Below are positions 1-64,000 of a DNA stretch of 64,000 nucleotides, one piece after another. This DNA comes from Dictyostelium discoideum (lineage: Eukaryota). Where the stretch lies: the NCBI GenBank assembly GCA_000004695.1, contig CM000150.2, positions 3,712,001-3,776,000 on the forward strand. Direction: 5' to 3'. How positions within the stretch are numbered: the first letter of the stretch is position 1; each line of letters opens with the position of its first letter. Under the pieces are notes generated by a model. That model had not been told where the DNA came from and searched no databases. It saw only the letters and a program-made list of their open reading frames with translations. The translations under genes and the position numbers were made by a program.

Positions 1-13
1 ATTTATTTATAAG

Positions 14-48
<35 letters not shown>

Positions 49-92
49 AAAATCAACTAATAAAATTTTTTTTTTTTTTAAAAAATATATAG

Positions 93-824
93 GAAGTAAG
101 ATTTGTACCAGGTGTTGGTTGGGGATGTGATAATTTAGATTACATCTTTTTAACAAGAGATTGGACATTCGATGAAAATCATATTGAATATAAAATTAAT
201 AAATATAAAGAAAGTGAATGTAAACCATGGTTAGTTATTTTCCCAGAGGGTACCGATATTGATGATGTTAAATTAAAAAAAAGTTGGGATGTAAGTTTTT
301 TAAAAAAAAAAAAAAAAAATAATAATAATAATAATAATAATTTAAAATATATTAATTATTATTATTTAAATTTAAAATTATAGTTTGCAGAAAAGAATGG
401 ATTCCCAAAATTTAATAATGTACTTTTACCAAGACATAAAGGTTTACATGCATGTGTTGAACCATTAAGAGATACAATTGATTGTGTATATGATTTAACA
501 ATCGGTTATGAAGGTAAACCAACCATTTTATCATGTATTAGTGGAACAAGTCCAAGAGTTGTAAATATTCATATTAAGAGATATTCACTTGATGAAATTC
601 CAAAGGATGAAAACCAACTTCAAAAATGGTTATTTAATCGTTATCATGAAAAAGATCAAATGTTACAATACTTAAAAGAAAATAAAACTTATTCAATGCC
701 ATATAGAATTCATAAACCTTGTAAGTATATTAATTTATAAATCATTATTATTCCAATTGGTTATTTTTTTTTTTCTTTTTTTTTTCTATTCTCTTTTTTT
801 TTTTTTTGTATATCAAATAATTAA

Positions 825-856
<32 letters not shown>

Positions 857-1063
857 ATAGCATTATCAATTTATGCATCAGCATTTTTATGGTTTTATTA
901 CTTTATGTTACCAATCACCAATTTACTTTTAATTTCTTCATTTACAAGAGTGTACTTTATCATAGCATTTGTTTATCACATTTTAAATTCAAAATATGAA
1001 CCACTTCGTAAATTAAGAGGATTACAAAATGCAATTTATTCAAAAAAAGAAAAATCTCATTAA
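93..1063 (+). CDS. Partial CDS (5' end lies outside the window): C-terminal portion of a lysophospholipid/1-acylglycerol-3-phosphate acyltransferase-like protein (LPLAT/AGPAT family)
   Basis: Three exons at 93..290, 384..720 and 861..1063. The introns are GTAAGT...TAG (291-383) and GTAAGT...TATAG (721-860), and the phases are consistent. The translation reads EVRFVPGVGWGCDNLDYIFLTRDWTFDENHIEYKINKYKESECKPWLVIFPEGTDIDDVKLKKSWD / FAEKNGFPKFNNVLLPRHKGLHACVEPLRDTIDCVYDLTIGYEGKPTILSCISGTSPRVVNIHIKRY... / SLSIYASAFLWFYYFMLPITNLLLISSF...KKEKSH*. FPEGT is acyltransferase motif III, and a hydrophobic C-terminal segment follows. The stop codon TAA is at 1061-1063. Confidence 0.65.
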
Positions 1064-1352
1064 ATAAATAAATATTGATTTGGAAATTAGGATTTTGTTT
1101 AGATAAAAAAAAAAAAAATAAAAATAAAAATCAAACCTTATCACTACCGATAATTAAATTAAAGTTTTAAATTATTTAAAGTTTTATTATTATATATATT
1201 TTTTTTTTATGTACAAATAATAAATTTGCAAAATAGCATTAGTTTGAATTTATAAATTATATTATTATTATTGTTGTTATTACAATTAATTATTATTACA
1301 ATTAATTATTATTACAATTAATTATTGTTATTATTAATTATTATTATTATTA

Positions 1353-1355
1353 TTA

Positions 1356-1449
<94 letters not shown>

Positions 1450-1494
1450 TCACAGTCACTATCATTAATATTATTATTATTATCATCATGATCA

Positions 1495-1565
<71 letters not shown>

Positions 1566-2698
1566 TTTATTTTTTTTTTTATTTTTTTTATCTTTATCAT
1601 ATATAATATTATTTATATCATATTTTTTTAATAAGTGTTTTAAATATTTTGATAAATAATCAAATGTTGGTCTTTGTGAAGGATTTTTACTCCAACAACG
1701 TGTAACAATATCAGATATATCAGTATCTTTAAAAATTTCTTGATCTAAAGAAGGTCTTTCATTTTTAAGTACTAATTCTCTTATTCTCCAGTGTGGCTCC
1801 GAATAATATGGTATTCTTTCTGAAAATAATTCATAACAGAGCATGCCAAACGAGTAAATATCAGTTGATTTAGTGTAAGAACCTTGTGATAGAATTTCAT
1901 TACTCATATATGCAACAGTACCTCTTCTAGTTTGAAGATTATATCTTTCATTGGTTTCTTTTGAAAATGGTATTAAAAAATAAAATAAAATAAATTAGAA
2001 TCATCAAACTAAAAATTAATAAATAATAAATAAACATACCTTTACTTGTACCGAAATCTGATACCTTTGCACAAACTAAAGATTTTGGATTCAAAGAAGT
2101 AATTAATATATTCTCTGGTTTTAAATCTCTATGAGTAATACCATTTCTGTGAAGATATGCACATGCTTTTGAAATATCAATTAAAATTCTATAAAAAAAA
2201 AAAAAGAGTTAATATTATTTCAAATCTTTTTTTAAAAAAAAAAAAAAAAAAAAACTTACCTAATTTTTTGAATAATTGTTATTTTATACTTATTTTCATG
2301 AATATATTTACTTAAACAACCTTTTGAACAATAATCTGTTACAATACCATGAATACCAGAAAAAATAAATCTACCCACATATAATAGTATATTTGGATGT
2401 CTTAATCTTTCTAAAAGTGAAATTTCTTTTTCAATTTCATCATGATCAACATATTCATTTTTAAGTAATTTAACTGCAACTGGTGATGATCTCCAAATAC
2501 CACGATAAACTATACCAAATGTACCTTCTGAAATATAGTTTTTAATTATAATTTCATTAAAATCTATTATATTAGTTAATTCACTCTCTAAACGAAGGAA
2601 AACAAATGTTGACCATGATTGCTTTACATCCAATGTTTCAAATCGAACTATTACTTTTTCATTATACTATATATTATAGTTAGTATAATAATAATAAT

Positions 2699-2764
<66 letters not shown>

Positions 2765-5700
2765 TAATTACCTTTGTAGTTGAAAATAAAGTAACTGATA
2801 ATGAAATTGAAGTTTCAACATTTGGTTTTAATTCAATAGATTGAAAAGGTGAACTTGTTATTGAACTATCATCACCTTCTGGGAATAAAAATAATGCATA
2901 TAATGGTTCACTTAACTTATTTTTAAAAGTGATAGTATCATGACAAACTTCACCAAGATCGGATTTTCTACCATTCATTCCAAAATCACAAATATATGGT
3001 GATACTGATACAGGTAAATCTGGATCATTACAATGTTGGAATATTGTATCTGCAATTAAAACATGTGTTTGAGTATTGGTTCTATATTTACCACTTTGTC
3101 CATTTCTATTTTTATAAGTTTTTAAATAATGTTCTAATGGTATTTCATTGGTAACAGGGTCAAGTAAAATATCAATAATATTTAAAGGATTTTCAATAAA
3201 ATCACCATGAGCTAATGATGGAACTAAATGAGGACTTGGTATTTTACTTTTTTTATACTCGAAAAATTCTTGATCAAAAGTATTTCTTTCAAATTGTCTA
3301 ACAAATAATTCACCCTCTGCTTCAATTTTAATATTTCCACCTCGTATAATATTAATATAATCTTCAACATCATCTTCATTTAATTCTGCACCATCACTTG
3401 AATCATCATATTCATCACTATAATCTTCAAAAAATGGTTCATTATTATTTATAATTGGTTTAATTTCTAAATTTTCCATTTCTAATGTTACATTTGTTTG
3501 TAATATTGCTCCTGCTGCTGTTGTTGTTGTTGTTGTTGTTGTTTCTACTGTGGTTGGTTCTAAATTATTATTTTCTGATTGTGTTTGAATATCAGAATTT
3601 CTATTTACTGTTATTGATATATGATTTGATGATGATTGTTCTTGATTTGAATTTATAATTAATGGTGTTGATGGTACTGGTGATTTATTATTTGATGGTT
3701 TCTTTGAATATAGTTCAACACCAAAAACAGCTATTTCAAGTCTTCTTCTTTTTTTATGTTTATAATATCTGGCACCAAAGAATACAATTAATATGGATAA
3801 TAAAACAAGTACTGTAACACAAATTGGAACAATTATTGGTAATAGATTTATTTTTTCAACTGGTATTGGATATTCAATTACAAGTGATGAATAAATTGCC
3901 ATTGATGTTAAGTATGTATTACCTCTTGTTGCAAATGAAATATTTATATTTTCCAATGAGTTGATATTATCGAAATTGAATGTTAAATTTTTGAAAATTG
4001 GTGCTGAATTACTCTCTAATGGTTCCAATAAGAATACTGGTTGATTTTCAATATAAATTGATAATGGTGTTGGTTGATCATCAATTGGTTGATGTATAAA
4101 AAATAATTGAATTTGATAATACTTTGTTTCACTATCAATTCTTGTTGTTATAGTTACTAATTCATTTGAATTAATTGATGTTATACCATTTAAAAATAAT
4201 TCATTAAGGTCATTTGATATATTTAATTTTGGTAAATTTGTTATATATTTTATATTATTTGAAATTGTACAATTATTGCTATTATCATTACTACTAATAC
4301 TACAACCTTTTTTGAATGAATTACCATCAACTGAAATTATTCCATTTTCAGTTGAGTTTTCCATTGACCAACCTGAATAAAATGAATAATTACTAAATAT
4401 TGTAATCTTTGGAAAATTGATAATATACATTATTTCTGAATCTCCTACATTCTTTAATTTCACTGTTACTTTTAAATTTACTGAACCATCATTTTTAAAT
4501 GTTAATGGAAATTTACACTCTTTATTTACACTCTCTGATATAGCAGATGATGTTATTGTTTCATTATCTGATTCGAGTTCACAAGTAATACGACTAATTA
4601 CTGGTGATATTATTACAAGTTTTACTATTAAATCTAATTTTCCACCAACTGGTATTTGATATTGTGAAGTTGGAAAAATGGAATCTACTAGAATAAATTC
4701 ATCAACATTTAAAAGTTCATAGAGGTATGGCACAATCGAAGAACCATAGATTTGATTATTTTGAAGTTGAAAATCATCGATATAAAAGCTTGAGTTTTTA
4801 ATTATGACAGCTGATGATTTAATACCATTATCACCTAATGATGGTGTTGTTGATGAACCAAAAAATGAATCATAAATATCCAACCTTTTAACTTGACCTG
4901 TCAATTTAAAATTATTAACACCAATAATATTTTTTAAAACTAAACCACTTCCTTTTAAATTTACAATGATTTTAGAAGAAATAGTTGAATCTTTAATTGT
5001 AAAAAAAGTATTCTTTAATTCTTCATCACTATTAACTATTAAAAAGTAATCTACTGGATTAATTGAAATTGGATTTACTAAGTTTTTACTAAAATCGATT
5101 GGCTCTTGTGAAAGACTTGGAACAACTATTGAATTAATATCGCATGGAGCGAAGCAATCTTTATCGAAACCTGTAACATTCTCTCTTGATATGAAATTAA
5201 AATTGTATAAAATTTTTTGGCCATTGAATATATCATTAGTTGAGAATATGTTTGGCGAAAGTGAATAGATACCATTGCCTTCATGTCCATAATCCATAAA
5301 TGCTGGTGATGTAGGAAATTCATTTGGTAAAACTAATGAGAAATAATTATTTGATGATTCTATATATTCTGTACCATACTGAGCAATCATACTTGAACCT
5401 GCTGTGCCCACTATTAAATTACCTGATATATTAACATTTGATTGAAAAAATACTAAAGATGATCTCGACGAACCAGTGTTTCCAATGATTACACTATTCT
5501 TTATTGTTACACTATTTGAAAACTCTATATATAGTGAGTTTCTAAATCTTTGATTTTTACCAATTATTATATCTGTCACATTATTTGGATTATCTGATGA
5601 GAAGGTTAGCTTTGTATCATCATATTCTTTATTTGAAGTTTTACCAATTGAATCAAGTAAGTAGTTTTCAATATGTAGTTTAGTATCACCTGTTATATAA

Positions 5701-6689
5701 ATTGATGATTTAGTTCTAGTTGATATTCCTCCAAACTTTAAAGAACCTGAATCATTGAAAAATAATTTTATATTTAGATCTGTTGTTGGTATTGTTAAAT
5801 CTTGCATCTCTAGTTTATTTTTGTTATAGGTAAATCTTGAAGTTCTAACATTTGGAAATGAGTCGCTAACTATAGATACATTGAATCCATTGAATGGATC
5901 TAATGTTGATATATCATTTACCTCTAGTACATTATCTTCTATCGGTTTAGCTGAATACAATATTCTTTGAGATCCAATAAGAGATATGGAACCACCTAAA
6001 CTAAGGATACCTGGGAGAAACCCAAAAGGATCAATTTTGATTATAGTTGAAGAAAGGTCAACAAATTGTAGCACGCAATTATTACAATGAAAATTACCAC
6101 CAGGCAAAACGATTATACCTCCTAAGGTAAGTGTTTGTTGTGATCCAGCTGTGAAACTACCTTCTATACATAGGATATTTATATATGATGGATGAATTGA
6201 CAAAAGAGGGTCTAAAGTCATGTTAGATCCTATAAATTAAGAGAAAAGAAATTGAATGATGTTAATAATTTATTTAGGTTTTAAAGAGTTATAGTATTTA
6301 AATAATATAATACCTTTTGTAATTTTAATATTTGCTTTTAAAAAAGGGCTTCCCGGGAAATTGTCTATGGAAAATTCGTTTGAATTTTTATTTTTTAATG
6401 CACTGTCGCATATATCGGGATAATATAATTCATGTGGCTCTACATTGACACTGTTTGCTTTTGTTGGTATTTTTGAAAAATTTTCAAACTTATTTATTCG
6501 ATATAAGTTATAGTAACCATCGGGTGTATAAACAAAACTACCTGTTTAATAAACAAAAAAAAAAAAAAAAAATTTTGTTGGTTACTGTTAAAGTATAAAT
6601 AAAATAATAAATTTGATCATACCTATAGAAAAAGTATTATTTATTGAAAATATTATTAATATTAATAAAATATATAAAATATAATTCAT
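1353..6689 (-). CDS. Receptor-like TKL-group protein kinase: signal peptide, large G8-like/parallel beta-helix ectodomain, one transmembrane helix, then a cytoplasmic kinase domain with a poly-Asn tail. About 1637 aa. Resembles the Dictyostelium GDT (growth-differentiation transition) family
   Basis: Six exons on the minus strand: 6689..6623 ([23 protein letters not shown], a signal peptide), 6541..6314, 6229..2772, 2666..2260, 2188..2040 and 1957..1353. Donors are GTATGA, GTATTA, GTAATT, GTAAGT and GTATGT; all acceptors are AG; the total is 4914 nt, which is 1638 codons. The ectodomain carries Gly-rich G8-like motifs ([26 protein letters not shown]...[20 protein letters not shown]) and beta-helix repeats ([30 protein letters not shown]...). 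The transmembrane helix is [23 protein letters not shown] followed by a KHKKRRR stop-transfer signal. The kinase domain has GTFGIVYRG (Gly loop), [17 protein letters not shown], and an APE-like YMSNE. The C-terminus is about 60 Asn encoded by (AAT)n. Confidence 0.75.
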
Positions 6690-7538
6690 CTTTATAAAAA
6701 ATAGATGAAAATAATAAAATCACTCATAAAAAAAAGTGGTTTGAAAAAAAAAAAAAAAAAATTTAATCAATAATAAAAGATTTGAAAAAAAAAAAAAAAA
6801 AAAAATCCAAAGATTTCAAAAAAAAAAATAAAAAAAAAAAAAAGATAAAAATAAAAAATAAAAAAAATTTAAAAAGGATTTTTTTGGGCTGAATTTGATG
6901 GAAGTAAAAAAAAAAAAAAAAGAATATGGCGAATAAAAAATTGGGATACAAAAGATTAAAAATAAAATAAATTACCTACCCTCTGTGACCCCATTTTTCT
7001 TTTTAATTTGAAGGTTTATTTGGTTCAAAATTTTTAAAAAAAAAAAAAAAAAAAAAAAATAAAATAAAATAAAATAAAATAAAATAAAATAAAATAAACA
7101 AAAAAAAAAAAAAAACCAAAAACCAAAACCAAAACCAATTTAAAATAAAAACGGTAAATGTTTGATTTTATTGTTTGTACTTTTTTTTATTTTGTTTTTA
7201 TTAAAAAAAAAAAACTAATGATTAAATATTTTTTTTTTTTTTTTTTTTTTTTCCAATCTTGGTATATAATTCCATTATGTTACTAATGACTGGCATTCTA
7301 ATAATAACTCCATAAGTTTTATAAGTGTCTTGTAGAGGGACGAGTTACACTTGATTGGTAGTTTTATTAAAAAATGTAAAAAAATCTGGAAGGCTCGGTG
7401 ATTTTTTTGACCAATTTACAAATTTCCCAGATTTCGCAGATTTCGTTGTATTGTTCAAATTACAATTCTAACTCAATTTTAAAATGAAAAATCTATATTC
7501 ATTTGTAGTTTTGGCGTTATTAGTGTTGTTTATGGGAG
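6623..7538. promoter_or_regulatory. Shared divergent (bidirectional) promoter region between the receptor kinase gene (start codon at 6689 on the minus strand) and the GPI-anchored beta-helix gene (start codon at 7484 on the plus strand)
   Basis: There are 794 bp between the two start codons, with no ORF. The stretch has an extreme A/T bias, long A- and T-runs, and an (AAAAT)8 repeat at 7059-7098. Confidence 0.5.
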
Positions 7539-10500
7539 GTATGCATTGGTTTATAATATTCTTTGATTATTTTTATTAATAATTTTGTAATTTTTTAATT
7601 TTAATTTTTTAATATTTTCTTTAAAACAGATTCTAATTCTCAAGATCTTTATACCTTTGATTGGAATGCCCCAAGAGTGAATATAAATGGCCATCCTCAT
7701 TTTAAAGTAAATTATTATCCAGGAACTACAAATTCAAATTATAAAGGTGATTTTTATCCGGATTTAGAGTCAAATCCAACAATTAAGAAATATACGTTCT
7801 CTAATAACTGTACTTTAACTGCTTCAACAGATTATAGTACAGCAGGTTTGTTTACCACACCTATGAACACAGTTGATAATCCTTTTGGAACTATTACAGA
7901 TATCAACACAACCCTTATTGTCCCCTTTGGAGTTACTGTAACTTTTTCAGGAAGAGTTGAATTGATTCCATCTTTGTTAATTAAAGGTAGAGTTGTTCTT
8001 GAGCCAAGTGTTGCTAATTCTTATTATTTTGTTATGAAAACAATTATTTTCCCAACTGGTGTATTTGAATCAATTCCAATAGCAACTTCCAACCATACTG
8101 TATTTTTACAAGGTGCATACAGCACATCACCTTTTATATGGGATCCACTTTATACTTCTTCTTTTTTATGTCTTGGAGGTACTGTTTCTCTAAAAGGGTT
8201 TAATAGTGAATCGGTATGGACTGGTAGAAATAGTTCTTATTCATCATATGGTGGATCTTTCTTAAGAACACCCTTTATCTATAACAATACAGGAGCACCA
8301 ATTTTTAGAATGGCATCCACTGGAAGAGATTCAAGTAATAATAATAATTATGTGATAAACAATTATTATACTGGGTACAGAGCAGGGGGTTCAAATGGTT
8401 TTATATCTGATAGTGCATCATTCAATGGTGGAGGATATCTTCTTGTAAACCCATGGAATAAAAATCTTTGGATTAGTGGTTCTAAATTATCGTCGATGGT
8501 ATTCACATTAAACTCGAATGTTAATATCCAAAATTGTGTATTATTTGATTTAGGTCACACAAAAGGTGATATTTTGGATGATAACATTCTTGACTCAAAT
8601 AATATGGTAACCCACACCGGGACAAATTTACCAGATAGATACCCTATTACACTCCTACACAATACTAAAGCAGTTACCATCAGTAATAATTTCTTTCATC
8701 ATGGATTTACTTTTGGTGGAACTCAAGCCTCTATTCCAAGATCATTTATTGGTGTAAAACGTTCTTTTGGCACTATCTCGGGTAATGCGTTTGCATTGAA
8801 ATCTAGTATAAGTGGTATTTCTTTATTACATGGTACTGAACAATTTGAAATTAGTTATAATGCCTTCTTATCCGTATATTCTGATACAACAGATATATCA
8901 TCATATAGAGCATATCCTGATATAGATTATTTAAATGGTGGTATCATTACAACTTCACCTTACTCAACTTATGAAGGAAATGCATTTGAAGGTAATTTTA
9001 AAGGTGGTGCTTTTCAAGTAATCCCAATTCAAAGTAGATCATCTGCTACAGGTTTATCATCTGATATTTTAATTGGTGCATATGTTGGTTTAACACAAGA
9101 TAATACAGCTGATTATAAAACAAATAATGTTTGGAATAATGTTGAATATAAAAATAATTTTTTTGCTGGCGAAGCAGAATTTCGTTTTAGATATTCATTT
9201 ACAAGTCTACCAACAATTAAAGTAAATATGAAGTTTGGATGGTATATTGGTCAAAGAGTATCACAAAGACTTGGAACGACTGGTAATCAAGCAAACATTG
9301 AACTTTGCTATGATTCGCCATATATTGCAAGCACTCTATCTATTGGTGATAATTTCTATATTACTACTTCCAATTCACATAATGGAAAGTATAATGCTGT
9401 TTCAATGGTTAATTCGCTTGCAACTTCAACATATAAATACTTTGCAGAAACATTTACTTCAAATTACCTTTCAATCAAAGATTCCAAGTTTTCCCATTTT
9501 GCAGCATCACCCTCAACGTTCCTTAAAAATTATGCAACTCAATTATATTTTTCAAATGTGAATGGAACAAAGCTCAATATTGGATTTGCAATAAATTCAT
9601 TCCAACCTCTTTATAATTTATCACCAATTAGTACTGATGTTTCTTCAAACAGAATCAACGTATCATTTATTCCAAATTTCGACTTTTCATACTCTGATGG
9701 TCAAAAAGTTGATTATATTGTTGATGGAAATGTTCAATCTACATTAAGTTTTTCGTTGGATCCAAACAAAGCATTGAAATACAATGAAGTTCTATTTCCA
9801 AAAGCAAATGGTGTTTATTCAGTTTTGATTTCATCAGTTCAAAACATTCCAACATTTATCTCTCCATATGGGCCATATTTTGCAAACTCATACATAATAG
9901 ACTCGACTGCTATAAACTTTTATCTTGGTATCGATTTAACTTCAGATATTAGTTCATCAGCTACTGCTCTTTCAATTTTTGGTAATTCATGGACAAAATG
10001 TGGTTGGGTTAGCTCAATTTGTAAAACAACAGGCAAATTCAGTAAGGTATCTCCGACACCATCTACAGTAACTGAATCAGTTACTGGAGCGGTCAGAAGC
10101 ATAGCAAATGAAGTATCAATGCTAACTTCATATTTAGCTAATGATGATACATTAGGAATTAAAAGTTCAGTTAACATCACATTACCATCAGGTTCATCAT
10201 TCAAGTTTTTCATTTATTCATATAATGCGGATTACACTGGTGCTAATATCGTAAACTCCCTTCCATTATTCACAATCAAAATTAATGGTAAATATCAAGA
10301 ACCATATTCAAGACCTTCTTCAACCTACCAACAATACAAAAAGTATGGTCCATTCTTTTATAATACTGACTCAACTGATACCAAATTAATTATTGAATGG
10401 GCATCAGATAATATAAAATACTCAATACCAATTTGTGGTATTGAAATTTTCTCAAATATTTCATCACCTTTAGTTATTCCTACTCCAACACCATCATCAG

Positions 10501-10655
10501 GTGGTGCAGTCGAAACATCAAGTAAATCAACAACTTCAAGTGGTTCAACCGAAACCAATTACGATGAAGGCTTAAATGCAGCTTCATCTGTTTTATCTTC
10601 AAAAACATTATTTTATTTAATCTTTTTTTATTTTATTATTTATTTTTTTCTCTAA
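7484..10655 (+). CDS. Secreted, probably GPI-anchored, cell-surface protein with G8-like/parallel beta-helix repeats, about 1026 aa. Third member of the local beta-helix ectodomain cluster, with no kinase domain
   Basis: Exon 1 is 7484..7538 (MKNLYSFVVLALLVLFMG, a signal peptide; donor GTATGC). Exon 2 is 7630..10655 (acceptor ...AAAACAG; it begins DSNSQDLYTFDWNAPRVNINGHPHF). The total is 3081 nt. The body has pectin-lyase-like repeats (TISNNFFHHGFTFGG...ISGNAFALKSSISGISLLHG). The C-terminus is a Ser/Thr-rich stalk (TPTPSSGGAVETSSKSTTSSGSTETNYDEGLNAASS) followed by a hydrophobic tail (LFYLIFFYFIIYFFL), which is a GPI-anchor signal pattern. Confidence 0.7.
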
Positions 10656-11385
10656 TTGTTTAATAAATTAAAAATTTTTTATTCTCTTGATTTTTAGAAT
10701 ACTAAATAATTTGTATCCGCCTTATCTTTTTCAGTTTGCCGCAGGCGTAATATAAATGACTTAATAATAATAAGAATAGTAATCAACCAACCACTTTTTC
10801 TAAATAAAAAATTATATTTTTTTTTTTAATCATATTAATTAAATAATTACTTGGGGTGGCAAACCCACCAATGCTGAAATTTTTACATACAAACCTCAGA
10901 AAAGAATATTATGTGACAAGAGAAAAATTTTTAATGAGCGGGCAAGTGTAAATACAGATTTTTTTATTTTTTTTTATTTTTTTTTTATTTTTTTATTTTT
11001 TACAGTTGGGGTGTTAAATTAAATTCCAAAAAAAAAAAAAAATAAAAAACGAAAAAAAAAAAAGAAATATCTTTATCAAAAAATTTTTTTTTATTTTTAT
11101 TTTTATTTTTTTTTCGTTTTTTATTTTTTATTTTTTTTTATTATTTCTTTATTTTTATTATTTCTTTATTTTTTTTATTTAAAATTTTGCCAAAACAAAG
11201 CAAACATACAGTTTGCTAATTTTATTTGGCTTTTTTTCTTCACAACATGAGTTAACAAAATTAATTCTGGTGCGATCAAATTAATCGACACTTAATAAAA
11301 TTTATTTATTTAATTTTAAAAATCTTTATTTGTTTTTATTATTTATTATTATTTTTTTTTTGTTATTTTTAATTTTATTTATCTA

Positions 11386-15938
<4,553 letters not shown>

Positions 15939-16334
15939 TATTTTAAAATTTATAAATGTGGTATAACAAAAACACACATCCAAAAGGTTTGTTAGGATTT
16001 GTAGGATTTGATGGAAAAAAAAAAAAAAAAAAAAAAATGATAAAAAAAAAGAAAAAAAAAGAAAAAAAAAAATTAAAAAAAAAAATTGAAAAAAAAGAAA
16101 AAAAAAAAAATCAATTTTTTTAGAATCTTTGTGATTGAATCCTGAAAAAAAAAAAAAAATAAAAAAAAAAAAATGTGATTAAATCAAAATAAAAAAAAAA
16201 AAATTAAAAATAAAATTAACAAAAAAAAAAAAAAAAAAATTTAATTTGTGTGATAAAATATTTATGTCGAAATTTTTTTTGGTTGTGAAATTACTAACAA
16301 AAAGGATATTTTTTTTTTTTTTTTTTATTTTTTA

Positions 16335-16925
16335 ATAAAAATAGATTTTATTTTTATTTTGATTGAATCCAATTTGATAAATCTTGATTAAAAGCTTTGA
16401 ACCAATTTGAATTAATTGTAACCATTTCTAAATCTTGTTTAATTGAACGATCAGCAATTGGAACTGGATGATCTTTGAAAAAGTTGACGACTTCATTGTA
16501 TTGAGAATCATCCATTTTAGAGGTGAGACAACTACCAATGATACGACCAAACAAAGGAGAGTTATTAAAGGTTTCATCGATTTGATTAAAGTTTTTGGTA
16601 AAGTAAGCCCAAGCGAATTGACGAACACGATTTGGAAGGGTAAAGAAAACCATATAACTATCTTGACTTCTAACGGATGGAGATAAAGCGAAATTGAGGG
16701 CTTTTTCAACCAATTCCTCTTTTGGAGCCAAAGCAAGTACCAAAAGGTAAGAATTCTTTTCAGCAACTAAAGAAGATTTAAGATATTGATCAATGATGAT
16801 TTGTTGATCAGCTTCACCACCATTCTTTACGATTGTAGCAAGTACTGTAGAACGAATATCTGATGGTAAACTTGAAGAGTCTGCTTTGAAAGCTTCGAAT
16901 CTTTTCTTACATTCAGCAACGATCT
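16335..16925 (-). pseudogene. Inverted partial duplicate (gene fragment) of the last roughly 590 bp of the M1 aminopeptidase gene, including its stop codon and 14 bp of its 3' flank
   Basis: The reverse complement of 16335-16925 matches 21513-22100 almost base for base. The encoded peptide ...KRFEAFKADSSSLPSDIRSTVLATIVKNGGEADQQIIIDQYLKSSLVAEKNSYLLVLALAPKEELVEKALNFALSPSVRSQDSYMVFFTLPNRVRQFAWAYFTKNFNQIDETFNNSPLFGRIIGSCLTSKMDDSQYNEVVNFFKDHPVPIADRSIKQDLEMVTINSNWFKAFNQDLSNWIQSK* differs from the parent at only a few residues (F/L, D/N, N/K). There is no upstream exon or start codon. Similarity ends abruptly at 16925 on one side and shortly after the stop codon on the other. Confidence 0.8.
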
Positions 16926-18329
16926 GAACTAATTTGACTCTCTAAATTATCAATTTCTTGTCTCTTTATTGAAAATTGATAAAATATATTTGAATGTGGT
17001 TGTTCTTGAATTAATTGATTTGATATTTTATATTTTTCATCTACATCTTCTGTGAATATAATTCAATTTCTAAATTATCTCTTAAAATTTTATTAACATC
17101 TATAATCTATTATCACTACTACCTTGACTATTACTATTAACACCACCACTACTACTACTACTATTTATAATAATTAAAAAAATTATTAAAATTGAATATA
17201 TAAATAATTATTAAATATTATCATATTTTATATATATATATATTTATATAAAATTTTTATATGACTTTTTTTTTTTTTAAAAAAATTATTTTTTTAATTT
17301 TATTATTTTAATCTATTATTATTATTTTACTATTTTATTTTTGTATATACACAATAATATTATTAATTGTATAAATATTATATGTATTTTAAAAAAAAAA
17401 AAAAAAAAAATGAAATAGAAAAAATATAAAAGTATAACCCCCTTAAAATTTAGAATTTTTATTTTTTTAATTTTTTTTTTTTTTTATTTTTTTAATATAG
17501 ACAATCAAAAAGAAAACTAGAAATATTATAAACTACAACAATATCCTACAAAATCAATAATAATATCATAATAATCAACATTAACAATCAATTGGTTGAT
17601 ATTATTCATATTTAAAATAGGGGTTAAATAAATAAAAAAAAATTATATGGACATGTTGTGTTGGTGAGTTATCGTATGAACATGGGTGCTTGCGACCGCC
17701 AAGACTAAAGGATAAAAAAAGAATTTTATTCGGGTCATAATAAAAAGTGGTATTTAACACTGTTTTGGTATATCGTAAATAGCTTTGTGGTTCACAAAAA
17801 TTATAACAAATATAGCCTATCCTGTAGAGAATTTCGTAAAACTATTTTGGAAGATTTGAATGGTCACCAAACCCTTGGGGCGTACTTTCTAAGTTCAACT
17901 TTTTCAATTTTTTCTACTTTTTTTCAGATTTTTCAAAGAAAAAATAATGAAAAAAATTAATAAATATAAATAATATTCATTTTAATTACCAAACAATCTA
18001 ATTATTATTTTTATTTGTAGTTTTTAAAAAAAAAACCGTTAAAAAACTTTTCTGATTTTTTCCTATTTTCGATAAATATTTCTTTAAAAAAGATATTATT
18101 ATTTATGTTAATTGGGGTGTTAAATATTTCTTTAAAAATTTTTTTTTTGAAGTTGTGTTTTTTTAATTAAATAAATAAATTCATAATTATTTCCTTCTAT
18201 TCATAAAAAAAAATTGTAATTGATTATATGAATTGATCGATTTCCTTTTATTAATAAAAAAAACTCATAATTATCTACTTCTATTAATAAAAAAAAAAAA
18301 TAAATTCATAATTATTTCCTTCTTTTAAT

Positions 18330-18930
18330 ATAAAAAATGGTAAACTCTTGACCAACAAAAAAGCAAAAGACTCGACCAAATTTAATGTTGTATTCTCTTG
18401 GATTAGAACCTGTATAGATAACTTATTATATTTAATTAATGAAAATGAAGAACTTAAAGAAAAACGTACTAAAGATAAACATATAATTTGGGTAGGTGTT
18501 TAATATTAAATTAATAACATTATTTTTTTTTATTTTTTTTTGTGTTAGACTCTCTTATATTGGAAACAATATCTTCCAATTAATGAGATATGTGTTACTT
18601 TTGGTATTAGTCCAAAAACATTTCAAAATCACTATAGTCAAACCATTGAGTTGTATGCAAGGAAATAATGGAAAGAGATATGATAAACTTGTTGGATCAG
18701 TTAGTTTTTTAAAACATCCTATATCTAATGTGCTTTATCGTGCAATTGCTGCTGACTCTACATCTATTGATATTGAAACTCCCGCTGATTACCAAATCCA
18801 AAAAAAATACTATTCTGGTAAAAGCAAAAGTCATGTGGTCAAATTATTCGTAAACATGATAGTTTTCCAATCTTGGGTAATTATTTTAAATAACCTCGCT
18901 ACCTCTTACTTTAATACTTTGTTATTTTAT
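18330..18930 (+). mobile_element. Decayed Harbinger/PIF-like (DDE_Tnp_4, HARBI1-like) transposase remnant
   Basis: The six-frame ORF 18496..19044 and the upstream in-frame stretch translate to ...NGKRYDKLVGSVSFLKHPISNVLYRAIAADSTSIDIETPADYQIQKKYYSGKSKSHVVKLFVNMIVFQSW. This aligns with the Harbinger core (G)AIDGTHI.I..P.......Y.NRKG.HS.N.Q.V.D, but the DGTH catalytic motif has degenerated to DSTS, and the ORF runs into poly-Y/F/I low complexity, so it is truncated. It lies in the spacer between the inverted aminopeptidase duplicates. Confidence 0.4.
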
Positions 18931-19262
18931 TATTATTATTATTTTTTTTTTTTTATTATTATAATAATTATATATTATTGGTATTTTTTATTTATAAAAA
19001 TTAAAATCTGGGCAATAAAAAAAAAAAATAAAAAAAAAAAATAAAATAAATAAAAAAAAATAAAAAAATTTTTATTTTTTTTTTTGTGATCATCAATTTA
19101 ATTTGTTTTAATTTATTTTATTTTTTTTAATTTTTTTTTTTTTAATTTTTTTTTTTTTAATTTTTTAAAATGAAAAAAATAAATTTAATTTCGATTATTA
19201 TTTTTATAATTTCACTTGTTTATTTTAATTTTATACATATAAATAATAATATAGTTGAAAAA

Positions 19263-20170
19263 ATGTGTGATCATAAACATTTAGTTGACAAAGTAGATAG
19301 ATTAGTATTACCAGATAATATCGTACCAAGTAAATACGATTTACATCTTAGACCAAATTTAAAGGATTTTGTATTCAGCGGCAAAGTTGACATTACAATC
19401 AATATTGTTAAACCAACCAAAAAAATCATTATCCATTCAATTGACATTGAAATTCAATCAGTAAAGATCTTAAATCAACAAGCTACTTCCGTTACCTACT
19501 ATGAACCAGAAGAAGTTGCAATTTTAGAATTCCAAGATGAATTACCAGTTACAGAAAATACAATTCTCTCCATTGATTTCACTGGTATTTTAAATGACAA
19601 ATTAAAAGGTTTCTATCGTTCAAAATATGTTGTCAATGGTGAAGATCGTTATATTGGTACCACTCAATTCGAAGCCACTGATGCTCGTCGTGCTTTCCCA
19701 TGTTTTGATGAACCTGCTTTAAAATCTTTCTTTAATATTAAAATCACTATTTCATCTCATTTAACTGCTCTTTCAAATATGGATACAACTTCTGTAATTG
19801 AAAATAATGATGGTACTAAAACCTTTATGTAAGTGTATTATATATATTATATTGAGAAAAAAAAAAAAAAAAAAGTACTAATTTTTTTTTTTTTCTTTAT
19901 TTTTTTTTTTAAAATTAAAAGTTTTGAACAAACTCCAAAGATGAGTACTTATATTGTTGCATTTATAGTTGGTGAATTCGATCATATTGAGTCACATACT
20001 AAAGAAGGTATTAGAGTTAGAGTTTACAAATGTGTTGGTAATAAAGAATCAAGTGAATTTGCTTTAGATGTTGCCACCAAATCATTATCTTATTTCATTG
20101 ATTACTTTGGTATTCCATATCCATTAAATAAATGTGATCACATTGCCATTCCAGTACGTATTTTTTATTA

Positions 20171-20229
<59 letters not shown>

Positions 20230-22083
20230 TAATCATATTCTTCTTAATAATAATATGTTAATTCCTTTAATAATATATAATGATACCATTACCAATCACC
20301 ATCACCATAGGACTTCTCCTTTGGAGCTATGGAAAACTGGGGTTTAATTACTTATCGTGAATCAATTTTATTAACATCAGATAAAACTACTCTTCGTACT
20401 AAACAAAGAATTGCTAATGTAATTGGTCATGAATTAGCACATCAATGGTTTGGTAATTTAGTAACAATGGAATGGTGGAGTCAATTATGGTTAAATGAAG
20501 GTTTTGCAACATTTATGGGATATTTATCAACTCATCATTTATTCCCAGAATGGGAAGTTTGGAATGATTTCTCTGATTGTTATAGAAATGGTGCACTTCG
20601 TTTAGATGCTTTAGAGAATTCACATGCAATTGAAGTACCAGTACGTCTTTCGTCTCAAATTTCAGAAATTTTTGATGCCATTTCTTATAACAAAGGTTCA
20701 TGTGTAATTCAAATGTTAGAGAGTCGTTTCGGTGAATCATTTAGAAAAGGTCTTCATCATTATTTGGATACTCATTCCTATAAGAATACCAATACCGATG
20801 ATCTTTGGGCTTCAATTTCATTGATTAGTGGTGTTGATGTTAAATCATTCATTGATTCATTCACAAAGTATCCAGGTTATCCAGTAGTTTCATTCACTCC
20901 AACTTCAACTGAAGGTACCTTTGAATTATCTCAAAAGAAATTTAGATTACAAGGTTCTGAGAAATCTGATGATCCAATTTGGAATTGTTTCATTAGATTC
21001 CAAACTGGTAATGCTGGTCAACATGAATTCATCTTGGAGAAGAAATCCGATACCGTAACAATTCCAAACTTTAAAAATGGTGATTGGATTAAACCAAACT
21101 ATGGTCAAACTGGTTATTTCCGTATTGCCTACTCACCTGAAACTATCAAAGCATTGGTTCCAAAGATTAAATCAATGGAAATTCCAACTCCAGATCGTTT
21201 AGGTTTATTATCAGATGTTTTCAATCTTTGCAAGGCACACACTTCTTCCATCTCTGCCTATATGGATTTAGTTTTGGCTTTTGAAGATGAAAAGGAAAGT
21301 AATGTTTGGGATTTCATTATCGATAGTCTTGGTTCTATTCAAACTTTAATTGAAGATCAACCATACTCAAGTAGATTCAATGAAATCTTTGTTCAACTTT
21401 TGAAACCACTTTCAAAACGTTTAGGTTTCGAGCCAACCAAAGGTGAACCATCTTCAGATACCTTGTTAAGAGATAAAGTAAACACTAAATTGGGTATGTT
21501 GGGTGATGCTGATATCGTTGCTGAATGTAAGAAAAGATTCGAAGCTTTCAAAGCAGACTCTTCAAGTTTACCATCAGATATTCGTTCTACAGTACTTGCT
21601 ACAATCGTAAAGAATGGTGGTGAAGCTGATCAACAAATCATCATTGATCAATATCTTAAATCTTCTTTAGTCGCTGAAAAGAATTCTTACCTTTTGGTAC
21701 TTGCTTTGGCTCCAAAAGAGGAATTGGTTGAAAAAGCCCTCAATTTCGCTTTATCTCCATCCGTTAGAAGTCAAGATAGTTATATGGTTTTCTTTACCCT
21801 CCCAAATCGTGTTCGTCAATTCGCTTGGGCTTACCTCACCAAAAACTTTAATCAAATCAACGAAACATTTAAAAACTCTCCTTTGTTTGGTCGTATCATT
21901 GGTAGTTGTCTCACCTCTAAAATGGATGATTCTCAATACAATGAAGTCGTCAACTTTTTCAAAGATCATCCAGTTCCAATTGCTGATCGTTCAATTAAAC
22001 AAGATTTAGAAATGGTTACAATTAATTCAAATTGGTTCAAAGCTTTTAATCAAGATTTATCAAATTGGATTCAATCAAAATAA
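19263..22083 (+). CDS. M1-family zinc aminopeptidase (puromycin-sensitive aminopeptidase-like), about 856 aa
   Basis: Three exons: 19263..19828 (donor GTAAGT), 19922..20153 (donor GTACGT) and 20311..22083; total 2571 nt. Motifs: GFYRS, FEATDARRAFPCFDEP, MSTYIVAFIVGEF, the GAMENWGLITYRE exopeptidase motif, and the HELAHQWFGNLVTMEWW...LWLNEGFA zinc-binding site (HEXXH-18-E). There is an alternative in-frame upstream start codon at 19170 (MKKINLISIIIFIISLVYFNF...) that would add a hydrophobic N-terminus; which start is used is unresolved. Confidence 0.85.
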
Positions 22084-22306
22084 AAATAAAATCTCTTACA
22101 ATGAAAGATCTTTGTTTTAATAATTGATAGTGATAAAAAAAAATGAGACGAAAACTAAAATAAACATCAAATTATTGTTTTCCTTTTTAAAACACAAATT
22201 TTATTTTTTTAAATTTATTGTTTTGGTTAAAAAAAAAATTGCTTTTTTTTTTTGTTTTTGCGTTCATCCAGAAGTATAGATTTATTTTTGGTAACATATG
22301 AATGTA

Positions 22307-22341
<35 letters not shown>

Positions 22342-22476
22342 TTATTCATTTATAAAAAAAAAAAAAATAATATTTAAAAAATGAAAAATTTTATGTTTTT
22401 TTTTTTTTTTGTGCAACAATTCTGTTTTTTAGGACTTGTTTCGTTAAATTAAAAAATAATATAAAAAAATTAGAAA

Positions 22477-22916
22477 ATGAGTGAAAATAATAAAAATAAT
22501 AATGATAATGTAAAACCATTAAATGAAATGACAAAAGAGGAAAGAACCAATTATAGTTTAAGAAGAGCACCTGATTATCATGGTAAAGAGGAAAGTGTTT
22601 TAAATAGCTCAAGAACTAAATGTTGGGAAGCAAGAGATAAATATTTTAAATGTTTAGATGATAATAAAGAAGATGATTCAAAATGTAAAGCATTTTATAA
22701 TGAATTAAATAATTCATGTTTAAAGAGTTGGGTAAGAATTTTTTTCAATTTTTAAAATATAAAAAGTTAATCTTTTTATTAAAATAAATAAATCTCAAAA
22801 TCAATTACTAATCTTTTTTTTTTTTTTCTTTTTTTTTGTATCAATACAAAATAACAGAGCGAATATTTTATTAAAAAAAGAATATCAGATAAAAATAAAG
22901 AAGCATTTTTAAATAG
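22477..22916 (+). CDS. Cytochrome c oxidase assembly factor 6 (COA6) homologue, a twin Cx9C/Cx10C CHCH protein of about 107 aa
   Basis: Exons 22477..22731 (donor GTAAGA) and 22848..22916 (acceptor AACAG). The peptide ...CWEARDKYFKCLDDNKEDDSKCKAFYNELNNSCLKSW/SEYFIKKRISDKNKEAFLNRKD* matches the COA6 core CWGARDEYWKCLDEN...CKKLRSSFESSCPQQWIKYFDKRR. Confidence 0.7.
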
Positions 22917-23333
22917 AAAAGATTAAATATAAAAAAGTATAATATAATATAATATAAAATAAAAAAAAAAAAAAGATCAACCACAACTTTTAGTGGTTTT
23001 TAAACATGTAATTATTTCAAAAATTTATTTATTTATTTATTTATTTATTCTTTTTTTTATTTATTAAGTTGAATTTGTAATTTAGGTTATTTTGAATAAA
23101 ATTATTATAAAGTTTCAAGTTTACAAATGTATATTTGTGATATATAATAGATTATGTTTTTTAAATTGATCAATCCAGATTTTAATTTTTGGGGGTATGA
23201 TTTTTGGGAGGGGGGTATTTTTTTTTTCGAAAAAGATATTATTTTTTTTTTTTAATCAAATTTATTATTATAATAATTATTAATTAAAATTTTTAAATAA
23301 TAATTTATAATTATAATTTTTTTTTTAATTAAT

Positions 23334-23939
23334 TTACATTATTATACAATTTTTTTTAAATTTTTTATTATTTTTCTTTTTTTCTTTTGATTGACATTTT
23401 TGATGAGCTTCACAAGCGTCAATTGCTTTTTCAAATACTAAATGTAAATTCTTTTGTGTTAGTGCACTACATTCCACAAAATCAAATGCATTAATTTTCT
23501 TTGAAAGTTCAATACCTTGTTGAGTTGAAATTGGTAATTGTTTTTTTTCACATAGTCTATCCAGTATAACTGAATTTGATTTTAAATCCATTTGAGTACC
23601 AACTAAAACTATTGGAGTATTTGGACAATTTTCATTTAATTCTTGTACCCATGAATCTAAAATATTTGAAAATGATGATGGATTTATAAGTGAAAAACAT
23701 AATAAAAATACATCAGTTTGAGGATAACTTAACCTTCTTAATTTACTAAACTCTTCTTGACCTGCAGTATCCCACAATGATAAATTATATGGTTTTTTAT
23801 TATGCATTAATAAAGTTGAATAGTTATCAAATACTGTTGGTTGATATTCATTTGAAATTGAATTTGATGTATAACTTAATAACATTGATGTTTTACCAAT
23901 TCCACCTTCGCCAACAACACAAACTTTAATACTTTTCAT
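23334..23939 (-). CDS. Rho/Rac-family small GTPase (201 aa) with a C-terminal CaaX box (CIIM)
   Basis: A single exon. The peptide [24 protein letters not shown]...WDTAGQEEF...LVGTQMDL...ECSALTQ... has a polybasic stretch before CIIM. The P-loop reads GEGGIGKT rather than the usual GDGAVGKT, so it is a divergent Rac paralogue. Confidence 0.85.
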
Positions 23940-24783
23940 TTTTTAATCGATTAATTATTTTACTATAATAAATAAAATAAAAATAATAATAAATATAAAA
24001 TAAATTTGTTTATTTATTTATTTATTTATTATTTTTTTATTTTTTGTAAAAAAAAAAAAAAAATAATAACAAAATTATTTTATTAATAATTTAAAAACAA
24101 TTAATTAAAATTTTAATATAAAATAATTTTAAAAAAATAAAATAAAATAAAAAAAAACAAATAATAAAATAAAAAAAAAAATAATTACATTTTAAAAATG
24201 TGGGGGTATTTATTATTTATTTGTTTTTATTAAATTTTCCAAATTAACAATAAAATTAATATCACAACTAATTTATAGTAATTTATTTTATCTCTTTTTA
24301 TTTATTTTGATAATATGATTATATTAAATTTTTTTTATTTTATTTTTTTATTCCAAAAATTATTCTTTTTTTTTTTTTTTTTATTATTTAAACACACACA
24401 ATATTTCTCTGAAAAAAATTCAAACACAATAAATTTGAAATATTTGTTTTTTTTTTTTTTACCATTCAACTTTACACCAACTTCAAAAATTTGTTTTTTT
24501 TAACTTCCTTTAGCAAACACATAACTGAGTAGTCTTTTTTATTTTTAACTTTAATTTATAATAATAAAAATAAAAAAAAAAATAAAAAAAAAATAAAAAA
24601 ATAAAAATAAAAATAAAAATAAAAATAAAAATAAAAAAAAAATAAAAGGATACAATATAGAATTACATTTATACAAAAAGTTTATTATTACTATAATTTT
24701 ATTTATTTTTTTTTTTTCTTTTTTTTCTATCGCTTTTTTTTTTTTTTTTATTAATATTATTATTTACTATTAAAATTTGAATT

Positions 24784-25308
24784 TTATGAACAAGTTGATT
24801 TTTCAGAATTATTTGAAGGCATTGGTTTACCACAACCACCACCACAACAAGTAGTTGGTTGTTCATCATCAATTTGAATCTTTCCTCTCTTTTTTCTTTG
24901 TGGTGGTTGATCATTTACAAATTCATATTGTTGGTATGACTTTGTATTTTCATCAAATTTAAGTTCTAAATTTATTATAAAGTAAAATAAACATTAATAT
25001 AATGTTTGGGTTTTTTTTTTTTTTTTTTTATTTTTATTCTTCTAAACTAATTTAAAAAAAAACATACGAATGGTTTTTTCATCTTTTCTAACACCTTGAA
25101 TTAAATCTTTAACTAAAAAATGAGAGACAGCATTTGCATGATCTATCATTTCATTAATTTTTGTATTATCTGTTTCATTTTTATTATCTCTAAATTGAAC
25201 TCTTGTTAAATTGATTACATGTTCAAGTGCTCTTTTATCATTTTGAAATACCTTTTTCTCTGTTCTTAATAAACCTAAATAGCTAGATAAAACTTTTGCT
25301 CTATTCAT
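24784..25308 (-). CDS. LYR-motif protein 7 (LYRM7/MZM1 homologue; a complex III Rieske-protein assembly chaperone), about 140 aa
   Basis: Exons 25308..25068 (donor GTATGT, phase 1) and 24965..24784 (acceptor TTTAG). The peptide MNRAKVLSSYLGLLRTEKKVFQNDKRALEHVINLTRVQFRDNKNETDNTKINEMIDHANAVSHFLVKDLIQGVRKDEKTIR... aligns with human LYRM7 ([69 protein letters not shown]). The phase of the second exon is less certain. Confidence 0.6.
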
Positions 25309-25737
25309 TATTACAATAATATACTTTCGGCTGTTTTTTTTTTGAAAATGAAAAAAAATAAAAAAAAAAATTAAAAAAAATTTAAATATTGAAATAAAAA
25401 AAAAAAATAAAATAAAAAATAAAATTAAAAAAAACAAAAAATCCAATTTTCCCATTTTTAGGATGATTTTTATTTTCATTTTTAAAAAAGATAATTTTCT
25501 TAATTCGAAATAAAAAAAACAAATAAAATAAAATAAAATAAAATTACCCTTACACAATAAAAAAATATAAGATTAGATAAAATAAAATAAAAAAAAACAA
25601 CAAATAAATCAAATTTCCCATTTTAAGGAAATGATTTTTATTTTTATTTTTATTTTTATTTTTATTCAAAACAAATGATTTTCATTTGAAAAAAAATGAA
25701 AAAAATAAAAAAAAAAAAATAATAATAAAAATTATTA

Positions 25738-27165
25738 TTAATTATTATTAGAAAAAACTAAATTACCTTTTTTAAATACATGGGAAATTGGTGGATCAAC
25801 CATTTCATAAATGATATGTTCCCATTTATCAGCAGATAATATAACAAAATCAGCAAATTTACCAACTTCTAGTGAACCATGAGTTGAAGATTTATTGATT
25901 GAGGCAGCAGCATTTAAGGTGGCAGCAACTAAAGATTCGTTCATATTCATTTTCATGAGTACACACGCTAAATTCATAACAAAAGGCATTGATAAACAAT
26001 GAGCATTTGGATTGAAATCACTTCCCAATGCGACTGGTACACCTAATTCAATCATTCTTCTAGCGGGTGGACATTCCAATCTTAAGATGTAAGCTGTGGT
26101 TGGTAAAAGTACAGCAAAGGTTGGAGTGGCAGCCATTGCCTTCATACCATCTTCACTAACCTTCTCAAGATGACTAATTGCCCTGCAACCCAACTCACCT
26201 GCCAATTCACCAGATTTCATATAGGATAATTCATCGCCATGGAAATTGCACTCCAATCCAATATCTTTACCAGCTTGAAGGATACGTTTAGTGTCTTCAT
26301 ACTCAAAGAAACCTTTCTCAAGGAAGACATCGATATTAGCTGGCGATATTTCCCCAGCGTCTTTTAATCTCTTCAATTCTGGTATCTGTTTATTGATGAT
26401 GTCGTCGGTGGCCTCGGATGCATTCATACCCTTTGGGATTGCATGGCCGCCTAAATAGGTGGACACGATTTCAACACCTTGAAATTGTTTAGATGCTCTA
26501 TCTAACACTTTCAACATTTTCATCTCGGTTTCAGTCTCTAATCCATACCCACTCTTTGCTTCAATCAATGTTGTACCATTCTTTAACATTCTATTCAATC
26601 TTGGTATTAAAAGTTGATAAAGTTCATCCTCTGTACTATTTTTAGTATGTGAAATAGTGAATTGAATACCACCACCTGCTTTATGAACATCTAAATAGGT
26701 TGCTCCTGCTAATTTCATTGCAAATTCATGAACACGATCACCACTAAATACTGGATGTGTATGTCCATCAACAAATCCTGGTAATACAGATTTTCCTGTA
26801 CAATCTAAAACTTTTTCAAAACTTTTATCTTTATATTTCTCTTCCATTTCTTTAAATGTACCAATATCAAAAATAATACCATTTTCATCAATAATCATTG
26901 TACCATTTTCAATAATTTCAATCTAAAAATTTTAGATTTAATTGAAAATAATAATAATAATAATAATAATAATTTATTATAGTAGTAAAAAAAATTAATA
27001 AATTGGTTTTTTTTTTTTTAAATTTTTTTTTTTTTTTTTTATATTTATATTTATATTTATTTATCATACATTACTCATTTCTTTACCAATTAAAAATGGT
27101 TTACCTTTTGAAATCACAACTAATTGTGATGCATTTGAAATTTTTAATTTAAAATCGAATCCCAT
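25738..27165 (-). CDS. hutI: Imidazolonepropionase (HutI / AMDHD1-like amidohydrolase; the third step of histidine degradation), about 426 aa
   Basis: Exons 27165..27070 (MGFDFKLKISNASQLVVISKGKPFLIGKEMSN, donor GTATGA) and 26922..25738. Motifs: PGFVDGHTHPVF, AGGGIQFT, HGDELS, and the C-terminal GSDFNPN...VFKKGNLV. Confidence 0.85.
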
Positions 27166-27249
27166 TTTTTTAAATTTATCTGTTTAGTTGTTTAAATGAA
27201 AATTAGAAAAAAAAATGAAAATGAAAATTTAAAAAAAAAAAAAACAAAA

Positions 27250-27289
<40 letters not shown>

Positions 27290-27426
27290 ATAGAAAAATA
27301 AAGTAAAAAAAAAAAAGTTACCAAAACAAATAATTCCACATAAAATTACATTTCACCACATTTTTGCAGAAATTTTATATGCAGCCAATCTTTTTAAAAA
27401 TATTTAATAAATCTTTCTTAATTTTT

Positions 27427-27466
<40 letters not shown>

Positions 27467-27519
27467 CAATGATTTAATTTTATTTATTTTTAATATGGAT
27501 TTAGTATAGATAAATAGAA

Positions 27520-28260
27520 CACTCAAAAATACACAAAATGATATAATAATGGTATTAAAATGTGAAATTTTCTTTGCTGTGATAAAAAATAATAAAAAAA
27601 AGTATGACCTATTAATTTTTATTATTGTTTTTTAAATAAACCTTAAGCTGTACTTATTAAGAAAGGCTGTTCCAGTGCTGTTTTTCGGCTAAATTTAATT
27701 CTCTTCTTTTTAGGTAGGTTACCAAAATCCTATTCTTTTACTTTTTTTTAAAAAATATACTATTGAATATTGTATTGGTAGATTAATAATACAGCACAGC
27801 AAAGAAAATCCAGCATTAAAATGACATTTAAAATAAAATGTAATTTAAATGATATTTTTAATATCATTTAAATACCATTAAAAATTAAATGATATTTTTA
27901 ATATCATTTAAATACCATTAAAAATCAAATGTCATTTAAATTTTATTTAAATGATATTATAATTAATAATATAGTTAAAATATAATTAGTAATATAATTA
28001 ATAATATAATTTAAATTACATTTACCATTAAAATGATCATTAAAATGAAAATTAATATTAATATTTTAAATGATATTATATTGTTAATTTTTATATAATT
28101 TAAAATTTAATTAGTAATAAAATTAATAATATAATTTAAATTACATTTACCATTAAAATGACAATTAAAATGAAATTTTAAGGGAAATTTAAAGTTAAAT
28201 TAAAAATTTCATTATTAAGAATATTTAAATGTTAACAAATTTGTTCTAAATTGTTTCATT
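27520..28260. repeat. Copy of an unnamed interspersed repeat with internal direct sub-repeats; the same element occurs inverted at 45790-46740
   Basis: The block 27600-27830 (gtatgacctattaattttt...ggctgttccagtgctgttt...ggtaggttaccaaaatcctattctttt...cagcacagcaaagaaaatccagcattaaaatgacatttaaaataaaatgtaatttaaatgatat...) is the reverse complement of 46240-46420 and 46640-46720. Internal sub-repeats (aaatgatatttttaatatcatttaaataccattaaaaat, twice) are shared. Confidence 0.7.
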
Positions 28261-28689
28261 TAGTTTAAATTTTTTTCCACTAAAAATAATATAAATATAA
28301 TTAAAACAGATAACGAATTCATTCAATGTGAAGTTAGGAAAATAAAAAAAAAAAAATAAAAAAATAAAAAAATAGTATTGAATTAAAAACAAATTAAAGT
28401 TTTCCATATCCATGAAAAATTAAAATAGTTTTATATTTTTATTTATTTTTTTTTTCTTAATATCTATGATGCAAGGAATTGGAATTTTTAAGAAACATTT
28501 AGAATAAAATCACCAACAGGGAATTTTGGTCAAACTTTAAATTTTTTTTTTTTTTTTTTTTTTTTGTAAATGGTAAAATCCATATCACTTCCAATTAAAG
28601 ATTAATTAAAGTTATTAACTTTTAATAATTATTTTTTAAAATTTTAAATAAAAAAAAGTAATTTATATACATATATTTTATTAATAATA

Positions 28690-28757
<68 letters not shown>

Positions 28758-28758
<1 letters not shown>

Positions 28759-30851
28759 TAAGCTTGAGATTGTTTATCATCATTATTATTATGATTATTT
28801 AATATTGAAGATGGTTGTTTATCTATTGAAGATGACTCAATTTCATTTGAGTTTGAATTTGAGTTTGATTGATCAATCTTTTTTAAAGAGATTGATTGAC
28901 CTCTTGTTTTTCTAGTTTCCCTTGTTTTTTCTCCACTTGATCCTGATGAATTTGATGAAGTACTTGATTTTTTACTTGGTACTGGAGTATTTCCCCATTT
29001 GATACCAACTAAATGTAATAAATAGTTGAATCTTTCAGACTCTCTATAAATAGTTGCAATATGAGGATCAATACCTAACCCAAATAAAAGAAGTATACCA
29101 ATAATTGACATACAAAAAGCATTCATATATCTAAGACCAAATCTTGAAAATTGAATTCTTGGACATTGATCATTTCCTTTTTCTAATAAACAATATACCC
29201 ATTTTTCAATTGCATCATAAAATACTTCACCATTATACGATACATATAATGGATACATTGATGTAAATGAAATACAAAATAAAATTACTAATAAAAATGT
29301 AACTGATCTTAACTTTAATAAATAAATAAAATTAATAAAAATTAATAATTCTATATATATAATACACAAAAATTTTAATTTAAAATTAATACTTACATTT
29401 AAAAATAAAATTCTTCTATCATTTATTGATTTAAATAAAACAGTCATTTTAAATACTTTATATATTGATGATGTAATAAAAATAACCATTAAAAATGTTA
29501 CAATATATGCTGGTACTATAATTATAATTTTTTAAAAAAATTTAAAAATTTTAGTAATGTTAATTTAATTTTAAAAAATAAATAATTAATACATACTATA
29601 AAAACAAAAATATAACCAAAACCTATTATTATATTCACCAATCCAACAACCTGCACTATCAATAGTAGATTCATAATGTTTTATTGGTAATAAAGCAAAG
29701 AAAAAAATTAATGCCCAAACTCCAATTGATGTTTGTAAAAAGTATTTATTTGTTTCTAAAATTAAAAAAAATAAAAAAAATAAAAAAAAAATTAGATAAT
29801 TATTAATTTACTATTATTTTTATTAATTTTTAAAAAATTTATACTTACTCATATTAATAGTTAAAAAGAAATCAAATGAATAAAGTGATAACATAAATAT
29901 AGTACCTAAACCACCCATTTGAAAAAAAAAACCAGTTAACATACAATTACCATCTTGACTACTACGATATCTACCAGGTTGTGATGAACATCTAAAATCA
30001 CCATTACCATATTGTTGAGTTGCATAACTTGCACATAATGCTAAAACTGTAAATCCCAAATAAATGATAATCCAACTACGATGTGTAATTTTATTTTGAA
30101 TTAAACCAAATGTAAGAATTAAATAAACTGCAATTGTTGCAGATACACAATAAAATACAACTTCAGTATAAAATTTTGCATCATATTGTTTGTCTGTATA
30201 AACATATAATGGACAAGGTAAAACACAATTTGGCATTACTTCATGAAACTTTTCACCATTTTTTATATCATCTGTTGAAACATAAACCAATGGATAAACA
30301 CATGAAACTGTGGTATTGGTTGATCCTTGATTTGGATTTGAACATTGAATTGATTGATTTGAAGAACCACCATAACTTGTTAAATTATAATAATTCTCTG
30401 TAATTGGGTAAAGATCCTTACCATCGGTATCATTTTGTTGACATGAAAAACCTTGGAAAAATGAAAGAAAAGGTACACATGTTTCTAAAACTTTAAAACA
30501 ATTCTTTTGACATGGATTCGATGGTAAAGGGAATGAAATACCATTTATATTACTATTACATTCTCTATAGGTTGAAATACAAAATAATTTAATTATATTC
30601 TCTTTACAAATTAAATCTGGAATTGCACTAAATCCCATTGGATTTGTTAAAGTTGCTGTAACATTTGCTTCAATAATTTCTTGAGTATATCCATATGGTA
30701 AATAAATATTTTTATAACCTAAATAATTTGAACACATTGAAATTGGATTTAATATTTCACATTTTGATCCAATATCTAAACTATTTACAAATAATTTTTT
30801 TAAAAAAAAAAATTTTAAAAAAATTAAAAGAATTTTCATTTTCATTTTCAT
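28758..30851 (-). CDS. Frizzled/smoothened-like 7TM receptor (Fsl family): signal peptide, Frizzled-type cysteine-rich domain, seven transmembrane helices and a Ser-rich cytoplasmic tail; about 611 aa
   Basis: Four exons on the minus strand: 30851..29849 (donor GTAAGT), 29755..29597 (donor GTATGT), 29515..29397 (donor GTAAGT), and approximately 29312..28758. The last acceptor is uncertain by one nucleotide: the six-frame track reads through this 84-85-nt intron in frame, whereas my own count of the printed bases gives 85. The cysteine-rich domain is [16 protein letters not shown]...[22 protein letters not shown]...[16 protein letters not shown]...FSC; seven hydrophobic helices follow. Confidence 0.7.
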
Positions 30852-31170
30852 TTTTTTTTTTCTAAAAATAATTTATTTTTGATGTTGAATTGTGTTTAAA
30901 TGTATTTTTAAAAATAAAAATATAAAAATATAAAAATATAAAAAAAAAAAAAAAAAAAAAAACTAAATTTCAGCAACACGTTTTACGTATTTTTTTTTCG
31001 TTGATCAAATTTTTGTTCGGCATTTCATTTTATAAAAAATCGACCAAAAAAAACCCACTTATTTTTAATTTTTCAGATAACAAATTCAATAAGTCATCAA
31101 AAAAAAAATAAAAAAAATAAAAAAAAAAATAAAAAAAATAAAAATTAAAAAATCTATAACTGGTTGTAAG

Positions 31171-31215
<45 letters not shown>

Positions 31216-31579
31216 GGGCAAGATATTTTCATTTTTTTTAAAATAATTATTAATTATTATTTTTAATATCTTACCCATTTTTTTTTTTTTTTAAATAATA
31301 ATAATTAATTAATTATTTTATTTAATTTTTATTTTTTTATTTTTTTAAATAATAATTCAATTAATCAATTATCCATATCTATTTTTTTTTTTTTTTTAAT
31401 TATTTAGGGATAAAAAATTTTAAATAAACAAAAAAAAAATATAAAAAAAGATATTTTCAGATTGATTAAAAAAAAAAGTTGAAAAAAAAAGTTGAAAAAA
31501 AAAAATGATAAAAAAAAAAAAAAAGTTGAAAAAAAAAAAAAAAAAAAGTTGAAAAAAATTGATTAAAAAAAAAAAAACG

Positions 31580-32917
31580 ATGGAACCAATAATAAATGAA
31601 AAAAAAGAATTAAATTTTTTAGAAAAAGATATTATTGAAGCAGTAAATAAATATCCAACACCATTTCATATTTATAATGGTGATAAAATTAAAGAGAATG
31701 GTGAATTATTAATGAATAGTTTTAAAAAATATTTCCCAAATTATAGAAATTATTTTGCAGTAAAAGCAACACCAAATCCATCAATTTTAAAACTATTAAA
31801 AGAAATTGGTATGGGTGTTGATTGTTCTTCATTAGCTGAATTAATATTATCTGAAAAAGGTAAATAATAAATAATAATAATAATTAATTTAAAAAATAAA
31901 AATTTTATTAATTATTTTATTTTATTTTTAGTTGGATTTAAAAATGAAGAAATTATGTTTACATCAAATAATACAAAATCAGAAGAATATAAAAAAGCAT
32001 ATGAATTAGGATCAATTATAAATTTAGATGATTATACACAAATTGAATATCTTTATGAAAGTTTAGGAGGAGTAATGCCAGAATTGATTAGTTTTAGATA
32101 TAATCCTGGACCATTAAAAAAAGGTAATGATATTATTGGTAATCCAAAGGATGCAAAATTTGGATTAACAAGTGATGATTTAGAGAAAGCCTATAATAAA
32201 GCCAAAGAATTGGGTGTTAAAAGATTTGGACTTCATTGTATGGTAGCATCAAATGAATTGGATTTAGATTATTTTGAAGAGACTGCACGTTTATTATTTT
32301 CAACCATTTCAAAACTAACAAAATCATGTGGAATTACATTTGAAATGGTTAATTTAGGTGGTGGTATTGGTATACCCTATCGTCCTAATCAAATTGCAGT
32401 TGATTATTTAAAATTAACTGAAAAAATTTCAAATGCCTATAAGGAATTAATTGTAGAGGAAGAAGGATTACCAAAATTAAATGTTGTAACTGAATGTGGT
32501 AGAGTTATAACTGGACCCTATGGTGTATTGGTTACAAAAGCAATTCATTCAAAATCAACCTATAAAGAATACATTGGTGTTGATGCATGTATGGTTAATT
32601 TAATGCGTCCTGGTATGTATGGTGCTTATCATCATATCACAGTTTTAAATCCAACTGATCCAAATTCAACTGAAACCTATGATGTTGTTGGTTCACTTTG
32701 TGAAAATAATGATAAATTTTGTATCGATCGTTCATTACCAAAAATTCATCGTGGAGATACTTTAGTAATTCATGATACTGGTGCTCATGGTCATAGTATG
32801 GGTTTCAATTATAATGGTAAATTAAGATCTGCTGAATATCTCTTATTAAATAATTCAATTAATTGTATTCGTAGAGCTGAAACTTTTGATGATTTATTTT
32901 CAACTTTAAATTTTTAA
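31580..32917 (+). CDS. Diaminopimelate decarboxylase-like PLP-dependent enzyme (LysA type; Orn/DAP/Arg decarboxylase family 2), about 421 aa
   Basis: Exons 31580..31859 (donor GTAAAT, phase 1) and 31932..32917. The PLP-lysine motif is YFAVKATPNPSIL. Other LysA-like segments include NLGGGIGIPY, ECGRVITGPYGVLVTKA, VDACMVNLMRPGMYGAYHHITVL (compare E. coli LysA VDAGFNDLMRPAMYGSYHHISAL), GSLCENND and GDTLVIHDTGAHGHSMGFNYN. Confidence 0.85.
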
Positions 32918-33024
32918 TTAAAAAAAAAATAAAAAAAATAAAAAAATTAAATAATAATTAAAAAATAAAAAGTAATATTACAAATAAAAAAAAAAAACAA
33001 ATATAATTTATTTATTTTTCAACA

Positions 33025-33162
33025 TTAAAATTTTAATATTGAAAATGATTTAAAATTATTTAAATTATTATTACTATTTAAATTAAATTGTCTTTCTCCA
33101 AATGTTAAAGAAATTAATGGTAAATATGGATGAAATGATGTTGAATTTATACAAATATTATT

Positions 33163-33193
<31 letters not shown>

Positions 33194-34749
33194 TTATTAT
33201 CATTTAATTGAATATTTTCATCATTAATTAAATTTAAAGATTGGTTTAAAGATTGATTATAAATTAAATTACCATTATTAAATAAATCATATATTAATAA
33301 TTGGCCATTTTGAGTACCAGTTGATAAATATCTTGAAGAGAATGGATCAATATCAAATTGAATTCTTTGATGACTTGATAATGGTCTATATAATTGATAT
33401 ACTTGTTGTGCAACAGTATTTCTAATATCCCATCCAATTATATAATTTGATTTTCTAAATGATGCAAATAAATAATTTGAATCTTTTGGTGAAAACATAA
33501 TTTGTGTAATTCCCATTTTATAATTAATATTCATTTCACCATCATCACCAATTTGCTGTTGTTGTTGTTGTTGAGAATTTAAATTAATTGGGTCAGGTAA
33601 AATATCAACTAATTCATCCATTCTTTCATCAAATAAACCAATATTACCATTATATGTTGATGCTGCAAAAAATCCACTTGTTGATTGTTTATCAAATGAA
33701 ATACAACTAATTATACCTGATAAATTTAAATTTTCATCACTAAAATCCCCTTTAATTCTCTTTTTATTTTTATTTTTATTTTTCTTAAATCTTGTTTTAA
33801 TTTCACTATAATTATCACCTGGTCTATCAATATCAAAAATTTTTATTGAATTTTTAAATCCACTATAAATTCTAAAATAAATAAATAAATTAATAAATAA
33901 ATAAATAAAGAAATTAATAAATAAATAAATAAATAAATACTTTGTCCCATTTGAATTAAATTGAATTGAATAAGCAGATTCTAAATCATCAACATCTTTA
34001 TAAGGTTTATATGTACATCTTTTATTACCATTGAAAGCATCCCATAATGTAATTGGATATTCTTTTGATGAAGTTAAAAAACAACATGTTGTTGGATTAT
34101 TTGAATTCATAAATGGGTACCAACAATAATCATAAATACTTTCAAATTCTTTAATTTCAATAACTGCTTTTTCAACATTTAAAATTTCATTATTATTATT
34201 ATTATTATAATTATTACTACTATAAATTTTTAATTAATATATTTATATATTTTTTAATTGAAAAATAATAAATCATTTTACTTACATTTCAAACAATCTT
34301 ATAAATTTATCTTCAGAACAAGATAATAAACAAGTACCATCAGGAGACCATTTTGAACCTTTATAAAATTTTTCAAGTGAACAATTTGATTGATTTTCAT
34401 TTGAAGTTATTATTGGTCCATTACAATATTCTTTTAATGAATTTTCATTATTAAAATCAATAAATGATTCAAGTAAAATTTGTTTTTTTCTTTTTTCTTC
34501 ATCAATTGTATTTAAATTTTCTTTTTGTTGTTCTTGTTGTTGTTCTTCTTCAGTAATTATTGATTGTTGTTCTTGTTGAATTAAATCATTACTATTTTCA
34601 TTAATACCTAATTTTCTTTTTAATAATAATTTTTTTAATTTTAATTGTTCATCTTCATTATTGTGTTGTTCAATTAATTGTTTATCATTATCTAATAATG
34701 TTTCATTAATAATTGGTATTATTATATTTTGATTATTATTTTCATTAAT

Positions 34750-34808
<59 letters not shown>

Positions 34809-34842
34809 CAATATTGTTAACGATATTATTTATCTCATTCAT
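33025..34842 (-). CDS. WD40-repeat protein homologous to WRAP53/TCAB1 (telomerase Cajal-body protein 1), about 560 aa
   Basis: Three exons on the minus strand: 34842..34286 (donor GTAAGT, phase 2), 34219..33941 (donor GTATTT) and 33871..33025; total 1683 nt. The peptides FYKGSKWSPDGTCLLSCSEDKFIRLFE, YDYCWYPFMNSNNPTTCCFLTSSKEYPITLWDAFNGNKRCTYKPY, NGTKIYSGFKNSIKIFDIDRPGD, GIISCISF and HPYLPLISLTFGERQF match signature blocks of WRAP53 ([65 protein letters not shown]). Poly-N and poly-Q inserts are present. The long poly-K/poly-F ORF upstream of 34842 is untranslated-region artefact. Confidence 0.75.
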
Positions 34843-35050
34843 TAATATAATTAAATTATTTTTAATAATAAACACACAATTAAAAAAAAAAAAAAAAAAA
34901 AATATGTTATTTTTAGATTTGGATCGAGTTGGTTCTAATAAAATTTTGCCAAAAAAAAAAATTAAAAAATTAAAAAATAAAAAAAAAAAAAAATTAAAAA
35001 ATAAAAAAAAAAAAAAAAAAAAAATAATTTCGTTCGTTAACGAAAGCTTC

Positions 35051-35082
<32 letters not shown>

Positions 35083-35131
35083 CAATAATAATAGCTGAAG
35101 CAATAGTATCTCATTTAAGTAATAAAAAAAA

Positions 35132-38705
<3,574 letters not shown>

Positions 38706-39414
38706 ATTAAAAAAAAAAAAAGATAATAAAAAATAAATTTCTAAAAATAAATTTCAAAAAAAAAAAAAAAAAATAATAAAAAATAAAAATAATAAAAATA
38801 AAAGATATTATAAATGTTTAAAATTTTTTTTTTTTTTATTTTTTTAATTTTTTTATTTTTTTTTTTTTTATTAATAAACAATTATTAATAATTTCCAAAT
38901 CAATTTTATTTTTTTGAAATTTTATTTGATTTCCAAATTATTAAAATCAATTATTATAATAAGAAAATTAAAATTGTTAAAAAAAAAAAAAACCCTATTA
39001 TTTTTTTTATTTTTCTTATTTTAATTTTTTTTTAAACAATTTTAATTATAATAAAAAAAAAAAAAATTAAAAAAATAATTAAATTGCACAAGGGGTAGAA
39101 TCTGAAAAAAATTAAAAATAAAAAAAAAATAAAATTAAAAATAAAAAAAATGATATTATCACTTCAATGAAAATAAGAGTAAACTAATTGTCACTAATCT
39201 CATTGTGAATTTATGGAAATAAAAAACAATATTATTTTTTATTTAATTTTTTATTTATTTTTTTATTTATTTTAATTTTTTTTTTTTTTTTTTTAATTTT
39301 TTATTTTATTTTTTTTACCATATTAATTCATTTCCTGTTTTAGTGTTTCCAATTTTTCACAAAAAAAAAAAAAAAAAAAAAAAAAAAATTAAAAATAAAT
39401 AAAATTAAAATAAA

Positions 39415-39452
<38 letters not shown>

Positions 39453-39651
39453 TAAATTAAAAATAAATAATTTTAATTTAATTTAATTATTTATTTCCTA
39501 TCAAAAAAAAAAGAAGTAATAGTGTATGTATAATTTGATTATTATAATAAAAAACTAATATATATAAATAGAAAAATTATTAATTAAAATTTTTCTTTTT
39601 TTTTTTTTTTTTTAAAAGTTCATAAATAAAAAAAAAAAATAAAAAAAAAAA

Positions 39652-40725
39652 ATGGGAAGAGTAGAAGATCAAATTAAAGATAATTATAATTCACTTTCAC
39701 ATGAAGGTGAAAGATTAAATAGAGAGGCAAAGATTGAATCTGAAAAATTAAAAAATAATGCTAAATTGGATGCAAAAGATATGAAAAAAGATATTGATGA
39801 ATCTGTTCATTCATCATGGGAAACTGTTAAAGAAGGTGCCAAAACCGTTCAAGATTACATTAGTAGTGGTATTGAAAGTGTAAAACATACAATTACAACT
39901 GAACCAGCCCAAAAAGATATGGAAAACTTAAAACATAATGTTAACCATAATTTAGAGGAAGCAGAGAAAGAAGGTTCATCCGTTTTAAATAACATTTCCA
40001 ATTTCTTTAAAGGTTCAGCAGAAGAAGCCAAATCTGAAGCTGAACGTATTGGTTATGAAGCTTACAAGGATGGTGACCAATTTGTTGGTGATGTACATAA
40101 AAACTTTAAAAGAACTGCCAATGAAACCCAAAAGGATGCCAATAGACTCACCTCTGATGTTAAGAATGAATCAAATAAAATCTATAAAGATATTAAGGAT
40201 GAATCAAATAAACTCTACAATGATGTCAAGGGTGAATCAAGTAAAATCTATAATGGTGCTAAAAAAGAAGGTTCCAAATTGGCTACCGATCTCAAGAAGG
40301 ATACTCAATACGTTGCAGATGAAACCAAAAAGATGGCAGCTGATCTCAAGAATAAAGCCGCTGATACCTATCAAGACCTTTCTCATGATGCCTCAAAGAA
40401 AGCCACTCAACTCAAAAAGAAAGCTAGTGAAACCCTTGATGAATCTGCCGATGCTATTGAACATCAATTCGATATAATGAAGAAAGATTTCAGACATCTC
40501 AATCAACGTAATGGTATGATTTGGGGAAGTATTGGTTTAATTGGTGGTGCAACTGCAACATCTTACCTTTTCCCATCTGCATCTCCAATGGCTAAATTCA
40601 CTTTTATTGCTGGTCTTGCAAGTTTAGGTGGTTACTATGGTCTCCATCAACCACACAATAAGATTGTTGATAATGCTTTCCACAAAGCAAACAATAAAAA
40701 GGAAGAATTAAAAAAGAAAATATAA
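39652..40725 (+). CDS. LEA-like or apolipoprotein-like amphipathic-repeat protein with a C-terminal hydrophobic hairpin (357 aa)
   Basis: A single ORF. It has degenerate 11-mer K/D/E/A/T-rich repeats (KNESNKIYKDIKDESNKLYNDVKGESSKIYNGAKKEGSKLATDLKKDTQYVADETKKMAADLKNKAADTYQDL...). The C-terminal GMIWGSIGLIGGATATSYLFPSASPMAKFTFIAGLASLGGYYGL is a Gly/Ala-rich hydrophobic segment of about 45 aa, typical of monotopic lipid-droplet or membrane hairpins. Confidence 0.55.
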   Translation: MGRVEDQIKDNYNSLSHEGERLNREAKIESEKLKNNAKLDAKDMKKDIDESVHSSWETVKEGAKTVQDYISSGIESVKHTITTEPAQKDMENLKHNVNHNLEEAEKEGSSVLNNISNFFKGSAEEAKSEAERIGYEAYKDGDQFVGDVHKNFKRTANETQKDANRLTSDVKNESNKIYKDIKDESNKLYNDVKGESSKIYNGAKKEGSKLATDLKKDTQYVADETKKMAADLKNKAADTYQDLSHDASKKATQLKKKASETLDESADAIEHQFDIMKKDFRHLNQRNGMIWGSIGLIGGATATSYLFPSASPMAKFTFIAGLASLGGYYGLHQPHNKIVDNAFHKANNKKEELKKKI

Positions 40726-41285
40726 AAAAAATTTCTAATTAAAAAAAAAAAAAACAAAAAAAAAACAATATATTCAACATATTGTAAAAAAAAAAAAAAA
40801 AAAAAATATATAAATAAAATTAATAATCAAATTCTAAAAATATATTTTTTTATATTTTTTTATATCTTTTTTTTTTAAAAAAAATAAAATATTATAATAT
40901 CACTATTAAAATGTATATTCAATTTATTCAACCAAACTATTATACTGTTATTTTTTTATTTTTTTCCAAACACAATAATATTCAATAAGAAATTTTTTTA
41001 AAACTTTTTTTTATCTTTTGAAAATCATGTTAAAGGAACGAATTTTTAATGTTTATGAAAATAATATTTTCAGATGCAAGGAATCCATAAAAATCATATT
41101 TAGTTTCAAATATATTTAACAATTTCTTAGAGATATTTGTCCCATACCAAAATTACCATATTAATTTTAACCTACAAAGAGTTGTATGCATGCTGAAATC
41201 AATATGTTAAAAAATTAGCCACTTGAATTAATATGGCTGCCATTGAATTAATAAATACATAAATAAACTAATTAATAATAAATAA

Positions 41286-41357
<72 letters not shown>

Positions 41358-41900
41358 AAATAAAAAATTAAAAAATTAAAAAATTAAATTAGTAAAAATC
41401 AAACCATTTTTAATTTTATTTTTTTATTTATAATTTATTAATAAAAATAATTCATTTCATTTTTTGAACAATCGTCTAAGCTAAAAAACGTAAACCAAAA
41501 CGAACTTCCTTCAATTTTTTTTTATTTTTATTTTTTTTTTTTTTCCAAAGTAAAATTTTTTACTTTTTTTAATTATAATATTATTATAAAGATTTTTCAA
41601 ATATAATATATTATTATAAATTTTAAAACTTCAAAAAAATAAAAATAAAAAAGATTTTTTTTTTTTTTTTTAAAATAATTTAATATTGTATTTAATTTTT
41701 TTTATTTATTTTTTTATTTTTACAATCATTAGAGAACTATAAAAAAAATTAAAAAAAAATAAACATATACCAAAAAACTTTTTTTTTTTAATTTTTTTTT
41801 CCTTTTTTTGTTGACAGAAATACGTATATTTTTTTTTTAATTTAAATATTTTTATATTTTCCACTATATACACATGTTTAAATTTAATTTTTTTTTTTTC

Positions 41901-41939
<39 letters not shown>

Positions 41940-42165
41940 CTATTAACAAAATAATTTTTTTTCATCAAACAATTAATGATATTAGTAGAAAATTAATATC
42001 TATCTTTTTTTAATTTATTTATTTTTATTTATTTATTTATTTTTTATCTTTATAACTAATTTCAATAATAATAAATTTATTTAAATTTTTAATATTTTTA
42101 ATTATTCAATACACTTTTTTTAAATTTTTAATAATTTTAAATTTTTAATATTTTTATTAATATCG

Positions 42166-42480
42166 ATTACATTGTAGTTGGTGGCGTCCATGCTGAGTAT
42201 GCAATAAGGGTAATGCTTTCAATTCTTGGCATTGAATTTGATGAAATTAAGAACAAACATCAAATGAAAATAATTAGAACCAAATTTCAAAAAATAATGG
42301 TTCAATTAAAATAATTATTTTTTATTTTACCAATCATCCCTCAGACACACACAGGGATCCAATAGTTGATATTATTAAATTTAGATTATTGATAGAATAC
42401 TTTAATAATAATTATAATAATAATAATGATAATAATATAATAGAATTTGATCATTCACTAATGAAACATTACTTTGGAGA
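42166..42480 (+). pseudogene. Fragment (copy 1) of a dispersed degenerate paralogue family (VVGG-HAEYAIRV ... FYF-HPSD...DPIVDIIKF-LLVEY...)
   Basis: About 90% identical to 50082-50400. It starts abruptly at gattacattgtagttggtggcgtccatgc and ends ...NNIIEFDHSLMKHYFGEA*. Relative to copy 2 it has a frameshift at caaaaaataatgg. Confidence 0.6.
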
Positions 42481-42834
42481 AGCTTAATGTCATTGGAATG
42501 ATATTTATATCACAGCATAAAAAAAAAAAAAAAATAATAAAAAATAAAAAAAATTAAATAAAATAAAAAAAAAATATAATTTTAAAATCTCTAACCTTTA
42601 CTCTTTACTTTGGGTTTTCAAAAAAATGTATATGGGTGTGAAGTTCGAATAGTTTTAATTCTTTATTTAATCAATATCTTAAATTAATTTAAGGTACATA
42701 ATTAAAATAAATTTAATAAATAATAAATAATTATTTAACTTTAATTATTTTTTTTATTTACTACTATTTTTTATTTTAATTTTATTATTATTATTCTTTT
42801 TATTTGATCGAGTCCGATGATTCAATTAATTATC

Positions 42835-43273
42835 TTGATTCTTCACATGTTAATCCTTTTGTTAGACTAAGATCATATACATTTGAGAAATTGCCATTTA
42901 AATAAACTTGACCACCAGTTACTATAAATTTAAAGTTTTACAATATATACCAATTGCAATATCATTACAAATACAATTACCAACGTGATCATTACATTTA
43001 TCAAATGGTGAATATTCGACTGAACAAGGAGCTCTATAATAAAATTCAATATATTAATGTTGCACCATTTCCATCTTATAATTTAATTTGTTGATTACCT
43101 TAACCTGCACCTATTGTACATATGATTTGTGGTTTATTACTTGAGTGACAATCAGTGGTGGTGATGTTATAATGTCTTGTGATTTTAATATTATAAATAT
43201 TTGAAAAATCACAAGACATTATAACATCACCACCACTGATTGTTGGTATTGATACTGATGATATTTGCATTTA
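42835..43273 (-). CDS. Candidate small Cys-rich protein gene (about 113 aa, three putative exons) that contains a 90-bp perfect palindrome in its first exon
   Basis: The minus strand reads ATG(43273) MQISSSVSIPTISGGDVIMSCDFSNIYNIKITRHYNITTTDCHSSNKPQIICTIGA, then a weak GTTAAG donor, then APCSVEYSPFDKCNDHVGNCICNDIAIG, a GTATAT donor, then VTGGQVYLNGNFSNVYDLSLTKGLTCEESR*. It has ten or more Cys and ordinary amino-acid composition, unlike the surrounding DNA. No signal peptide was found, and the splice sites are weak. Confidence 0.3.
43151..43240. repeat. A 90-bp perfect palindrome: 36-nt arms around an 18-nt spacer that is itself palindromic
   Basis: atcagtggtggtgatgttataatgtcttgtgatttt / aatattataaatatttga / aaaatcacaagacattataacatcaccaccactgat. 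The arms are exact reverse complements. Confidence 0.9.
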
Positions 43274-43289
43274 ATTGTTGATGTTGTTA

Positions 43290-43830
43290 TGTTGATGTGT
43301 ATAATAATGTTGTTAATGTTGTTGATGTATATTTATTTTATTTGGTGAGGTTGTAGTATGTTGATGTTGTTGGCGTTGTTGATGTTGTTGATGTTGTTGA
43401 TGTTGTTGATGTTGTTGATTTTGTTGATGTTGTTGATGTTGTTGGTGTTGTGGATTTTGTTGATTTTGTTGATGTTGTTGATTTTGTTGATGTTGTTGGT
43501 GTTGTTGATGTTGTTGATGTAATATATATATTGGTTATTATTTTATTTTATTTTATTTTATTGTTGTTGATGTTGTTGATGTTGTATATATATATTGGTT
43601 ATTATTTTATTTTATTTTATTTTATTTTATTTTATTTTATTTTATTTTATTTTATTTTATTTTATTTTATTTTATTTTATTTTGGTGTTGTTGATGTTGA
43701 TGTTGTTGATGTTGTATATATATATATATTGGTTATTATTTTATTTTATTTTATATTATTTTATTTTATTTTATTTTATTTTATTTTATTTTATTTTATT
43801 TTATTTTATTATATATATTACTATTATTTT
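43290..43830. repeat. Minisatellite blocks: (GTTGAT/GTTGTT)n alternating with (TTTTA)n arrays
   Basis: Read directly in the sequence. The ORFs 43450..43836 and 43595..43849 on the track are artefacts of these repeats. Confidence 0.85.
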
Positions 43831-44454
43831 ATTTAATTTTTTTATTTAATTTACATTTTGTACTATATAAAATGAGTTGACATAATATTCTAAAAGAGAA
43901 TACTAATTTTGTAAAAATTTATTTATATTAATTATTGAATATCCTATTATTTATTTATATTATATTTATTATTACTATGAAGAATTGAGTAACTAATTTT
44001 GGAAGAACCTCTTGGTCATTTATCCTCACCCTCGTTATTAATAATTTTTTTTTTTATAATTTTTTTTTTTATTATTTTCTTTTTTTTTTTTTTTTTGTAA
44101 TTGACCAATTTCCGAACCCATATTGAAATAAAATATAATCAAAAAAATAAAAAAATAAAAAAAATGTGCAAAGTGATTTATTATTTTAATTTAAAAAATA
44201 AAATAAAATAAAATAAAAATAATTAAACAAAAAATAAAAATGAATAATAAAAAATATTACATACATTCTGGTTTTTATTTTTTTGCAAAGTCGCAAACAA
44301 TATTTATATTTTCTTACCAAAAGTTAAAATAAATAAATTTATTAAACTAAGATTAAATATTCTTTATTTTTTAAATACATTAAAAAAAAATAAAAAAATT
44401 GTAATGTTTTTATAGTTTTTTTTATTAATGTTTTTTTTTTATTTTTATTTTTTA

Positions 44455-44870
44455 AACAAAACTTGTTAAGCCCATACAGTCCTTTTTTATTTTAAAAAAC
44501 AATTTGAAGTGAATGTGATAAAATTTTTTTTTTAAAAAAAAAACAAAACTTGAGATCAGCTTGTACAGTCTGTTTTAATAAAAAAACCTTGAGATGGCCC
44601 ATTTAAAAAAAAAAAAAAAAAAACTTAAAGGCCAGCCCTTGTAGTCCATTTTTTTTTTAAAAAAAAAAATACCTTGTATTAGCCCGGTTGGCACGAATAG
44701 ACCGTTCAGCCCATGTAGTCCTTTTTTTTTAAAAAAAAAATACCTTGTATTAGCCCGGTTGGTACTAATAGACCGTTAAGCCCATGTAGTCCATTTTTTT
44801 TTTAAAAAAATACAAATGCCTTGTATTAGCCTGGTTGGCACGAATAGACCCTTTAAAGGGATCATGGCTT
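44455..44870 (+). repeat. Array of about seven short GC-rich units (30-52 nt) each preceded by an A-run and followed by a T-run. Candidate array of RNA polymerase III-type small-RNA or SINE-like units
   Basis: The units are aaaacttgttaagcccatacagtccTTTTTT; aaaacttgagatcagcttgtacagtctgTTTT; aaccttgagatggcccaTTT; aacttaaaggccagcccttgtagtccaTTTTTTTTT; then three longer near-identical copies, A(10)taccttgtattagcccggttggcacgaatagaccgttcagcccatgtagtccT(9-10). They share a cttg...agccca/ttgtagtcc core and have a box-A-like segment, tagcccggttgg. They do not fold as a tRNA cloverleaf. Confidence 0.5.
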
Positions 44871-45066
44871 ATTATTGTAATAATGAAGATGATTGTAATG
44901 ATAATGATGTTGGATAAATCTACAATAAATTTTTTTTATTATTTTAGACATTAAATAATTAAACCATCTTTTTAATTTTTATTATTTATTTTAATTATTT
45001 ATTTATTTTTTACTATTACTATTTTTATAACGATTGGAGAGAACTAAAACAAAAAAAAAAAAAACA

Positions 45067-45101
<35 letters not shown>

Positions 45102-45697
45102 TATTAGATATACTATAGTATATTCTTCATTGACCATATCTGTTTATAGTAGAAATTGAAATGTTGTGGATTTCGAAGTTCATCATTAGTCTAGAGATCT
45201 AATGTGGTGAATTTGGATGTTCAACACCGCTCCAGAGAAATTAAATATACATTAAATAAATAAAATTAAATCAATTATAAAACAAATTGTATTATTTAAG
45301 TCCTTCTAGAGTACCACTCCTGTTACATTTTATAAATAATAAACTTATGAAATTCTTGTTTAATTCTTGAATTATTTTATAGATGTATTAAATTAAAATT
45401 ATAAAAAAAAAAAGTTAATGAAATTTCCAGCTTTTTCCACTTTTTGCATTTTTTTATTTTTTTATTTTTACTCCAAAAAATCAAATAACCCCCAAATATT
45501 AATTGGTTGAATAATTTTTTATATGTTTACAATTTTATGTTTTATTTATTTATAATCAAGTTTTATATCTTTATGGTTCTTTTTTTATCTATTACTAAAC
45601 CTGAAATATCCACCATTATCCCTTTACCTTCAATTTTTATTGGGTTTATTACACACTTAAGAAAGAATAACATAAATTCCCTGTTAAATATATTTAT

Positions 45698-45728
<31 letters not shown>

Positions 45729-45768
45729 GAACAAATAATTAGAGAGAGAGAGAGAAAGAGAGAATAAG
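45698..45768. repeat. Compound microsatellite, (AAGT)7 followed by (AG)n
   Basis: Read directly in the sequence. Confidence 0.9.
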
Positions 45769-45789
45769 AATACTTACATGTACTATGCC

Positions 45790-46740
45790 CGGGATAATAC
45801 CTAAAAGAAGAGAATTAAATTTAGCCAGAAGATTTATTAAAAAAAATAATAATAATTAATAAGTCATACTTTTTTTTTCATTATTTATGTTAGTAATACA
45901 TTGGCTCACAGCAAAGAAAATATCACATTTTCAATACCATAAAAATTAAAATTCTTTTTTACTGTAACATTTAATTTTCTTAAAAATGAAATTTTTAATT
46001 TTTAATTTACTTTAAAGTTTCATTTTAATGGTCATTTTAATGGTAAATGTAATTTAAATTATATTATTAATTATATTACTAATTATAATTTAACTAATAT
46101 TAATTATAATATCATTTAAATAACATTTAAATGACATTTAATTTTTAATGGTATTTAAATGATATTAAAAATATCATTTAAATTACATTTTATTTTAAAT
46201 GTCATTTTAATGCTGGATTTTCTTTGCTGTGCTGTATTATTAATCTACCAATACAATATTCAATAGTATATTTTTTAAAAAAAAGTAAAAGAATAGGATT
46301 TTGGTAACCTACCTAAAAAGAAGAGAATTAAATTTAACCAGAACGCGCTGGAACAGCCTTTCTTAATAAGTACAGCTAAAGGTTTATTTAAAAAACAATA
46401 ATAAAAATTAATAGGTCATACTTTTTTTTATTATTTTTTATCACAGCAAAGAAAATTTCACATTTTAATACCATTTAAATTACATTTAAATGTTCCAGTG
46501 AAAATGAAATTTAAATCTAGTTTAAAGTTTCATTTTAATGGTCATTTTAATGGTAAATGTAATTTAAATAATATTAATTACAATTTAAATGACATTTAAT
46601 TTTTAATGGTATTTAAATGATATTAAAACCATTTAAACTGCATTTTATTTTAAATGTCATTTTAATGCTGGATTTTCTTTGCTGTTCTGCATTATTTAAT
46701 CTACCAATACAATATTAAATAGTTTATTTTTTTTTTAAAA
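45790..46740. repeat. Two tandem copies, inverted relative to 27520-28260, of the unnamed interspersed repeat
   Basis: The units run approximately 45830-46330 and 46380-46740. Each contains cacagcaaagaaaat(a/t)tcacatttt...tttcattttaatggtcattttaatggtaaatgtaatttaaat...gctggattttctttgctgt(g/t)ctg(t/c)attat and ggtaacctacctaaaaagaagagaattaaatttaaccagaacgcgctggaacagcctttcttaataagtacagc. Confidence 0.7.
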
Positions 46741-46935
46741 AAATACTTACCAACTGGTGATAAAAAGAATATACATAAAAGTAATAAAAGAATTGTACCA
46801 CATGCACCCATTTTATATTTATTTTTTAGTTTTTTTTTATGTGAAAGTTTTTTTTAATTTAAAAATAGAATTTAATATGTTATAACTAATGATTGAAAAA
46901 AAAAAAAAAAAAAAATTATATTTGTTGGTTTAATC

Positions 46936-46966
<31 letters not shown>

Positions 46967-47692
46967 AATAAATAAATAAAAAGAAAAAAAAAAAAAAAAG
47001 GGGTGCGGTTTAGTTAAAAAAGTCAAAATCTAATTATTTGAAAAATTTTAATATGGGGTTAAAACACCGTTAACTTAAAGGATGACCAATATAATTCATA
47101 ATAATATAACCAAACATTAATCCTTTTTTTAGAAAATCCACTAAATATTTTTTTTTTTATTTTTTTATTTTTTTTTTTTAATATTTTTAATTTTTTTTGA
47201 TTTTTTTTTTTTTGATTTGGAAAAAAAGACTTTCAACTATTCTTTAAATCCCAGTGCTTTTCCGCTAATAAAATGAATATTCATTATTATAAAAATAACC
47301 TCAAATTTAAATTTTTTTTTTTTTTTTAATTTTATGTTTTTTATTTTTAATTTTTTTTTTTTTTTTTTTAAAATGATTTAATTATTTGAATAAAAATTTC
47401 AGATTCTCTCTAAGTTTATTTTAATAAACCAAATTTCAAATTTTTTAGGCTTTATTTTATAAAAAAAGATTATATTTTAAAATTAATGGGTATTTTAAAT
47501 TTCAAAACACATTCACCAATTCAACACAACACAAATTATTTTTTATCATTAAAATAATAAAAAATAATTTGATGATAACACACAAATTTTTTTTTTTAAA
47601 TAATCAATTAAATATAAAATGAAAAAGTTTTGCTTTTTGGTGGTGTAATGTTTAAACACAATATTTGTTGATTTTTTATTTTTTTTTTTTTT

Positions 47693-47757
47693 TTGTTTTT
47701 TTATAAGGTTGGATATAAAAATTTGAAATTTTTATATCCAACCTTATAAAATAACAA
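47693..47757. repeat. A 53-bp near-perfect palindrome (hairpin) centred on a single G
   Basis: ttataaggttggatataaaaattt g aaatttttatatccaaccttataa. The arms are exact reverse complements. A comparatively GC-rich 70-nt stretch follows it (ctaaagtgcgctggttggttagcaatggcctcg...). Confidence 0.85.
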
Positions 47758-48119
47758 CACTAAAGTGCGCTGGTTGGTTAGCAATGGCCTCGTTTAATTT
47801 CAAGTCATACATGTATGCATCAAAACAAAAAAATTTAAAAACTGATTGTCTGAAAATGTGATTCAGTTGCACGCATTTTTTTTCAAAAAAAAAAAACAAA
47901 AAAAAAGTTGAAAAAAAAATTAAAAAAAAAAAAAAAAATTCTTATAAAAGGGAAAAAAAAATAAATAAAATTTTTTAACGGTTTTTTTTTAAAAACTGCA
48001 AATAAAAATAAAATCTAGACTGTTTTGTGGTTATAATGAATATTTATTTATATTTCTTTGATTTTTTTTTTTTTAAATTTTTCTATATTTCCTCTTTTAA
48101 AAAAACTGGAAAAAACTGG

Positions 48120-48620
48120 AATAATTCAAATTAGTTGGGTTTGGAGGGTAAAATAAAAAAAATTATGATTGGAGAAACCTCTCCCCCTTTTTTTAAAAAA
48201 GAGCGTAGGGGAGGGTAGTTTGTATGAGAAATTGAACTTTTCCACCCTTCTTTTGAAATTATTTAGTAAATATGTTTCGAATTGATAACTTTGTGATGCA
48301 ATTTTGAGATATGGTTTAATAGAAAAATTCCAGTATCCCAATGATATATTATTATTAAAATGGTAAAATTGCAAGGAAGGAAGGAACGTCACTCACCCCT
48401 TTTCTTTGAAAAAAAAAAGTTCCTCTTTTTGAAAAATTTTAGTAAAAGTAAAGTTTTGAACTGATACCATTGAGGTGCATTTATGCTAAATATATATTTA
48501 AATAGAAGAATTCTAGGGGAATCTAATGACATATTTCGCTTTTAGTGTTATGGTAAAATAAAAAATTATGGGGTAAGGACCTTCTGTAGTTTTCATGAGA
48601 AACTGCCCTTGTCCCCATTT
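48120..48620. repeat. About 2.5 tandem copies of a degenerate unit of roughly 190 bp that carries G/C-rich inverted-repeat cores
   Basis: The units start at about 48148, 48360 and 48551 (tggtaaaat(a)n...ttatgg...). The cores include cctctccccc(T8)(A6)gagcgtaggggaggg, which is a hairpin. The shared tail motifs are gtttcgaattgataactttgtgatgcaattttgagatatggtttaatagaaaaattccag and gttttgaactgataccattgaggtgcatttatgctaaatatatatttaaatagaagaattctag. Confidence 0.6.
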
Positions 48621-48743
48621 TTTTTTTTTATTTAAAATTGGATATATAAATTTTTTATTTTTTTATTTTTATTTTTATTTTTTTATTGACAAAGACACTG
48701 ACATATCTGATATTTTCATTTTCATTTTTTTTTTTTCATTCTA

Positions 48744-48792
<49 letters not shown>

Positions 48793-49224
48793 CAACAATT
48801 TAATTTTAAAATGAATTTATTGATAAATAGAGCAATCAAAAATAAACAAAATGATATGAAAAATAAAAAAATTAATGTAATTATATATTTTTTTTAAATT
48901 TTTTTTTTTTTAACTAAAATTATTTTTTCAGAATTTAATTATTTTTCATTTTAACAACGAGAGGGAATATATTTAAATAAAATAATAGATATTAAAAAAA
49001 CCAAAAATTGGTTGAGTTGGAATATTTTTTATTTATTTTAATGTCAAATTTGAATGTTTGAATAAATAAAATTAAAAAAAAAAAAAAAAAAACAATTTAA
49101 TCAATTTTTTATTAGTTTTTATTTAAAATCTATTTTTTTTTAATAAAATATCTTCCCTACTCTTTTTTCTTTAAAATAAAAATAATTACAAAAAACATAT
49201 GTTTAAAAATTAAATTCTAAAAAT

Positions 49225-49272
<48 letters not shown>

Positions 49273-49699
49273 GGAAATTATAAGCCCACCAAGATTTTTT
49301 GAAACATATCAATAATAATTTTGTTTGAAATTTCAATCGAAAATATTATACTTTCATTTTAGTATCAGTGAATATTTTTACTTTATCAATCACCAATAAA
49401 TCCTCTTGGGTAGTGGATACAATTGGACAAGCTTTCACAATTAAAAAGTGCTTAGTCTCTACGCAATATTGGTGATATTTTTAAAATAGAAAACAATATT
49501 ATAATAGTTTTTTTATTTATAAGAAAAATAATTTAAAAAAAGAAAAATCAATCGATTTAGAATCAACAAAACTTTTATCATTAAAATATAATAATAATCC
49601 AATTAAAGGTTGGTTATAACGAGAAAGTATTCAATTTACTTTCGATAGATTGTTTATTAATTTTATAGTTTCAAATGGTGATCTAAATTTATTTTTGGA

Positions 49700-50900
49700 T
49701 TTCCATTCATAAGAGAAATGTGCAAAAACTTCATTTCAAATCTTAAATCCAAAACCTTTTCAACATTTTCATCTATCTTTGGTTATTTTCAAAATAATAA
49801 AAATAATAATAATAATAATAATAATAAATTAATATTAGTATACCAAATACCAAAAAGTACAAAGAATATACTTTTAGATAATAATGGTAGACAAGCATTC
49901 ACCATAAAATATTTTTTTCAATTTCTATAAATATATTGGTGATGTATATGATAGAGAAAACACAATCATAAGTCATTTATTAATTTTCATTCACAAATCA
50001 ATTTCTGGTGTTCATGAACCTATCAATGGTAACCATTTATATATTTTAATAATTGCTTTTTTATTTATAATTTAATTTTGCAGACGATTACGTTGTAGTT
50101 GGTGGCGTCCATGCCGAGTATGCAATAAGGGTAATTCTTTCAATTCTTGGCATTGAATTTGATGAAATTAAGAACAATCATCAAATGAAAATTATTAGAA
50201 CTAAATTTCAAAAAAATAATGGTTCAATTAAAATAATTATTTTTTATTTTACCAATCATCCCTCAGACACACACAGGGATCCAATAGTTGATATTATTAA
50301 ATTTATATTATTGGTAGAATACTTTAATAATAATAATTGCAATAATAATAATATTATTATAAAATTAGATCAATCACTGTTGAAATCATTTATCAAAAAT
50401 TATCAAATTTTGTTCAAAAACCAAGTAGTGGTTGTGTGATGATTTAATAAATCATATTAATTTTACTGATAATGATGAATGCAATCATAGTTTCGTATAT
50501 TCACCAATCATCAATTTTAACATTTTCGAATCAATTTTAAAACCAACAGATTCAAAAATAACAAGTATTGATGATTCAACTTCCAGTGATTACCAATTTT
50601 AAAAAATGGAATTTTTAAAATTTCATTCAATAATATTATAACTTCAATTAAAACAACTTCAAGCAAATCACCGTCAACTAAATGGAATAACAAAGCAATC
50701 AAATATCACCCAAATAATGAAACAAAGCTTGCTACCAATGCTATATCTAGCATTTGAATATTTAGCAACTTTTATTTCGCCATTTTGGTCTGTCGAAAGA
50801 TCTTTCGACAAATTAAAAGGGCAAAACAAAAGTTATCAACTATTCAAAGAATAGACATAGTATCGATGCAAATTTAACTTTAGTTGATCTTGTCAAATTA
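49700..50900 (+). pseudogene. Copy 2 of the dispersed degenerate paralogue family; it shows frameshifts and premature stops
   Basis: The ORFs 49718..49930 and 50185..50439 are in different frames. The stretch ...YIGDVYDRENTIISHLLIFIHKSISGVHEPING, an intron-like segment, then DYVVVGGVHAEYAIRVILSILGIEFDEIKNNHQMKIIRTKFQKNNGSIKIIIFYFTNHPSDTHRDPIVDIIKFILLVEYF... is collinear with copy 3 (55965-56500). Its 3' part (50440-50900) is a decayed equivalent of copy 3's Cys-rich and zinc-finger region. Confidence 0.6.
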
Positions 50901-51158
50901 AATTAAATAATAAATAAAATAAAATAATTTGTTATTATTATAATTAAAAAAAAAAATAAAATATATTAAAATTTAATCAAATTATACCTTAATAATAAAA
51001 AAATAAAAAAAAAAAAAAGTCTACGAAATGTATTAAATCTACATAAAACCAATCGAGTATTGATTTGTAATAATATTTTTTTTTATTATATATATATAAT
51101 AGAGAATTTTCAAATATTGATATCTCTTTGTGATTTTTTTTTTTTTTTTAATAATAAT

Positions 51159-53064
51159 TTAAGTGAATTGATTTTCATTATTAAAAACATGAAGTTGTGG
51201 TTGTTGTTGAGGAGATGATTGGGCTTGTGGATTTTCATTATTAAAAACATGTTGTTGATGTTGTTGTTGTTGTTGTTGTTGTAAATGAACCTGTTGTTGT
51301 TGATGTTGATTTTGTTGAATTTGAATTTGGAATTGTTGCATTTGAATTAATTGATTCAATTGAGCCAACATAATTGATTGATTATCCTCAAGTGATTTAA
51401 TTTTAAGTTGTAAAGATTCAATGATTTTAATACTACTATTATCATTGTCATCACTTTTTGTTATCGTTGTAACATCACAATTGGATAGAGTTGATTTAAT
51501 CTCTTCAATGATTGAACTTTGTTGTGATGGTTGACTATCTTGACATTGAGATTGAATTGCTCTACGTTCTCTTCTCATTCTACTTAAAGTTTTAGCATAT
51601 TCGATATATTTCACACAAAACAATGCTTCCTTACTATTAAACATTGATCTATTTTGTGATATACTCATACTAGATTGCCATCTCCATCTTCTCCAAACCA
51701 ATTGAATTAATCTAGCTGCTGAATCTCTTTCTTTCTTTTGTGCTTCAACTAATGATACTAAATTTAATATTGGTCTTTGATGACTCGTTGCTTGAGTTAA
51801 TCTTGCAAAACTTTCAATTACAAATGATAATAATAATAAACCAAAAATACATGCAACCTAAATAAATATTATATATAAAAAATATATATATATATATATA
51901 TTAGTAATGATTTCTTTAAAATTTTAAATAATAAATATTTAAAAATGAATATTTACAATTGCAGCAAATCTACCACCAAAAGTTTGTGGATTATATTCAT
52001 CATAGGTATCAGTTGGCCAACCAGTGATCATAGAGAGAAAAGAGATATAGACAGAAACAGCAAAAGTGAATAGTTCATTTCTCTCCCTTTCAAAGACATA
52101 CATCCATTGACCAGTAACAGCCAATGTGAAAATTGTGAATGTTAAATAAGTGAGAATTGGTGCTATTGAAATGATATATTTTAAACTTAGTGTCCAATTG
52201 AATTTTGGAGCTACATCACGTAACAACTGCTTTTGAATATGGAATCTAAGTTTATAAACTGGACTGAAATCACGAAGAATTCTACAAAATAAATATAATC
52301 TTAACCACATTAATAAACCCCATTTGGAATCTTTATACCATGCATTCTCACCAGATACAAATGGTAATGGTTGTAATGAACAAACTAATATTTCACACCA
52401 AAATAATGGACCTAATTTAGTTGATTTTAAAACATTTACTCTTGTAACCCTAAATCCTCTTGCTCTCTTTGTTAACCAATCATGTGTTACCTCTGATAAT
52501 AATAATAAATAATAATCAACTAACTGAGTACCTAAAAAAAATAAAAAAAAAAATAAAAAAGTTAAAAAACAAATATTAACATAAATAAATACAAAAAAAA
52601 AAATACATACATAAAATTAAATTTAAAATGAATATGATTGCTCTTAATATTTTTGTTGATTTATTAATTTCCAATGAATGATTTTCAACACTCCATGATA
52701 ATTGTAATTCTGTGCACATTAACGAAACACCAATCATGCCATTAATCATAATGAGTACATATCTATGTCTAAGGATTCTATCTGTATTTTCTGATCTTAT
52801 TTCACTAAAATCATTTTTTTGGAAAAATACCAAAGGTTGTGAAAAGAAGAGAAAAAAGAGGAGAGAAAAAAAAAAAAAAAAAAAAAAAAAGCATTATGTT
52901 AATATTAAATCTTTTTTTTTTTTTTTTTTTTTTTTTTCCCAGTTCGAAAAATTGTTCTCTTACCTATATTTGTCAATATTACTTAATGATTTTTCTAAAA
53001 TTGGTAATTCTGATTCAGAATCTTTTAACCTTTGCAGATTGATAAGTGCTTTTCTTCTTGACAT
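51159..53064 (-). CDS. SK/IK-like (KCNN-family) six-transmembrane cation channel with a calmodulin-binding-domain-like tail, about 522 aa. The pore loop lacks the canonical GYG K+ selectivity filter
   Basis: Four exons on the minus strand: 53064..52964 (donor GTAAGA, phase 2), 52804..52611 (donor GTATGT, phase 1), 52531..51957 (donor GTAAAT) and 51857..51159; total 1569 nt. SK-channel signature blocks: SLMCTELQLSWSVENHS (SK S1: VIETELSWGLYSKDS), PLFWCEILVCSLQPLP, GLLMWLRLYLFCRILRDFSPVYKL (SK S4: [22 protein letters not shown]), TIFTLAVTGQWMYVFERE, and the pore and S6 stretch FAVSVYISFLSMITGWPTDTYDEYNPQTFGGRFAAIVACIFGLLLLSFVIESFARL. The tail has SAARLIQLVWRRWRW followed by a poly-Q region. Confidence 0.75.
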
Positions 53065-53267
53065 TATAAATTATAAAAAAAAAAATAGCCTTGACACTAC
53101 TACCCCCAATGTAACGAAATAATAATTATATGGTGTGGTTGCTATAGTAATAATATATAGTTATAATAACTTGATTTGTTGCTTCTTTTTTTTTTTTTTT
53201 TTTTTTTTGATTTCTTATGTAATTATTAGATTGTTGCGTATATAAATAAAAATATATATATATAAAT

Positions 53268-53287
53268 GTTTGTGTGTGTGTGTGTGG
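53268..53287. repeat. (TG)10 microsatellite
   Basis: Read directly in the sequence. Confidence 0.9.
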
Positions 53288-54206
53288 TATGAAAGTGTTC
53301 TATTTAAATTTATTTTTTATTTTTTATGTGTATGGTGTGTATGATGAATTATTTGTTTTTTTATTTATTTATTTTTATTTGTTTGTTTGTTTATTTTGTT
53401 TATTTACTGTGTCTTTAATAAAATGTAATCCTATTAAAAAAACAAGATGTTAAATATAAAAATACCCATACATAGTGGTAGTAGTGTAAGAAAATAAAGA
53501 AAGAGAAGAAAAAGGAGATAAAATTGTTGAAATACTATATATAATTATATAGTTATATATAGCAAAAATAAATAAAATAATAAAAAAAAAGGTTAAGCGA
53601 ATAATAAAAAAAAAAAAAAAAAATTAAAAAAAAAAAAAAAATTAAAAAAAAAAAAAAAAATTATTTTTAAAATTTGACCGATAACACTCTATTTCTAGGA
53701 GTGTAAAAAAAATAAAAAAAAATAAAAAAAAATAAAAAAAATAAAAAAAATAAAAAAAAAATAAAAAAAAGGTTATTTTCTGTGATAAAATAAAAAAAGA
53801 AAAATAAAAAATAAAAAAAATAAAAAATAAAAAATAAAAAAAAAATCAATTATGTTAAAAATTTGTTTCAAAGAAATAAAAGGATAATGATTAATGGTAT
53901 TGTTAATTAATTCCTACCTATCTGTGTCAATACATATATTCATCATATACAAATCAGTTAATAAATAAATTTATTATAAATTTGTTTTATAAATACACAA
54001 TGACGTAAATTATAATATGAATAAAATAAAATAATAAATAATTTAAAAAAAAAAAAAAAAAAAAACATTCACTATAAAAGTAAGATAAAAAATAAAATTA
54101 TTTATTTATAAAATAATATAAAAAGTAATAATAAAAGAAATAAAATAATAATAATAAAAATAATAATTGAAAAAATAAAAATAAAAAAAATAAAAATTAA
54201 ATAATA

Positions 54207-54797
54207 ATGGATCAGCCACAACAACAACAACAAAATCAAGTTATAGATAATCAAGGTAGTAGTAATAATAATAGTAGTAGTAATAATAATAATAATAATG
54301 GTGGAATTAAGCATAAAAAAAGATTTCAAGTTGAAAATGCAATAATGGGAATGATATTTTTTGGATTATCAATATTTTTAATAATTTATGGTATAGTTCA
54401 AATTGCAGTTGCAAGTGGTAAAGATGATATTTCATCACGTCATACATGGGCATTTACAGTTAATGGTATTTTCTGTTTAATTACTGGTTTTCATGGATTC
54501 TTTTTATTATTCCATAAAAGAGGTAGTGCAAAACATCATGTATTGTTAAATATTATATTGGTAGCTCAAGCATTCATTCTATTTATCATTTATTCAGCAT
54601 TGGTTCACCGTTATATCAATAGAGATTGTGGTGGTGAATTTTATCAAAATCCATATTGCGTTCACGATCATAAAGTTTATATAGGAATTTCATTGGCTAT
54701 ATTTTGGGCTGTCAATATCTTTACTTTACCATTCTCTTTAATTTGCTCAATTATTCATTTGAGAAATCAAAATCATCATAATGTTGAAAATGTTTAA
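54207..54797 (+). CDS. Small four-transmembrane membrane protein (196 aa) with an N-terminal poly-Q/N tract; function unknown
   Basis: A single ORF with four hydrophobic helices (IMGMIFFGLSIFLIIYGIVQIAV; WAFTVNGIFCLITGFHGFFLLF; VLLNIILVAQAFILFIIYSALV; IGISLAIFWAVNIFTLPFSLICSII). Its amino-acid composition is non-repetitive. Confidence 0.55.
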   Translation: MDQPQQQQQNQVIDNQGSSNNNSSSNNNNNNGGIKHKKRFQVENAIMGMIFFGLSIFLIIYGIVQIAVASGKDDISSRHTWAFTVNGIFCLITGFHGFFLLFHKRGSAKHHVLLNIILVAQAFILFIIYSALVHRYINRDCGGEFYQNPYCVHDHKVYIGISLAIFWAVNIFTLPFSLICSIIHLRNQNHHNVENV

Positions 54798-55513
54798 ACG
54801 CACACACATACAACACAAATCACAAAGATAAATAAATCCTTTCAAATTCAATCGAATATATTTCTTTTTTTTTTTTTTTTTTATTTTAAAAAATTAAAAA
54901 ATTAAAAAATAAATATAAATAAAAATAAATTCAAAAATTTTTTTTTTTTTTTTTTCTTATTATTTTGTATAAATTTAATATGTTTTATTTTATTTTTGTT
55001 GATTAATTATAATTGTAAAAATATTAAATTGATTTGAAATTTTTAATTTAAATGACTGATGAATGTTTCAAAACTTTTATCATTGAATTAAAATATAATT
55101 ATATATTAAAGGCTGGATATATATTAAAAACTCTAATTGATTTTAATAGATTGAAAAATTAGATTATAATTTCTGATGGTGATTAAAGTTTAGTTGATAC
55201 TGAGTTGTGGTATACAAATATCACTAATGAATAGAACCTCAAAAAACAACCTTGTATAACACATATCAACACCAATTGAACTTTATTCTCCCAACAAAAA
55301 ATTAAAAATTCAATAAACAATCCATCAAAAGAAATTGCAATTTTTCCTCTATATCCAACCTTTAATATAATTGTTGCATATGGCAAAAGTTTTGTTGTTT
55401 CTAAAGCTATGATATTATTATTATTATTATTAATATTATTTTGTAAATATGAAAAAAAAAAAAAAAAAAAAAAATTTATTATTTTACAATAAATCATCTA
55501 TTTTTATAATAAA

Positions 55514-55807
55514 ATGTCAACCAATATAAATTTTAAAGACATGAGTTCTTATAAATATTTATCAAAACTTAAAGTTATTGATAAAGATTTTATAATTAAA
55601 TGTTTAAACATGGCGAGTAAAAAGGATGAACTTTCTTTAATTTTAGATTCAACAATAGATTTACCATTTAAGTTTAGTGATATTAGTATAACTGGTTGGA
55701 AATATAATGAAAAGATTCCATTTACATTGGATTACCAAAAATTTGACGAGTATACCATTTATCTACGTCGATTAGCCATAAATCTCCATATGCAACCAAG
55801 AATTTAA
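55514..55807 (+). CDS. Hypothetical 97-aa ORF immediately upstream of copy 3 of the paralogue family; it may be that family's 5' exon
   Basis: The peptide MSTNINFKDMSSYKYLSKLKVIDKDFIIKCLNMASKKDELSLILDSTIDLPFKFSDISITGWKYNEKIPFTLDYQKFDEYTIYLRRLAINLHMQPRI has non-repetitive composition. Confidence 0.3.
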   Translation: MSTNINFKDMSSYKYLSKLKVIDKDFIIKCLNMASKKDELSLILDSTIDLPFKFSDISITGWKYNEKIPFTLDYQKFDEYTIYLRRLAINLHMQPRI

Positions 55808-55839
55808 TAAACAACTACTCCATTCATTAGAGAACTTAT

Positions 55840-57000
55840 AAAAGAATCTATTTTAAACTTAAAATCAAATAAATTTTCAACATTTTCATCAGTTTTTCAA
55901 AGTTTTCATCATAATTCCAATAAAAGGATAATTTTTTTAAACCAATCAAAAAAATAAAGATTGGATGAAATTATATTACTATGGTTACGAACAATCTTCA
56001 GTTATAAAAGAAGTATTTGAATTTTACAAATATATTGGTGATGAATATGAAAGAGAAAACACAATAGTAATGGATCTTTTATTTTTTATTGGTGGAACCA
56101 ACTCTGGTATTCAAGATTCAATCAATGGTAATCACATTTACATTTTAATGATAGTTTTTTTATTCTTAATAGAATTGGCCGATTATTTTATCGTGGTTGG
56201 TGGTGCTCACGCTCAATAAGCAATTAAGTTAATATTATCAATTTTGAAAATTGAAGTTGAACAAATTCAAAACAATCATAAAATGAAATTTATAAGAATC
56301 AAATTTCAAAGCAATAATGGTTCATTTAAATCAATCATTTTTTATTTCTCCAGCTATCCATCAGATTTAAGTATAGATCCAGTCATTGATATCATTAAAT
56401 TTAGATTATTGGTAGAATACTTGATTTATCAAATAATAATAATAATCAAAATAATAATAATAATATCATTGAATTTGAAGAATCATTAATTAATTCAGTA
56501 TATCAAAGTTTATTTCAATTTGTACAAAAACCAAGTATTAGTTGCGTTAATTGTGGTGCTTATGAAAGTGTAACCAATGATTGCTGTCACAGATTCGTAT
56601 ATTCACCAATCTTTGAATTTAATATTTTCAAATCAATTTAAAAATCAACACCTACAACTACTACAACAACAACAACTGATAATTCAATTTCTAATCAATT
56701 GGATTCAACAATATTAAAAAATGGTATTTTTAAAATTTCATTCAATAACCTTGAAAAACCATCACCAAAAGAACAATTTTTAGCACAATATCCAAGATTA
56801 AAGATTTCATCAATTTTTAATACAATCAAATCTTCATTTCAATCAACAGATAATAAGCATTATTGTGGTTATTTAAAATGTAATTCAAGTTTTGATGATG
56901 TTGACAGGTTATCACTCCACATGGTGAAAGAACATCCATGTGATGAAACACCACCTGGTTCAAAATTCTTTATTATTAGAGGTGGATCAAACAATTGAAC
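55840..57000 (+). pseudogene. Copy 3, the most complete, of the dispersed paralogue family. It ends in a C2H2-like zinc finger. An in-frame stop and a microsatellite frameshift suggest a pseudogene or sequence variant
   Basis: The ORFs 55965..56219, 56244..56489 and 56699..56998 are collinear with copy 2. The stretch ...VVGGAHAQ*AIKLILSIL has TAA where copies 1 and 2 have TAT (Tyr). A +/-1 frameshift sits inside an (ATA/AAT)n run. Downstream are SISCVNCGAYESVTNDCCHRFVYSPIFEF and ...HYCGYLKCNSSFDDVDRLSLHMVKEHPCDE (C-x4-C...H-x4-H). Confidence 0.55.
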
Positions 57001-57161
57001 AACAAAGATTAAATCAACCAACTGAAGAAATTATTTATTTTTTTTTTTTTTTTATTCAAATAATTATTGCTTTTTTTTTTTTTTTTTTCAAGGTTTTTAG
57101 TATAATTAATTAATAAATTTATTTTTATTTTTTTATTTTTTTTATCAATTATTAATAAAAT

Positions 57162-58134
57162 TTATTGATAATCATATGATTTTGTACGAGGAGCACGACA
57201 AATACGAATAATTAAAAACAAGGCGAAAAGCATACAAATAAATTCGATGACGCCAATTGAAACAGCAGCAGCACCAACCAAATAAAGATTTGAAGAGATT
57301 TTTGAAGAGATTACACTATCACAAGTATCGGTATATTTTGGAATACCTTTTGAATCCTTTGGACAAAGTAAAGGGTTTCTAGAACTGGTTGAATTCCAAT
57401 AGCAACATTTTAAGAAATTTTCTAATTTCAAAATTGTAGAATTCTTTGGACCATTTGATACATCTTCCCAAGCATTTCCAATTTGTTTAACAACATCATC
57501 ATTATGTAATGTTAAAGCTTTACCACCAACACCAATTAATGCAACTAAAATAATTAACATTAACATTGTATAAATTACCAAACCAACCAATTTCTCTTTT
57601 CCTGCCACAAAACAGCCAATAACTGTTAATATAACAAAGAAAATACCAATAACCAATACACCTGCTGGTGCTCCAGTTGTTAAATTTGAAAGTGCAGCTG
57701 AAGCTTTTGAAACTTTTGTAAAATCTTTAAAATTTGAAAAAAAGCTAACACCAATACTACCAATAATTACTTTTTTTTTTAAAAAATAAAAAAAAGAAAT
57801 AAAAGAAGTTTTTAAAAAAGAAAAATAAAAAATAAAAAAAAGAAAAATAAAAAAATTAATAATTAATATTTTTGAATAAATATAATAATAAATTTTATTA
57901 ACTAATAGTTCTTACCTAAAACTAAACCAAGAACCTATAATAATAATCAAAAAAAAAAAAAAAAAAATAAAAAAAAAATAAAAAAAAAAAAAAATAAAAA
58001 AAAAAATTAATAATAACAATTTATTTAATAAAATAATTAAATATAAAGCTTACCCAAAGAATAGTATTAAATGCAATTAATGGAACTTTAAGATATCTTG
58101 GAGTATTAGGAATTAAATTTGTTGTATCAACCAT
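57162..58134 (-). CDS. Tetraspanin, about 235 aa
   Basis: Three exons on the minus strand: 58134..58054 (donor GTAAGC), a 19-nt micro-exon 57934..57916 (GTTCTTGGTTTAGTTTTAG, phase 1; donor GTAAGA) and 57769..57162; total 708 nt. There are four transmembrane helices. The large extracellular loop carries the CCYWNSTSSRNPLLCPKDSKGIPKYTDTCDSV Cys pattern (CC...C...C). Confidence 0.8.
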
Positions 58135-58733
58135 TTTATTATTATTATTATTATTATTTTTTAAAATTGTTGTGGCAATGAATAAAAAAAGAAATTTAAA
58201 AATAATAAAAATATAAATATATATATATATGTATATATAATTTGTATTATATTAAAATAATAAAATTAAAAAAAAAAAAAAAATGATAATAATAATAAAA
58301 GTAAAAAATAAACAAATTTAAATTATTTATAATAACAATATTAATTATAATATAACCGTCAGTTTGTATTAAATTAGTATGGCAAAAATAGAAAAAATAA
58401 AAAATAAAAAAAACAATAAAAAAAAACAAATGCGATGTTATTTGATTGTGTTTTTTTTTTAAAAAAAAAATATATAAATTTTTAATATTTATTTATTTAT
58501 TTATTTTTTGTAAATTAATTGGTTATGTTAATGTATATCAATGGAAAATTATTATTTTTTATTATTATTTTTATTTATTTTTTTTTTTAATTTCAATTTT
58601 TTTTGTTTTTCAATCTGATTTTTTTTTTTTTTTTTTTATTTTTACTTGTTTTTTTTTTTTTTTTCCACAACACCCACTATATATATCTACCATTATTTTT
58701 GTGTGAAAGTGTGCTTGTGTGCTTGTGTGTTTC

Positions 58734-58773
<40 letters not shown>

Positions 58774-59005
58774 AAATATAATAAAAAAGTAAAGAGAGAA
58801 AAAAAAAAAAAAAAAAACAGTCAAGCATACAAATTTCAATCCCTTTCTTTATATCATATTAACAGAAAGAATTTTGTAATCTACAAATACCCCACACTTT
58901 AAAAACAAAGATAAACAAAAGAAAAACAACACAACACATCAAAAACAATAATAATAATACCTACAAAAATAAATTAATAAATAATATAATATAATATTGA
59001 AAAGA

Positions 59006-59126
59006 ATGAATATTGAACAACAACAACAACAACAGCAAAGCATTGGTATGATATGATATAAAAACCTTCTTTTTTTAATGGGAATTTATTTTATTTAAAA
59101 TAAAAAATAAATAATAAATAATAAAT

Positions 59127-59163
<37 letters not shown>

Positions 59164-59407
59164 GAGACTAACTTATAATTTTAAAAACAAATAAAAAAAA
59201 TAAAATAATATAAAAAAAAAAAAAAAAAAAAAAGTGGAAAGAGATCCATTCTATAATAAAAGTGTATTAGTAATTGATGGTGCAATTCAACAATTAAAAC
59301 CAGAATTATCAAATGAGATAATGGATGATTTAAGAGCCAAAGTTAAAGATTTAGATAAAGATAATTGGATGTTCGAAACAAATCATTCCCATCATTTTAA
59401 ACATTAA
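59006..59407 (+). CDS. Hypothetical small protein (about 70 aa) with an N-terminal Q7 tract; two exons
   Basis: Exons 59006..59045 (donor GTATGA, phase 1) and 59235..59407. The peptide is MNIEQQQQQQQSIVERDPFYNKSVLVIDGAIQQLKPELSNEIMDDLRAKVKDLDKDNWMFETNHSHHFKH*. It resembles no family that I recognise with confidence; a roadblock/LAMTOR-like fold is one possibility. Confidence 0.35.
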
Positions 59408-60003
59408 AATAATTTAATATTAGTAATAACAAAAAAAAAAAAAAAGAAAAAAAAGAAAAAAAAGAAAAAAGAAAAAAAAAATATATATATAATAATTATA
59501 AAAACAAAAAAAACAAATGAATTGTTAAGTCTAATTGATTTGTAAATAATTTTTATAAAAAAATAATAAAGTAAAATAAAATTGGAATTGATATTTTCTT
59601 TACACAAATGTTTTTTATTTTTTTTTTTTATTTTTATTTTTTTATTTTTATTTTTTTTTTTTTATATATTATTATTTATTTATAATTTATTATTTATTTA
59701 AATTAATAATAAATCATATTTTAATTTATTCTGTTATTTTATTATTTTTTTTTATATTAAATTTTTTTTTTTTTTTTTTTTTAAAAAAAAAACATTGTTG
59801 TCAATAATGGTAATATGAAAAAAGATTGATCAAAAAAAAAAAAAAAATAAAAAAAAATAAAAAAAAAATAATTGTGAGATAACGTGAAAAAAAAAATTAA
59901 AAAAAAGTTTTTGAAAAAAAAAATTTTTATGCGAGTGTCGGCATGTTGTGAAATTTTTTTTTTTTTTGTGAAAGTTTTTCGTTTTCATTATCTTTTATAC
60001 AAA

Positions 60004-60650
60004 ATGGTATGTGGAATCTATGATCCTATATATATAAAATATTACATATAAATAAATTTTTTTTATAATTTAGAATTTGGCTATTTAGATTAAGATAGTT
60101 AATGATGATAGATTAAAGATTAAAGATTAAAAAAGATTGGATTAAAGGGGGAGAGAGAGAAGAGAGGATAACAGAAACAGAGATATCACTAATCATAGAC
60201 CAACACCAATTATCAATCTATCATAAAACCAACATGAATCTAACAAAAAATAAATAATAATTAATACAAACAGGTCAACATCCCAAAAGCCCGTAAGACT
60301 CACTGTGTCAAGTGCAACAAACACACCCCACACAAGGTTACCCAATACAAAGCTGGTAAACCAAGTCTTTTCGCACAAGGTATGTATCTAGAGAGGAGAG
60401 AGAAAACCAAACAACAACAAAAACTAATATATAATATAATAATATAGGTAAAAGACGTTACGATCGTAAACAATCAGGTTTTGGTGGTCAAACCAAACCA
60501 GTTTTCCACAAGAAAGCCAAAACTACCAAAAAGATCGTACTCAGAATGGAATGTTCATGTGGTTACAAGAAACAACAAGTTTTAAAGAGATGTAAACGTT
60601 TCGAACTCGGTGGTGAGAAAAAATCAAAGAACGAAGCTATTAAGATGTAA
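60004..60650 (+). CDS. rpl36a: 60S ribosomal protein eL42 (L36a/L44e)
   Basis: Exon 1 is the start codon alone (60004..60006), with a GTATGT donor directly after it. Exon 2 is 60274..60379 and exon 3 is 60448..60650. The peptide is [103 protein letters not shown]. These exons are GC-rich islands typical of highly expressed Dictyostelium genes. Confidence 0.9.
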
Positions 60651-61420
60651 ATTTATTTTAATATTAATAGTCTAGAAATAAAGATAAACCTACAAAAAAA
60701 AACCATTTAAAATGTCCCTTTATCAGGAATATATTTTTCTTTTAAAAAAAATTTATTGAGGAACCTTTGGAGAAAAAAGATTTATTGGATTACTCTATTT
60801 AAATAATTTGTATTTTTTTAATTTTTATGTTTCATTCATTGTCTTATTTTTATTTTATTTTTTTATTTTTGCCAAATGGAGACTCTTAACGAATAAAAAA
60901 AAAAAATCCAATTAAAAATGGGCTTTCTTGGATTTAAAATTTTTTAAAAAATAGTTTTATTTATATGTTTATAAGGTTTGATATGATTTAAAACATTTGG
61001 ACAAGAATATTGGTTTTTAAAATAGAATTTCTTTTTATTTTCTTTTCCAAAAATAACTTTTTTACAATCCAATTTTTATTATTTGTCTAATAAAAGAAAA
61101 AAAAATTAATAATTAATCAATCAAATTTTAAAAAACAAAATGAAATTGGAAAAAATTATTATTATAAAAATAAATTTGGAAAGAAGAAAAAAAAAATAAT
61201 AGAAATAATTTTTAAAATTATTATAGAAATAATTTTTAAAATTATTTTTAATAATTATTTGAATTATTTAAAATTATTTTGTCTTTTAAATAATTTTGAA
61301 TTGTATAAAATGGGTTATTATTTTATTCAAATAAAGTGGTGAATTTAAAAAAAAAAATAAAAAAAAATAAAAAAATAAAAAAAACAATTAAAAAAAAAAA
61401 ATTGAAATAAACTTTAATTT

Positions 61421-61455
<35 letters not shown>

Positions 61456-61566
61456 TTTTTGTTTTTTTTTTTTATTTTTTTTTATTTTTTTTATTTTTTT
61501 TTTTTTCAAACACTAGGGGATAATTATTCTTTTTATTTTTTTTTTTTATTATCATTATAATCACTT

Positions 61567-61603
<37 letters not shown>

Positions 61604-61812
61604 ATATTAATAAAGAAAAAGGAGAATTAATGTTTACCAATTGATATAAAAAAAAGAAGAAAAAATAAGAAAAAAAAAAAAACATATATAGGGAAAAAAA
61701 AATACAAAAAAAAAAACAAAAATCATTTATCATTAGCAGATTCTTAACAATATAAAAGGAAATAAAAATAAAAATTAAAAAGAAGAAGAAAAAAAGAAGA
61801 AAAAAAAAAAAA

Positions 61813-63000
61813 ATGATTACATGCCCAGAGTGCAAAACTGAGTATGAAAAAGAAGCAAAATATTGCTTCAAATGTAGAATAGCCTTTACAGATGATTTAC
61901 CAGAGAATATTTCTAAATATCTTAGAAGAACTGTATGTTATACTTATATATATATAACTAAATTTAATATTAATCTCATTAAATTAATTTTTTTTTTTTT
62001 AATTTTTTTTTTTTTTTTTTTTTAGCCATCAACATCAAATATAACAAGTACACCAATAGTTAGAAATGATAAACCACCTTTAACTCGAAATCCATCAGCA
62101 ACAGGTTCAACAATAACACAACATCATTATAAACCACCATTACAAGGTGGAAACACATCATCTGTATCATCATCAACAAATGTATTTTCAATAAATAATA
62201 ATAATAATAGTAACAACATTAATAATAATAATATATCAAATAGCTCTAGTTTAAGTAGTGGAAGTTTAAATAATGGTAATATTAGTTTAATAAATAGTGT
62301 TGGTAGTATAGGTAGTAGTAATACAACAAGTAGTATAGGTAGTAGTAGTAGCGGTGGTGTTAATAGTAATATGATAAATAGTGGTGGTGGCACAAGACCT
62401 AGGTTACAATCATCACCCGTTCATCCAACAAATCCATTACCACCATTACCACCAAATAATAGTAGGATGTCTGTACCAGTTTCAACATCCCCAACCATTA
62501 GAACACCACCACCACCACCAACCACAGCAACTAGTACAGGTACTTCACCAATAAATTCTTTAAATAATAATAATAGTAACAATAATAATAATAATAATAT
62601 AATAAATAATGGTAATAATAAACCACCAATTAATTCAAACAATAGAACAATTTCACCAATAAATACACCAACCACATCAAATACTGTAACTTCACTTAGT
62701 AATAGTAATGATTTTTCAAATAATTCAAATATATCTTCACCCCAATTTACAAACGATATCAATAATACAGCACCATTTTCAAAGAGACCACTTTCTCGTA
62801 GAATTCCACCACCACCACCAACTAAAAAGTTGGCTCGTGCAAAATGGGATTGCGTACCAGAGCAAGAAGGTGACTTAGCATTTGTTGCTGGTGATATCAT
62901 TACAATCATTAGTAAAGATGATGATGGTTCAGGTTGGTGGTTAGGAAGTGTTAATAATGTTGCTGGTATGTTTCCGGGTAATTATTGTGAGGAAATTTAA
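61813..63000 (+). CDS. Protein with an N-terminal zinc-ribbon-like segment (CPEC...CFKC), long Asn/Ser/Pro-rich linkers and a C-terminal SH3 domain; about 364 aa
   Basis: Exons 61813..61932 (donor GTATGT) and 62026..63000. The SH3 domain is ARAKWDCVPEQEGDLAFVAGDIITIISKDDDGSGWWLGSVNNVAGMFPGNYCEEI. There are several PPPPP and PxxP tracts. The antisense ORFs 62127..62393 and 62421..62909 on the track are artefacts. Confidence 0.7.
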
Positions 63001-63692
63001 AAAAATTCCCTTTTTATATAAAACGAATAATCCAAAATTGATTAAATGGAAATTAAAAAATAAAAATAAAATAATATATAATAAAATAAAATAAATAAAA
63101 AAAAATTAAAAAAAAAAAAAAAAAAAAAGAAACCAATTGTATTATCACCGCTCAATATTTCCAGAAATAATAAAAGTATAAAAAAGAAGAAAAAAAAAAA
63201 AAAAAAAAATAAATAAATTTAATATATTAAAAAATAAAAATAAAAAAAAAAAAAAAAAAAAAAAAAAAATGAAAATATTAAAAATAGAAAACAAAAGTAA
63301 TCTAGTATTTTATTATGAGTTTTAATATAGTAGTTCAAGTGGATCGACAAGTTCAAATAAAAAATCTCTCAAAAAAAGGTCTCCAAAAATAAAATTAAAA
63401 AAATAAGAAAATTTTTTTTTTAAAAAGTGCTTTTACCCTTTTTTTATTTTTCACAATAGTTATTTATTAATTTGGAAAAAATTATTTTTAATTGGGTGAC
63501 CTATATTTGGAATTAAAAAAAAAAAAAAAAAAAACAACAAACTAGGATAAAATTTAAAAATAACAAAAAAAATTTAAAATAAACAAAAAAAAATATTGGG
63601 ATTTAAAAGAAAAAATATTTTTTTTTTTTTTTTTTTCATTTTTTAATTTTTTATTTTTTATAAAACTTAGGTATAAATTCAATTAAAGATAG

Positions 63693-63945
63693 ATGGATAC
63701 AAGTGCTGTATCTTATTTATCTTCTATTGTTTTAAACAATAATTATAAAGAATGGAATAATGAAAAGATAATAAAGTGGCTTTCAGATACAAAAAAAATA
63801 CAAAAAGTTATAGTTTTCAAAATATACGAAATCACAGGAAGAGATTTAGAATTTTTATCAGATAAAATATTATTTAAAATGGGTGTTGGAATTCGTGACC
63901 TTTTATCCTTTAAAAGTGAATTCGAAATTTTAAAAAATAATTACG

Positions 63946-64000
<55 letters not shown>
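63693..64000 (+). CDS. Partial CDS (3' end lies outside the window): N-terminus of a protein with a SAM-like domain, running into a poly-Asn tract
   Basis: The peptide MDTSAVSYLSSIVLNNNYKEWNNEKIIKWLSDTKKIQKVIVFKIYEITGRDLEFLSDKILFKMGVGIRDLLSFKSEFEILKNNYDNNNN... contains the pattern W...ITG..L..L....L..MG...G....L. Confidence 0.45.

Follow-up and report, generated by a model that had tools for sequence, protein, structure and literature searches.

gdt2 and DDB_G0269850 of Dictyostelium discoideum as one copy of a recurring head-to-head gene cassette

The receptor-kinase gene gdt2 and the gene DDB_G0269850 (labelled "DG1041 family", and called B-type here) face each other head to head in the window that we analysed, that is, the whole stretch of 64,000 nucleotides from chromosome 1 of D. 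discoideum AX4. We favour, with moderate confidence, the reading that the DNA between them is a normal AT-rich spacer with two back-to-back promoters and that the pair is one copy of an old, conserved cassette of a Gdt gene and a DG1041-type gene. What is new here is that all B-type genes examined have a Gdt kinase gene as their head-to-head partner and that their products are relatives of the Gdt ectodomain that lack a kinase; no description of kinase-less DG1041-type neighbours or of this cassette organisation was found in the searchable literature. The interest is in the conserved gene cassette, and the spacer itself is ordinary.

The two genes and the spacer between them

The minus-strand gene, modelled by hand at 1353-6689, has six exons (6689-6623, 6541-6314, 6229-2772, 2666-2260, 2188-2040 and 1957-1353) and encodes a protein of 1637 aa. 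Exon 1 (6623-6689) encodes the signal peptide, which is followed by some 870 aa of ectodomain, a single transmembrane helix and the TKL kinase domain (Pfam match at residues 1292-1541); this is the layout of the GDT family. The N-terminus and the kinase motifs are identical to those of Gdt2 (DDB0220631) in the supplement of the kinome paper, so that the minus-strand gene is gdt2 itself. From position alone DDB_G0269848 had been taken as gdt2, which was wrong, this identifier belonging to the acyltransferase gene agpA; the dictyBase ID of gdt2 is not positional. The next kinase gene, also on the minus strand (11386-15938), is gdt8, its identity coming from the table of the kinome paper. It is convergent with DDB_G0269850 and is the third gene of the cassette, its 1321-aa product Gdt8 carries HGD in place of HRD in the kinase, and by position it would be DDB_G0269852. 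Regarding database entries, when a large protein collection was searched for homologues of the Gdt2 ectodomain, Gdt2 itself was not among the matches, and neither Gdt2 nor Gdt8 has an exact entry in the same collection.

The plus-strand gene (7484-10655, exons 7484-7538 and 7630-10655) gave a hand-built protein identical to DDB_G0269850 across 1026 aa. It consists of a signal peptide, a predicted G8-like domain with a right-handed beta-helix, a Ser/Thr-rich stalk and a C-terminal hydrophobic, GPI-like tail; dictyBase labels it 'putative transmembrane protein'. Most family members end in the same way: a stalk rich in Ser and Thr leads to a few small residues and then to a hydrophobic stretch at the very end, by eye a GPI-type signal. 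The D. purpureum protein and three of the four subfamilies of the D. discoideum group show such features by eye, and the gene models of the subfamily that partners gdt9 are without the tail. The B-type proteins are therefore best described as kinase-less and probably GPI-anchored.

The G8-like domain is a distant one. Pfam G8 matches 2 of the 15 family members (best E 0.045) and DDB_G0269850 itself falls below the Pfam thresholds, whereas the family profile, run in an exhaustive HMMER search, matched proteins with Pfam G8 and CEMIP beta-helix domains, with E values down to 1e-12. The AlphaFold model of DDB_G0269850 is of moderate confidence overall (pLDDT 57.8); it is confident over most of residues 70-220 and patchier at 290-480. 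TMEM2 and CEMIP have ectodomains of the G8 plus beta-helix type; a likeness of DDB_G0269850 to them would imply no catalytic role.

The first-pass annotation had called the two facing proteins related, and this was upheld as a distant homology. BLASTP aligned them with 28% identity over 227 residues (E 5e-4), and hhalign matched the B-type family to the Gdt ectodomains with 93.7% probability (E 2e-7, 412 columns), the profile-profile match spanning equivalent positions (residues 35-503 against 37-484). On these alignments we take the N-terminal half of DDB_G0269850 to be a remote homologue of the Gdt ectodomain, so that the two products of the cassette would have a G8/beta-helix module in common.

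Regarding the spacer, the head-to-head start codons 794 bp apart, the (AAAAT)8 repeat and the long homopolymer runs that had been described before were all confirmed from the sequence and the hand-built gene models. The minus-strand ATG is at 6689-6687 and the plus-strand ATG at 7484. The first exons, of 67 nt (ending at 6623) and 55 nt (ending at 7538), are both followed by a GT donor, and the interval 6623-7538 consists of these two exons and the spacer. The latter (6690-7483), which presumably holds both promoters and the 5' UTRs, is 81.6% A+T in a region of 15-25% G+C. The repeat is exact at 7056-7095 (plus strand) in AX4 and has around 4-5 units in two wild strains, and the spacer contains nine homopolymer runs of A or T, each 10-24 nt long. 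The same pentamer is also repeated 16 and 10 times at 43604-43807, and the window contains 247 homopolymer runs of at least 10 nt. As for the orientation, around one third of the adjacent gene pairs are divergent, with spacers of 486-1886 bp, in a hand count from the gene tables of the AX4-like loci fetched. Spacer, repeats and head-to-head geometry are thus ordinary for the D. discoideum genome; the geometry is within chance, whereas the identity of the partner is not.

A small protein or RNA gene hidden in the spacer would mean that gdt2 and DDB_G0269850 are not true neighbours; an additional small gene in this place had been raised before. Two stretches of higher complexity, at 6880-7000 and 7255-7480, would speak for one. 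However, the spacer contains no tRNA and no Rfam match at E<=1 (scan of 5500-8500), and no credible ORF was found in it, the longest having 62 aa and most being poly-F/K translations of homopolymer runs. Moreover, strain indels break its reading frames. The tRNA, Rfam and ORF checks thus brought to light no additional small gene, and we regard one as extremely improbable. The sole Rfam match in the scanned 5500-8500 was a sub-threshold one to SNORD62 at 8060-8110, outside the spacer.

Recurrence of the cassette

Orthologues of DDB_G0269850 (75-83% identity) were found in D. cf. discoideum, D. citrinum and D. dimigraforme. D. discoideum strains and D. firmibasis have three groups of paralogues (53-59%), and D. 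purpureum has one homologue (47%). The exhaustive HMMER search added three more distant full-length B-type members from dictyostelids outside group 4 (P0074, P0075 and P0077), and a profile search of a word-indexed database returned no B-type proteins outside group-4 Dictyostelium.

At every B-type locus fetched (nine) the gene directly upstream encodes a Gdt-like receptor kinase and runs head to head with the B-type gene on the other strand. The loci covered were those of the gdt2 orthologues in three D. discoideum strains and D. citrinum, the gdt4 locus in one wild strain and one AX4-like strain, the gdt9 locus (D. discoideum, D. firmibasis), a fourth locus, and that of D. purpureum. Each of the four B-type subfamilies that were examined in the D. 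discoideum group therefore has a Gdt partner, and so does the single D. purpureum copy. The neighbouring kinases were homologous by tblastn across both ectodomain and kinase, and gdt4, gdt6 and gdt9 were identified by kinase peptides from the kinome paper. The spacers measure 508-1500 bp at these loci, and their length is similar (around 760-790 bp) in the pairs orthologous to gdt2/DDB_G0269850 and at the gdt4 locus. Judged by the loci compared, the head-to-head pairing is old and conserved.

In 3 of 4 loci there is a second, convergent Gdt gene beyond the B-type gene. These tail-to-tail Gdts (gdt8, gdt6 and the kinase of locus L018) form a separate clade in the neighbour-joining tree. Built in the same way, the tree of the head Gdts and that of the B-type proteins paired with them are broadly congruent: in both, the gdt9 pair is basal and the D. 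purpureum pair stands outside, and only the order within the group of gdt2, gdt4 and the fourth locus differs between the two. Given this broad congruence, the pair, or the triplet in three loci, was duplicated as a unit. Furthermore, two wild strains carry an extra partial gdt2-like copy head to head with a partial B-type copy.

We infer the following history. An ancestral Gdt-like gene would have been duplicated in inverted orientation, probably giving the head-to-head pair of a Gdt receptor-kinase gene and a kinase-less, probably GPI-anchored ectodomain relative; such an origin explains the geometry without any co-regulation. Once D. purpureum had split off, but before D. discoideum and D. 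firmibasis separated, the cassette would have been copied as a whole; at three of the four loci it has a second Gdt gene, from the separate clade, placed tail to tail on the far side. Both products may act in one surface-sensing pathway during growth.

The same duplications could also have left the pair as a historical relic, without any functional link and with an adjacency that selection never favoured. This is possible, although we consider it doubtful. Retention alone is weak evidence of selection because duplicated cassettes inherit their adjacency and because local gene order is generally kept between D. discoideum and D. firmibasis. Gdt1, looked for with kinase peptides, did not turn up at any of the B-type loci fetched; there is therefore at least one Gdt for which no B-type partner was seen, and some Gdts may work without one nearby. 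The discordant expression of the gdt4 pair and the lack of common motifs in the paralogous spacers, both described below, also fit a relic. Against it, the pair is intact in 5 of 5 independent copies, including that of D. purpureum, whose outer neighbours are unlike those of any D. discoideum locus fetched. The regular presence of a Gdt partner in all four subfamilies, the purifying selection on the B-type proteins (dN/dS around 0.3) and the expression of DDB_G0269850 in the growth phase, when Gdt2 is thought to act, are further points against a relic.

Expression and a possible partnership

According to the first-pass annotation, one bidirectional promoter shared by both genes would provide 1:1 co-expression, which the pair would need if the two proteins interact, be it as receptor and ligand or as receptor and co-receptor. 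The spacer is indeed short and free of any intervening gene, its length is similar at the orthologous and gdt4 loci, and the tgrB1/tgrC1 pair, coordinately regulated around a 524-bp common region, offers a precedent. Moreover, conserved divergent pairs in general are tied to transcriptional or functional linkage (PMC2871058). Eukaryotic pairs with bidirectional promoters also share several features with this one, namely the head-to-head orientation, a spacer below 1 kb and a gene order conserved across species.

The expression data do not support a shared promoter of this kind. In the filter time course of Rosengarten 2015, DDB_G0269850 had 997 and 498 raw reads at 0 h; its mean was about 820 at 0-2 h, fell to about 80 at 6-10 h and ended at 30-60 late, a drop of around 10-fold. 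A second data set showed the same fall, from 95-159 to 4-9 (log2 change to -3.9). The expression of DDB_G0269850 belongs to the growth phase and is turned off early in development, whereas gdt2 is said to be expressed throughout development. At the paralogous locus, gdt4 (DDB_G0270550) had 6-194 raw reads, increasing late, while its partner DDB_G0270548, an ID assigned by position between gdt4 and a broken ecto-only copy, had 0-2 raw reads at 19 of 19 time points. In an AX4-like genome this position holds an intact B-type gene (1021 aa, a single uninterrupted tblastn alignment). Of the two partners in the paralogous gdt4 pair only gdt4 is thus expressed, and in this comparison the co-expression typical of bidirectional promoters was not seen.

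The conservation of the spacer leads in the same direction. In an alignment of AX4, two wild strains and D. citrinum the spacer is conserved only at its two ATG-proximal ends, and the repeat-rich centre is length-polymorphic between strains. Beside the gdt2 ATG a block of around 46 nt is kept between the D. discoideum strains and D. citrinum, and within it lies a candidate upstream ATG with an 11-codon uORF (minus strand, 6692-6727; MSDFIIFIYFL, then a stop). On the other side, the higher-complexity region at 7255-7483 (plus strand), promoter-proximal or 5' UTR of DDB_G0269850, is near-invariant in the D. discoideum strains and patchy in D. citrinum. The clearest GC-containing block shared with D. 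citrinum, CTTGTAGAGGGACGAGTT (7329-7346, plus strand), begins around 150 bp (about -155) 5' of the DDB_G0269850 ATG. A k-mer search found no motif common to the paralogous spacers, and the GC-containing 8-mers were shared only as single chance pairs. Conservation next to each ATG would argue against a common cis element. The spacer is most likely made of two back-to-back promoters rather than one bidirectional element, and we consider a shared promoter with 1:1 expression unlikely. The earlier idea that the two genes form a unit thus stands with respect to their evolution, as a conserved and duplicated cassette, rather than to their expression.

What the partners might do together can be proposed from the family. 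The GDT proteins are receptor kinases with a common, conserved ectodomain presumed to perceive the signals of the switch from growth to development, which Gdt1 and Gdt2 control and hold back. Traits of gdt2-null cells are said to concern aggregation on bacterial lawns before these are cleared and the expression of discoidin at low cell density. In addition, gdt2- and gdt4-null cells show an altered, lower response to the proliferation inhibitor polyphosphate (PMC8262924). We tentatively propose, although we would not rely on it, that DG1041-type proteins are dedicated extracellular partners of the Gdt kinases, acting as GPI-anchored co-receptors, decoys or ligands. DDB_G0269850, made only during feeding, would let Gdt2 hold back development, and its shut-off at starvation would help to release the brake. 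A role as co-receptor, decoy or ligand is a reasonable guess because the growth-phase expression of DDB_G0269850 fits the role of Gdt2 as a brake.

In plants, the receptor kinase FERONIA works with the GPI-anchored co-receptor LLG1/LORELEI. By this analogy, a single-pass receptor kinase with a GPI-anchored extracellular partner would be the most plausible mode of action for Gdt2 and DDB_G0269850, although LLG1 and LORELEI, unlike DDB_G0269850, are not paralogous to the ectodomain of their kinase and are not encoded next to it. If the proposal is true, the head-to-head cassette is the genomic trace of a partnership and the first molecular handle on the ligands of the Gdt ectodomains. The cassette yields a concrete hypothesis, in which the function of DDB_G0269850 would be tied to the gdt2 phenotype.

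Divergence between strains

The comparison with tgrB1/tgrC1 could also suggest that this might be an allorecognition pair, in which a polymorphic ligand and its receptor mediate kin discrimination through matching alleles. The tgr genes are head to head across a 524-bp common region, coordinately regulated and highly polymorphic (PMC12142906). The likeness is that in both cases distantly related cell-surface proteins of expanded families are encoded head to head across a short spacer. The copy number of the present pair varies in wild strains, and there is around 6% amino-acid difference between AX4 and the two wild strains.

The divergence, however, is not that of a recognition locus. Over all of the alignable 16 kb, the 500-nt windows show 3-7% difference between AX4 and the two wild strains. 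Taking as controls agpA and a 119-aa gene within the fetched loci, we found a synonymous divergence of 0.07-0.11 in gdt2, DDB_G0269850 and gdt8 and a roughly comparable, if slightly smaller, one of 0.04-0.06 in the neighbouring housekeeping gene agpA. The dN/dS was 0.3-0.5 for the three surface-protein genes against around 0.1 for agpA (three haplotypes), with the B-type protein at the lower end. This excess is not concentrated in the ectodomains, the cytoplasmic part of gdt2 evolving faster, and among the three haplotypes no window of 100 codons had pN clearly above pS. The tgr-like hypervariability of the ectodomains, proposed before as something to look for, is thus absent among these haplotypes. 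From these three haplotypes, the cassette genes appear as fast-evolving genes under purifying selection and not as hypervariable recognition genes.

The proteins and their timing also differ. The tgr proteins are of the TIG/IPT transmembrane type, whereas here a TKL receptor kinase faces a predicted G8/beta-helix protein with a GPI-like tail; no Pfam match to a TIG/IPT domain was found in either protein, and the predicted fold is a beta-helix. Moreover, the tgr genes are induced together at aggregation, whereas DDB_G0269850 goes off just as aggregation begins, and its polymorphism is not specific to the locus. An allorecognition pair of the tgr type is therefore very unlikely here. As a minor observation on the strains, two other proteins of the window had exact matches in AX4-like contigs only, so that they are not identical in the wild strains.

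Copy number of the cassette and the neighbouring aminopeptidases

The cassette, that is a Gdt kinase gene with its head-to-head partner of the kinase-less B-type family, is variable in copy number, because the two wild D. discoideum strains carry an extra partial gdt2-like copy where AX4 has aminopeptidase genes. The additional partial gdt2-like copy (L001 21752-23223; L002 20796-23190, the respective loci of these strains) has about 83% amino acid identity to gdt2 over residues ~244-713. Furthermore, in L002 it is adjoined, also head to head, by P0068, an incomplete B-type copy of 559 aa (84%).

Regarding the aminopeptidases, a minus-strand fragment encoding an ERAP1_C domain (window 16357-16941) repeats, almost without change, the C-terminal part of the complete M1 aminopeptidase gene on the plus strand (19170-22083). 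The two are a few kb apart and inverted relative to each other. This fragment, which adjoins gdt8, is a recent partial duplication. In D. citrinum there is one aminopeptidase gene call in the same place, of 856 aa.

Divergence and possible degeneration of Gdt genes

Gdt8 may be a poorly expressed pseudokinase. Its catalytic loop, within the kinase exon at window 11882-12027, reads HGD in place of HRD, the kinome paper termed its kinase domain partial, and DDB_G0269852, which was assigned to gdt8 by position, had 0-19 raw reads. Within the ectodomain, the exon at 14341-14538 encodes a run of about 40 Asn residues. When the locus is aligned, the wild strains have about 700 nt extra in this region, and therefore the gdt8 ectodomain is variable in length.

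A Gdt copy consisting only of the ectodomain was found at the gdt4/gdt6 locus. It is intact in a wild strain (960 aa; L016 13285-16330) and is split into two gene calls, with frameshifts, in an AX4-like genome (L021 14874-17605). Since the corresponding identifier, DDB_G0270546, is absent from the RNA-seq table, this copy is probably a strain-specific pseudogene.

For the gdt2 kinase domain (kinase and cytoplasmic exons at window 1353-2666), comparing AX4 with the wild strains gave a dN/dS of about 0.8, but comparing the two wild strains with each other gave 0.05. This suggests either relaxed constraint or adaptation in the ancestry of the laboratory strain.

C-termini of the gdt9 partners

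The gene models of the B-type proteins partnering gdt9 (P0019, P0021 and P0022) have neither the Ser/Thr stalk nor the hydrophobic tail with which the other B-type subfamilies end. Either the last exon was overlooked in these models or the proteins are secreted instead of anchored.

The gdt2 upstream reading frame and the AAAAT repeats

Upstream of gdt2 there is a conserved ATG opening an uORF of 11 codons (MSDFIIFIYFL*; window 6692-6727, minus strand), whose stop is 2 nt short of the gdt2 start codon. The wild strains retain this uORF with a single I-to-V change; D. citrinum retains the upstream ATG, from which reading would run out of frame into the main ORF. If the gdt2 transcript begins upstream of the uORF, this could be relevant to translational control on starvation.

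Elsewhere in the window, two long microsatellites, (AAAAT)16 and (AAAAT)10 (43604-43807, minus strand), have a repeat unit identical to that of the spacer between gdt2 and its B-type neighbour DDB_G0269850.

What the first reader, a model, noticed from the sequence alone, without database searches (positions are those of the whole stretch)
16335..22100. 590-bp inverted duplication of the aminopeptidase 3' end, forming inverted repeats around the rest of the gene
The reverse complement of 16335-16925 is more than 97% identical to 21513-22100, which covers the last about 190 codons, the stop codon and 14 bp of 3' flank of the M1 aminopeptidase gene. The two copies are inverted and 4.6 kb apart, so the 5' two-thirds of the functional gene (19263-21513) sits inside an inverted-repeat bracket. 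Recombination between the arms would invert the segment and break the gene. The few substitutions argue for a recent event. The sharp boundaries, one inside an exon, suggest a template-switch or transposon-mediated capture rather than a whole-gene duplication.
Basis: seen in the sequence. Interest (0 to 1): 0.6.

Follow-up and report, generated by a model that had tools for sequence, protein, structure and literature searches.

The report
Relic gene end beside inverted aminopeptidase
The 0.6-kb inverted repeat is real, but the "extra" copy is the old 3' end of a Dictyostelium aminopeptidase gene left at its ancestral site after the working gene copy was inverted in the NC4 laboratory lineage, which makes it an ordinary rearrangement scar kept similar to the gene by gene conversion.

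Summary
Window 16343-16923 (-) and 21514-22094 (+) are inverted copies: 581 bp, 8 mismatches, no gaps, 4590 nt apart. The same structure is present in an independent Nanopore/Illumina assembly, so it is not an artefact.

The window is D. discoideum AX4 chromosome 1. The right arm is the 3' end of the 856-aa aminopeptidase Q55CY7. The left arm is already annotated as hypothetical gene DDB_G0269852.

- **Ancestral state.** D. citrinum and D. dimigraforme have the order COX6B(-), peptidase(+), kinase-like gene K, with the peptidase 3' end abutting K. D. firmibasis shows the same peptidase orientation relative to COX6B.
- **AX4 state.** The peptidase is inverted. The left arm sits next to K and keeps the ancestral 3' flank, so it is the relic at the original site.
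- **Other strains.** Two wild D. discoideum strains and two cryptic-species strains also carry K-side relics of different lengths, but their gene is not inverted. The duplication is therefore older than the inversion.
- **Similarity of the arms.** The 98.6% identity reflects arm-to-arm gene conversion, not recency.
- **Breakpoint.** A Harbinger-type transposase remnant ends at one inversion breakpoint.
- **Recombination.** Crossing-over between the arms would rebuild an intact gene, not break it.

This is a known kind of feature and of modest interest.

The parts
16343..16923 (-). Left arm: relic of the aminopeptidase 3' end at the ancestral site. It has 189 codons (16357-16923), a stop codon (16354-16356) and 11 nt of flank. 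It forms most of exon 2 of the annotated hypothetical gene DDB_G0269852.
   Evidence: (ERAP1_C, E=1.4e-41)
21514..22094 (+). Right arm: 3' end of the functional gene. It now ends in a novel junction 11 nt after the stop codon.
19263..22083 (+). Functional M1 aminopeptidase gene (Q55CY7/XP_646344, 856 aa). Exons are 19263-19828, 19922-20153 and 20311-22083. It is inverted relative to D. citrinum, D. dimigraforme and D. firmibasis.
15992..16342 (-). Ancestral 3' flank of the peptidase gene, contiguous with gene K. It is shared with the K-side relics of the other strains, and its first ~35 nt are shared with the 3' flanks of their functional genes.
11382..15991 (-). Gene K (kinase-domain protein in the orthologues), the ancestral downstream neighbour of the peptidase gene.
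16924..17391 (-). Block Y: a foreign, coding-like fragment with an apparent intron, joined to the relic. The same block is joined to the relic in a wild D. discoideum strain (L004 9405-9880), which has about 415 bp more at the junction. Its source was not found.
17392..18070 (.). Unassigned filler DNA with no match in any fetched locus. It contains the predicted exon 1 of DDB_G0269852 (17550-17609), which has a GTAGGA donor and a 608-nt intron.
18071..19062 (+). Degenerate Harbinger/PIF-type (DDE_Tnp_4) transposase remnant. It has a frameshift and a ~140-bp deletion. Its right end abuts the inversion breakpoint on the promoter side.
19067..19262 (+). Ancestral upstream (promoter) region 'n' of the peptidase gene, inverted together with the gene.
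22095..22453 (.). Region 'c': the COX6B-proximal half of the ancestral COX6B-peptidase intergenic region. In AX4 it is fused to the gene's 3' end (junction ...AAATAAAATCT|CTTACAATG).
21801..21873 (+). A 73-bp patch holding 7 of the 8 arm-to-arm differences. Five are changes specific to the AX4 gene arm and two are specific to the relic arm.
   Evidence: P about 1e-4

Best explanation
The inverted repeat is a rearrangement scar, not a device. The steps below are marked as shown or inferred.

1. Ancestral order (shown). The order was COX6B(-), peptidase(+), K(+), with the peptidase 3' end directly abutting K.

2. Old duplication (inferred from the strain comparison). Before the D. discoideum complex diversified, the peptidase gene, or at least its large last exon, was duplicated locally in direct orientation. 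The COX6B-side copy stayed functional. The K-side copy decayed from its 5' side, leaving relics of different lengths in different lineages. In AX4 the relic is the last 189 codons, fused to a foreign fragment (Y).

3. Inversion in the NC4 lineage (AX4 and the AX2-like assembly). That the gene is inverted, and where the breaks lie, is shown. The functional copy was inverted by breaks in the T-rich COX6B-peptidase intergenic region and 11 nt after the stop codon. That the breaks were rejoined by end-joining is inferred. The promoter-side breakpoint is now joined exactly to the end of a ~1-kb Harbinger-type transposon remnant. This suggests a transposon-end break or captured filler DNA. The inversion turned the two direct copies of the 3' end into the present inverted repeat.

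4. Gene conversion (inferred from shared derived bases). The two arms have since exchanged sequence, which keeps them 98.6% identical and keeps the relic's reading frame open.

5. Present role (inferred). The relic most likely has no function of its own. The repeat acts only as a substrate for homologous recombination. A crossover would flip the 4.6-kb segment back to the ancestral orientation and rebuild an intact gene with three amino-acid changes and the ancestral 3' flank.
For: - Real and independently assembled. The source paper PMC12745789 describes de novo Nanopore plus Illumina assemblies.
- Identity of the parts. The window encodes AX4 proteins P0129 (the gene) and P0125 (DDB_G0269852) at 100%.
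- Ancestral order and orientation. D. citrinum L009 and D. dimigraforme L013 have both flanks descending in window coordinates, the gene ascending, and K directly after the gene. D. firmibasis L006 has the same gene orientation relative to COX6B and Rac.
- The relic arm keeps the ancestral flank ATTTTTATTAAAAAATAAAA.... This flank is shared with the K-side relics of all strains and with the functional genes of the other strains. The AX4 gene's flank switches after AAATCT to sequence that lies upstream of the gene in the other strains.
- K-side relics exist where the gene is not inverted. L004 (wild D. discoideum) has the same Y block and a relic starting at gene position 21463 with an internal deletion. 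L005 has 85 bp. L012 has 20436-22094 with gaps.
- The wild type cannot derive from the AX4 type, because it keeps intact c-n adjacency.
- Gene conversion. At 21588, 21591, 21912 and 21981 both AX4 arms share a derived base, while the wild strain's gene and its K-side relic keep the ancestral base. Site 21630 behaves likewise, but the wild relic is deleted there. The AX4 arms differ by 1.4%, compared with 2.4-3.4% between either arm and the wild strain's gene or relic. Seven of the eight differences fall in 73 bp (P about 1e-4).
- Transposon remnant. It is 74% identical in protein to P0132, which passes the Pfam DDE_Tnp_4 threshold. It is 84-92% identical in DNA to copies on other contigs. Homology ends at about 19062, next to the breakpoint.
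- Weak gene model. Two annotation pipelines give different 5' exons (P0125 vs P0001), with a GTAGGA donor and a 608-nt intron.
Against: - The full order of events cannot be reconstructed. The wild strains have further nested duplications and inversions of their own.
- The shared ~35-nt flank breakpoint of the wild and cryptic-species genes lies in a poly-A run and cannot be shown to be one event.
- Strains of one species recombine sexually, so 'before the split' is an approximation.
- The five clustered changes in the AX4 gene arm are not explained by simple conversion between the two arms.
- I have no expression data, so a function for DDB_G0269852 is not excluded.
- No read-level data were available to test for inversion isomers.
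- L001 being AX2-214 is an inference from its near-identity to the window.
- No terminal inverted repeats or target-site duplication could be defined for the transposon remnant.
Confidence: 0.75

Rival explanations
1. One-step origin. A single inversion with a staggered break at the 3' side (the Ranz/Drosophila 'isochromatid' model) created the inversion and the 0.6-kb inverted duplication at the same time in the AX4 lineage.
For: The gene is inverted relative to three outgroups. One arm is at the end of the inverted segment and the other is at the ancestral site, which is the signature described in PMC1885836. The arms are 98.6% identical.
Against: Strains whose gene is not inverted already carry K-side relics. 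One of them has the same Y-fragment junction as AX4. About 2.1 kb of unrelated DNA lies between the relic and the other end of the inverted segment. The relic in L012 reaches back to about 20436.
Confidence: 0.12
2. Transposon-mediated capture. A Harbinger-type element (or another element) picked up an inverted fragment of the gene's 3' end and inserted it nearby. The 16.3-16.9 kb arm would then be the captured copy, or the captured copy lay upstream and a later crossover between the arms swapped them.
For: A DDE_Tnp_4 remnant lies inside the bracket with its end at a breakpoint, next to patchwork DNA that includes a foreign gene fragment.
Against: The 16.3-16.9 kb arm is contiguous with the ancestral 3' flank and gene K, so it was not moved. 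The remnant is truncated and degenerate, and it is absent from the wild strains that carry the relic. No terminal inverted repeats or target-site duplication bracket the fragment, though the ends are homopolymer-rich, so that test is inconclusive. The variant with upstream insertion followed by flipping conflicts with the wild strains, which have the Y-relic junction at K together with intact upstream intergenic regions.
Confidence: 0.05
3. The left arm is a functional gene (DDB_G0269852) encoding a stand-alone ERAP1_C-domain protein, or the repeat is a programmed invertible switch that gives the peptidase alternative C-termini or 3' UTRs.
For: The 195-codon reading frame is intact and the locus is annotated as a gene. 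Both inversion isomers would encode a full-length enzyme.
Against: There is no in-frame ATG at the start of the arm. The 5' exons differ between annotations and have weak splice signals. The orthologous relics are deleted, frameshifted or reduced to 85 bp in other strains. Two of the relic's three own changes are non-synonymous. No recombinase gene is present; the only transposase-like sequence is degenerate. AX4 and the second NC4-lineage assembly have the same orientation. No paper mentions the gene.
Confidence: 0.05
4. Assembly artefact (a chimeric or collapsed contig).
For: None beyond the general difficulty of assembling AT-rich Dictyostelium DNA.
Against: The same structure and the same 8 differences are present in an independent long-read assembly. 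Related relics are present in four other assemblies.
Confidence: 0.01

Closest known systems
Inverted duplications at inversion breakpoints (staggered-break model; Ranz et al. 2007, PMC1885836)
   Same: A unique-sequence segment containing part of a gene is present in inverted copies at or near the two ends of a segment that is inverted relative to sister species. One copy is a non-functional gene relic at the ancestral site.
   Different: The duplication seems to predate the inversion, because relics occur in strains without the inversion. In addition, 2.1 kb of unrelated DNA (a transposon remnant and a foreign fragment) separates the relic from the inverted segment.
Arm-to-arm gene conversion in palindromes and inverted repeats (for example human Y-chromosome palindromes and plastid inverted repeats; from general knowledge)
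   Same: The arms are more alike than their age predicts. They share derived substitutions, and their differences are confined to a small patch.
   Different: The arms are short (0.58 kb). One arm is the working end of a gene and the other is a relic. Conversion is inferred from five genomes, not measured.
Unprocessed (duplicated) pseudogenes / gene relics
   Same: It is a truncated genomic copy that lacks the catalytic domains and its own start, and its orthologues in other strains are decaying.
   Different: In AX4 the reading frame is still open, which I attribute to conversion. The relic occupies the original locus, while the functional copy is the rearranged one.
Gene-fragment capture by DNA transposons (Pack-MULE-type transduplication; from general knowledge)
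   Same: Gene fragments lie next to a DNA-transposon remnant of the PIF/Harbinger superfamily.
   Different: The fragment was not moved, and no element termini bracket it.
Local structural hotspots in Dictyostelium genomes (the tgrB/C locus, PMC12745789)
   Same: Repeated duplications, inversions and transposon insertions are confined to a few tens of kilobases and differ between closely related strains.
   Different: This is a different locus and gene family on chromosome 1, with no evidence of diversifying selection.

Membership tests
Inversion with breakpoint inverted duplication (staggered-break type) | The segment is inverted relative to the arrangement in outgroup species. | tested here: met
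   D. citrinum, D. dimigraforme and D. firmibasis all have COX6B(-) peptidase(+); AX4 has the gene reversed between collinear flanks.
Inversion with breakpoint inverted duplication (staggered-break type) | The duplicated sequence is single-copy at the locus in the outgroups. | tested here: met
   Only one copy of the 3' end was found in the 19-23 kb loci of L006, L009 and L013. Whole genomes were not searched.
Inversion with breakpoint inverted duplication (staggered-break type) | The two inverted copies directly abut the two ends of the inverted segment. | tested here: not met
   The right arm is the end of the inverted segment, but 2.1 kb of unrelated DNA (16924-19066) lies between the left arm and the other end.
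Inversion with breakpoint inverted duplication (staggered-break type) | The duplication arose in the same event as the inversion. | tested here: not met
   K-side relics are present in strains whose gene is not inverted, and one shares AX4's Y junction.
Unprocessed pseudogene / gene relic | A truncated genomic copy of a parent gene that lacks essential domains. | tested here: met
   It has only ERAP1_C profile positions 145-316 and no M1 catalytic or N-terminal domains.
Unprocessed pseudogene / gene relic | Disabling mutations or lack of constraint. | tested here: inconclusive
   The AX4 copy has an open frame with only 3 changes of its own, 2 of them non-synonymous. The orthologous relics in other strains carry deletions and frameshifts or are reduced to 85 bp.
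Unprocessed pseudogene / gene relic | Not expressed as a functional mRNA or protein. | not testable with these tools
   No expression data were available, and no paper mentions DDB_G0269852.
Inverted repeat homogenised by gene conversion | The arms share derived substitutions that are absent from orthologous copies in a lineage that already had both copies. | tested here: met
   Sites 21588, 21591, 21912 and 21981 (and 21630, where the wild relic is deleted): both AX4 arms are derived, while the wild strain's gene and relic are ancestral.
Inverted repeat homogenised by gene conversion | Patchy distribution of the remaining differences. | tested here: met
   Seven of the eight differences fall within 73 of 581 bp; simulation gives P about 1e-4.
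Transposon-mediated gene-fragment capture | The fragment lies at a non-ancestral site inside an element bounded by terminal repeats and a target-site duplication. | tested here: not met
   The fragment is contiguous with the ancestral flank and K. No bracketing termini were identified, though the ends are homopolymer-rich, so the repeat test itself is weak.
PIF/Harbinger transposon (for the 18071-19062 remnant) | DDE_Tnp_4 transposase homology. | tested here: met
   The window translation hits only HTH_Tnp_4, below threshold (E=0.007). It is 74% identical to P0132 and 67% to P0133, both of which pass the Pfam DDE_Tnp_4 threshold.
PIF/Harbinger transposon (for the 18071-19062 remnant) | A complete element: full DDE triad, terminal inverted repeats and a 3-bp target-site duplication. 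| tested here: not met
   Only the N-terminal half of the domain is present, with a frameshift and a ~140-bp deletion that removes the second Asp region. All relatives found are 107-284 aa.
Programmed invertible DNA switch | A site-specific recombinase and both orientations present in a population. | tested here: inconclusive
   No recombinase gene is present at 15-24 kb. Two NC4-lineage assemblies have the same orientation. Read-level heterogeneity could not be tested.

The most novel reading that the evidence does not exclude
The 0.58-kb arms are an active flip-flop. Homologous recombination between them would recurrently invert the 4.6-kb segment in D. discoideum populations or cultures. 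The aminopeptidase would then alternate between two 3' ends that differ by three residues (L/F, N/D, K/N) and by their 3' UTRs. This locus would be a recurrent inversion and duplication hotspot across the D. discoideum complex, comparable to the tgr hotspot.
Probability: 0.12. Interest if true: 0.5.

Novelty: new member of a known kind. Interest (0 to 1): 0.33.

Why it matters
- **Annotation.** DDB_G0269852 (Q55CY8) is most likely a gene relic and should be flagged as a pseudogene.
- **Reference genome.** The model-organism reference (NC4 lineage) carries a derived micro-inversion of a housekeeping-type peptidase that two tropical wild D. discoideum isolates lack.
- **Dating pitfall.** The case shows how a partial duplicate can look recent because of gene conversion.
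- **Experimental use.** It offers a natural 0.6-kb inverted-repeat substrate for studying mitotic recombination and conversion in Dictyostelium.
- **Genome dynamics.** It adds a second example, besides tgr, of a small region that rearranges differently in almost every sequenced strain, with DNA-transposon remnants at the junctions.
- **Scope.** None of this changes current understanding of mechanisms.

Tried and rejected
- Bacterial-type promoter/terminator scan. The counts equal the shuffled expectation, and the scan is irrelevant for a eukaryote.
- tRNA and Rfam scans of 14-25 kb. Nothing was found, so there is no tRNA-targeted retroelement explanation.
- Source of the Y fragment. Pfam found nothing. 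An exhaustive HMMER search with the 45-aa translation returned only the fragment itself and spurious bacterial Cna-B repeat proteins. tblastn against all fetched loci found it only in L001 and L004.
- A second Harbinger-like motif that I thought I saw at about 17650-17900 was not supported by tblastn.
- Conversion from the paralogous aminopeptidase as the source of the five clustered changes. The paralogue proteins P0010 and P0011 have F, not L, at the changed residue, so there is no support for this idea.
- Deriving the wild-strain arrangement from the AX4 arrangement, or from an upstream-insertion-then-flip model. Both were rejected because the wild strains keep intact COX6B-peptidase intergenic junctions.
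- Literature searches. There were no hits for DDB_G0269852 and none specific to Harbinger elements in Dictyostelium.
- Terminal repeats and target duplications. They were not resolvable because the ends are homopolymer runs.

Full report
**1. The observation.**
The repeat finder gives arms 16331-16923 and 21514-22106: 593 nt, 98% complementary, 4590 nt apart. BLASTN of the window against itself gives a gap-free 581-bp match, 16343-16923 vs 22094-21514, with 8 mismatches (98.6%, bit score 1029). It is the strongest repeat in the window. In the base-level alignment the similarity starts abruptly at gene position 21514. It ends 11 nt after the TAA stop, at 22094, beyond which only scattered AT matches remain.

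The left arm keeps the aminopeptidase frame open for 189 codons plus the stop codon. An in-frame stop lies six codons upstream of the arm, and there is no ATG at the arm's start. Pfam places the arm in the second half of the ERAP1_C domain.

**2. Identity of the locus.**
The window is Dictyostelium discoideum AX4 chromosome 1.
- The gene, with exons 19263-19828, 19922-20153 and 20311-22083, translates exactly to XP_646344/Q55CY7, a 'puromycin-sensitive aminopeptidase-like protein' of 856 aa.
- The left arm, together with a predicted 20-codon exon at 17609-17550, translates exactly to XP_646343/Q55CY8, the hypothetical protein DDB_G0269852.

So the copy is already annotated. I found no paper that mentions it. 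A second annotation pipeline predicts different 5' exons for the same arm (P0001). The dictyBase model needs a GTAGGA donor and a 608-nt intron. The gene model is therefore weak.

**3. Not an artefact.**
Looking up the neighbouring single-exon Rac gene retrieved L001 (GCA_054883475.1, a 3.2-Mb contig). L001 is collinear with window 13299-33974 at 99.7-99.9% identity, differing almost only in homopolymer lengths. It holds both arms with the same differences.

That assembly belongs to a set of de novo Nanopore plus Illumina genomes (PMC12745789). From its near-identity to the window, it is most likely the AX2-214 lab strain. This assignment is my inference.

**4. Which arm is the original.**
- In D. 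citrinum (L009) and D. dimigraforme (L013) the order is COX6B(-), peptidase(+), then directly gene K(+). In window coordinates both flanks run descending while the gene runs ascending.
- D. firmibasis (L006) has the same gene orientation relative to Rac and COX6B, although K is not nearby there.
- Hence the AX4 gene is inverted, and the ancestral 3' end of the gene lay next to K, exactly where the left arm now lies.

The flanks confirm this. After ...AAATAAAATCT the left arm continues ATTTTTATTAAAAAATAAAA.... So do the K-side relics of all strains and the functional genes of the wild and cryptic-species strains. The AX4 gene instead continues CTTACAATGAAAGATC.... That sequence is the COX6B-proximal half of the ancestral COX6B-peptidase intergenic region. 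The wild strain reads ...CTTTCATTGTAA|T-rich|GTGATACCAATTT..., and AX4 reads ...CTTTCATTGTAAG|AGATTTTATTT (the gene end). The promoter-proximal half starts at about window 19067.

**5. What lies between.**
Window 16924-19066 is absent from the ancestral arrangement. It has three parts.

(a) 16924-17391 is a coding-like fragment with an apparent intron, which I call Y. The same block is joined to the K-side relic in a wild D. discoideum strain (L004 9405-9880). There the block continues for about 365 bp more as a Cys-rich open frame, and the relic begins at gene position 21463. AX4 therefore has a secondary deletion of about 415 bp. Its junction (TTCAG|ATCGTT) is compatible with ATC microhomology. 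The donor of Y was not found.

(b) 17392-18070 is unassigned.

(c) 18071-19062 is a degenerate PIF/Harbinger-type transposase remnant.
- Its translation is 74% identical to P0132 and 67% to P0133, both of which pass Pfam's DDE_Tnp_4 threshold.
- It is 84-92% identical in DNA to copies on other contigs (L010, L011).
- It carries a frameshift and a ~140-bp deletion.
- Its homology to the closest copy ends at about 19062, immediately next to the breakpoint.

**6. Other strains.**
- **Wild D. discoideum (L007+L004, L008).** The full gene is in the ancestral orientation, and it is bracketed by inverted copies, at least 2.6 kb long, of the upstream region plus exons 1-2. Retrotransposons and duplicated blocks separate it from K. 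A relic with a ~200-bp internal deletion sits at K.
- **Cryptic-species strains.** One keeps only 85 bp of the relic at K, plus scrambled fragments (L005). The other keeps a relic spanning 20436-21167 and 21327-22094, next to a tandemly triplicated K (L012).

Because these strains keep intact COX6B-peptidase intergenic junctions, they cannot derive from the AX4 arrangement. The K-side relic, and in D. discoideum its junction to Y, therefore predates the AX4 inversion. The simplest reading is an old local duplication of the gene or its large exon, decay of the K-side copy, and then inversion of the functional copy in the NC4 lineage.

**7. Why the arms are so similar.**
Within the arms, AX4 gene and AX4 relic differ at 8 of 581 sites (1.4%). 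Each differs from the wild strain's gene or relic at 2.4-3.4% of sites. At 21588, 21591, 21912 and 21981 both AX4 arms carry a derived base. The wild strain's gene, its K-side relic, the cryptic-species gene and (except at 21912, where D. citrinum also has the AX4 base) the outgroups carry another base. Site 21630 behaves the same way, but the wild relic is deleted there. Four or five parallel identical changes are implausible, so arm-to-arm gene conversion is the straightforward explanation.

Seven of the eight remaining differences lie in 73 bp (21801-21873; P about 1e-4 by simulation). Five of these are changes peculiar to the AX4 gene arm (four T>C and one C>A, giving F>L). Two are peculiar to the relic (N>D and K>N). 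The cluster in the gene arm is unexplained. The paralogous aminopeptidase is not an obvious donor.

**8. Consequences.**
A crossover between the arms would invert 16924-21513 and join the 5' two-thirds of the gene to the relic arm. That arm is an intact 189-codon end with a stop codon and the ancestral 3' flank. The gene would be rebuilt, not broken.

The relic itself shows no sign of independent function:
- It has no start codon of its own.
- Its gene models are inconsistent.
- Its orthologues in other strains are decayed.
- Two of its three own changes are non-synonymous.

Expression and read-level inversion heterogeneity could not be tested here.

**9. Comparison with known cases.**
The feature resembles the inverted duplications found at Drosophila inversion breakpoints (PMC1885836). 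It fails two defining points of that one-step model, because the duplication predates the inversion and extra DNA intervenes. It behaves like a small palindrome homogenised by conversion, and like an unprocessed pseudogene that happens to sit at the original locus. It is not a transposon-captured fragment, because it never moved, although a Harbinger-type remnant marks one breakpoint. I rate it a new member of a known kind. It is useful for annotation and as an example of a small rearrangement hotspot, and of modest general interest.

Noticed in passing
window 21801-21867: The functional gene arm carries five lineage-specific substitutions (four T>C and one C>A, causing F>L) within 67 bp. They are absent from the relic arm, and none is shared by all the other strains and outgroups. 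This could be a mutation cluster or a conversion tract from an unknown donor.
   Followed up: partly
window 18071-19062; L011 4563-5207(-) and 5768-6821(+); L010 5793-6884: There is a low-copy family of ~1-kb truncated Harbinger/PIF-type (DDE_Tnp_4) transposase remnants in D. discoideum, 84-92% identical in DNA. In L011 two copies lie head to head. I found no paper describing such elements in Dictyostelium.
   Followed up: partly
L007 3432-3571 and 12953-13092; L008 1602-1741 and 12921-13060; window 48761-48950: A ~140-bp dispersed repeat sits both in the COX6B-peptidase intergenic region and right after the ~35-nt 3' flank of the peptidase gene in the two wild D. discoideum strains. A 78% match lies elsewhere in the window. 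It may be a miniature mobile element at another breakpoint.
   Followed up: no
L012 1-17950: In one cryptic-species strain the K gene region is tandemly triplicated, with peptidase relic fragments between the units.
   Followed up: partly
L007 3643-6284 vs L004 2622-1: In a wild D. discoideum strain the full peptidase gene lies between inverted copies, at least 2.6 kb long and 86-97% identical, of its own upstream region plus exons 1-2 fused to other DNA. This is a second, larger inverted-repeat bracket at the same locus.
   Followed up: partly
window 27548-27987 vs 46046-46475; 42164-42470 vs 50085-50390; 49904-50633 vs 56004-56748: The window contains further repeats: an inverted pair at 92%, a direct pair at 92%, and a diverged direct pair at 73%. 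Their nature was not examined.
   Followed up: no
window 3873-4199 vs 13577-13900; window 14384-14506: A K-like paralogous segment (83.5% identical) lies about 9.7 kb from gene K. K also contains a long AAT/ATT microsatellite that encodes a run of about 40 asparagines.
   Followed up: no
L006 13234-14433 vs window 89-1069: In D. firmibasis the gene downstream of the peptidase is an acyltransferase, which lies about 15 kb away (window 89-1069) in AX4. So the K side of the locus has also been rearranged between species.
   Followed up: no

What the first reader, a model, noticed from the sequence alone, without database searches (positions are those of the whole stretch)
17640..18930. Decayed Harbinger/PIF-type transposase remnant, plus a second dead ORF, in the spacer of the inverted duplication
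The translation of 18330-18900 (plus strand) contains ...AIAADSTSIDIETPADYQIQKKYYSGKSKSHVVKLFVNMIVFQSW, which aligns with the first catalytic block of Harbinger/HARBI1 DDE_Tnp_4 transposases (AIDGTHI.I..P....Y.NRKG.HS.N.Q.V.D). The catalytic motif has mutated (DGTH to DSTS) and the C-terminus is lost. In addition, 17641-17900 on the minus strand carries a roughly 90-codon protein-like frame (LNLESTPQGFGDHSNLPK*FYEILYRIGYICYNFCEPQSYLRYTKTVLNTTFYYDPNKILF...GGRKHPCSYDNSPTQHV) of unusually high GC content for this genome. Harbinger-type elements are not among the transposons I know to be described for Dictyostelium (DIRS, Skipper, DGLT, TRE, Tdd, DDT, thug). A dead copy lying next to a captured host-gene fragment resembles the transduplication seen with Pack-MULE and PIF elements.
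Basis: partly seen in the sequence, partly recalled or inferred. Interest (0 to 1): 0.6.

Follow-up and report, generated by a model that had tools for sequence, protein, structure and literature searches.

The report
Two dead DNA-transposon fragments upstream of psa
The flagged stretch of Dictyostelium discoideum DNA holds two adjacent, broken and immobile transposase-gene fragments, a piggyBac-type tail followed by a Harbinger/PIF-type remnant; this is ordinary genomic debris, and its only wider point is that both transposon types lie outside the textbook Dictyostelium list.

Summary
The window is D. discoideum AX4-type chromosome 1 DNA: two AX4 proteins are encoded at 100% identity.

- **Harbinger remnant confirmed.** Window 18072-19068 (+) is a decayed, internally deleted Harbinger/PIF (DDE_Tnp_4) transposase remnant (tblastn E 7.6e-36). 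More complete relatives in other Dictyostelium assemblies reconstruct to a three-exon, about 327-aa protein. That protein covers the whole Pfam DDE_Tnp_4 profile (E 2e-22) and sits inside 3.8-4.3 kb elements with about 55-65-nt terminal inverted repeats (TIRs).
- **"DSTS" is not decay.** The motif is conserved across the family and the catalytic D is kept. The real damage is a stop codon, frameshifts, a 151-bp deletion that removes the second catalytic D, loss of exon 3, and loss of both TIRs.
- **The second ORF was read on the wrong strand.** Window 17628-17960 (+) is the C-terminal 115 codons of a piggyBac-type transposase, 82% identical to a 530-aa D. discoideum DDE_Tnp_1_7 protein (E 3e-52). 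Its 3' tail runs to about 18076 and abuts the Harbinger piece.
- **Transduplication is not supported.** The host-gene fragment sits in its ancestral position. The arrangement is an in-situ inversion of the aminopeptidase gene.

Verdict: an ordinary patch of dead transposon fragments and a new member of known kinds. Interest is low.

The parts
17628..17960 (+). piggyBac-type (DDE_Tnp_1_7) transposase pseudogene fragment covering the last 115 codons. Strong similarity begins at about 17658. It has an in-frame stop at 17706-17708 (Q to stop) and a 15-bp deletion (five codons), and it ends at the family's own stop codon at 17958-17960.
   Evidence: tblastn of P0125 residues 416-530: 82% identity, E 3.1e-52. 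P0125 matches Pfam PF13843 at E 8e-50. The window fragment alone scores PF13843 E 0.0074 at profile positions 303-346 of 349. DNA is 87% identical to L007 6354-6813.
17961..18076 (+). 3' non-coding tail of the same piggyBac-type element. It is joined to the Harbinger piece through a short shared GATAA-type microhomology at about 18072-18085. This is not a recognisable piggyBac end.
   Evidence: Alignment to L007 6673-6813. Harbinger homology starts at 18071-18099.
18072..18336 (+). Harbinger-family internal region upstream of the transposase ATG, 5'-truncated. The left TIR and the partner ORF are missing. It contains tandem copies of about 85-90 bp (18162-18263 and 18246-18337).
   Evidence: blastn to L001 5793-6000 and L004 5768-5990, 80-84% identity. 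Internal repeat.
18337..18491 (+). Transposase exon 1 remnant. The ATG is at 18337, a TGA stop sits at codon 5 (18349-18351, shared with L004), and a window-specific 4-bp deletion shifts the frame.
   Evidence: Alignment A1; tblastn.
18492..18548 (+). Intron 1 remnant (GT...AG), shortened relative to other copies.
   Evidence: Alignment A1; sequence.
18549..18876 (+). Transposase exon 2 remnant. It carries the HTH_Tnp_4-like region and the first catalytic block (AIAADSTS...YYSGKSKSH). It has 10-bp and 1-bp deletions, plus a 151-bp deletion at about 18845/18846 that removes the GFPGSVHD block (second catalytic D) and is shared with L004.
18877..19068 (+). Intron 2 remnant fused at about 18993 to the element's 3' subterminal A-rich region. 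This deletion of about 418 bp removes all of exon 3, including the third catalytic residue, and is shared with L004. The piece stops before the terminal part of the right TIR. Host psa upstream sequence resumes at about 19069.
   Evidence: Alignments A1 and A3. TIR searches negative in the window. Host homology from 19067-19070 in D. firmibasis and D. citrinum.

Best explanation
Window 17628-19068 is a patch of two dead class II transposon fragments on the plus strand. The patch lies directly upstream of the puromycin-sensitive-aminopeptidase-like gene (psa) of D. discoideum AX4.

**Left piece (17628 to about 18076).** This is the 3' end of a piggyBac-type element: the last 115 codons of the transposase plus its 3' tail.

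**Right piece (18072-19068).** This is an internally deleted copy of a dictyostelid Harbinger/PIF-type element.
- It keeps the transposase promoter region, exon 1, intron 1 and most of exon 2.
- It carries a stop codon, three frameshifting indels and a 151-bp deletion that removes the second catalytic Asp.
- It has lost exon 3 (third catalytic residue), the partner ORF and both terminal inverted repeats.

**Consequence.** Neither piece can encode a transposase or be mobilised. They do nothing enzymatic. Their only plausible present-day effect is passive, as the sequence now lying immediately upstream of psa.

**History (inferred).** A non-autonomous derivative already carrying the two deletions was copied to at least two loci, because the L004 copy in the same genome shares both deletions and still has the right TIR. 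The window copy then lost its ends through illegitimate junctions. One junction is to a piggyBac fragment; the other is in the A-rich subterminal region.

Shown: identities, lesions, absence of TIRs, absence of the patch from orthologous sites in sister species. Inferred: order of events, mobilisation in trans.
For: **Harbinger assignment**
- P0001 and P0002 pass the DDE_Tnp_4 gathering score: 32.2 and 34.4 bits against a cutoff of 24.8.
- Adding the unannotated exon 3 (GDRAYISLPNF...RVYVENFF...) gives 326-327-aa proteins that match DDE_Tnp_4 positions 2-157 of 158, at E 2e-22 and 2.3e-20.
- The D / D(GSVHD) / E(VENFF) triad is present in D. discoideum-lineage copies.
- TIRs of about 55-65 nt (TAAATTTTATGAAAAAATGAAAAGTTGG...) bound L001 3656-7449 and L003 3437-7753. 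Right TIRs also occur in L002 and L004.

**Window copy**
- tblastn E 7.6e-36.
- The lesions and shared deletions are read from alignment A1.
- There is no TIR in the window.

**piggyBac assignment**.

**Context**
- The patch is absent upstream of psa in D. firmibasis and D. citrinum.
- It is present and 99.7% identical in D. discoideum strain locus L011.
- The window is AX4: P0127 and P0131 are encoded at 100% identity.
Against: - The window fragments alone do not reach Pfam gathering scores. The family assignment rests on closer homologues.
- No 3-bp TWA target-site duplication could be demonstrated for the family. The flanks are TAA/TTA-like at 4 of 6 ends, which is weak evidence in 78% AT DNA.
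- The partner ORF of the full-length copies shows no Myb/SANT Pfam hit.
- An automatic gene model in a sister strain (P0133) splices 78 codons of the remnant onto psa. Some transcription or exonisation therefore cannot be excluded.
Confidence: 0.9

Rival explanations
1. Transduplication: a Harbinger/PIF element captured the 3' fragment of the aminopeptidase gene and carried it here, as Pack-MULEs do.
For: A 593-bp, 98% identical inverted copy of the psa 3' end (16331-16923) lies about 1.15 kb from the transposon remnant.
Against: - The fragment is contiguous with the same left-hand neighbour sequence as the intact psa 3' end in D. citrinum (window 14492-16929 matches L010 10725-8358) and in D. 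cf. discoideum L006. It is therefore the original in-place 3' end.
- It is the full gene that is inverted relative to the COX6B side.
- No TIRs flank the fragment, and none exist anywhere in the window.
- A piggyBac fragment and 0.7 kb of AT-rich DNA lie between it and the Harbinger piece.
- Other copies of the family (L001-L004) carry no psa sequence.
Confidence: 0.03
2. Domesticated HARBI1-like host gene or exonised transposon sequence: the remnant is a functional gene, or a 5' exon or promoter of psa, rather than junk.
For: - The D. firmibasis relative (L002) has an intact three-exon ORF in a genic neighbourhood. Its catalytic E is replaced by K and only one TIR was found.
- The strain gene model P0133 fuses window 18583-18816 to psa.
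- After the inversion only about 100-190 bp of native upstream sequence remains in front of psa.
Against: - The window copy has a stop at codon 5, frameshifts, and two large deletions that remove two of the three catalytic residues.
- It is absent from the orthologous site in D. citrinum and D. firmibasis.
- The AX4 model of psa starts at 19263, without the remnant.
- P0133 is an automatic prediction with no expression evidence available here.
Confidence: 0.07
3. The 17640-17900 block is a non-coding RNA gene or a minus-strand ORF.
For: The GC content (34%) is raised with no codon-position periodicity. Open frames of roughly 80 codons exist on both strands.
Against: - There is no tRNA and no Rfam match, even at E up to 10.
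- Folding z-scores are +0.8 and +0.6, no better than shuffles.
- A six-frame query hit only the plus-strand frame, a piggyBac transposase at 85% identity. The minus-strand frames hit nothing.
Confidence: 0.02

Closest known systems
PIF/Harbinger superfamily DNA transposons (Pfam DDE_Tnp_4, PF13359; HARBI1 is the domesticated vertebrate relative)
   Same: - The family transposase covers the whole DDE_Tnp_4 profile and has an N-terminal HTH_Tnp_4-like region.
- It has a DDE triad with the typical G-x-x-H-D and GD-x-x-Y / R-x-x-V-E blocks.
- The elements have TIRs and carry a second ORF.
- Deleted non-autonomous derivatives exist.
   Different: - The first catalytic block reads AADSTS instead of the usual (A/V)IDGTH.
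- The transposase is short (about 327 aa).
- TIRs are long (about 55-65 nt).
- The second ORF has no detectable Myb/SANT domain.
- A TWA target duplication was not demonstrated.
- The window copy itself retains only the N-terminal half and no ends.
piggyBac superfamily (Pfam DDE_Tnp_1_7, PF13843). Repbase lists a D. discoideum entry, piggyBacA-1_DD, according to bioRxiv 10.64898/2026.03.01.708701 Table S1
   Same: Window 17628-17960 is 82% identical to the C-terminus of a 530-aa D. discoideum protein whose residues 157-473 match the piggyBac transposase domain (E 8e-50).
   Different: - Only the last 115 codons and the 3' tail survive.
- No TTAA-flanked ends were identified.
- Whether it is the Repbase family piggyBacA-1_DD could not be checked.
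Classical D. discoideum DNA transposons (Tdd-4/5, DDT-A/B/S, thug-S/T)
   Same: These too are low-copy, mostly defective class II elements in the same genome.
   Different: The review PMC5633606 states that none of their transposases resembles known transposases, whereas both fragments here belong to well-known superfamilies. I could not compare sequences directly, so I cannot exclude that one of those named families is in fact this Harbinger-type element.
Inversions with inverted duplications at the breakpoints (staggered-break model; from my own knowledge, described for Drosophila inversions)
   Same: The psa gene is inverted in place. A 593-bp copy of one end is kept in the old orientation at the opposite breakpoint.
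   Different: This is context only. No transposon sequence was found at the second junction (22107-22388), so a transposon-mediated mechanism is not shown.

Membership tests
PIF/Harbinger (DDE_Tnp_4) transposon | Transposase with a DDE_Tnp_4 catalytic domain | tested here: met
   Family level: reconstructed 326-327-aa proteins score E 2e-22 and 2.3e-20 over profile positions 2-157 of 158. P0001 and P0002 score above the gathering cutoff. Window copy: only the first 30-34 profile positions survive, and the hit is sub-threshold (E 0.004-0.16). The window copy is 81% identical to P0001.
PIF/Harbinger (DDE_Tnp_4) transposon | Complete D-D-E catalytic triad | tested here: not met
   Window copy: the first D is kept (AADSTS). 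The second D (GSVHD) is removed by the 151-bp deletion, and the third residue (VENFF) is lost with exon 3. At family level the triad is present in L001 and L003; D. firmibasis has K in place of E.
PIF/Harbinger (DDE_Tnp_4) transposon | Terminal inverted repeats | tested here: not met
   No TIR match anywhere in the 64-kb window. The right end stops in the A-rich subterminal region. At family level TIRs are present: L001 and L003 have both ends, L002 and L004 have the right end.
PIF/Harbinger (DDE_Tnp_4) transposon | 3-bp TWA (TAA/TTA) target-site duplication | tested here: inconclusive
   The window copy has no ends. In relatives, the three bases outside the TIR are TAA, TAA, TAA and TTA at four ends and TAT and AAT at two. 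This is uninformative in DNA that is about 78% AT.
PIF/Harbinger (DDE_Tnp_4) transposon | Second ORF encoding a Myb/SANT-like DNA-binding protein | tested here: inconclusive
   A divergent second gene is shared by the full-length copies (L001 3935-5149 and L003 4155-5682, minus strand). It has no Pfam hit at E up to 10. It is absent from the window.
piggyBac (DDE_Tnp_1_7) transposon | Transposase with a DDE_Tnp_1_7 domain | tested here: met
   P0125 matches PF13843 at E 8e-50. The window fragment aligns to P0125 residues 416-530 at 82% identity, E 3e-52. Alone it scores PF13843 E 0.0074 at the profile's end. Only the last ~58 residues of the domain (P0125 416-473 of 157-473) are present.
piggyBac (DDE_Tnp_1_7) transposon | TTAA target duplication and CCC...GGG-type TIR ends | tested here: inconclusive
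   No convincing TIRs were found around the L007 copy. The window fragment ends at an illegitimate junction with the Harbinger piece.
Pack-type transduplicating element | Host gene fragment enclosed between the element's TIRs and moved to a new locus | tested here: not met
   No TIRs are present. The psa fragment lies in its ancestral position next to its ancestral neighbours.

The most novel reading that the evidence does not exclude
The remnant is a marker of a dictyostelid-wide PIF/Harbinger lineage that has not been described in the literature. The lineage has an atypical AADSTS first catalytic block, TIRs of about 55-65 nt and a partner ORF without a recognisable Myb domain. Relatives occur in D. 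discoideum, D. cf. discoideum, D. firmibasis, D. purpureum and Polysphondylium violaceum. Its deleted derivatives may have been mobilised in trans. This family, together with a piggyBac family, would extend the accepted D. discoideum DNA-transposon inventory (Tdd, DDT, thug). The transposon patch may also have accompanied the species-specific inversion that created the AX4 gene DDB_G0269852.
Probability: 0.3. Interest if true: 0.4.

Novelty: new member of a known kind. Interest (0 to 1): 0.25.

Why it matters
The practical value is for annotation.
- It shows that the AX4 reference carries unannotated remnants of two standard cut-and-paste superfamilies, Harbinger/PIF and piggyBac. Neither appears in the usual published list of D. 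discoideum DNA transposons.
- It explains an odd AX4 gene model. DDB_G0269852 combines a 20-codon exon from the AT-rich DNA of the inserted patch, just left of the transposon fragments, with a leftover psa 3' end.
- It explains a chimeric psa model in a sister strain.
- It dates the patch to after the split from D. citrinum and D. firmibasis.

It does not reveal a new mechanism. The fragments are inert.

Tried and rejected
- **tRNA and Rfam scans** (gathering scores for the whole window; E up to 10 on 17400-18100) found nothing relevant.
- **RNA folding** of 17620-17900 on both strands was no better than shuffles.
- **Reading 17640-17900 as a second, more diverged DDE_Tnp_4 fragment.** I considered a stitched CVGELSYEH...FYSGHNKK... 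frame. Pfam gave no support, and the FYSGHNKKWY motif proved to belong to piggyBac.
- **TIR search in the window** using the family TIR returned only T-rich low-complexity matches.
- **Myb/SANT test of the partner ORF** gave no Pfam hit.
- **TSD inference** was inconclusive.
- **piggyBac TIRs in L007** were not found.
- **Transposon sequence at the other inversion junction** (22091-22480): none.
- **PDB sequence search** with the reconstructed transposase: no relative.
- **Look-up of the AX4 psa protein P0131** in the contig collection: not on record.
- **Glockner et al. 2001** (PMC311061) is not held.
- **Literature searches** for Harbinger, PIF or DDE_Tnp_4 in Dictyostelium found no description of such a family.
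- **Weak similarity to the old spacer.** Window 17290-17493 is 68% similar to the D. firmibasis psa-COX6B spacer. This hints that the transposon patch is an insertion into the old spacer, but the similarity is too AT-rich to trust.

Full report
**What the window is.** The DNA is extremely AT-rich. Two D. discoideum AX4 proteins are encoded in it at 100% identity. One is the 215-aa DDB_G0269852 (exons 17609-17550 and 16941-16357, minus strand). The other is the 856-aa puromycin-sensitive-aminopeptidase-like protein, here called psa. A D. discoideum strain assembly is collinear with window 12119-30000 at 99.7% identity (L011). The finding therefore concerns the 2.1-kb spacer between DDB_G0269852 and psa on AX4-type chromosome 1.

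**The Harbinger claim.** The quoted peptide is present on the plus strand.
- Alone, the conceptual translation gives only weak Pfam hits, but they are collinear and correctly ordered: HTH_Tnp_4 (E 0.008), then DDE_Tnp_4 (E 0.004-0.014), both below the gathering score.
- A search of 5.8 billion proteins returned four Dictyostelium proteins. These are P0001 (D. discoideum, 81% identity, E 1.7e-59), P0002 (D. firmibasis), P0003 (D. cf. discoideum) and P0004 (D. discoideum). P0001 and P0002 pass the DDE_Tnp_4 gathering score.
- I fetched their loci and aligned the DNA. The annotated genes turned out to be truncated. A third exon, GDRAYISLPNFVVPHKRSK...NNFVSSNRVYVENFFLKINHFK..., follows a second intron.
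- The reconstructed 326-327-aa proteins match DDE_Tnp_4 over positions 2-157 of 158 at E 2e-22 and 2.3e-20. The three catalytic blocks are AADSTS (D), GFPGSVHD (D) and RVYVENFF (E).
- L001 3656-7449 and L003 3437-7753 are bounded by inverted repeats of about 55-65 nt that begin TAAATTTTATGAAAAAATGAAAAGTTGG. The same right end is present in L002 and L004.
- The two full-length copies share a second, divergently oriented gene. It gave no Pfam hit, so a Myb-like partner is not shown.
- A library-wide HMMER search found only 30 relatives at E up to 1e-3. The named ones come from D. cf. discoideum, D. purpureum and Polysphondylium violaceum, and some are already auto-tagged 'DDE Tnp4 domain-containing'.

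This is a genuine, rather isolated, dictyostelid PIF/Harbinger-type lineage.

**State of the window copy.** tblastn of the reconstructed transposase against the window gives E 7.6e-36, and there is no other copy in the 64 kb. Homology to the family runs from about 18072 to 19068. Read against alignment A1, the copy has these lesions:
- an ATG at 18337 followed by TGA at codon 5 (shared with L004);
- a private 4-bp deletion in exon 1;
- a shortened intron 1;
- private 10-bp and 1-bp deletions in exon 2;
- a 151-bp deletion at about 18845 that removes the second catalytic Asp;
- a deletion of about 418 bp that fuses intron 2 (about 18993) to the 3' subterminal region and removes all of exon 3.

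The last two deletions have identical ends in the L004 copy, which lies at another locus of the same genome as L011 and still carries the right TIR. The two copies therefore descend from one already-deleted derivative that reached two sites. They are about 84-90% identical, so this is old.

In the window the copy is also truncated at both ends. On the left it starts about 265 bp upstream of the ATG. On the right it stops in the A-rich subterminal tract at about 19068, where homology to the psa upstream region of D. firmibasis and D. citrinum resumes. No TIR-like sequence exists anywhere in the window.

AADSTS is invariant in the family, including copies with a complete domain, and the Asp is retained.

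**The 'second dead ORF'.** The block at 17640-17900 is real: GC is 34% against 10-20% around it, without codon periodicity.
- It is not a tRNA or a known RNA family, and it does not fold better than shuffles.
- It does not match the Harbinger loci.
- My own attempt to read it as a diverged DDE_Tnp_4 block failed.
- A query made of all six frames hit one protein, through the plus-strand frame only. This is P0125, a 530-aa D. discoideum protein whose residues 157-473 match the piggyBac transposase domain PF13843 at E 8e-50.
- tblastn places P0125 residues 416-530 on window 17628-17957 at 82% identity, E 3.1e-52. There is an in-frame stop at 17706-17708, a 15-bp deletion, and the same terminal stop codon.
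- DNA homology to the P0125 locus (87%) continues through the 3' tail to about 18085. There it meets the Harbinger piece across a few shared bases, an illegitimate junction rather than an element end.

**Context and the transduplication idea.** In D. citrinum (L010) and D. firmibasis (L005), psa lies with its 5' end facing COX6B. In D. citrinum its 3' end is contiguous with the sequences that lie left of 16331 in the window.

In the window the whole gene (19069-22106) is inverted in place. A 593-bp copy of its 3' end remains in the old orientation and position (16331-16923; 98% identical to 21514-22106). The spacer between the two (16930-19068) holds AT-rich DNA followed by the two transposon fragments. 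The same left-neighbour/3'-end adjacency is seen in D. cf. discoideum L006.

The host fragment was therefore not captured and moved by an element. No TIRs enclose it, other family copies carry no psa sequence, and the second inversion junction (22107-22388) has no transposon homology. The pattern fits an inversion with a staggered break at one end. Whether the transposon patch was already in the psa-COX6B spacer before the inversion (weak hint) or was filled in during repair cannot be decided here.

**Function.** Both fragments are inert pseudogene pieces. One automatic gene model in a sister strain (P0133) splices 78 codons of the remnant (18583-18816) onto psa. This is a prediction only, and the AX4 model starts at 19263. 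A passive role as upstream sequence of the inverted psa gene is possible but untested.

**Novelty.** The 2017 review PMC5633606 lists only Tdd, DDT and thug as D. discoideum DNA transposons. It states that none of their transposases resembles known ones. My literature searches found no description of a Harbinger/PIF family in Dictyostelium. Against that, Repbase already holds piggyBacA-1_DD, and UniProt auto-annotates dictyostelid DDE Tnp4 proteins. The remnants themselves are ordinary. The family is at most a new member of a well-known superfamily.

Noticed in passing
window 16331-16923, 19069-22106 and 22389 onward; L005, L010, L006: The aminopeptidase gene is inverted in situ in D. discoideum relative to D. 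citrinum and D. firmibasis. A 593-bp copy of its 3' end is retained in the old orientation at the left breakpoint, which fits a staggered-break inversion. No transposon sequence lies at the right junction (22107-22388).
   Followed up: partly
window 17609-17550 and 16941-16357 (minus strand): The AX4 gene DDB_G0269852 (215 aa, 'ERAP1-like C-terminal domain') consists of a 20-codon first exon taken from the AT-rich inserted patch, just left of the piggyBac fragment, spliced to the leftover psa 3' fragment. It looks like a by-product of the rearrangement rather than an independent gene.
   Followed up: partly
window 18583-18816 spliced to about 19255; L011 8001-11473: The automatic annotation of D. 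discoideum strain GCA_054883475.1 predicts a 937-aa psa whose first 78 residues come from the Harbinger remnant ORF. No expression data were checked.
   Followed up: partly
L004 4452-5279 (minus strand) and 5768-6873 (plus strand): At a second locus of the same genome, two partial copies of the Harbinger-type element lie head-to-head. One carries the same two deletions as the window copy plus an intact right TIR. The other retains exon 3.
   Followed up: partly
L001 185-1216 and 1481-3169: The transposon-rich 79-kb contig that holds the best Harbinger copy also encodes a second, different DDE_Tnp_4-type gene (...GDSAYI...RRVYVEQFFG...) and hAT-type genes (Dimer_Tnp_hAT, ZBED1 RNase-like). These are further DNA-transposon superfamilies outside the classical Dictyostelium list.
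   Followed up: no
L002 6001-7321: The D. firmibasis relative has an intact three-exon ORF, but Lys replaces the third catalytic Glu (RAYVKNFF). Only the right TIR was found, and the copy sits among ordinary genes. It could be an inactivated or a domesticated copy.
   Followed up: no
window 18162-18337: Tandem copies of about 85-90 bp (AAATAAATTCATAATTATTTCCTTCT...) lie just upstream of the transposase ATG and are conserved in other copies of the family. They might be transposase-binding or promoter repeats.
   Followed up: no
L008 and L009 (D. discoideum strains GCA_054859355.1 and GCA_054859385.1): The psa gene in these strains is 98% identical to the window in its 3' two-thirds but only 91% in its 5' third. 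Within 6 kb it is flanked by different sequences, including a partial upstream duplicate of the psa N-terminus. This suggests the locus is structurally polymorphic, or that these assemblies represent a divergent lineage.
   Followed up: no

Follow-up and report, generated by a model that had tools for sequence, protein, structure and literature searches.

Why would an amoeba that depends on its food for lysine keep the last enzyme of the diaminopimelate (DAP) pathway, and apparently only that one? The question is raised by a gene in a 64,000-nucleotide stretch of Dictyostelium discoideum DNA (the window, from whose first letter all positions are counted), and it is a puzzle in a tractable model organism. 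The gene is in GenBank and UniProt, and it stands in a published LysA phylogeny (PMC3846528), so neither its existence nor its family is news. What needs an argument is its role. We argue that it encodes a functional, probably cytosolic meso-DAP decarboxylase of a variant class that we call GAHG-type LysA, that it goes back to one ancient acquisition, and that it salvages meso-DAP from bacterial prey. We give this reading as a whole a probability of about 0.6.

A resident gene of the dictyostelids

Joining the two exons in Table 1 gives a coding sequence of 1266 nt and a protein of 421 residues. The product is 100% identical to the D. discoideum AX4 protein XP_646350.1 (EAL72278.1, UniProt Q55CY1), which the databases label "group IV decarboxylase". 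This is a real, previously annotated gene.

Table 1. Features of the Dictyostelium LysA gene, in window positions; residue numbers refer to the spliced product
Feature	Positions	Strand	Remarks
Exon 1 (280 nt)	31580..31859	+	Residues 1-93 and first base of the Val94 codon; ATG at 31580
Intron (72 nt)	31860..31931	+	GT..AG, phase 1; follows ...LILSEK and precedes V
Exon 2	31932..32917	+	Residues 94-421; TAA stop at 32915-32917
Lys62 codon in FAVKA	31763..31765	+	Predicted PLP Schiff-base lysine; aligns with E. coli K54; Y/FAxKA motif
GGG loop, residues 236-238	32357..32365	+	Corresponds to E. coli G225-G227; predicted PLP phosphate binding; invariant in subfamily alignments
ECGR, residues 281-284	32492..32503	+	Counterpart of EPGR with Pro replaced by Cys; E281 and R284 correspond to E. 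coli E268 and R271
MRPGMYGAYHH, residues 318-328	32603..32635	+	Arg319 and Tyr323 correspond to E. coli R307 and Y311, predicted contacts of the distal (L-centre) carboxylate of DAP
CENND, residues 350-354	32699..32713	+	Counterpart of CES(G/S)D with Ser replaced by Asn; Cys350 and Glu351 correspond to E. coli C342 and E343
HDTGAHGHSMGFNYNG, residues 374-389	32771..32818	+	His379 in place of the GAYG Tyr that contacts the PLP phosphate; subfamily signature block

It is worth considering whether the sequence could be bacterial contamination or an assembly artefact. Its nearest non-eukaryotic relatives are prokaryotic and about 60% identical, which is what one would expect of a contaminant. Everything else about the locus speaks against this. 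The gene is interrupted by a spliceosomal intron with 2.8% GC, and its GC3 of 8.3% lies within the 5-24% of the long ORFs nearby. The neighbours on both sides are eukaryotic (an M1 aminopeptidase, COX6B, an Arf-family GTPase, a LYR protein and importin-11), and the locus is set in a megabase-scale contig. Orthologues are found in all dictyostelids sampled. The position and phase of the intron are common to D. discoideum, D. purpureum (67 nt) and Heterostelium album (93 nt), and the orthologue of Tieghemostelium lacteum has no intron. Importin-11 is also downstream of the gene in D. purpureum, and the neighbours are partly conserved in other dictyostelid genomes. An earlier note on this DNA had taken the gene for a resident with a typical Dictyostelium intron and host-type codon usage, and it was right on all of these points. 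The chance of contamination is negligible and we consider that reading refuted. The gene is resident and old. A repeated AAAGTTGAAAAAA motif precedes the D. discoideum gene, and the corresponding upstream region in D. purpureum does not conserve it.

The same note had called for a phylogeny to separate horizontal from vertical origin. In neighbour-joining (NJ) trees a single clade with 99% bootstrap unites 15 sequences that are eukaryotic or eukaryote-like, and within it the dictyostelids are a 100% subclade whose branching matches the species tree. A profile of the eukaryotic clade finds these 15 again, with 762-808 bits, and the next matches are all bacterial and reach at most 702. The shared intron, the composition, the neighbours, the clade and this score gap fit a single ancient acquisition from a prokaryote by an ancestor of the Eumycetozoa, after which the gene was passed on vertically. 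A less likely alternative is that it was inherited vertically from ancient times and lost widely in other lineages. No prokaryotic sister group in the trees has more than 17% bootstrap, so no donor lineage can be named.

Family and active site

The protein has the two Pfam domains of the Orn/DAP/Arg decarboxylase fold, PF02784 (7e-34) and PF00278 (5e-19), that is, the architecture of a fold-type III PLP decarboxylase with an N-terminal alpha/beta barrel and a C-terminal beta-sheet domain. The only NCBIfam model that it passes is TIGR01048 (lysA), with 302.3 bits against a cut-off of 297.9 (3.9e-90, residues 7-417 of 421). This is a narrow pass, and the orthologues fall on both sides of the cut-off: the prokaryotic ones score 296.6-305.9 bits and the other dictyostelids 266-288 (D. 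purpureum 288, Heterostelium 267), with Ceratiomyxa at 286. The competing models are far away. The protein scores 118.3 bits against a cut-off of 700 for the D-ornithine/D-lysine decarboxylase DokD (NF052544), 62 against 500 for FslC, 43 against 624 for SpeA, and 24.3 against 409 for the carboxynorspermidine decarboxylase NspC (TIGR01047). We therefore reject the DokD and NspC identities.

Structures give the same answer. The top 12 matches of a sequence search of the PDB are all DAP decarboxylases (DAPDCs), from 2e-54 (Aquifex 2p3e) to 3.5e-36, while ornithine decarboxylases (ODCs) and antizyme inhibitor trail at about 1e-17 to 1e-7. An AlphaFold model made from a 17-sequence alignment has a pLDDT of 81.6 and a pTM of 0.84, with low confidence at residues 315-324 and 377-389. 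Its best Foldseek matches in the PDB are the DAPDCs of H. pylori, M. jannaschii, E. coli, Arabidopsis and Aquifex (TM 0.81-0.83), and the best ODC ranks 49th (TMq 0.68). An ODC or antizyme-inhibitor identity, which the earlier note had named as one threat to its assignment, is rejected on these weaker PDB and fold matches and on the retention of the carboxylate-binding Arg and Tyr. By sequence and predicted fold this is a prokaryote-type LysA-family enzyme, neither ODC-like nor NspC-like, and it is collinear with bacterial LysA over its whole length as had been claimed.

Aligned with E. coli LysA (NC_000913.3), and with residue roles taken from the PtLYSA preprint (bioRxiv 10.1101/2020.10.01.322594), the predicted catalytic and substrate-binding residues are conserved. 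K62, E281, R284, R319, Y323, C350 and E351 are invariant across the subfamily alignments; for Arg319 and Tyr323 this means 17/17 sequences in one alignment and 15/15 in the other. In the EPGR motif the Glu binds the pyridine N1 and the Arg (E. coli R271) directs the preference for meso-DAP, and the Cys and Glu of CES(G/S)D come in trans from the partner subunit of the dimer (same preprint). Two PLP-contact positions differ. Met197 takes the place of E. coli H191, the second His of HxHIGS, which stacks on the PLP ring, and His379 takes the place of Y378, the GAYG Tyr that hydrogen-bonds the PLP phosphate. Both stand in contrast with every solved DAPDC. The motifs quoted in the earlier note must be read accordingly: FAVKA with its PLP lysine, GGG and MRPGMYGAYHH are there, but the C-terminal block that it gave as GAYG is in fact GAHG. 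It must be noted that the variant His379 lies within the second low-confidence stretch of the AlphaFold model, and that the first is also weak.

The substitutions belong to a large subfamily. After the dictyostelids (65-99% identity) and the protosteloids Ceratiomyxa and Clastostelium (61%), the closest relatives are a very large prokaryotic set with 55-63% identity over the full length. Solved LysA structures are only 27-35% identical to the Dictyostelium protein. The prokaryotic members share its signatures HxMVASNE, E(C/N)GR, MRPGMYGAYHH, SLCENNDKF and GAHGxxMGFNYNGKLRSAE. A scan for the patterns (S/A)MGFNYNG and CENNDKF, with one genome per species, confirmed at least 598 prokaryotic species; the matches listed include Spirochaetes, Negativicutes, Desulfitobacteria, Bacteroidia, Chloroflexi, Deferribacteres, Verrucomicrobia, CPR bacteria and Methanosarcinales. 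Spirochaeta thermophila, Calditerrivibrio, Pelosinus and Desulfitobacterium are among the named members. When representatives clustered at 50% identity are compared, GAHG and E-(not P)-G-R occur together in nearly every relative of at least 37% identity and GAYG and EPGR below that, and the two groups split with 87% NJ bootstrap. We considered whether Met197 is also unique to the GAHG group and rejected this, since it is common in representatives of the GAYG/EPGR type. The result is a delimited clade with altered PLP contacts (Met and His in place of His and Tyr) for which there is no solved structure.

What a lone LysA may do

Does this clade still make lysine? To find out what surrounds its prokaryotic genes, all ORFs around 82 non-redundant loci were clustered without prior assumptions. 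The commonest neighbours are a DapL-type aminotransferase (16 loci), DapA (13), DapB (13), Asd (8) and aspartate kinase (8). At least one DAP-pathway gene lies within 7 kb in 24 of the 82 loci, often in a tight same-strand operon. The closest bacterial homologue (63% identity) is the last gene of an AK-dapB-dapA-asd-dapL-lysA operon, the aminotransferase of which is DapL (538 bits on TIGR03542). In four Firmicute loci the gene is immediately preceded, on its own strand, by a lysine riboswitch (Rfam RF00168). A covariance model made from these riboswitches added two more loci, for a total of six, and another two riboswitches ahead of adjacent dap operons. The operons and riboswitches imply that the prokaryotic subfamily is genuine LysA, and this includes members with the same Met and His substitutions. 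In three Bacteroidia loci dapF is immediately upstream of lysA, which points to meso-DAP as the substrate. Most dapL-lysA operons have no dapF. The idea that GAHG-type enzymes bypass DapF was entertained, and the Bacteroidia pairs argue against it.

The simplest role for a bona fide LysA would be the one that its prokaryotic orthologues have, as the last step of a full pathway, and the earlier note had offered lysine prototrophy through the DAP route as one of its two functional options. This conflicts with what is known of the organism. From genome analysis, 11 amino acids are reported to be essential for D. discoideum: lysine and the other eight that animals require, plus serine and arginine (PMC12923814, citing Payne & Loomis). 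Lysine is an ingredient of the defined media, and when cells grow with heavy lysine in such a medium, 93% of the proteome carries the label after five doublings (PMC3971484). Essentiality and labelling together make a terminal role in de novo synthesis unlikely. There is also no other dap gene within 10 kb on either side of the Dictyostelium gene. The upstream dap genes are probably absent from Dictyostelium altogether, going by the literature. We regard prototrophy as highly improbable.

The other option was a repurposed decarboxylase with a substrate other than meso-DAP, such as D- or L-ornithine, lysine or arginine, a precursor of polyamines or a secondary-metabolic intermediate. There is something to be said for this. 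Two PLP-contact residues are unlike those of canonical LysA, the dictyostelid orthologues are under the lysA equivalog cut-off, and the LysA-like proteins BtrK, DokD and FslC, which have diverged in function, are present among the matches. On plasmids of Agrobacterium and Yersinia, relatives of lower identity (43-47%) lie in clusters that resemble secondary metabolism and not lysine synthesis, so function can change across the wider clade. However, DAP is held at its distal alpha-carboxylate and amino group by Arg, Arg, Tyr and Glu, none of which varies, and the orthologues of about 60% identity are lysine-biosynthetic. Met197 and His379 occur equally in orthologues that are part of dap operons or sit behind lysine riboswitches, and in nearly all representatives of at least 37% identity, so the variant is better taken as the mark of a clade than as a loss of function. 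The scores for the DokD, FslC and NspC models, far under their cut-offs, do not favour repurposing either. Dictyostelium has a separate eukaryotic ODC, which we also count against it. Repurposing is disfavoured on these grounds and we consider it unlikely. On the residues and gene contexts above, Dictyostelium LysA is predicted to be active on meso-DAP.

Salvage of prey meso-DAP fits better than either of these options. Dictyostelium eats bacteria, and for this reason we judge peptidoglycan to be the most likely source of the substrate. The peptidoglycan of phagocytosed Gram-negative bacteria and bacilli would be broken down, free meso-DAP would be released from it, and LysA would decarboxylate this at the D-centre to L-lysine. 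If Dictyostelium cannot make lysine de novo, as the literature cited above indicates, then LysA most likely works by itself, in salvage. Our literature search found no functional study of the Dictyostelium gene and none of DAP salvage in amoebae. If LysA does salvage DAP, there is a consequence for labelling: when amoebae fed on a lysA-mutant E. coli are labelled with heavy lysine, DAP from the prey carries no label and could lower the labelled fraction.

The weak point of salvage is its yield. By a rough estimate of ours, prey DAP raises the lysine available from prey protein by no more than a few per cent. Prey protein supplies far more lysine than peptidoglycan does, so the nutritional benefit may be small. 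Yet the gene is kept, and the catalytic residues are invariant across the whole Eumycetozoa clade. Both facts would suit a scenario in which meso-DAP is decarboxylated for non-nutritional ends, where a bacterial amino acid that cannot be metabolised, or DAP-type muropeptide signals, would be removed or detoxified into lysine catabolism. We know of no toxicity of free meso-DAP to amoebae, which counts against detoxification. A non-nutritional role is compatible with salvage, so the two are not mutually exclusive; as the explanation of the gene we find it rather improbable. A bolder form of the salvage argument is that the lone prokaryotic LysA was kept because it lets the amoebae draw an essential amino acid from the cell wall of their prey. 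The gene would then have a measurable effect on fitness when DAP-type prey (Gram-negatives and bacilli) is compared with Lys-type prey (staphylococci and micrococci). We offer this tentatively, as a possibility that has somewhat worse than even odds. If it is true, an enzyme of a 'lost pathway' is an adaptation to bacterivory that evolved in parallel to that of the trypanosomatids.

Comparison with known systems

Canonical LysA (EC 4.1.1.20; E. coli P00861 with structures 1KNW and 1KO0, M. jannaschii 1TWI, H. pylori 2QGH, Arabidopsis 6N2A and 6N2F) has the same fold-type III architecture. It shares with the Dictyostelium enzyme the PLP lysine, the GGG loop, the Glu and Arg of E-x-G-R, R-P-x-x-Y and the Cys-Glu pair given in trans. 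The Dictyostelium enzyme differs in having Met for the second His of HxHIGS, His for the GAYG Tyr and Cys for the EPGR Pro. It stands in a separate clade (the 87% split above), and, going by the literature, its host is without the other enzymes of the pathway. The prokaryotic GAHG-type enzymes are closer. Theirs are the dap operons and lysine riboswitches, and they complete de novo synthesis, whereas the Dictyostelium gene is alone, has an intron and has the composition of its host.

A functional precedent is found in the trypanosomatids, and it dates from the 1960s. Crithidia and Leptomonas are lysine auxotrophs with DAP decarboxylase activity, and they grow when DAP replaces lysine (PMC3846528, PMC8406214). 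Like Dictyostelium, the trypanosomatids (Crithidia, Leptomonas, Angomonas and Strigomonas) are lysine-requiring protists with a lone terminal DAP enzyme of bacterial origin. Their function has been demonstrated by activity and growth, while that of the Dictyostelium enzyme is predicted. Salvage in Dictyostelium would be interesting but not new in kind. A published tree grouped the trypanosomatid enzymes with those of Dictyostelium and Polysphondylium at 65% bootstrap, and trypanosomatid and Capsaspora homologues are reported in the same paper (PMC3846528). We find no trypanosomatid sequence among the best 120 matches of the sequence search or of the eukaryotic-clade profile search, and no Capsaspora homologue among the best 120 of the latter. 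Since there is also a clear score gap to the bacteria, the trypanosomatid enzymes are probably not close relatives of the Dictyostelium one, and the two probably come from separate acquisitions. If DAP salvage is true, Dictyostelium would provide another instance, the second and an independent one, of a bacterivorous protist that harvests a compound found only in bacteria by means of a horizontally acquired gene.

The diatom enzyme PtLYSA (Phaeodactylum tricornutum, 7JPJ) is a eukaryotic LysA that was also acquired horizontally from bacteria (bioRxiv 10.1101/2020.10.01.322594). It is plastid-targeted and completes a full pathway, unlike the lone Dictyostelium gene. In PtLYSA the EPGR arginine is replaced by Thr and stereospecificity is relaxed, whereas the Dictyostelium enzyme keeps the arginine.

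Heavy-lysine labelling and the salvage hypothesis

Under the salvage hypothesis, the amoeba enzyme turns meso-DAP from prey peptidoglycan into lysine for an auxotrophic host. Routine heavy-lysine labelling of Dictyostelium uses E. coli AT713, genotype lysA22, as food for the amoebae (PMC6397043, methods). The DAP of AT713 is unlabelled. If the amoeba enzyme is active this DAP could dilute the lysine label, so AT713 feeding is a ready-made test of salvage.

The gene and its surroundings in dictyostelids

D. discoideum, D. purpureum and Heterostelium album have one intron site in common, and it is empty in the Tieghemostelium lacteum orthologue. This indicates that the intron was lost specifically in the T. 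lacteum lineage. A Pfam search with the convergent downstream gene of D. discoideum found no match. Since the corresponding position in H. album holds a gene for a WD40 beta-propeller protein, the evidence suggests that microsynteny is conserved and that the D. discoideum gene is a very low-complexity orthologue of the WD40 gene.

Upstream of the lysA-family gene lies a cluster of AAAGTTGAAAAAA repeats. The whole window has 5 copies versus 0.15 expected by chance. The repeat was not found upstream of the D. purpureum orthologue. The upstream copies could be a promoter element, or merely an A-rich repeat.

Features in the window and at loci around homologues
Feature	Location	Strand	Remarks
AAAGTTGAAAAAA, four exact copies	window 31475-31557	+	23-105 nt upstream of lysA-family start codon
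Fifth AAAGTTGAAAAAA copy	window 47904-47916
Convergent gene downstream of lysA-family gene	window 33025-35145	-	long Asn, Gln and Tyr runs
T. lacteum orthologue	L097:3001-4290		intronless
Treponemataceae MAG feature	L061:7987-9207
Relative at 43-47% identity	L092:5953-7257		Agrobacterium plasmid pAtA74a_b
Relative at 43-47% identity	L093:5941-7182		Yersinia frederiksenii plasmid

Prokaryotic relatives and their neighbours

The two plasmid relatives (43-47% identity) are annotated as diaminopimelate decarboxylases. One has a 2OG-Fe(II) oxygenase, a creatininase-family protein and a MATE efflux pump as neighbours; the other has an ATP-grasp enzyme, a methyltransferase and an aminotransferase. 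The annotation is probably wrong in both cases, and the enzymes probably belong to secondary metabolism.

The Treponemataceae locus (L061) reads AK, dapB, dapA, lysA of the GAHG type (the subfamily of the Dictyostelium protein), dapL and a second group IV decarboxylase. This last protein shares 24% identity with its Dictyostelium counterpart in the family. It has GAYG and EPGR, lacks RPxxY and has CTS where CES is expected. Among NCBIfam models it scores best against the exosortase-A-associated decarboxylase (258 bits, below the cut-off), and the lysA model gives it 222 bits.

Archaeal members of the subfamily (L014, L045 and L076, from Methanosarcinales and Woesearchaeota MAGs) lie in operons, most without dapF, of the order dapB-dapA-lysA-dapL-AK(-asd). 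The bacterial order for comparison is dapB-dapA-(asd)-dapL-lysA.

Follow-up and report, generated by a model that had tools for sequence, protein, structure and literature searches.

Several coding-like sequences in the 64,000-nt stretch of Dictyostelium discoideum AX4 chromosome 1 analyzed here (the window) resemble each other and are interrupted by stops and frameshifts. The question raised by this locus, and left as a choice by an original prediction, is whether they are a decaying gene family or the protein-coding part of an uncharacterised mobile element.

Copies, fragments and lesions in a 15-kb interval

Within the window, blastn comparisons revealed three collinear copies on the plus strand, as originally described, with a likeness far beyond chance: 88.6% identity between copies 1 and 2 (42119-42470 vs. 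50036-50390, E 1e-127), 72.3% between copies 2 and 3 (49904-50633 vs. 56004-56748, E 3e-115) and 75% between copies 1 and 3 (42171-42465 vs. 56190-56493, E 2e-54), both partners being on the plus strand in each case. The peptide motifs YIGD.Y.RENTI, VVGG.HA.YAI, PSD and DIIKF.LLVEY are common to the copies, and each copy contains several frameshifts or stops, also in agreement with the initial description. All detectable pieces of the family lie within a single 15-kb, rearrangement-prone interval of D. discoideum chromosome 1, so that the family appears to be clustered, and not dispersed as had been supposed. A full HMMER profile search of 1.84e9 representative proteins likewise returned 7 matches, all of them pieces of the discoideum-clade locus, and each 90% identity cluster formed by these fragments in AX4 is seen on one AX4 contig only; this restriction to one locus rests on protein-level matches, and paralogues 50-90% identical would hide inside the clusters.

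Copy 1 (42164-42470, plus strand), first placed at 42166-42480, is an internal fragment that covers nt ~673-980 of the 1746-nt CDS and has lost both ends. Its closest relative is copy 2 (88.6% identity, dS 0.13). Copy 2 (49563-50641, plus strand) is a heavily degraded pseudogene that spans CDS nt ~120-1285, without the zinc-finger end, and carries many frameshifts, a TAA at 50073, and the AX4 model DDB_G0269862 (49718-49930); its dS with respect to copy 3 is 0.75. Copy 2 had been placed at 49700-50900, but reliable homology covers only 49563-50641, and the sequence at 50641-50900 is unrelated to the family. It holds a 126-bp palindrome directly after copy 2 (50738-50863, no strand), with 63-nt arms that are 76% complementary and a perfect centre, GTCGAAAGATCTTTCGAC; the AX4 model DDB_G0270674 (50717-50854) overlaps the palindrome. 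This stretch cannot be assigned to the family with any certainty, and is probably a scar left by fold-back repair.

Copy 3 is a near full-length pseudogene of a 581-codon gene (55514-57040, plus strand; end at about 57034-57040), which starts at the ATG at 55514 and not at 55840 as initially indicated. It shows from 80% (blastn) to 87% (global alignment) identity to the intact open reading frame of isolate L010 described below. It is cut off after CDS nt ~1550, and fingers 2 and 3 are therefore missing, while the C2H2-like finger noticed at its end was confirmed as finger 1 (56864-56935, plus strand; CGYLKCNSSFDDVDRLSLHMVKEH, C-x4-C-x12-H-x4-H). Inside copy 3, an exact 85-bp inversion (55733-55817, minus strand), overlooked in the original prediction, disrupts codons ~74-102 and provides the AX4 'gene' DDB_G0269866 with its tail and stop. 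The reverse complement of this segment equals the uninverted Logan contig L003 at 84/85 positions, and the segment is likewise uninverted in L002, L004 and L010. Codon 236 is an in-frame TAA (56217-56219, plus strand), derived from an ancestral TAT as had been predicted, and is common to the diverged contig L003, indicating that the pseudogene state is old. Pieces of copy 3 are matched by the AX4 proteins DDB_G0269866 (55514-55807), DDB_G0269868 (55965-56219) and DDB_G0269870 (56283-56998), the last of which is named 'C2H2-type domain-containing protein' in UniProt. A second, independent D. discoideum assembly carries copies 2 and 3 with 100% identity; these identical lesions, together with the TAA common to L003, indicate that the lesions are real and not sequencing errors.

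The original count of three holds for the plus-strand copies, but falls short as a whole tally. An inverted piece of the N-terminal region, fragment 4 (55175-55409, minus strand), absent from the original prediction, lies head-to-head with copy 3 (nhmmer E 3.7e-14, profile positions 125-377); it is supported by the match of 49508-49671 to 55457-55299 (73%, blastn) and was also found in isolate L010. Just upstream of copy 2, a short stretch (49373-49518, plus strand) is a possible fragment 5 on weak evidence, and may be a duplicate of the '...YIGD...ENxI' region (nhmmer E 3e-4); it forms a direct repeat with 49933-49985 (72%), and a 53-nt part of it matches L002 at 77%.

An intact allele and its predicted protein

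In the assembly of a wild D. discoideum isolate (GCA_054859355.1; L010, 13011 to 11266), the copy-3 position is occupied by an uninterrupted 581-codon open reading frame. The proposal of a decaying gene family that ends in a C2H2 finger was upheld. The intact frame shows that the segment first described as intron-like is coding, that the gene is single-exon, and that the protein has three C2H2 fingers at its end. The supposed intron is a 45-nt hydrophobic stretch, in frame in the intact allele, and the GT or AG required for splicing is missing in two sister copies; the intron reading was not supported.

The C-terminus of the L010 protein contains three C2H2 patterns (C-x4-C-x12-H-x3/4-H), the middle finger having a longer Cys-Cys spacing. 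The zinc-ligand spacing C-x2-4-C-x12-H-x3-5-H was found both in the copy 3 finger and in the intact protein. The intact allele resembles classical C2H2 proteins of the Kruppel/TFIIIA type, among them YY1 and GLI, in its terminal finger array, which is weakly alignable to PDB sequences of that type (GLI, E 0.0015; YY1, E 0.006, aa 466-578). In contrast to those proteins, Pfam gathering scores are not reached here, all C2H2 models being sub-threshold (zf-C2H2, 14.2 bits vs. a cut-off of 25.2; Zap1_zf1, 19.9-23.7 vs. 27.2). The N-terminal region of ~460 residues differs from known zinc-finger families in having no counterpart there or in any other protein, with no homologue detected by HMMER among 1.84 billion representative proteins. 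An AlphaFold model built from a window-only alignment was useless (pLDDT 31). The protein is most likely DNA-binding or regulatory, as predicted from the finger patterns only.

Between lineages, dN/dS was 0.42-0.56 overall and 0.33-0.44 in the N-terminal part, these being Nei-Gojobori estimates that are rough in AT-rich DNA. Such values indicate a real but fast-evolving coding gene, and those near 0.5 would also fit long relaxed constraint.

The AX4 chromosome 1 proteins encoded exactly in the window include four short 'hypothetical' genes on family sequence and a fifth just beyond copy 2. Alternatively, the AX4 pieces could still function as small genes, or be spliced or recoded into one product; AX4 and a newer annotation place open reading frames or gene models on them, and two D. 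discoideum assemblies show no difference in copies 2 and 3 (100% identity). This identity is explained by close strain relatedness (99.7% locus-wide), and the models are open stretches between the lesions of one 581-codon frame: one 'gene' stops within the inverted segment and another at the TAT to TAA change, and the newer annotation needs invented introns of 23-200 nt to bypass the lesions. Moreover, most of both copies is deleted in another isolate, and function of the pieces is highly improbable.

Isolates, sister species and a chromosome 1 rearrangement

No copy was found at the syntenic site in D. citrinum, D. firmibasis and D. dimigraforme, nor within 10 kb of tspB in these species, and the gene appears to be limited to D. 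discoideum and its closest sister lineages. Among the latter, L002 and L004 represent two cryptic sister species, each with a near-intact copy at a different site. L002 has a copy at the copy-2 position, with one 2-nt deletion and possibly a 1-nt shift in a T-run, and its copy-3 position is empty; in L004 the copy lies at the copy-3 position, with one frameshift in a T-run, and the copy-2 position holds a palindromic remnant. Judged by dS, copy 3 rather than copy 2 is grouped with the one in L002. These observations count against the gene-duplication account given below, and call for either gene conversion combined with loss, or a move of a ~2-kb unit. In L009, both copies are mostly deleted.

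The surroundings of the cluster are rearranged. The counterpart of window positions 46714-47414 sits between tspB and a TM-protein gene in D. citrinum, D. firmibasis and D. dimigraforme, with Pmp3 gene models beside it in the first two; in the window, tblastn with the D. firmibasis Pmp3 located remnants of that gene at 45757-46811 (minus strand). According to synteny maps, the discoideum clade carries the Pmp3 block at a new site and in inverted orientation, with copies and inverted fragments at all of its junctions as well as around the g5xx-TM block. In staggered-break and template-switch models, the breakpoints of inversions or rearrangements are flanked by inverted duplications, and the junctions studied here resemble such breakpoints in having copies, inverted fragments and palindromic scars. 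The fold-back palindromes, the head-to-head fragments and the clean inversion of 85 bp are suggestive of template switching or of repair by folding back.

Mobility, retroposition and the origin of the cluster

As an alternative, the unit could be the protein-coding portion of a mobile or selfish element that is uncharacterised and specific to the clade. This element of ~2 kb, with a short promoter and one frame with C-terminal zinc fingers, would hop between nearby sites and leave truncated and inverted fragments behind. The position of the near-intact unit, which differs between L002 (copy-2 site) and L004 (copy-3 site), would agree with this, as would the extent of the homology (from ~140 bp upstream of the ATG to ~50-60 bp past the stop), the differences in presence among isolates, the fragments in both orientations at rearrangement junctions, and the abrupt appearance in one clade without homologues elsewhere. 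Against it, one 15-kb interval holds all copies found, each 90% identity cluster that contains an AX4 fragment is seen on a single AX4 contig, and the 'empty' sites are not clean, holding remnants and other small duplications. The unit ends showed no terminal inverted, long or direct repeats and no target-site duplications, the only matches being of A/T low complexity, and neither Pfam, PDB sequences nor the 1.84e9-protein HMMER library gave any similarity to a transposase, reverse transcriptase or integrase. Several Dictyostelium retroelements target tRNA genes, and there are none in the window. The mobile-element interpretation is thus very unlikely, and the part of the original prediction that raised it was not sustained.

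Known transposable elements of Dictyostelium include TRE, DGLT-A, DIRS-1, Skipper, DDT/Tdd and thug. The family resembles them in being repeated, in its truncated fragments in both orientations and in its strain-variable presence, but differs from them in its apparent confinement to one locus and in having no transposase, reverse transcriptase, integrase or gag similarity, no LTRs, TIRs or poly-A tails, and no link to tRNA genes. There is a slim chance that the ~2-kb unit is an undescribed selfish or mobile cassette, moving between neighbouring sites and seeding the fold-back duplications, micro-inversions and rearrangements; if true, such a cassette would account for the different sites in the two cryptic sister species and for every local rearrangement junction.

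Copy 1 had been taken for a 5'-deleted fragment of the kind left by retroposition or abortive transposition, and it, perhaps with others, might be a 5'-truncated mRNA copy retroposed by a LINE. It is short with a sharp 5' boundary, and an A-run lies ~50 nt downstream of the end of homology, yet A-runs are ubiquitous in the ~20% GC DNA found here. The last ~770 nt of the CDS are likewise missing from copy 1, which rules out a 5'-truncated cDNA with a poly-A anchor. It has neither a 3' end nor an adjoining poly-A tail, so that copy 1 was rejected as a processed pseudogene; the flanks of the units in general contained only low-complexity A/T matches and no poly-A signature. Furthermore, copy 1 is nearest to the already degraded copy 2 and has its substitutions. 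Intron loss is of no use as a test of retroposition, given that the parent gene is intronless. The claim was not supported, and retroposition is extremely unlikely.

With the observed homology, lesions, intact allele, restricted distribution and position at rearrangement junctions, the locus is most probably a cluster of non-processed pseudogenes together with fragments, all from one young orphan zinc-finger gene with a single exon, and not a new mobile element. As in non-processed pseudogenes, collinear homology to the intact L010 frame, real lesions and protein-level constraint on the parent were found. The original prediction had set against its own reading a known, annotated single-exon family with intact frames elsewhere and no mobility signatures; intact single-exon frames do occur elsewhere and mobility signatures are missing, but the family is neither named nor annotated.

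The parent would be a one-exon gene of ~581 aa, with a relative-less N-terminal region of ~460 aa and three C-terminal C2H2 zinc fingers. Local duplication presumably gave rise to copies in both orientations where segments of chromosome 1 were joined by a clade-specific rearrangement, and we infer that this took place through DNA-level repair or template switching rather than transposition. The gene is probably dispensable and fast-evolving, and would have followed birth-and-death evolution, with different copies retained, broken or deleted in different lineages. In AX4, every copy appears to have died through nonsense mutations, frameshifts, the 85-bp inversion and truncations, and remnants of the frame on family sequence would have become four short 'hypothetical protein' genes in the annotation. 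Birth-and-death clusters share with this locus the local DNA-level duplicates, independent lesions, an intact allele in a relative and retention that differs between lineages. It is set apart from the usual clusters in that the parent is a clade-restricted orphan gene and does not belong to a large established family, and in that the copies occur where rearranged segments meet, accompanied by fold-back palindromes and a clean micro-inversion. No novel type of element or mechanism emerges from the locus.

For the annotation of D. discoideum, DDB_G0269862, DDB_G0269866, DDB_G0269868 and DDB_G0269870 each represent part of a dead copy of a single gene and should be re-annotated as pseudogenes, and DDB_G0270674 is a fifth short model, on the palindromic scar beside copy 2. 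The intact 581-aa allele of the wild isolate defines a previously unrecognised gene with three C2H2 fingers, restricted to the discoideum clade. As a compact natural case, the locus illustrates the birth and death of an orphan gene, with presence/absence polymorphism between isolates and cryptic species, and also small-scale structural mutation at the junctions of a recent rearrangement.

Copies, lesions and annotation of the cluster

The window (GC content approximately 20%) codes for D. discoideum AX4 chromosome-1 proteins, and exact look-ups recovered among them the region of the TM protein DDB_G0270980, imidazolonepropionase (DDB_G0269854), tspB and eL42; no tRNA genes were found in it. 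The pieces of the family are located in a gene-poor stretch bounded by a 357-aa gene (39652-40725) and tspB (57162-58130, minus strand). Most probably, this cluster, situated at recent rearrangement junctions, is made up of non-processed pseudogenes and broken pieces of one C2H2 zinc-finger gene that has a single exon and is restricted to one clade.

The original prediction of three copies sharing a coding-like sequence was, as a whole, confirmed and extended. In blastn of each region against the whole window, identity was 88.6% between copy 1 (42119-42470) and copy 2 (50036-50390; E 1e-127), 72.3% between copy 2 (49904-50633) and copy 3 (56004-56748; E 3e-115), and 75% between copies 1 and 3 (E 2e-54). 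Three-frame translations contained the predicted peptide motifs, and stops and frame changes occurred throughout, bearing out the claim that every copy carries a frameshift or a stop. Using a DNA profile search (nhmmer) and sensitive blastn, the map was refined to copy 1 at 42164-42470, copy 2 at 49563-50641 and copy 3 at 55514-57040, all on the plus strand, plus two smaller pieces: fragment 4, from the N-terminal region and on the minus strand (55175-55409; nhmmer E 4e-14), and fragment 5, a weak extra piece on the plus strand (49373-49518; E 3e-4). Copy 1 is an internal piece, equivalent to CDS nucleotides ~673-980 and truncated at both ends. It had been proposed to be a 5'-truncated retrocopy, which it cannot be because its 3' half is absent as well as its 5' part, and an origin of the copies by retroposition is not supported.

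Relative to the intact allele of the wild D. discoideum isolate L010 (GCA_054859355.1), the lesions of copy 3 comprise a 2-nt deletion near 55948, a TAA (from TAT) at 56217, a frameshift in an AAT run near 56423-56432, a second TAA at 56639, a 2-nt deletion at 56973, and a 3' truncation by which fingers 2 and 3 are gone. The copy also contains an exact 85-bp inversion (55733-55817), where the family match is found only in reverse, and whose reverse complement equals the uninverted allele of another D. discoideum-like sample at 84/85 positions. Copy 2 is much more degraded than copy 3 and its finger region is missing; downstream of its end at 50641 there is unrelated sequence, with a 126-bp palindrome directly after the copy (50738-50863; perfect 18-nt centre, GTCGAAAGATCTTTCGAC). 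The AX4 lesions are real. In a second D. discoideum assembly, L001 (GCA_054883475.1), the locus was 99.7% identical to the window and copies 2 and 3 were 100% identical; a diverged Logan contig (L003, 94% identical) has the TAT-to-TAA stop at 56217 in common with the window, lacks the 85-bp inversion and carries additional lesions of its own. Ciliate-type stop reassignment (TAA = Gln), raised by the in-frame TAAs, was dropped, the neighbour genes being long standard-code ORFs and the source Dictyostelium.

The AX4 annotation probably misreads the cluster as a set of small genes. Exact look-ups showed its open stretches listed as separate hypothetical proteins, namely DDB_G0269862 (49718-49930), DDB_G0269866 (55514-55807) and DDB_G0269868 (55965-56219), together with DDB_G0269870 (56283-56998), named "C2H2-type domain-containing protein", and DDB_G0270674 (50717-50854), a 45-aa gene model essentially read out of the palindrome. 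A newer annotation of another strain spans the lesions by invented introns, and a literature search on the five DDB_G identifiers found no mention of them.

Elsewhere in the window, a 584-bp inverted repeat of 98.5% identity (16340-16923 vs. 21514-22097), one arm of which spans the 3' end of an aminopeptidase ORF (20329-22083), has the appearance of a segmental duplication made very recently and in inverted orientation. Two big paralogous minus-strand ORFs (2667-6221 and 12815-15421; 1184 and 868 aa, respectively), which contain Asn runs as well as a TM segment, are 70-75% identical in nucleotide sequence across several hundred bp.

The intact allele and its predicted protein

The syntenic locus was walked in other assemblies using the neighbouring proteins as anchors. 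At the copy-3 position, adjoining tspB, L010 holds an uninterrupted ORF of 581 codons, which is in frame across a 45-nt hydrophobic stretch (…INGNHIYILIIVFIFLIELADDY…) that had been described as intron-like. This stretch keeps the reading frame and contains no stop in copy 3, in the diverged contig L003, in L010 and in L004, one of two "D. cf. discoideum" isolates; its equivalent lacks the AG in L004 and the GT in the other isolate, L002. Since the intact ORF reads through and one splice dinucleotide is missing in each of these two isolates, the intron was rejected and the gene has a single exon.

The C-terminus of the L010 protein shows three C2H2 patterns. Weak sequence matches in the PDB were obtained to the finger arrays of GLI (E 0.0015) and YY1 (E 0.006, residues 466-578), and Pfam C2H2-type models matched, although below their own thresholds; an AlphaFold2 model built from window-derived alignment rows alone had a pLDDT of 31. 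Values of dN/dS were 0.42-0.56 overall and 0.33-0.44 over the N-terminal 330 codons, the signature of a coding gene that is real although under weak constraint.

Distribution and variation within the clade

Searched in full with a HMMER profile, a set of 1.84 billion representative proteins yielded seven matches, each an ORF fragment of the present locus and each from D. discoideum, one of the two "D. cf. discoideum" isolates or a Logan contig. Up to 10 kb from tspB, no copy of the family was found in D. firmibasis, D. dimigraforme or either of two D. citrinum assemblies, and a conserved 35-nt pattern matched nothing in a metagenome scan. Holland et al. 2025 (PMC12745789) built the assemblies from Nanopore and Illumina reads, regard the "cf." isolates as possible cryptic sister species of D. 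discoideum, and place the citrinum clade outside the discoideum-related clade. With these matches, the absence of copies near tspB in the other species and this clade placement, the family is, as far as seen, confined to the discoideum clade. A word-index homologue search returned no matches although query-matching proteins sit in the collection, and was counted as a false negative and unused as evidence; for two of the queries, poly-Asn/poly-Thr words probably filled the candidate list. Because proteins known to be in the collection were missed, negatives of this index are unreliable for Dictyostelium proteins.

The locus varied among isolates. L004 has a copy at the copy-3 site, whose sole lesion is a run length difference (T4 vs. 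T5, L004 ~10296), and a palindromic remnant at the copy-2 site. In L002 it is the copy-2 site that is occupied; the copy there carries a 2-nt deletion (L002 ~5685) and perhaps a 1-nt shift at a T run of the hydrophobic stretch. L002 has nothing of the family at the copy-3 site, and an inverted C-terminal fragment lies farther upstream. In L009, another D. discoideum isolate, most of both copies was lost. Pairwise dS values grouped the sequences as ((c1,c2),((c3,L010,L002 copy),L004 copy)), where c1-c3 are the window copies. At the "empty" copy-3 site of L002 (~11060-11150), a plus-strand piece resembling the tspB coding sequence (…NPSLCPKDSKSIP…) was read by eye, and it appears to be an inverted partial duplicate of the neighbouring tspB.

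The presence of the near-intact unit at different sites in these two putative cryptic species, together with the grouping of the L002 copy with copy 3, favours mobility, one of the two possibilities raised in the original prediction, but gene conversion between paralogous sites followed by loss fits this pattern equally well. No similarity to transposase, reverse transcriptase or integrase was found, terminal repeats and target-site duplications sought around copies 2 and 3 and the boundaries of the L002 and L004 units gave A/T low complexity only, and the "empty" sites are not clean points of excision or insertion, being occupied by remnants and by small duplications of unrelated sequence. 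The mobile-element reading is not supported.

Rearrangement of the interval and proposed origin of the copies

The gene order in D. firmibasis and D. dimigraforme runs from the 357-aa gene through g5xx, the TM gene and a segment syntenic to window 46.7-47.4k to tspB; Pmp3 gene models are called in this interval in D. firmibasis and D. citrinum. An FNIP-repeat gene filling the corresponding gap in D. firmibasis was considered as kin of the family and showed no similarity. In the discoideum clade this block lies in inverted orientation on the opposite side of the g5xx-TM pair. In both D. citrinum assemblies, the whole g5xx-to-eL42 block (window ~41k-61k) is inverted with respect to D. discoideum, D. 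firmibasis and D. dimigraforme, which makes this part of chromosome 1 a hot spot of inversion within group 4.

Pmp3 exon remnants occur at window 45.7-46.8k (including 46749-46811 and 45757-45830). An inverted 524-bp duplicate of 88.6% identity (27548-28071 vs. 45998-46475) contains a Pmp3-like exon 2 (27647-27724 and 46302-46376), and a further duplicate pair lies near the remnants (45829-46283 vs. 46379-46743). Given the inverted duplicate and the exon remnants, the Pmp3 genes of the window have been duplicated and have partly decayed. The gene-poor interval separating copy 1 from these remnants holds tandem repeat arrays (43275-43852 and 44633-44853), the first of which yields spurious F/I/L/Y-rich ORFs of 84-128 aa.

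In L010, ~1.1 kb separate fragment 4 from the ATG of the gene (13012-14320), and within this stretch the 3' flank of the TM-protein gene recurs as a second copy of ~90-140 bp, so that the flank is duplicated on both sides of fragment 4.

Pieces of the family occupy all three rearrangement junctions: copy 1 at one, copy 2 with fragment 5 at another, and fragment 4 with copy 3, arranged head-to-head, at the third. Palindromes are present both in the window (50738-50863) and in L004 (5068-5357). The palindromes, the head-to-head arrangement of fragment 4 and copy 3, and the clean micro-inversion suggest an origin of the copies in DNA-level repair, by fold-back or template switching.

Follow-up and report, generated by a model that had tools for sequence, protein, structure and literature searches.

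A 39-nt inverted copy in a decayed ComC-like gene fragment of Dictyostelium discoideum: the probable scar of a short-range template switch

An inverted repeat within the annotated gene DDB_G0270976

The window, i.e. the whole 64 000-nt stretch of Dictyostelium discoideum DNA that was analysed, has a G+C content of ∼20% and carries typical Dictyostelium genes. A survey of ORFs in the interval 40.8–50.1 kb found no convincing ones between ∼40.9 and 50 kb, only low-complexity or short ones, and this part of the window is a mosaic of duplicated pieces. It includes DDB_G0270976, which is annotated on the minus strand and whose 112-aa product (P0001) is listed as a hypothetical protein by NCBI and UniProt; its exons are identical to those of an ORF model put forward in an earlier note on this DNA, which had also described a palindrome inside the ORF. 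An exceptional inverted repeat is indeed present there. When the match was extended outward from the spacer, however, the exact complementary arms proved to be 39 nt each (43148–43186 and 43205–43243) instead of 36 nt, and with the 18-nt spacer that separates them (43187–43204) the whole inverted repeat measures 96 bp. The segment 43151–43240, reported as a perfect 90-bp palindrome, breaks symmetry at 10 of its 90 positions, all located in the spacer. Nor is the spacer itself palindromic, as had been thought: its plus-strand sequence, AATATTATAAATATTTGA, contains only a mini-palindrome, AATATT-TAT-AATATT, in which a 6+6-nt AATATT/AATATT stem with a 3-nt loop is displaced by a bulge of three nucleotides, TCA in minus-strand letters. 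In the same orientation, the arm at 43205–43243 is ACAATCAGTGGTGGTGATGTTATAATGTCTTGTGATTTT, a relic of IPT/TIG coding sequence (..TISGGDVIMSCDF), and the arm at 43148–43186 is translated in the gene model as KITRHYNITTTDC. The repeat lies inside a minus-strand open frame, and the translations previously quoted for the two arms (..SGGDVIMSCDF and KITRHYNITTTD) are correct.

In the predicted hairpin a 3-nt bulge separates the 39-bp stem from one of 6 bp, which is capped by a 3-nt loop; the fold energy is −46.5 kcal/mol (z = −17) as DNA and −64.5 kcal/mol (z = −14.4) as RNA. When the window was simulated 60 times with its dinucleotide composition preserved (first-order Markov) and spacers of up to 300 nt were allowed, the longest exact inverted repeat reached 14–19 nt, as against the 39 nt observed. 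The only long inverted repeats in the window with arms that are not of low complexity are 43148–43243 and a second one at 47699–47751. The latter consists of 26-nt arms (TTTTATAAGGTTGGATATAAAAATTT) around a single central G and is thus an almost perfect 53-bp palindrome; the two are 4.5 kb apart within one gene-poor, lineage-specific stretch, and the second was also found in the independent assembly GCA_054883475.1 (L002:18013).

A search with HMMER of 1.8 billion representative proteins returned 10 relatives of the annotated protein, the closest of them from Dictyostelium. With phmmer it matched (E = 1.6e-16) an intact 668-aa protein of D. cf. discoideum (P0003), in which Pfam recognizes a ComC supersandwich domain (ComC_SSD), DUF7949, EGF_2 and TIG. 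When this protein was compared with the window by tblastn, its residues 65–213 were collinear with positions 43267–42860 of the minus strand (E = 4e-40), in two frames and with stops, so that ∼149 of the 668 residues, about 22%, are covered by the locus. The fragment of a ComC-like EGF/IPT-TIG membrane-protein gene which is annotated as DDB_G0270976 occupies 42804–43290 (minus strand), the outer limits being set by the start of 5′ homology in a DNA alignment (A3) and by a 60-nt, 95% match of ∼42804–42863 to a D. cf. discoideum copy (L011).

No intact ORF extends across the homologous region. An in-frame TAA stop at 43100–43102 (minus strand), where intact homologs have AAA or GAA (Lys or Glu), is common to the window and to a paralog on chromosome 2 (L001; see below); in the alignment this site reads GGTTAAGG in both of these, compared with GGTAAAGG or GGTGAAGG in the D. 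cf. discoideum copies. A second in-frame TAA (43076–43078, minus strand) is specific to the window, the paralog having TTA and the intact homolog Ser at this position, as is a frameshifting 2-nt deletion at 43046–43053 (minus strand; ATATAT--TGAATT vs ATATATGATGAATT). Relative to the intact homolog, there is a further deletion with a change of frame near 42925. The full architecture of the family is not retained either, the N-terminal part, the supersandwich domain, the transmembrane segment and the signal peptide all being absent from the locus, and where homologs have upstream EGF-coding sequence the window has a (ATCAACAAC)n microsatellite instead.

The two annotated introns of 73 nt (43104–43032) and 29 nt (42950–42922), both on the minus strand, correspond to coding sequence in the intact homolog. 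Since residues 45–233 of that protein are encoded by one uninterrupted exon, the introns are former coding sequence, and introns of 29 nt are shorter than the normal introns of Dictyostelium. The annotated ATG is fortuitous as well; it is out of the ancestral frame and lies within ancestral Leu-Asn-Ala codons. An automatic gene finder stitched together the 112-aa model with two artificial introns that step over stop codons and frameshifts, which was possible because the net change of −12 nt at the repeat (see below) happened to leave the frame intact. A Pfam scan of the three homologous pieces joined end to end, a 122-aa sequence not quite the same as the annotated 112-aa protein, gave nothing significant (only EGF_laminin, E = 1), and look-ups of the exact 112-aa product and of a 56-aa ORF in other assemblies and transcript contigs found nothing on record. 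Judged by its sequence, DDB_G0270976 is a decayed pseudogene fragment and its gene model an annotation artefact.

These results separate two parts of the earlier proposal of a small secreted or adhesion-type protein gene. The richness in Cys is real, but its source is a relic EGF-like module (..PCSVEYSPFDKCNDHVGNCICNDIAIGIYC..) and not a gene for a small protein; likewise, descent from a Cys-rich family with EGF-like and IPT/TIG modules agrees with the adhesion-type assignment, whereas neither a credible small secreted-protein gene nor a true coding exon is left. The earlier note had been prepared to call the ORF fortuitous in the absence of transcription and of any related protein; related proteins do exist, and the ORF model is largely fortuitous all the same.

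Ancestral and derived states of the repeat

Six related copies from three D. discoideum strains and D. cf. discoideum were compared. The window was aligned at the DNA level with the same-species paralog, two copies at one D. cf. discoideum locus (L011) and one at another (L012), making a five-way alignment, and two further copies (P0020 and P0022) were compared as proteins. The same-species paralog, P0002 (ACTFIT_004932, locus L001), is P0004 (DDB_G0277621) in AX4, on a contig that we take to be chromosome 2. As determined by blastn, the paralog shares with the window a segment of ∼1.2–1.5 kb (42469–44009), which comprises the pseudogene and the upstream (ATCAACAAC)n and (TTTTA)n microsatellites, and outside of which the two loci are non-syntenic. 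The long compound microsatellite itself, (ATCAACAAC)n on the minus strand plus (TTTTA)n, extends over 43275–43860 (L001:9566–9996 in the paralog), where it takes the place of the 5′ part of the ancestral gene.

The window and the paralog differ by 5.7% substitutions, except at the position of the arm 43148–43186. Here the paralog has 52 nt, GCACAAGTATTACAATTTGAATTGGTACTTCAATTTGTAATGATATTAATTT, and the window 40 nt, AAATCACAAG...CTGATTGTCA. The 52-nt version of the paralog, which bears no relation to the inverted copy, is also found in D. cf. discoideum (twice at L011, and at L012), where it encodes an IPT/TIG strand (..SSITISIGTSICNSIIF..), and the ancestral peptide is likewise encoded by P0020 and P0022 in two further D. 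discoideum strains; all six copies thus keep the ancestral stretch. Because the 52-nt version is shared by the other copies, the arm at 43205–43243 and the spacer must be ancestral and the arm at 43148–43186 derived. Consistent with this, the former arm, which is the exact complement of the latter, aligns with all paralogs and homologs, and the spacer is found in L001, L011 and L012. The derived arm is confined to the window copy, and all 39 of its 39 nt are the reverse complement of the source lying 18 nt upstream. The hairpin shares a run of 26 identical nucleotides with the chromosome-2 paralog.

On the minus strand, these alignments show, the ancestral letters of 43148–43186 were replaced by a reverse-complement copy of 43205–43243, 52 nt giving way to 40 nt (net −12 nt, with the frame kept), while the flanks remained collinear with 5–6% substitutions on each side. 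At the outer junction the dinucleotide CA (43146–43147, minus strand) comes neither from the copy nor from the ancestral sequence, the derived letters being ...CTGATTGT-CA-CTCAAG and the ancestral ones ...ATTAATTT-CTCAAG. The window is the sole copy in the alignment in which the ancestral segment has been exchanged for inverted neighbouring sequence. The comparison bears out the earlier suggestion that the gene sequence was disrupted by the repeat, the ancestral 52 nt having been overwritten. The repeat is lineage-specific, none of the other copies examined having the second arm.

The TAA at 43102–43100 has a bearing on the order of events. As it is common to the window and the paralog, the gene had already died when the inter-chromosomal duplication took place; the repeat, present in one copy alone, arose later still, and on the evidence of the alignment the shared stop can be taken as demonstrably older than the repeat. 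Exact identity of the arms is at best weak evidence of recency, for the probability that 39-nt arms as old as the duplication would stay identical (d = 0.057) is P ∼ 0.11. The statement that perfection implies a recent origin or active maintenance is therefore not statistically compelling, as neither is needed at the age of the duplication. Palindromes of this kind, with 39-bp arms and an 18-nt spacer, are also well under the sizes at which they turn strongly unstable.

Several features of the related loci were noted in passing. In the two further D. discoideum strains (L013 and L014; GCA_054859385.1 and GCA_054859355.1), a family fragment of ∼280 bp occupies another non-syntenic site, the third, flanked by an MIP aquaporin gene and a gene for 540–610 aa; it lacks the stop codons of the window and is fused in the annotation to unrelated downstream ORFs. 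In D. cf. discoideum (L011; GCA_054859235.1, near the contig end), an intact ComC-like gene (3001–6127) adjoins a DDE_Tnp_4 (PIF/Harbinger-type) transposase gene (1035–2482), and a second, partial and inverted copy of the ComC-like gene segment is found at ∼8577–8910. The 90% cluster of the intact ComC-like protein spans several contigs, suggesting a multi-copy, possibly subterminal family.

Orthologous sites were sought by synteny through a neighbouring 357-aa gene, which gave a near-identical assembly, a strain of ∼93% identity and two other species. At the loci around this gene, the pseudogene is absent from the syntenic site in L008, L009 and L010, and the loci of the divergent strain and the two species yielded nothing of the interval 42.0–46.6 kb beyond a single 93-nt match. 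In the ∼93% identical D. discoideum strain (L008, GCA_054859385.1) the syntenic site is without the pseudogene, and the interval 42.0–46.6 kb of the window is represented there by one 93-nt low-identity match; in addition, the block 22199–27263 is inverted, ∼2.6 kb past the end of the collinear block with the 357-aa gene. D. cf. discoideum and D. citrinum differ downstream of this gene too. The repeat thus lies in a rearrangement-prone, lineage-specific stretch, which would fit an origin in error-prone replication or repair.

Other duplications in the window were observed as well. A direct duplication of ∼355 bp and 88.6% identity (42119–42470 vs 50036–50390) involves part of a plus-strand gene (..DYIVVGGVHAEYAIRV..IEFDEIKNKHQMKIIRTKFQ..), and its 42.1-kb copy borders on the ComC-like pseudogene segment and resembles a further gene fragment. 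Two inverted sequences of 524 bp with 88.5% identity (27548–28071 vs 45998–46475) lie near breakpoints of structural difference from GCA_054859385.1. Finally, there is a 584-bp inverted duplication of 98.5% identity (16340–16923 vs 21514–22097), one copy of which overlaps the 3′ end of an M1 aminopeptidase-like gene (20329–22083).

Template switching and rival explanations

The repeat is very probably the mutational scar of a short-range template switch in an already dead ComC-like fragment, with no function indicated. This reading is favoured because a localized inverted copy of adjacent sequence between collinear flanks is the signature of such an event. Template switching is known to generate whole, perfect hairpins at one stroke and to lengthen quasi-palindromes or make them perfect (PMC10710096, PMC8794818, PMC7202029, PMC7954356, PMC8604942). 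The replication mechanism itself, its nucleation site and the absence of function are, in contrast to the replacement, inferred. In the proposed course of events, the EGF/IPT-TIG fragment would already have been dead, that is, 5′ truncated, with a TAA stop and internal deletions, when the ∼1.2–1.5 kb segment carrying it was duplicated between chromosomes 1 and 2. The chromosome-1 copy would then have undergone one short-range template switch during DNA synthesis, in which the growing strand folded back on itself or briefly jumped to the opposite strand, copied in reverse complement the ∼39 nt lying 18 nt upstream and returned to its original template, so that the ancestral 52 nt were overwritten by 40 new nucleotides. 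The fold-back was probably nucleated by a small ancestral quasi-palindrome, CTTGTG..AATATT-TAT-AATATT..CACAAG. The paralog L001, which at 5.7% divergence serves as a stand-in for the ancestor of the window copy, can already form a small hairpin by pairing of CTTGTG with CACAAG and of AATATT with AATATT, and this hairpin is a plausible nucleation site.

A single clean four-point switch starting from an L001-like ancestor was considered and rejected, since neither AATATT nor CACAAG priming gives the inner junction: the former predicts an extra TGA, which is absent from the window, and the latter predicts AG where AAAAT is observed. At the outer junction the 2 nt CA are untemplated. As the junctions are thus not explained by one clean switch, a second small event, either slippage or deletion, would be needed. 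The pairing CTTGTG..CACAAG is seen in the two D. discoideum paralogs only, and in D. cf. discoideum the alignment shows CTGGTG..(T/C)TCAAG; two substitutions raised the complementarity from 4/6 to 6/6, possibly by an earlier, smaller quasi-palindrome correction.

It might be argued that DDB_G0270976 is a genuine gene for a small Cys-rich secreted or adhesion protein with the palindrome in a true coding exon, given that the repeat lies within an open frame of 56 codons beginning with ATG, that the replacement kept the frame (net −12 nt) and that NCBI and UniProt list the model as a hypothetical protein. We regard this as very improbable. The locus is collinear with one exon of the 668-aa homolog but has two TAA stops, the 2-nt frameshift and deletions; both annotated introns, one of merely 29 nt, are coding in the homolog, and the ATG is out of frame within ancestral Leu-Asn-Ala codons. 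Moreover, signal peptide and transmembrane part are missing, ∼22% of the parent protein is covered, the Pfam scan gave no significant domain, and an exact product is not on record in the other assemblies. Conservation of the frame carries no selective meaning in any case, because stops were already present downstream. Fold-back chimeras do occur in sequencing libraries, and an assembly or cloning artefact of the reference genome would account for the repeat in this way, although nothing specific points to one at this locus. In the second D. discoideum assembly GCA_054883475.1 (locus L002), which was deposited separately and aligns to positions 29614–50781 of the window with 99.5% identity, the arms and spacer are identical and the spacing is unchanged (L002 13474 and 13531). 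With 3 mismatches and 16 gap openings over 21 kb relative to the window, this assembly is not a copy of the reference, and the inverted repeat is therefore real; being near-identical to the window, the second assembly bears on the question of an artefact and not on polymorphism among wild isolates. Cloning in E. coli, moreover, tends to delete hairpins and not to make them, and the probability of an artefact is negligible. Equally negligible is the probability that a miniature transposon or foldback element inserted into the gene fragment and supplied the arms as its terminal inverted repeats. In every homolog, one of the arms and all of the spacer are present as normal ancestral coding sequence, the 52 nt were replaced and no sequence was inserted, a target-site duplication is absent, and the second arm occurs in none of the other loci compared; these points outweigh the presence of family fragments at non-syntenic sites in different strains and next to a DDE_Tnp_4 transposase gene in D. 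cf. discoideum.

Young miRNA genes can form by inverted duplication of target-gene sequence, a model developed for plants. An inverted duplication of a gene-family fragment could similarly have created a young hairpin-RNA gene (a proto-miRNA or hairpin siRNA) here, whose minus-strand transcript would form the 39-bp perfect stem, be diced by DrnB and act on ComC-like transcripts such as that of the chromosome-2 paralog. The fold is stable enough for this (−64.5 kcal/mol, z = −14.4) and the 26-nt identity run with the paralog would provide a target; furthermore, new miRNA genes have been documented to arise from hairpins made by template switching (PMC10710096), and D. discoideum has a DrnB-dependent miRNA pathway (PMC6161686). 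Against this, the arms and the gene ID are absent from the supplement text, as far as it was accessible, of the miRNA surveys of D. discoideum and Amoebozoa (PMC6161686, PMC11014262), the close relatives found in the AX4 lineage are only other dead fragments, and the hairpin is not conserved, the pseudogene not being found at the syntenic site in the divergent strain and the two related species. No match to the ID DDB_G0270976 or to k-mers of the arms, in DNA or RNA spelling, was obtained in the indexed literature, and scans of the whole window with Rfam at gathering thresholds and with ARAGORN yielded no match and no tRNA genes, respectively. On balance, such a young hairpin-RNA gene seems highly improbable, and so does the reading in which the hairpin made by the template switch undergoes minus-strand transcription, e.g. 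by read-through from a residual promoter, and is diced to RNAs of ∼21 nt that silence ComC-like sequences. Were it nevertheless so, a proto-miRNA or hairpin siRNA would have been caught at birth in an amoebozoan, extending the template-switch model for the origin of miRNA genes beyond animals; small RNAs from this hairpin would represent the de novo birth of a hairpin RNA outside animals and plants.

Significance and comparison with known systems

On the template-switch reading, the inverted repeat is most likely one more case of a type of mutation already known, and an ordinary one, neither a new gene nor a device. The locus would then offer a clean case, open to dating, of a Dictyostelium template-switch mutation that is long (39 nt), with both states preserved among paralogs. 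It also illustrates that a single event of this type, combined with automatic gene finding, can yield a plausible-looking Cys-rich ORF, and that perfect arms need imply neither selection nor a very recent origin. We suggest that the annotation of DDB_G0270976, and probably that of its paralog DDB_G0277621 as well, be changed from hypothetical protein to pseudogene fragment.

Among known systems, the locus can be compared with young miRNA genes, with the ComC-like family and with template-switch mutations (TSMs). Like a young miRNA gene, it has a perfect hairpin derived from gene-family sequence and complementary to paralogs, but its perfect 39-bp stem resembles the precursor of an siRNA more than that of a miRNA. 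With the ComC-like family it shares 68–79% amino-acid identity to residues 65–213 of the 668-aa protein and the module order IPT/TIG, EGF-like, IPT/TIG (Pfam ComC_SSD PF22933, DUF7949, EGF_2 and TIG); it differs in being a fragment of ∼149 residues with stops, a frameshift and deletions, in which 52 nt of the first IPT/TIG module have been overwritten by an inverted copy. The resemblance to TSMs and quasi-palindrome-associated mutations, as described by the Ripley model and by the four-point model of Loytynoja and Goldman, lies in nearby sequence copied in inverted orientation over a stretch of similar length, in the collinear flanks, in a perfect hairpin made in one step, in the location of the event within (former) coding sequence, as in the yeast cases, and perhaps also in a small prior imperfect inverted repeat at the switch region. 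In contrast to these, the junctions at the present locus require an extra 3-nt slippage or deletion and 2 untemplated nucleotides, and the host is a pseudogene in an extremely AT-rich amoebozoan genome. It is our impression that, among TSM events, a copy of 39 nt stands at the long end.

Follow-up and report, generated by a model that had tools for sequence, protein, structure and literature searches.

The SK/IK channels, whose currents are Ca2+-activated and independent of voltage, are a textbook K+-selective family, and the gene DDB_G0269864 of Dictyostelium discoideum raises the question of what such a channel does once its GYG selectivity filter has gone. The gene lies on the minus strand of the 64,000-nucleotide stretch analysed here (the window). 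Its product is labelled 'potassium channel domain-containing' in UniProt and is otherwise uncharacterised. Our literature search found neither a description of this filter nor a functional study of the gene; it is mentioned only in a review on calmodulin, which calls it an 'uncharacterized gene'. The gene has been listed as an uncharacterised gene with the Gene Ontology term calmodulin-binding and is among those differentially expressed under hypertonic stress (PMC7079120).

The spliced model contains four exons and encodes 522 amino acids:

52964..53064, minus strand: exon 1, with the ATG at 53064, coding MSRRKALINLQRLKD..., followed by the donor GTAAGA
52611..52804, minus strand: exon 2, S1 and the first part of S2
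51957..52531, minus strand: exon 3, the remainder of S2, S3, S4, the S4-S5 linker, S5, the pore helix, the pore loop and the start of S6
51159..51857, minus strand: exon 4, the remainder of S6, the HA and HB helices, the coiled coil, the poly-Q tail and the stop TAA

The reading frame has no interruption, and each of the three introns has the canonical GT..AG borders. Introns 1 and 2 are 159 and 79 nt long, both with 80-91% A+T, and intron 3 (51858-51956) splits S6. The span 51957-52531, which a first-pass annotation had assigned to the channel, is exactly exon 3. The spliced product is identical to a separately annotated D. discoideum protein (P0018 / KAM9940940.1). The AX4 reference model does not contain exon 1 and is 56 N-terminal residues short; the N-terminal MSRRK is shared by dictyostelids, Physarum and Vermistella. 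Scanning the window for tRNA genes gave no hit.

The first-pass annotation had placed the gene in the SK family, and both homology and fold bear this out, with S1-S6, the two-helix linker, HA/HB and the coiled coil aligning to SK2/SK4. The family profile matched SK2 from S1 to the C-terminal coiled coil (HC) with an E-value of 1.3e-24, and the single DDB_G0269864 sequence matched an SK2-4 chimera in phmmer (E 8e-9). The best 20 Foldseek matches in the PDB were all KCa2.2 or KCa3.1, at an overall identity of 16-18%. Pfam SK_channel (PF03530) was matched by 9 of the 16 family members (best E 1e-8) and Ion_trans_2 by 10 of them (best E 3.4e-5); DDB_G0269864 alone stayed under both thresholds (13.8 bits against a cut-off of 31.8, and E 0.098, respectively), as it did for CaMBD. 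Ion_trans (PF00520) matched neither DDB_G0269864 nor any family member in the Pfam search. In the AlphaFold2 (AF2) model, the helix layout corresponds to S1-S6, S45A/B, HA, HB and HC. We note that the AF2 data and the exhaustive search rest on P0001, a D. discoideum protein 99% identical to the spliced model. The main structural features are located as follows:

52269..52328, minus strand: S4, SKWGLLMWLRLYLFCRILRD, weakly charged as in the S4 of SK
52023..52064, minus strand: pore helix FAVSVYISFLSMIT, residues 255-268, from the AF2 secondary structure, aligned with the SK2 pore helix GAMWLISITFL
51981..52022, minus strand: pore loop GWPTDTYDEYNPQT, residues 269-282, from alignments, invariance and conservation rank
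51807..51980, minus strand: S6, residues 283-307, broken by intron 3, from alignments and AF2, holding G296 and E305
51669..51776, minus strand: HA helix with SAARLIQLVWRRW, aligned with the calmodulin-binding helix (SK4 SAARVLQEAW, SK2 AAANVLRETW)
51537..51650, minus strand: HB helix FCVKYIEYAKTLSRMRRERRAIQ, aligned with SK2
51249..51440, minus strand: long C-terminal helix or coiled coil (HC-like) running into the poly-Q tract, from AF2 and the profile alignment

Animal SK/IK channels (KCNN1-4; KCa2.1-2.3, KCa3.1) gave the best matches in both sequence and structure, and the likeness extends through the six-helix layout to individual motifs. In both sequence and model, S4 is weakly charged (LRLYL-x-x-R), with WLRLYLFCRILRD aligned to the SK2 S4 segment, and the S4-S5 linker, the region of SK that accepts the N-lobe of calmodulin, consists of two helices (AF2 189-200 and 211-221, as S45A/S45B) with an F-N motif. 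S5 ends in an ER motif, and the pore-helix register and the spacing of S6 are shared. S5 (223-249), the pore helix, the loop and S6 form a P-loop channel module in the AF2 model, with no P2 helix predicted between loop and S6; the loop is modelled with lower confidence (residues 271-280 average a pLDDT of 67). As we read the alignments, the hinge Gly of S6 is at the same position as in SK, and hydrophobic residues occupy the gate position, which we take from the SK4 structure. The C-terminal region contains two long AF2 helices (318-353 and 360-397), with AARLIQLVW opposite SK4 AARVLQEAW, a pattern of AAR-[VL]-[LI]-Q-x-x-W. Because Pfam CaMBD (PF02888) is matched by just one of the 16 members (E 0.013), it is solely the HA/HB alignment that points to calmodulin binding. 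Outside the pore, one difference from SK2 is a far shorter S3-S4 loop, with a gap of ~20 residues. Protist SK-like channels with T-[VI]-G-Y-G-D (e.g. Cymbomonas CYMTET_38455) share the motifs RD-S-VY, PKF-W, FERE and AA-x-x-IQ-x-x-WR, and hhalign aligned the family with them over 342 columns (probability 100%, E 1.5e-71); their pore loop, however, contains GYG and is shorter by 4 residues.

The pore loop departs from this framework. The minus strand at 52040-51987, within exon 3, codes FLSMITGWPTDTYDEYNP, so the first-pass reading of 51961-52040 as unambiguous and devoid of GYG or GFG stands. The loop reads T-G-W-P-T-D-T-Y-D-E and does not fit the K+ filter S/T-[VI]-G-Y-G-D. In both family-profile alignments, GWPT (269-272) is a net 4-residue insertion relative to the SK filter, and D273-T274-Y275-D276-E277 is placed opposite V/I-G-Y-G-D, giving a register of SM-IT-GWPT-DTYDE against TM-TT-----VGYGD. 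In this register T272, Y275 and the acidic residue 277 lie opposite T/S, Y and D of T-x-G-Y-G-D. Since DTYDE aligns opposite V/I-G-Y-G-D, the Tyr of GYG is retained and both glycines are lost, with T274 and D276 in their place. An insertion of 7 residues had been proposed earlier; the alignments give 4, and anchored counts agree, with 26 residues between the pore-helix aromatic and the S6 G-[RK] in DDB_G0269864 versus 22 in SK2. The register that equated FLSIGYGD with FLSMITGW is likewise contradicted, as Y275 is the Tyr of GYG in three alignments (single-sequence phmmer, family profile against SK2, and hhalign against the protist GYG channels). The FLS match is a 3-residue slip inside the pore helix and leaves a turret deficit of 6 residues, compared with 2 in the profile register.

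The altered loop is strongly conserved. Neither GYG nor GFG occurs in any of the 21 close homologues; all have TGWPTDTY, which is invariant in every dictyostelid found, the comparison that the first-pass annotation had suggested. The Physarum and Vermistella sequences among them are transcriptome-derived, so TGWPTDTY is present in the mature mRNA of these relatives. In an alignment of 16 sequences from dictyostelids, Physarum, Vermistella and metagenome relatives, S262, S265, M266 and T268 through Y275 are invariant, as is G296 in S6, and E305 is near-invariant. At the second acidic site, position 276, some members of the clade carry G, S or Y, leaving D273 as the only invariant acidic residue of the loop, and position 277, equivalent to D80, may be E, V, H, I or Y. 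The full set of hits numbers 1,842, and the W-x-x-D-x-[YFW] clade has at least 49 representatives. In a neighbour-joining tree built with the pore columns removed, 49 of 49 W-x-x-D sequences fall in one clade of 51, separate from the protist GYG channels. The three best-conserved 12-mers of the clade lie in the HA helix (first), S4 (second) and the pore loop. Divergent W-x-x-D members from the word-indexed search were metagenome proteins only, names for such members coming from cluster look-ups, and the clade appears to be represented in D. discoideum by a single gene. Judged from these sequences, the pore loop of DDB_G0269864 is not a product of decay, and the TGWPTDTY clade runs through Amoebozoa.

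How such a loop might function can be judged from other channels. The backbone of the K+ filter depends on the GYG glycines, and mutation or deletion of GYG results in non-selective channels, as in the Kir3.2 weaver mutant (G156S) and Shaker without YG; NaK and CNG pores are comparable. CNG (TIGET), NaK (TVGDG) and weaver Kir3.2 (SYG) are all non-K+-selective pores derived from the K+-channel module with altered filter glycines, and an acidic residue stands in the filter of CNG (Glu) and NaK (Asp). Their filters, however, are no longer than GYG whereas this loop is 4 residues longer, and they belong to another parent family with another gating domain and have no specific sequence similarity to DDB_G0269864. 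Rings of Asp or Glu bind Ca2+ in Cav, CatSper, TRPV5/6 and CavAb. The invariant Asp per subunit beside an invariant Trp, in a loop after the pore helix, resembles Cav EEEE, CatSper/CavAb T-x-D-x-W and the TRPV5/6 Asp ring by analogy only. The order and spacing here are W-x-x-D-x-Y, within T-G-W-P-T-D-T-Y, in contrast to T-x-[DE]-x-W in the Ca2+ filters of Cav, CatSper and NavAb/CavAb, and homology is limited to the general P-loop fold. The loop is unlike any characterised Ca2+ filter motif. With neither filter glycine left and the invariant D273 in the loop, the pore is most likely not K+-selective.

Several other explanations need to be weighed against this reading. The missing GYG might be an artefact of a mis-spliced model, a missed micro-intron, a sequencing error or a pseudogene, and the AX4 reference model is itself flawed by the loss of its N-terminus. 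Against this, the frame is intact with three canonical introns, and five assemblies of the D. discoideum group agree on the motif, as do eight further dictyostelid genes and several transcriptomes. G[YFLM]G is coded in none of the three minus-strand frames between 51100 and 53100, and G[YF]G is not regained by splicing at any of the 79 GT..AG pairs near the pore. These scans rule out a micro-intron or an alternative frame giving GYG, in agreement with the earlier remark that no GT...AG pair could do so, and we regard the chance of an artefact as negligible. The channel might instead be K+-selective and Ca2+-activated with an unconventional filter, in which T272 and Y275 support K+ sites on an altered backbone. 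The placement of T272, Y275 and the acidic 277 opposite their K+-filter counterparts fits this explanation, as does the UniProt label; cAMP stimulation of Dictyostelium also causes a Ca2+-dependent K+ efflux. Yet beta-branched or charged residues stand where the glycines were, 4 residues are added, and the D80-equivalent position is variable. To our knowledge, comparable changes destroy K+ selectivity in every K+ channel studied. We therefore consider K+ selectivity very unlikely.

A further explanation is that the protein does not conduct, either as a modulator co-assembled with another channel or as a dead-pore Ca2+/calmodulin-dependent sensor or scaffold. The absence of GYG and the lower AF2 confidence in the loop are in line with this, and filter loss recurs in the superfamily, since other protist SK-like proteins carry odd or degenerate filters (TTGLP-DM, MDFDSM and VGNGS). 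A dead pore should nevertheless drift, whereas this loop is invariant across dictyostelids and the Physarum and Vermistella transcripts and ranks among the top three conserved blocks, and the hinge Gly and the inner Glu of S6 are invariant and near-invariant, respectively. In addition, the silent K+-channel subunits that we know of all retain GYG. As for a GYG-type SK partner in Dictyostelium, no Dictyostelium-like GYG protein emerged when the top 150 representatives were screened by composition; a GYG-alignment search for a Dictyostelium paralogue returned bacterial GluR0-like proteins, its query being dominated by generic K+-channel words. A non-conducting subunit seems quite unlikely to us. 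Of the two functional options raised in the first-pass annotation, a non-conducting subunit and a cation pore that is not K+-selective, the comparisons thus favour the latter, because the pore loop ranks with the HA helix and S4 as the best-conserved parts of a large and old clade and because, in our reading of the alignments, the S6 hinge Gly and the hydrophobic residues at the gate position match SK.

We propose that DDB_G0269864 encodes a functional six-helix subunit of SK/IK lineage that forms tetramers, with a rebuilt pore that is non-selective or Ca2+-permeable and gated by calmodulin, and we give this full description about an even chance of being correct. The channel would have descended from the SK/IK (KCNN-type) lineage and kept the SK gating hardware, namely the weakly charged S4, the two-helix S4-S5 linker, the S6 hinge Gly with the hydrophobic gate, HA/HB and the coiled coil. 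Its filter would have been rebuilt by insertion of GWPT after the pore helix and conversion of S/T-[VI]-G-Y-G-D to T-D-T-Y-D-E. D273 from four subunits would form a four-fold carboxylate ring in the pore, through which cations would pass non-selectively; Ca2+ itself would permeate or else block. To judge from the alignments, Ca2+-calmodulin probably opens the channel, as it does SK channels. With GYG replaced by the conserved acidic loop TGWPTDTYD, the channel probably conducts something besides K+ alone.

A wider interpretation, which we consider unlikely as a whole, is that the W-x-x-D-x-[YFW] loop is an unrecognised filter architecture that evolved once from the K+ filter, in Ca2+/calmodulin-gated, Ca2+-permeable channels. 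The clade itself extends through Amoebozoa and probably includes other protists and one or more opisthokonts, with Corallochytrium as a candidate non-amoebozoan member. The automatic labels of these proteins ('potassium channel domain-containing protein' and Gene Ontology calmodulin-binding) are probably wrong. D. discoideum, where the clade is represented, is routinely studied by knock-out, Ca2+ imaging and patch clamp, so the question is directly testable. These proteins may represent a novel class of cation channel regulated by Ca2+, and the clade would be a natural experiment in which selectivity was re-engineered on a fixed SK gating scaffold by a longer and acidic filter. If the wider interpretation is true, these channels would provide a plasma-membrane or organellar pathway for Ca2+-activated Ca2+ entry, and part of the poorly assigned Ca2+ fluxes of Dictyostelium in chemotaxis and osmotic stress could come from such a channel.

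The channel gene DDB_G0269864 lies in an A+T-rich region of Dictyostelium-like composition and was assembled from four exons, the third of which matches exactly the span reported in the first-pass annotation.

53064-52964, minus strand, exon 1
52804-52611, minus strand, exon 2
52531-51957, minus strand, exon 3
51857-51159, minus strand, exon 4
52637-53064, minus strand, segment absent from the AX4 reference model (exon 1 and the first part of exon 2)

Each of the introns has GT..AG ends and an A+T content of 80-94%. The 522-residue product is identical to the independently annotated D. discoideum protein P0018 (KAM9940940.1) and shares 99% identity with P0001, the D. discoideum protein used for the exhaustive search and structure prediction. 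The differences between these strains (window and P0018 versus P0001) include T100I in S2 and small indels in the C-terminal tail (51159-51330, minus strand), which contains poly-Q and ends in a duplicated HVFNNEN motif. The AX4 reference protein (DDB_G0269864, XP_646358.1, Q55CX3; 466 residues), labeled 'hypothetical protein' and 'Potassium channel domain-containing protein', begins at Met57 of our product and is otherwise the same. Because the first 56 residues (MSRRK...) are kept in dictyostelids, Physarum and Vermistella, we take the 522-residue model to be correct, and the AX4 model appears to be N-terminally truncated. Intron 1 (52805-52963) and the upstream region (53065-53870) hold A/T homopolymers of great length, repeated TTTTTTTTA units and, near 53280, a run of (CA)n; this is typical of Dictyostelium intergenic DNA and suggests no function. 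Also in the window are an ORF divergent from the channel gene (54207-54797, plus strand), encoding a 196-residue multi-pass membrane protein whose N-terminus is rich in N and Q, and another (57162-57656, minus strand) encoding a 164-residue Cys-rich membrane protein of tetraspanin-like appearance.

The searchable literature, from which many subscription journals are absent, mentions DDB_G0269864 once, as an 'uncharacterized gene' with a Gene Ontology calmodulin-binding annotation and among the genes found by Na et al. (2007) to be differentially expressed under hypertonic stress (PMC7079120). Searches of the same literature for Dictyostelium or protist SK channels and for unusual filters turned up nothing relevant.

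The channel is homologous to SK/IK channels. A single-sequence search against the PDB reached real significance for SK2 and SK4 chains only (best E 8e-9, residues 52-351 aligned), and a profile of 16 homologues matched SK2 with an E of 1.3e-24, aligning positions 52-459 with SK2 137-543, from S1 to the C-terminal coiled coil. An AlphaFold2 model of P0001 built from the 16-homologue alignment (mean pLDDT 68, pTM 0.51) contains helices S1 to S4 and two short helices between S4 and S5, together with the elements below.

Residues 223-249, S5
Residues 255-268, pore helix
Residues 269-282, pore loop (coil)
Residues 283-307, S6
Residues 318-353 and 360-397, two long post-S6 helices
Residues 430-493, coiled coil

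When this model was compared with the PDB by Foldseek, the best 20 matches were all KCa2.2 or KCa3.1, with KCNQ far behind. Pfam alone is indecisive for the D. discoideum sequence (SK_channel, 13.8 bits against a cut-off of 31.8; Ion_trans_2, 13 bits against 22.5); across the family, SK_channel matches 9 of 16 members and Ion_trans_2 matches 10. The earlier SK/IK assignment is thus right at the level of homology, and functional membership is unestablished because the defining K+ filter is absent.

The pore stretch FLSMITGWPTDTYDEYNP (residues 263-280; 52040-51987, minus strand) had been read as lacking GYG, and this reading is correct. G[YFLM]G is absent from every minus-strand frame across 51100-53100, and none of the 79 GT..AG excisions near the pore restores G[YF]G, so the reading withstands the micro-intron test that was set for it earlier. 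All 17 close homologues lack GYG or GFG and carry TGWPTDTY instead.

The register of the loop differs from that proposed earlier, which equated FLSMITGW with FLSIGYGD of SK and had seven residues inserted after it. This is contradicted by three independent alignments: a phmmer match of the single sequence to chains of SK2 and of the SK2-4 chimera, an alignment of the family profile with SK2, and an hhalign comparison between the family and 28 SK-like channels of protists whose filter is normal (probability 100%, E 1.5e-71). All three place Y275 opposite the Tyr of GYG, so that YDEYNPQTFGGR aligns to YGDMVPNTYCGK. In the family-level alignments, GYG proteins have a 4-residue gap opposite G269-W270-P271-T272 (S-M-I-T-G-W-P-T-D-T-Y-D-E-Y-N-P against T-M-T-T-(4-residue gap)-V-G-Y-G-D-x-x-P), and in the alignment with SK2 the filter Ser/Thr is paired with T272. 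The distance between the aromatic residue of the pore helix (Y260; W in SK2) and the G-[RK] of S6 is 26 residues here and 22 in SK2. These alignments and anchor counts indicate that T274 and D276 replace the two filter glycines; D273 stands in place of the filter Val/Ile, and the Tyr and the next acidic residue are retained. On alignment, the insertion is of four residues rather than seven, its place within the loop being approximate, and it is D-T-Y-D-E rather than I-T-G-W that corresponds to the filter. The AlphaFold2 pore helix ends at T268, and the coil at 269-282 is of lower confidence.

The 17 close homologues come from six dictyostelid genera, including Dictyostelium, Tieghemostelium, Cavenderia, Acytostelium (two copies) and Heterostelium, and from transcripts of Physarum polycephalum and Vermistella antarctica and several metagenome fragments. 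In P0009 (Heterostelium album PPL_03986) the end of S2 and the whole of S3 are missing and the C-terminus is unrelated, probably a gene-model error rather than biology. Invariant columns of the 16-sequence alignment include S262, S265, M266 and T268 through Y275, and this run of invariant columns is the densest of the protein.

When 1.84 billion representatives were searched exhaustively with the profile, 1,842 matched at E up to 1e-3, of which 114 reached E up to 1e-30. Those with the best scores share a single motif in variant forms, W-[PAGS]-x-D-x-[YFW] (TGWATDTY, IDWASDVY, VGWPADVW and LGWGSDTF, for example), and canonical T-[VI]-G-[YF]-G-D channels appear among those with lower scores. 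Named members of this W-x-x-D group are Gocevia fonbrunei and Vermistella antarctica (Discosea), Phalansterium solitarium (Evosea/Variosea), and Sappinia pedata, Balamuthia mandrillaris and Planoprotostelium fungivorum, likewise amoebozoans. Other members come from metagenome contigs that are eukaryotic and poor in introns, adjoining histone, UCH and CRAL_TRIO genes. Two divergent ones lie on gene-dense contigs with eukaryotic neighbors (histone, UCH, CRAL_TRIO, PLAC8), and on this basis the clade extends past the named amoebozoans.

Contig L003, 10001-11419, P0175, single uninterrupted ORF
Contig L004, 10001-11500, P0034, single uninterrupted ORF

Another member, P0059 (Clim_evm28s44; loop TAWPGDPFDVYDP), has a gene-name prefix that suggests Corallochytrium limacisporum, an opisthokont; if so, the remodelled pore predates or crosses the Amoebozoa/Opisthokonta split. 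A crude neighbor-joining tree (S3 to HA helix, 20 pore-loop columns removed; BLOSUM distances, midpoint root, no support values) recovered a clade of 51 sequences that holds all 49 of the W-x-x-D type, together with P0064 (YAAD) and P0160, a green-alga GYG protein; this speaks for the new loop having arisen once, long ago. Conservation over 12 residues is highest within the clade in AARLIQLVWRRW (HA helix), KWGLLMWLRLYL (S4) and GWPTDTYDEYNP (pore loop). That W and D are invariant in this table is circular, as the set was chosen by the W..D pattern, and the tree and the 16-sequence alignment are free of this circularity. Elsewhere among the SK-like hits, P0066, P0068, P0071, P0077, P0087, P0089, P0121 and P0122 have other non-canonical filters (TTGLP-DM, TLDFEEY, GLLDM, VGNGS, VGYDAY, VGDGE and MDFDSM, for example), and GYG seems to have been lost or remodelled repeatedly in the SK-like superfamily.

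The protein therefore combines an SK-like scaffold with a loop that is 4 residues longer and has lost both filter glycines, and its pore loop, S4 and HA helix are under strong purifying selection. A canonical K+ filter requires glycine at both positions, where the backbone conformation points carbonyls to the axis, and changes of these glycines, natural or engineered, give non-selective channels (CNG, NaK, weaver Kir3.2, Shaker with YG deleted). By this analogy a K+-selective pore is unlikely, and there is good support for the earlier view that the filter is no ordinary K+ filter; an unconventional filter that is still K+-selective, keeping the Tyr and the next acidic residue, is accordingly given a small probability, slightly below that of a silent or regulatory subunit, which we also consider improbable. 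In each subunit the loop supplies an invariant carboxylate, D273, and usually another, D/E276, and a near-invariant Glu of S6, E305, is close to the inner mouth; together these would make for a cation pore that has a ring for binding divalent ions. In S6, G296 matches the position of the SK2 Gly, and V303/I304 presumably correspond to the Val gate of SK4, which suggests that an ordinary S6 gate is retained. The HA helix, the best-conserved block, has an invariant I-Q pair and matches SK4 at 6 of 9 positions (AARLIQLVW versus AARVLQEAW), suggesting that Ca2+ is still sensed through calmodulin.

Scaffold, filter loss, acidic loop, gate and HA helix together lead us to favor, at about an even chance, a cation channel that is gated by Ca2+/calmodulin, not selective for K+ and possibly permeable to Ca2+. 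The remaining probability goes to a channel that conducts but whose gating does not depend on calmodulin, or to an unconsidered function, and an artefact is given a negligible share. Its conservation turns a single-gene oddity into a distinct, old SK-like subfamily with a new pore motif.
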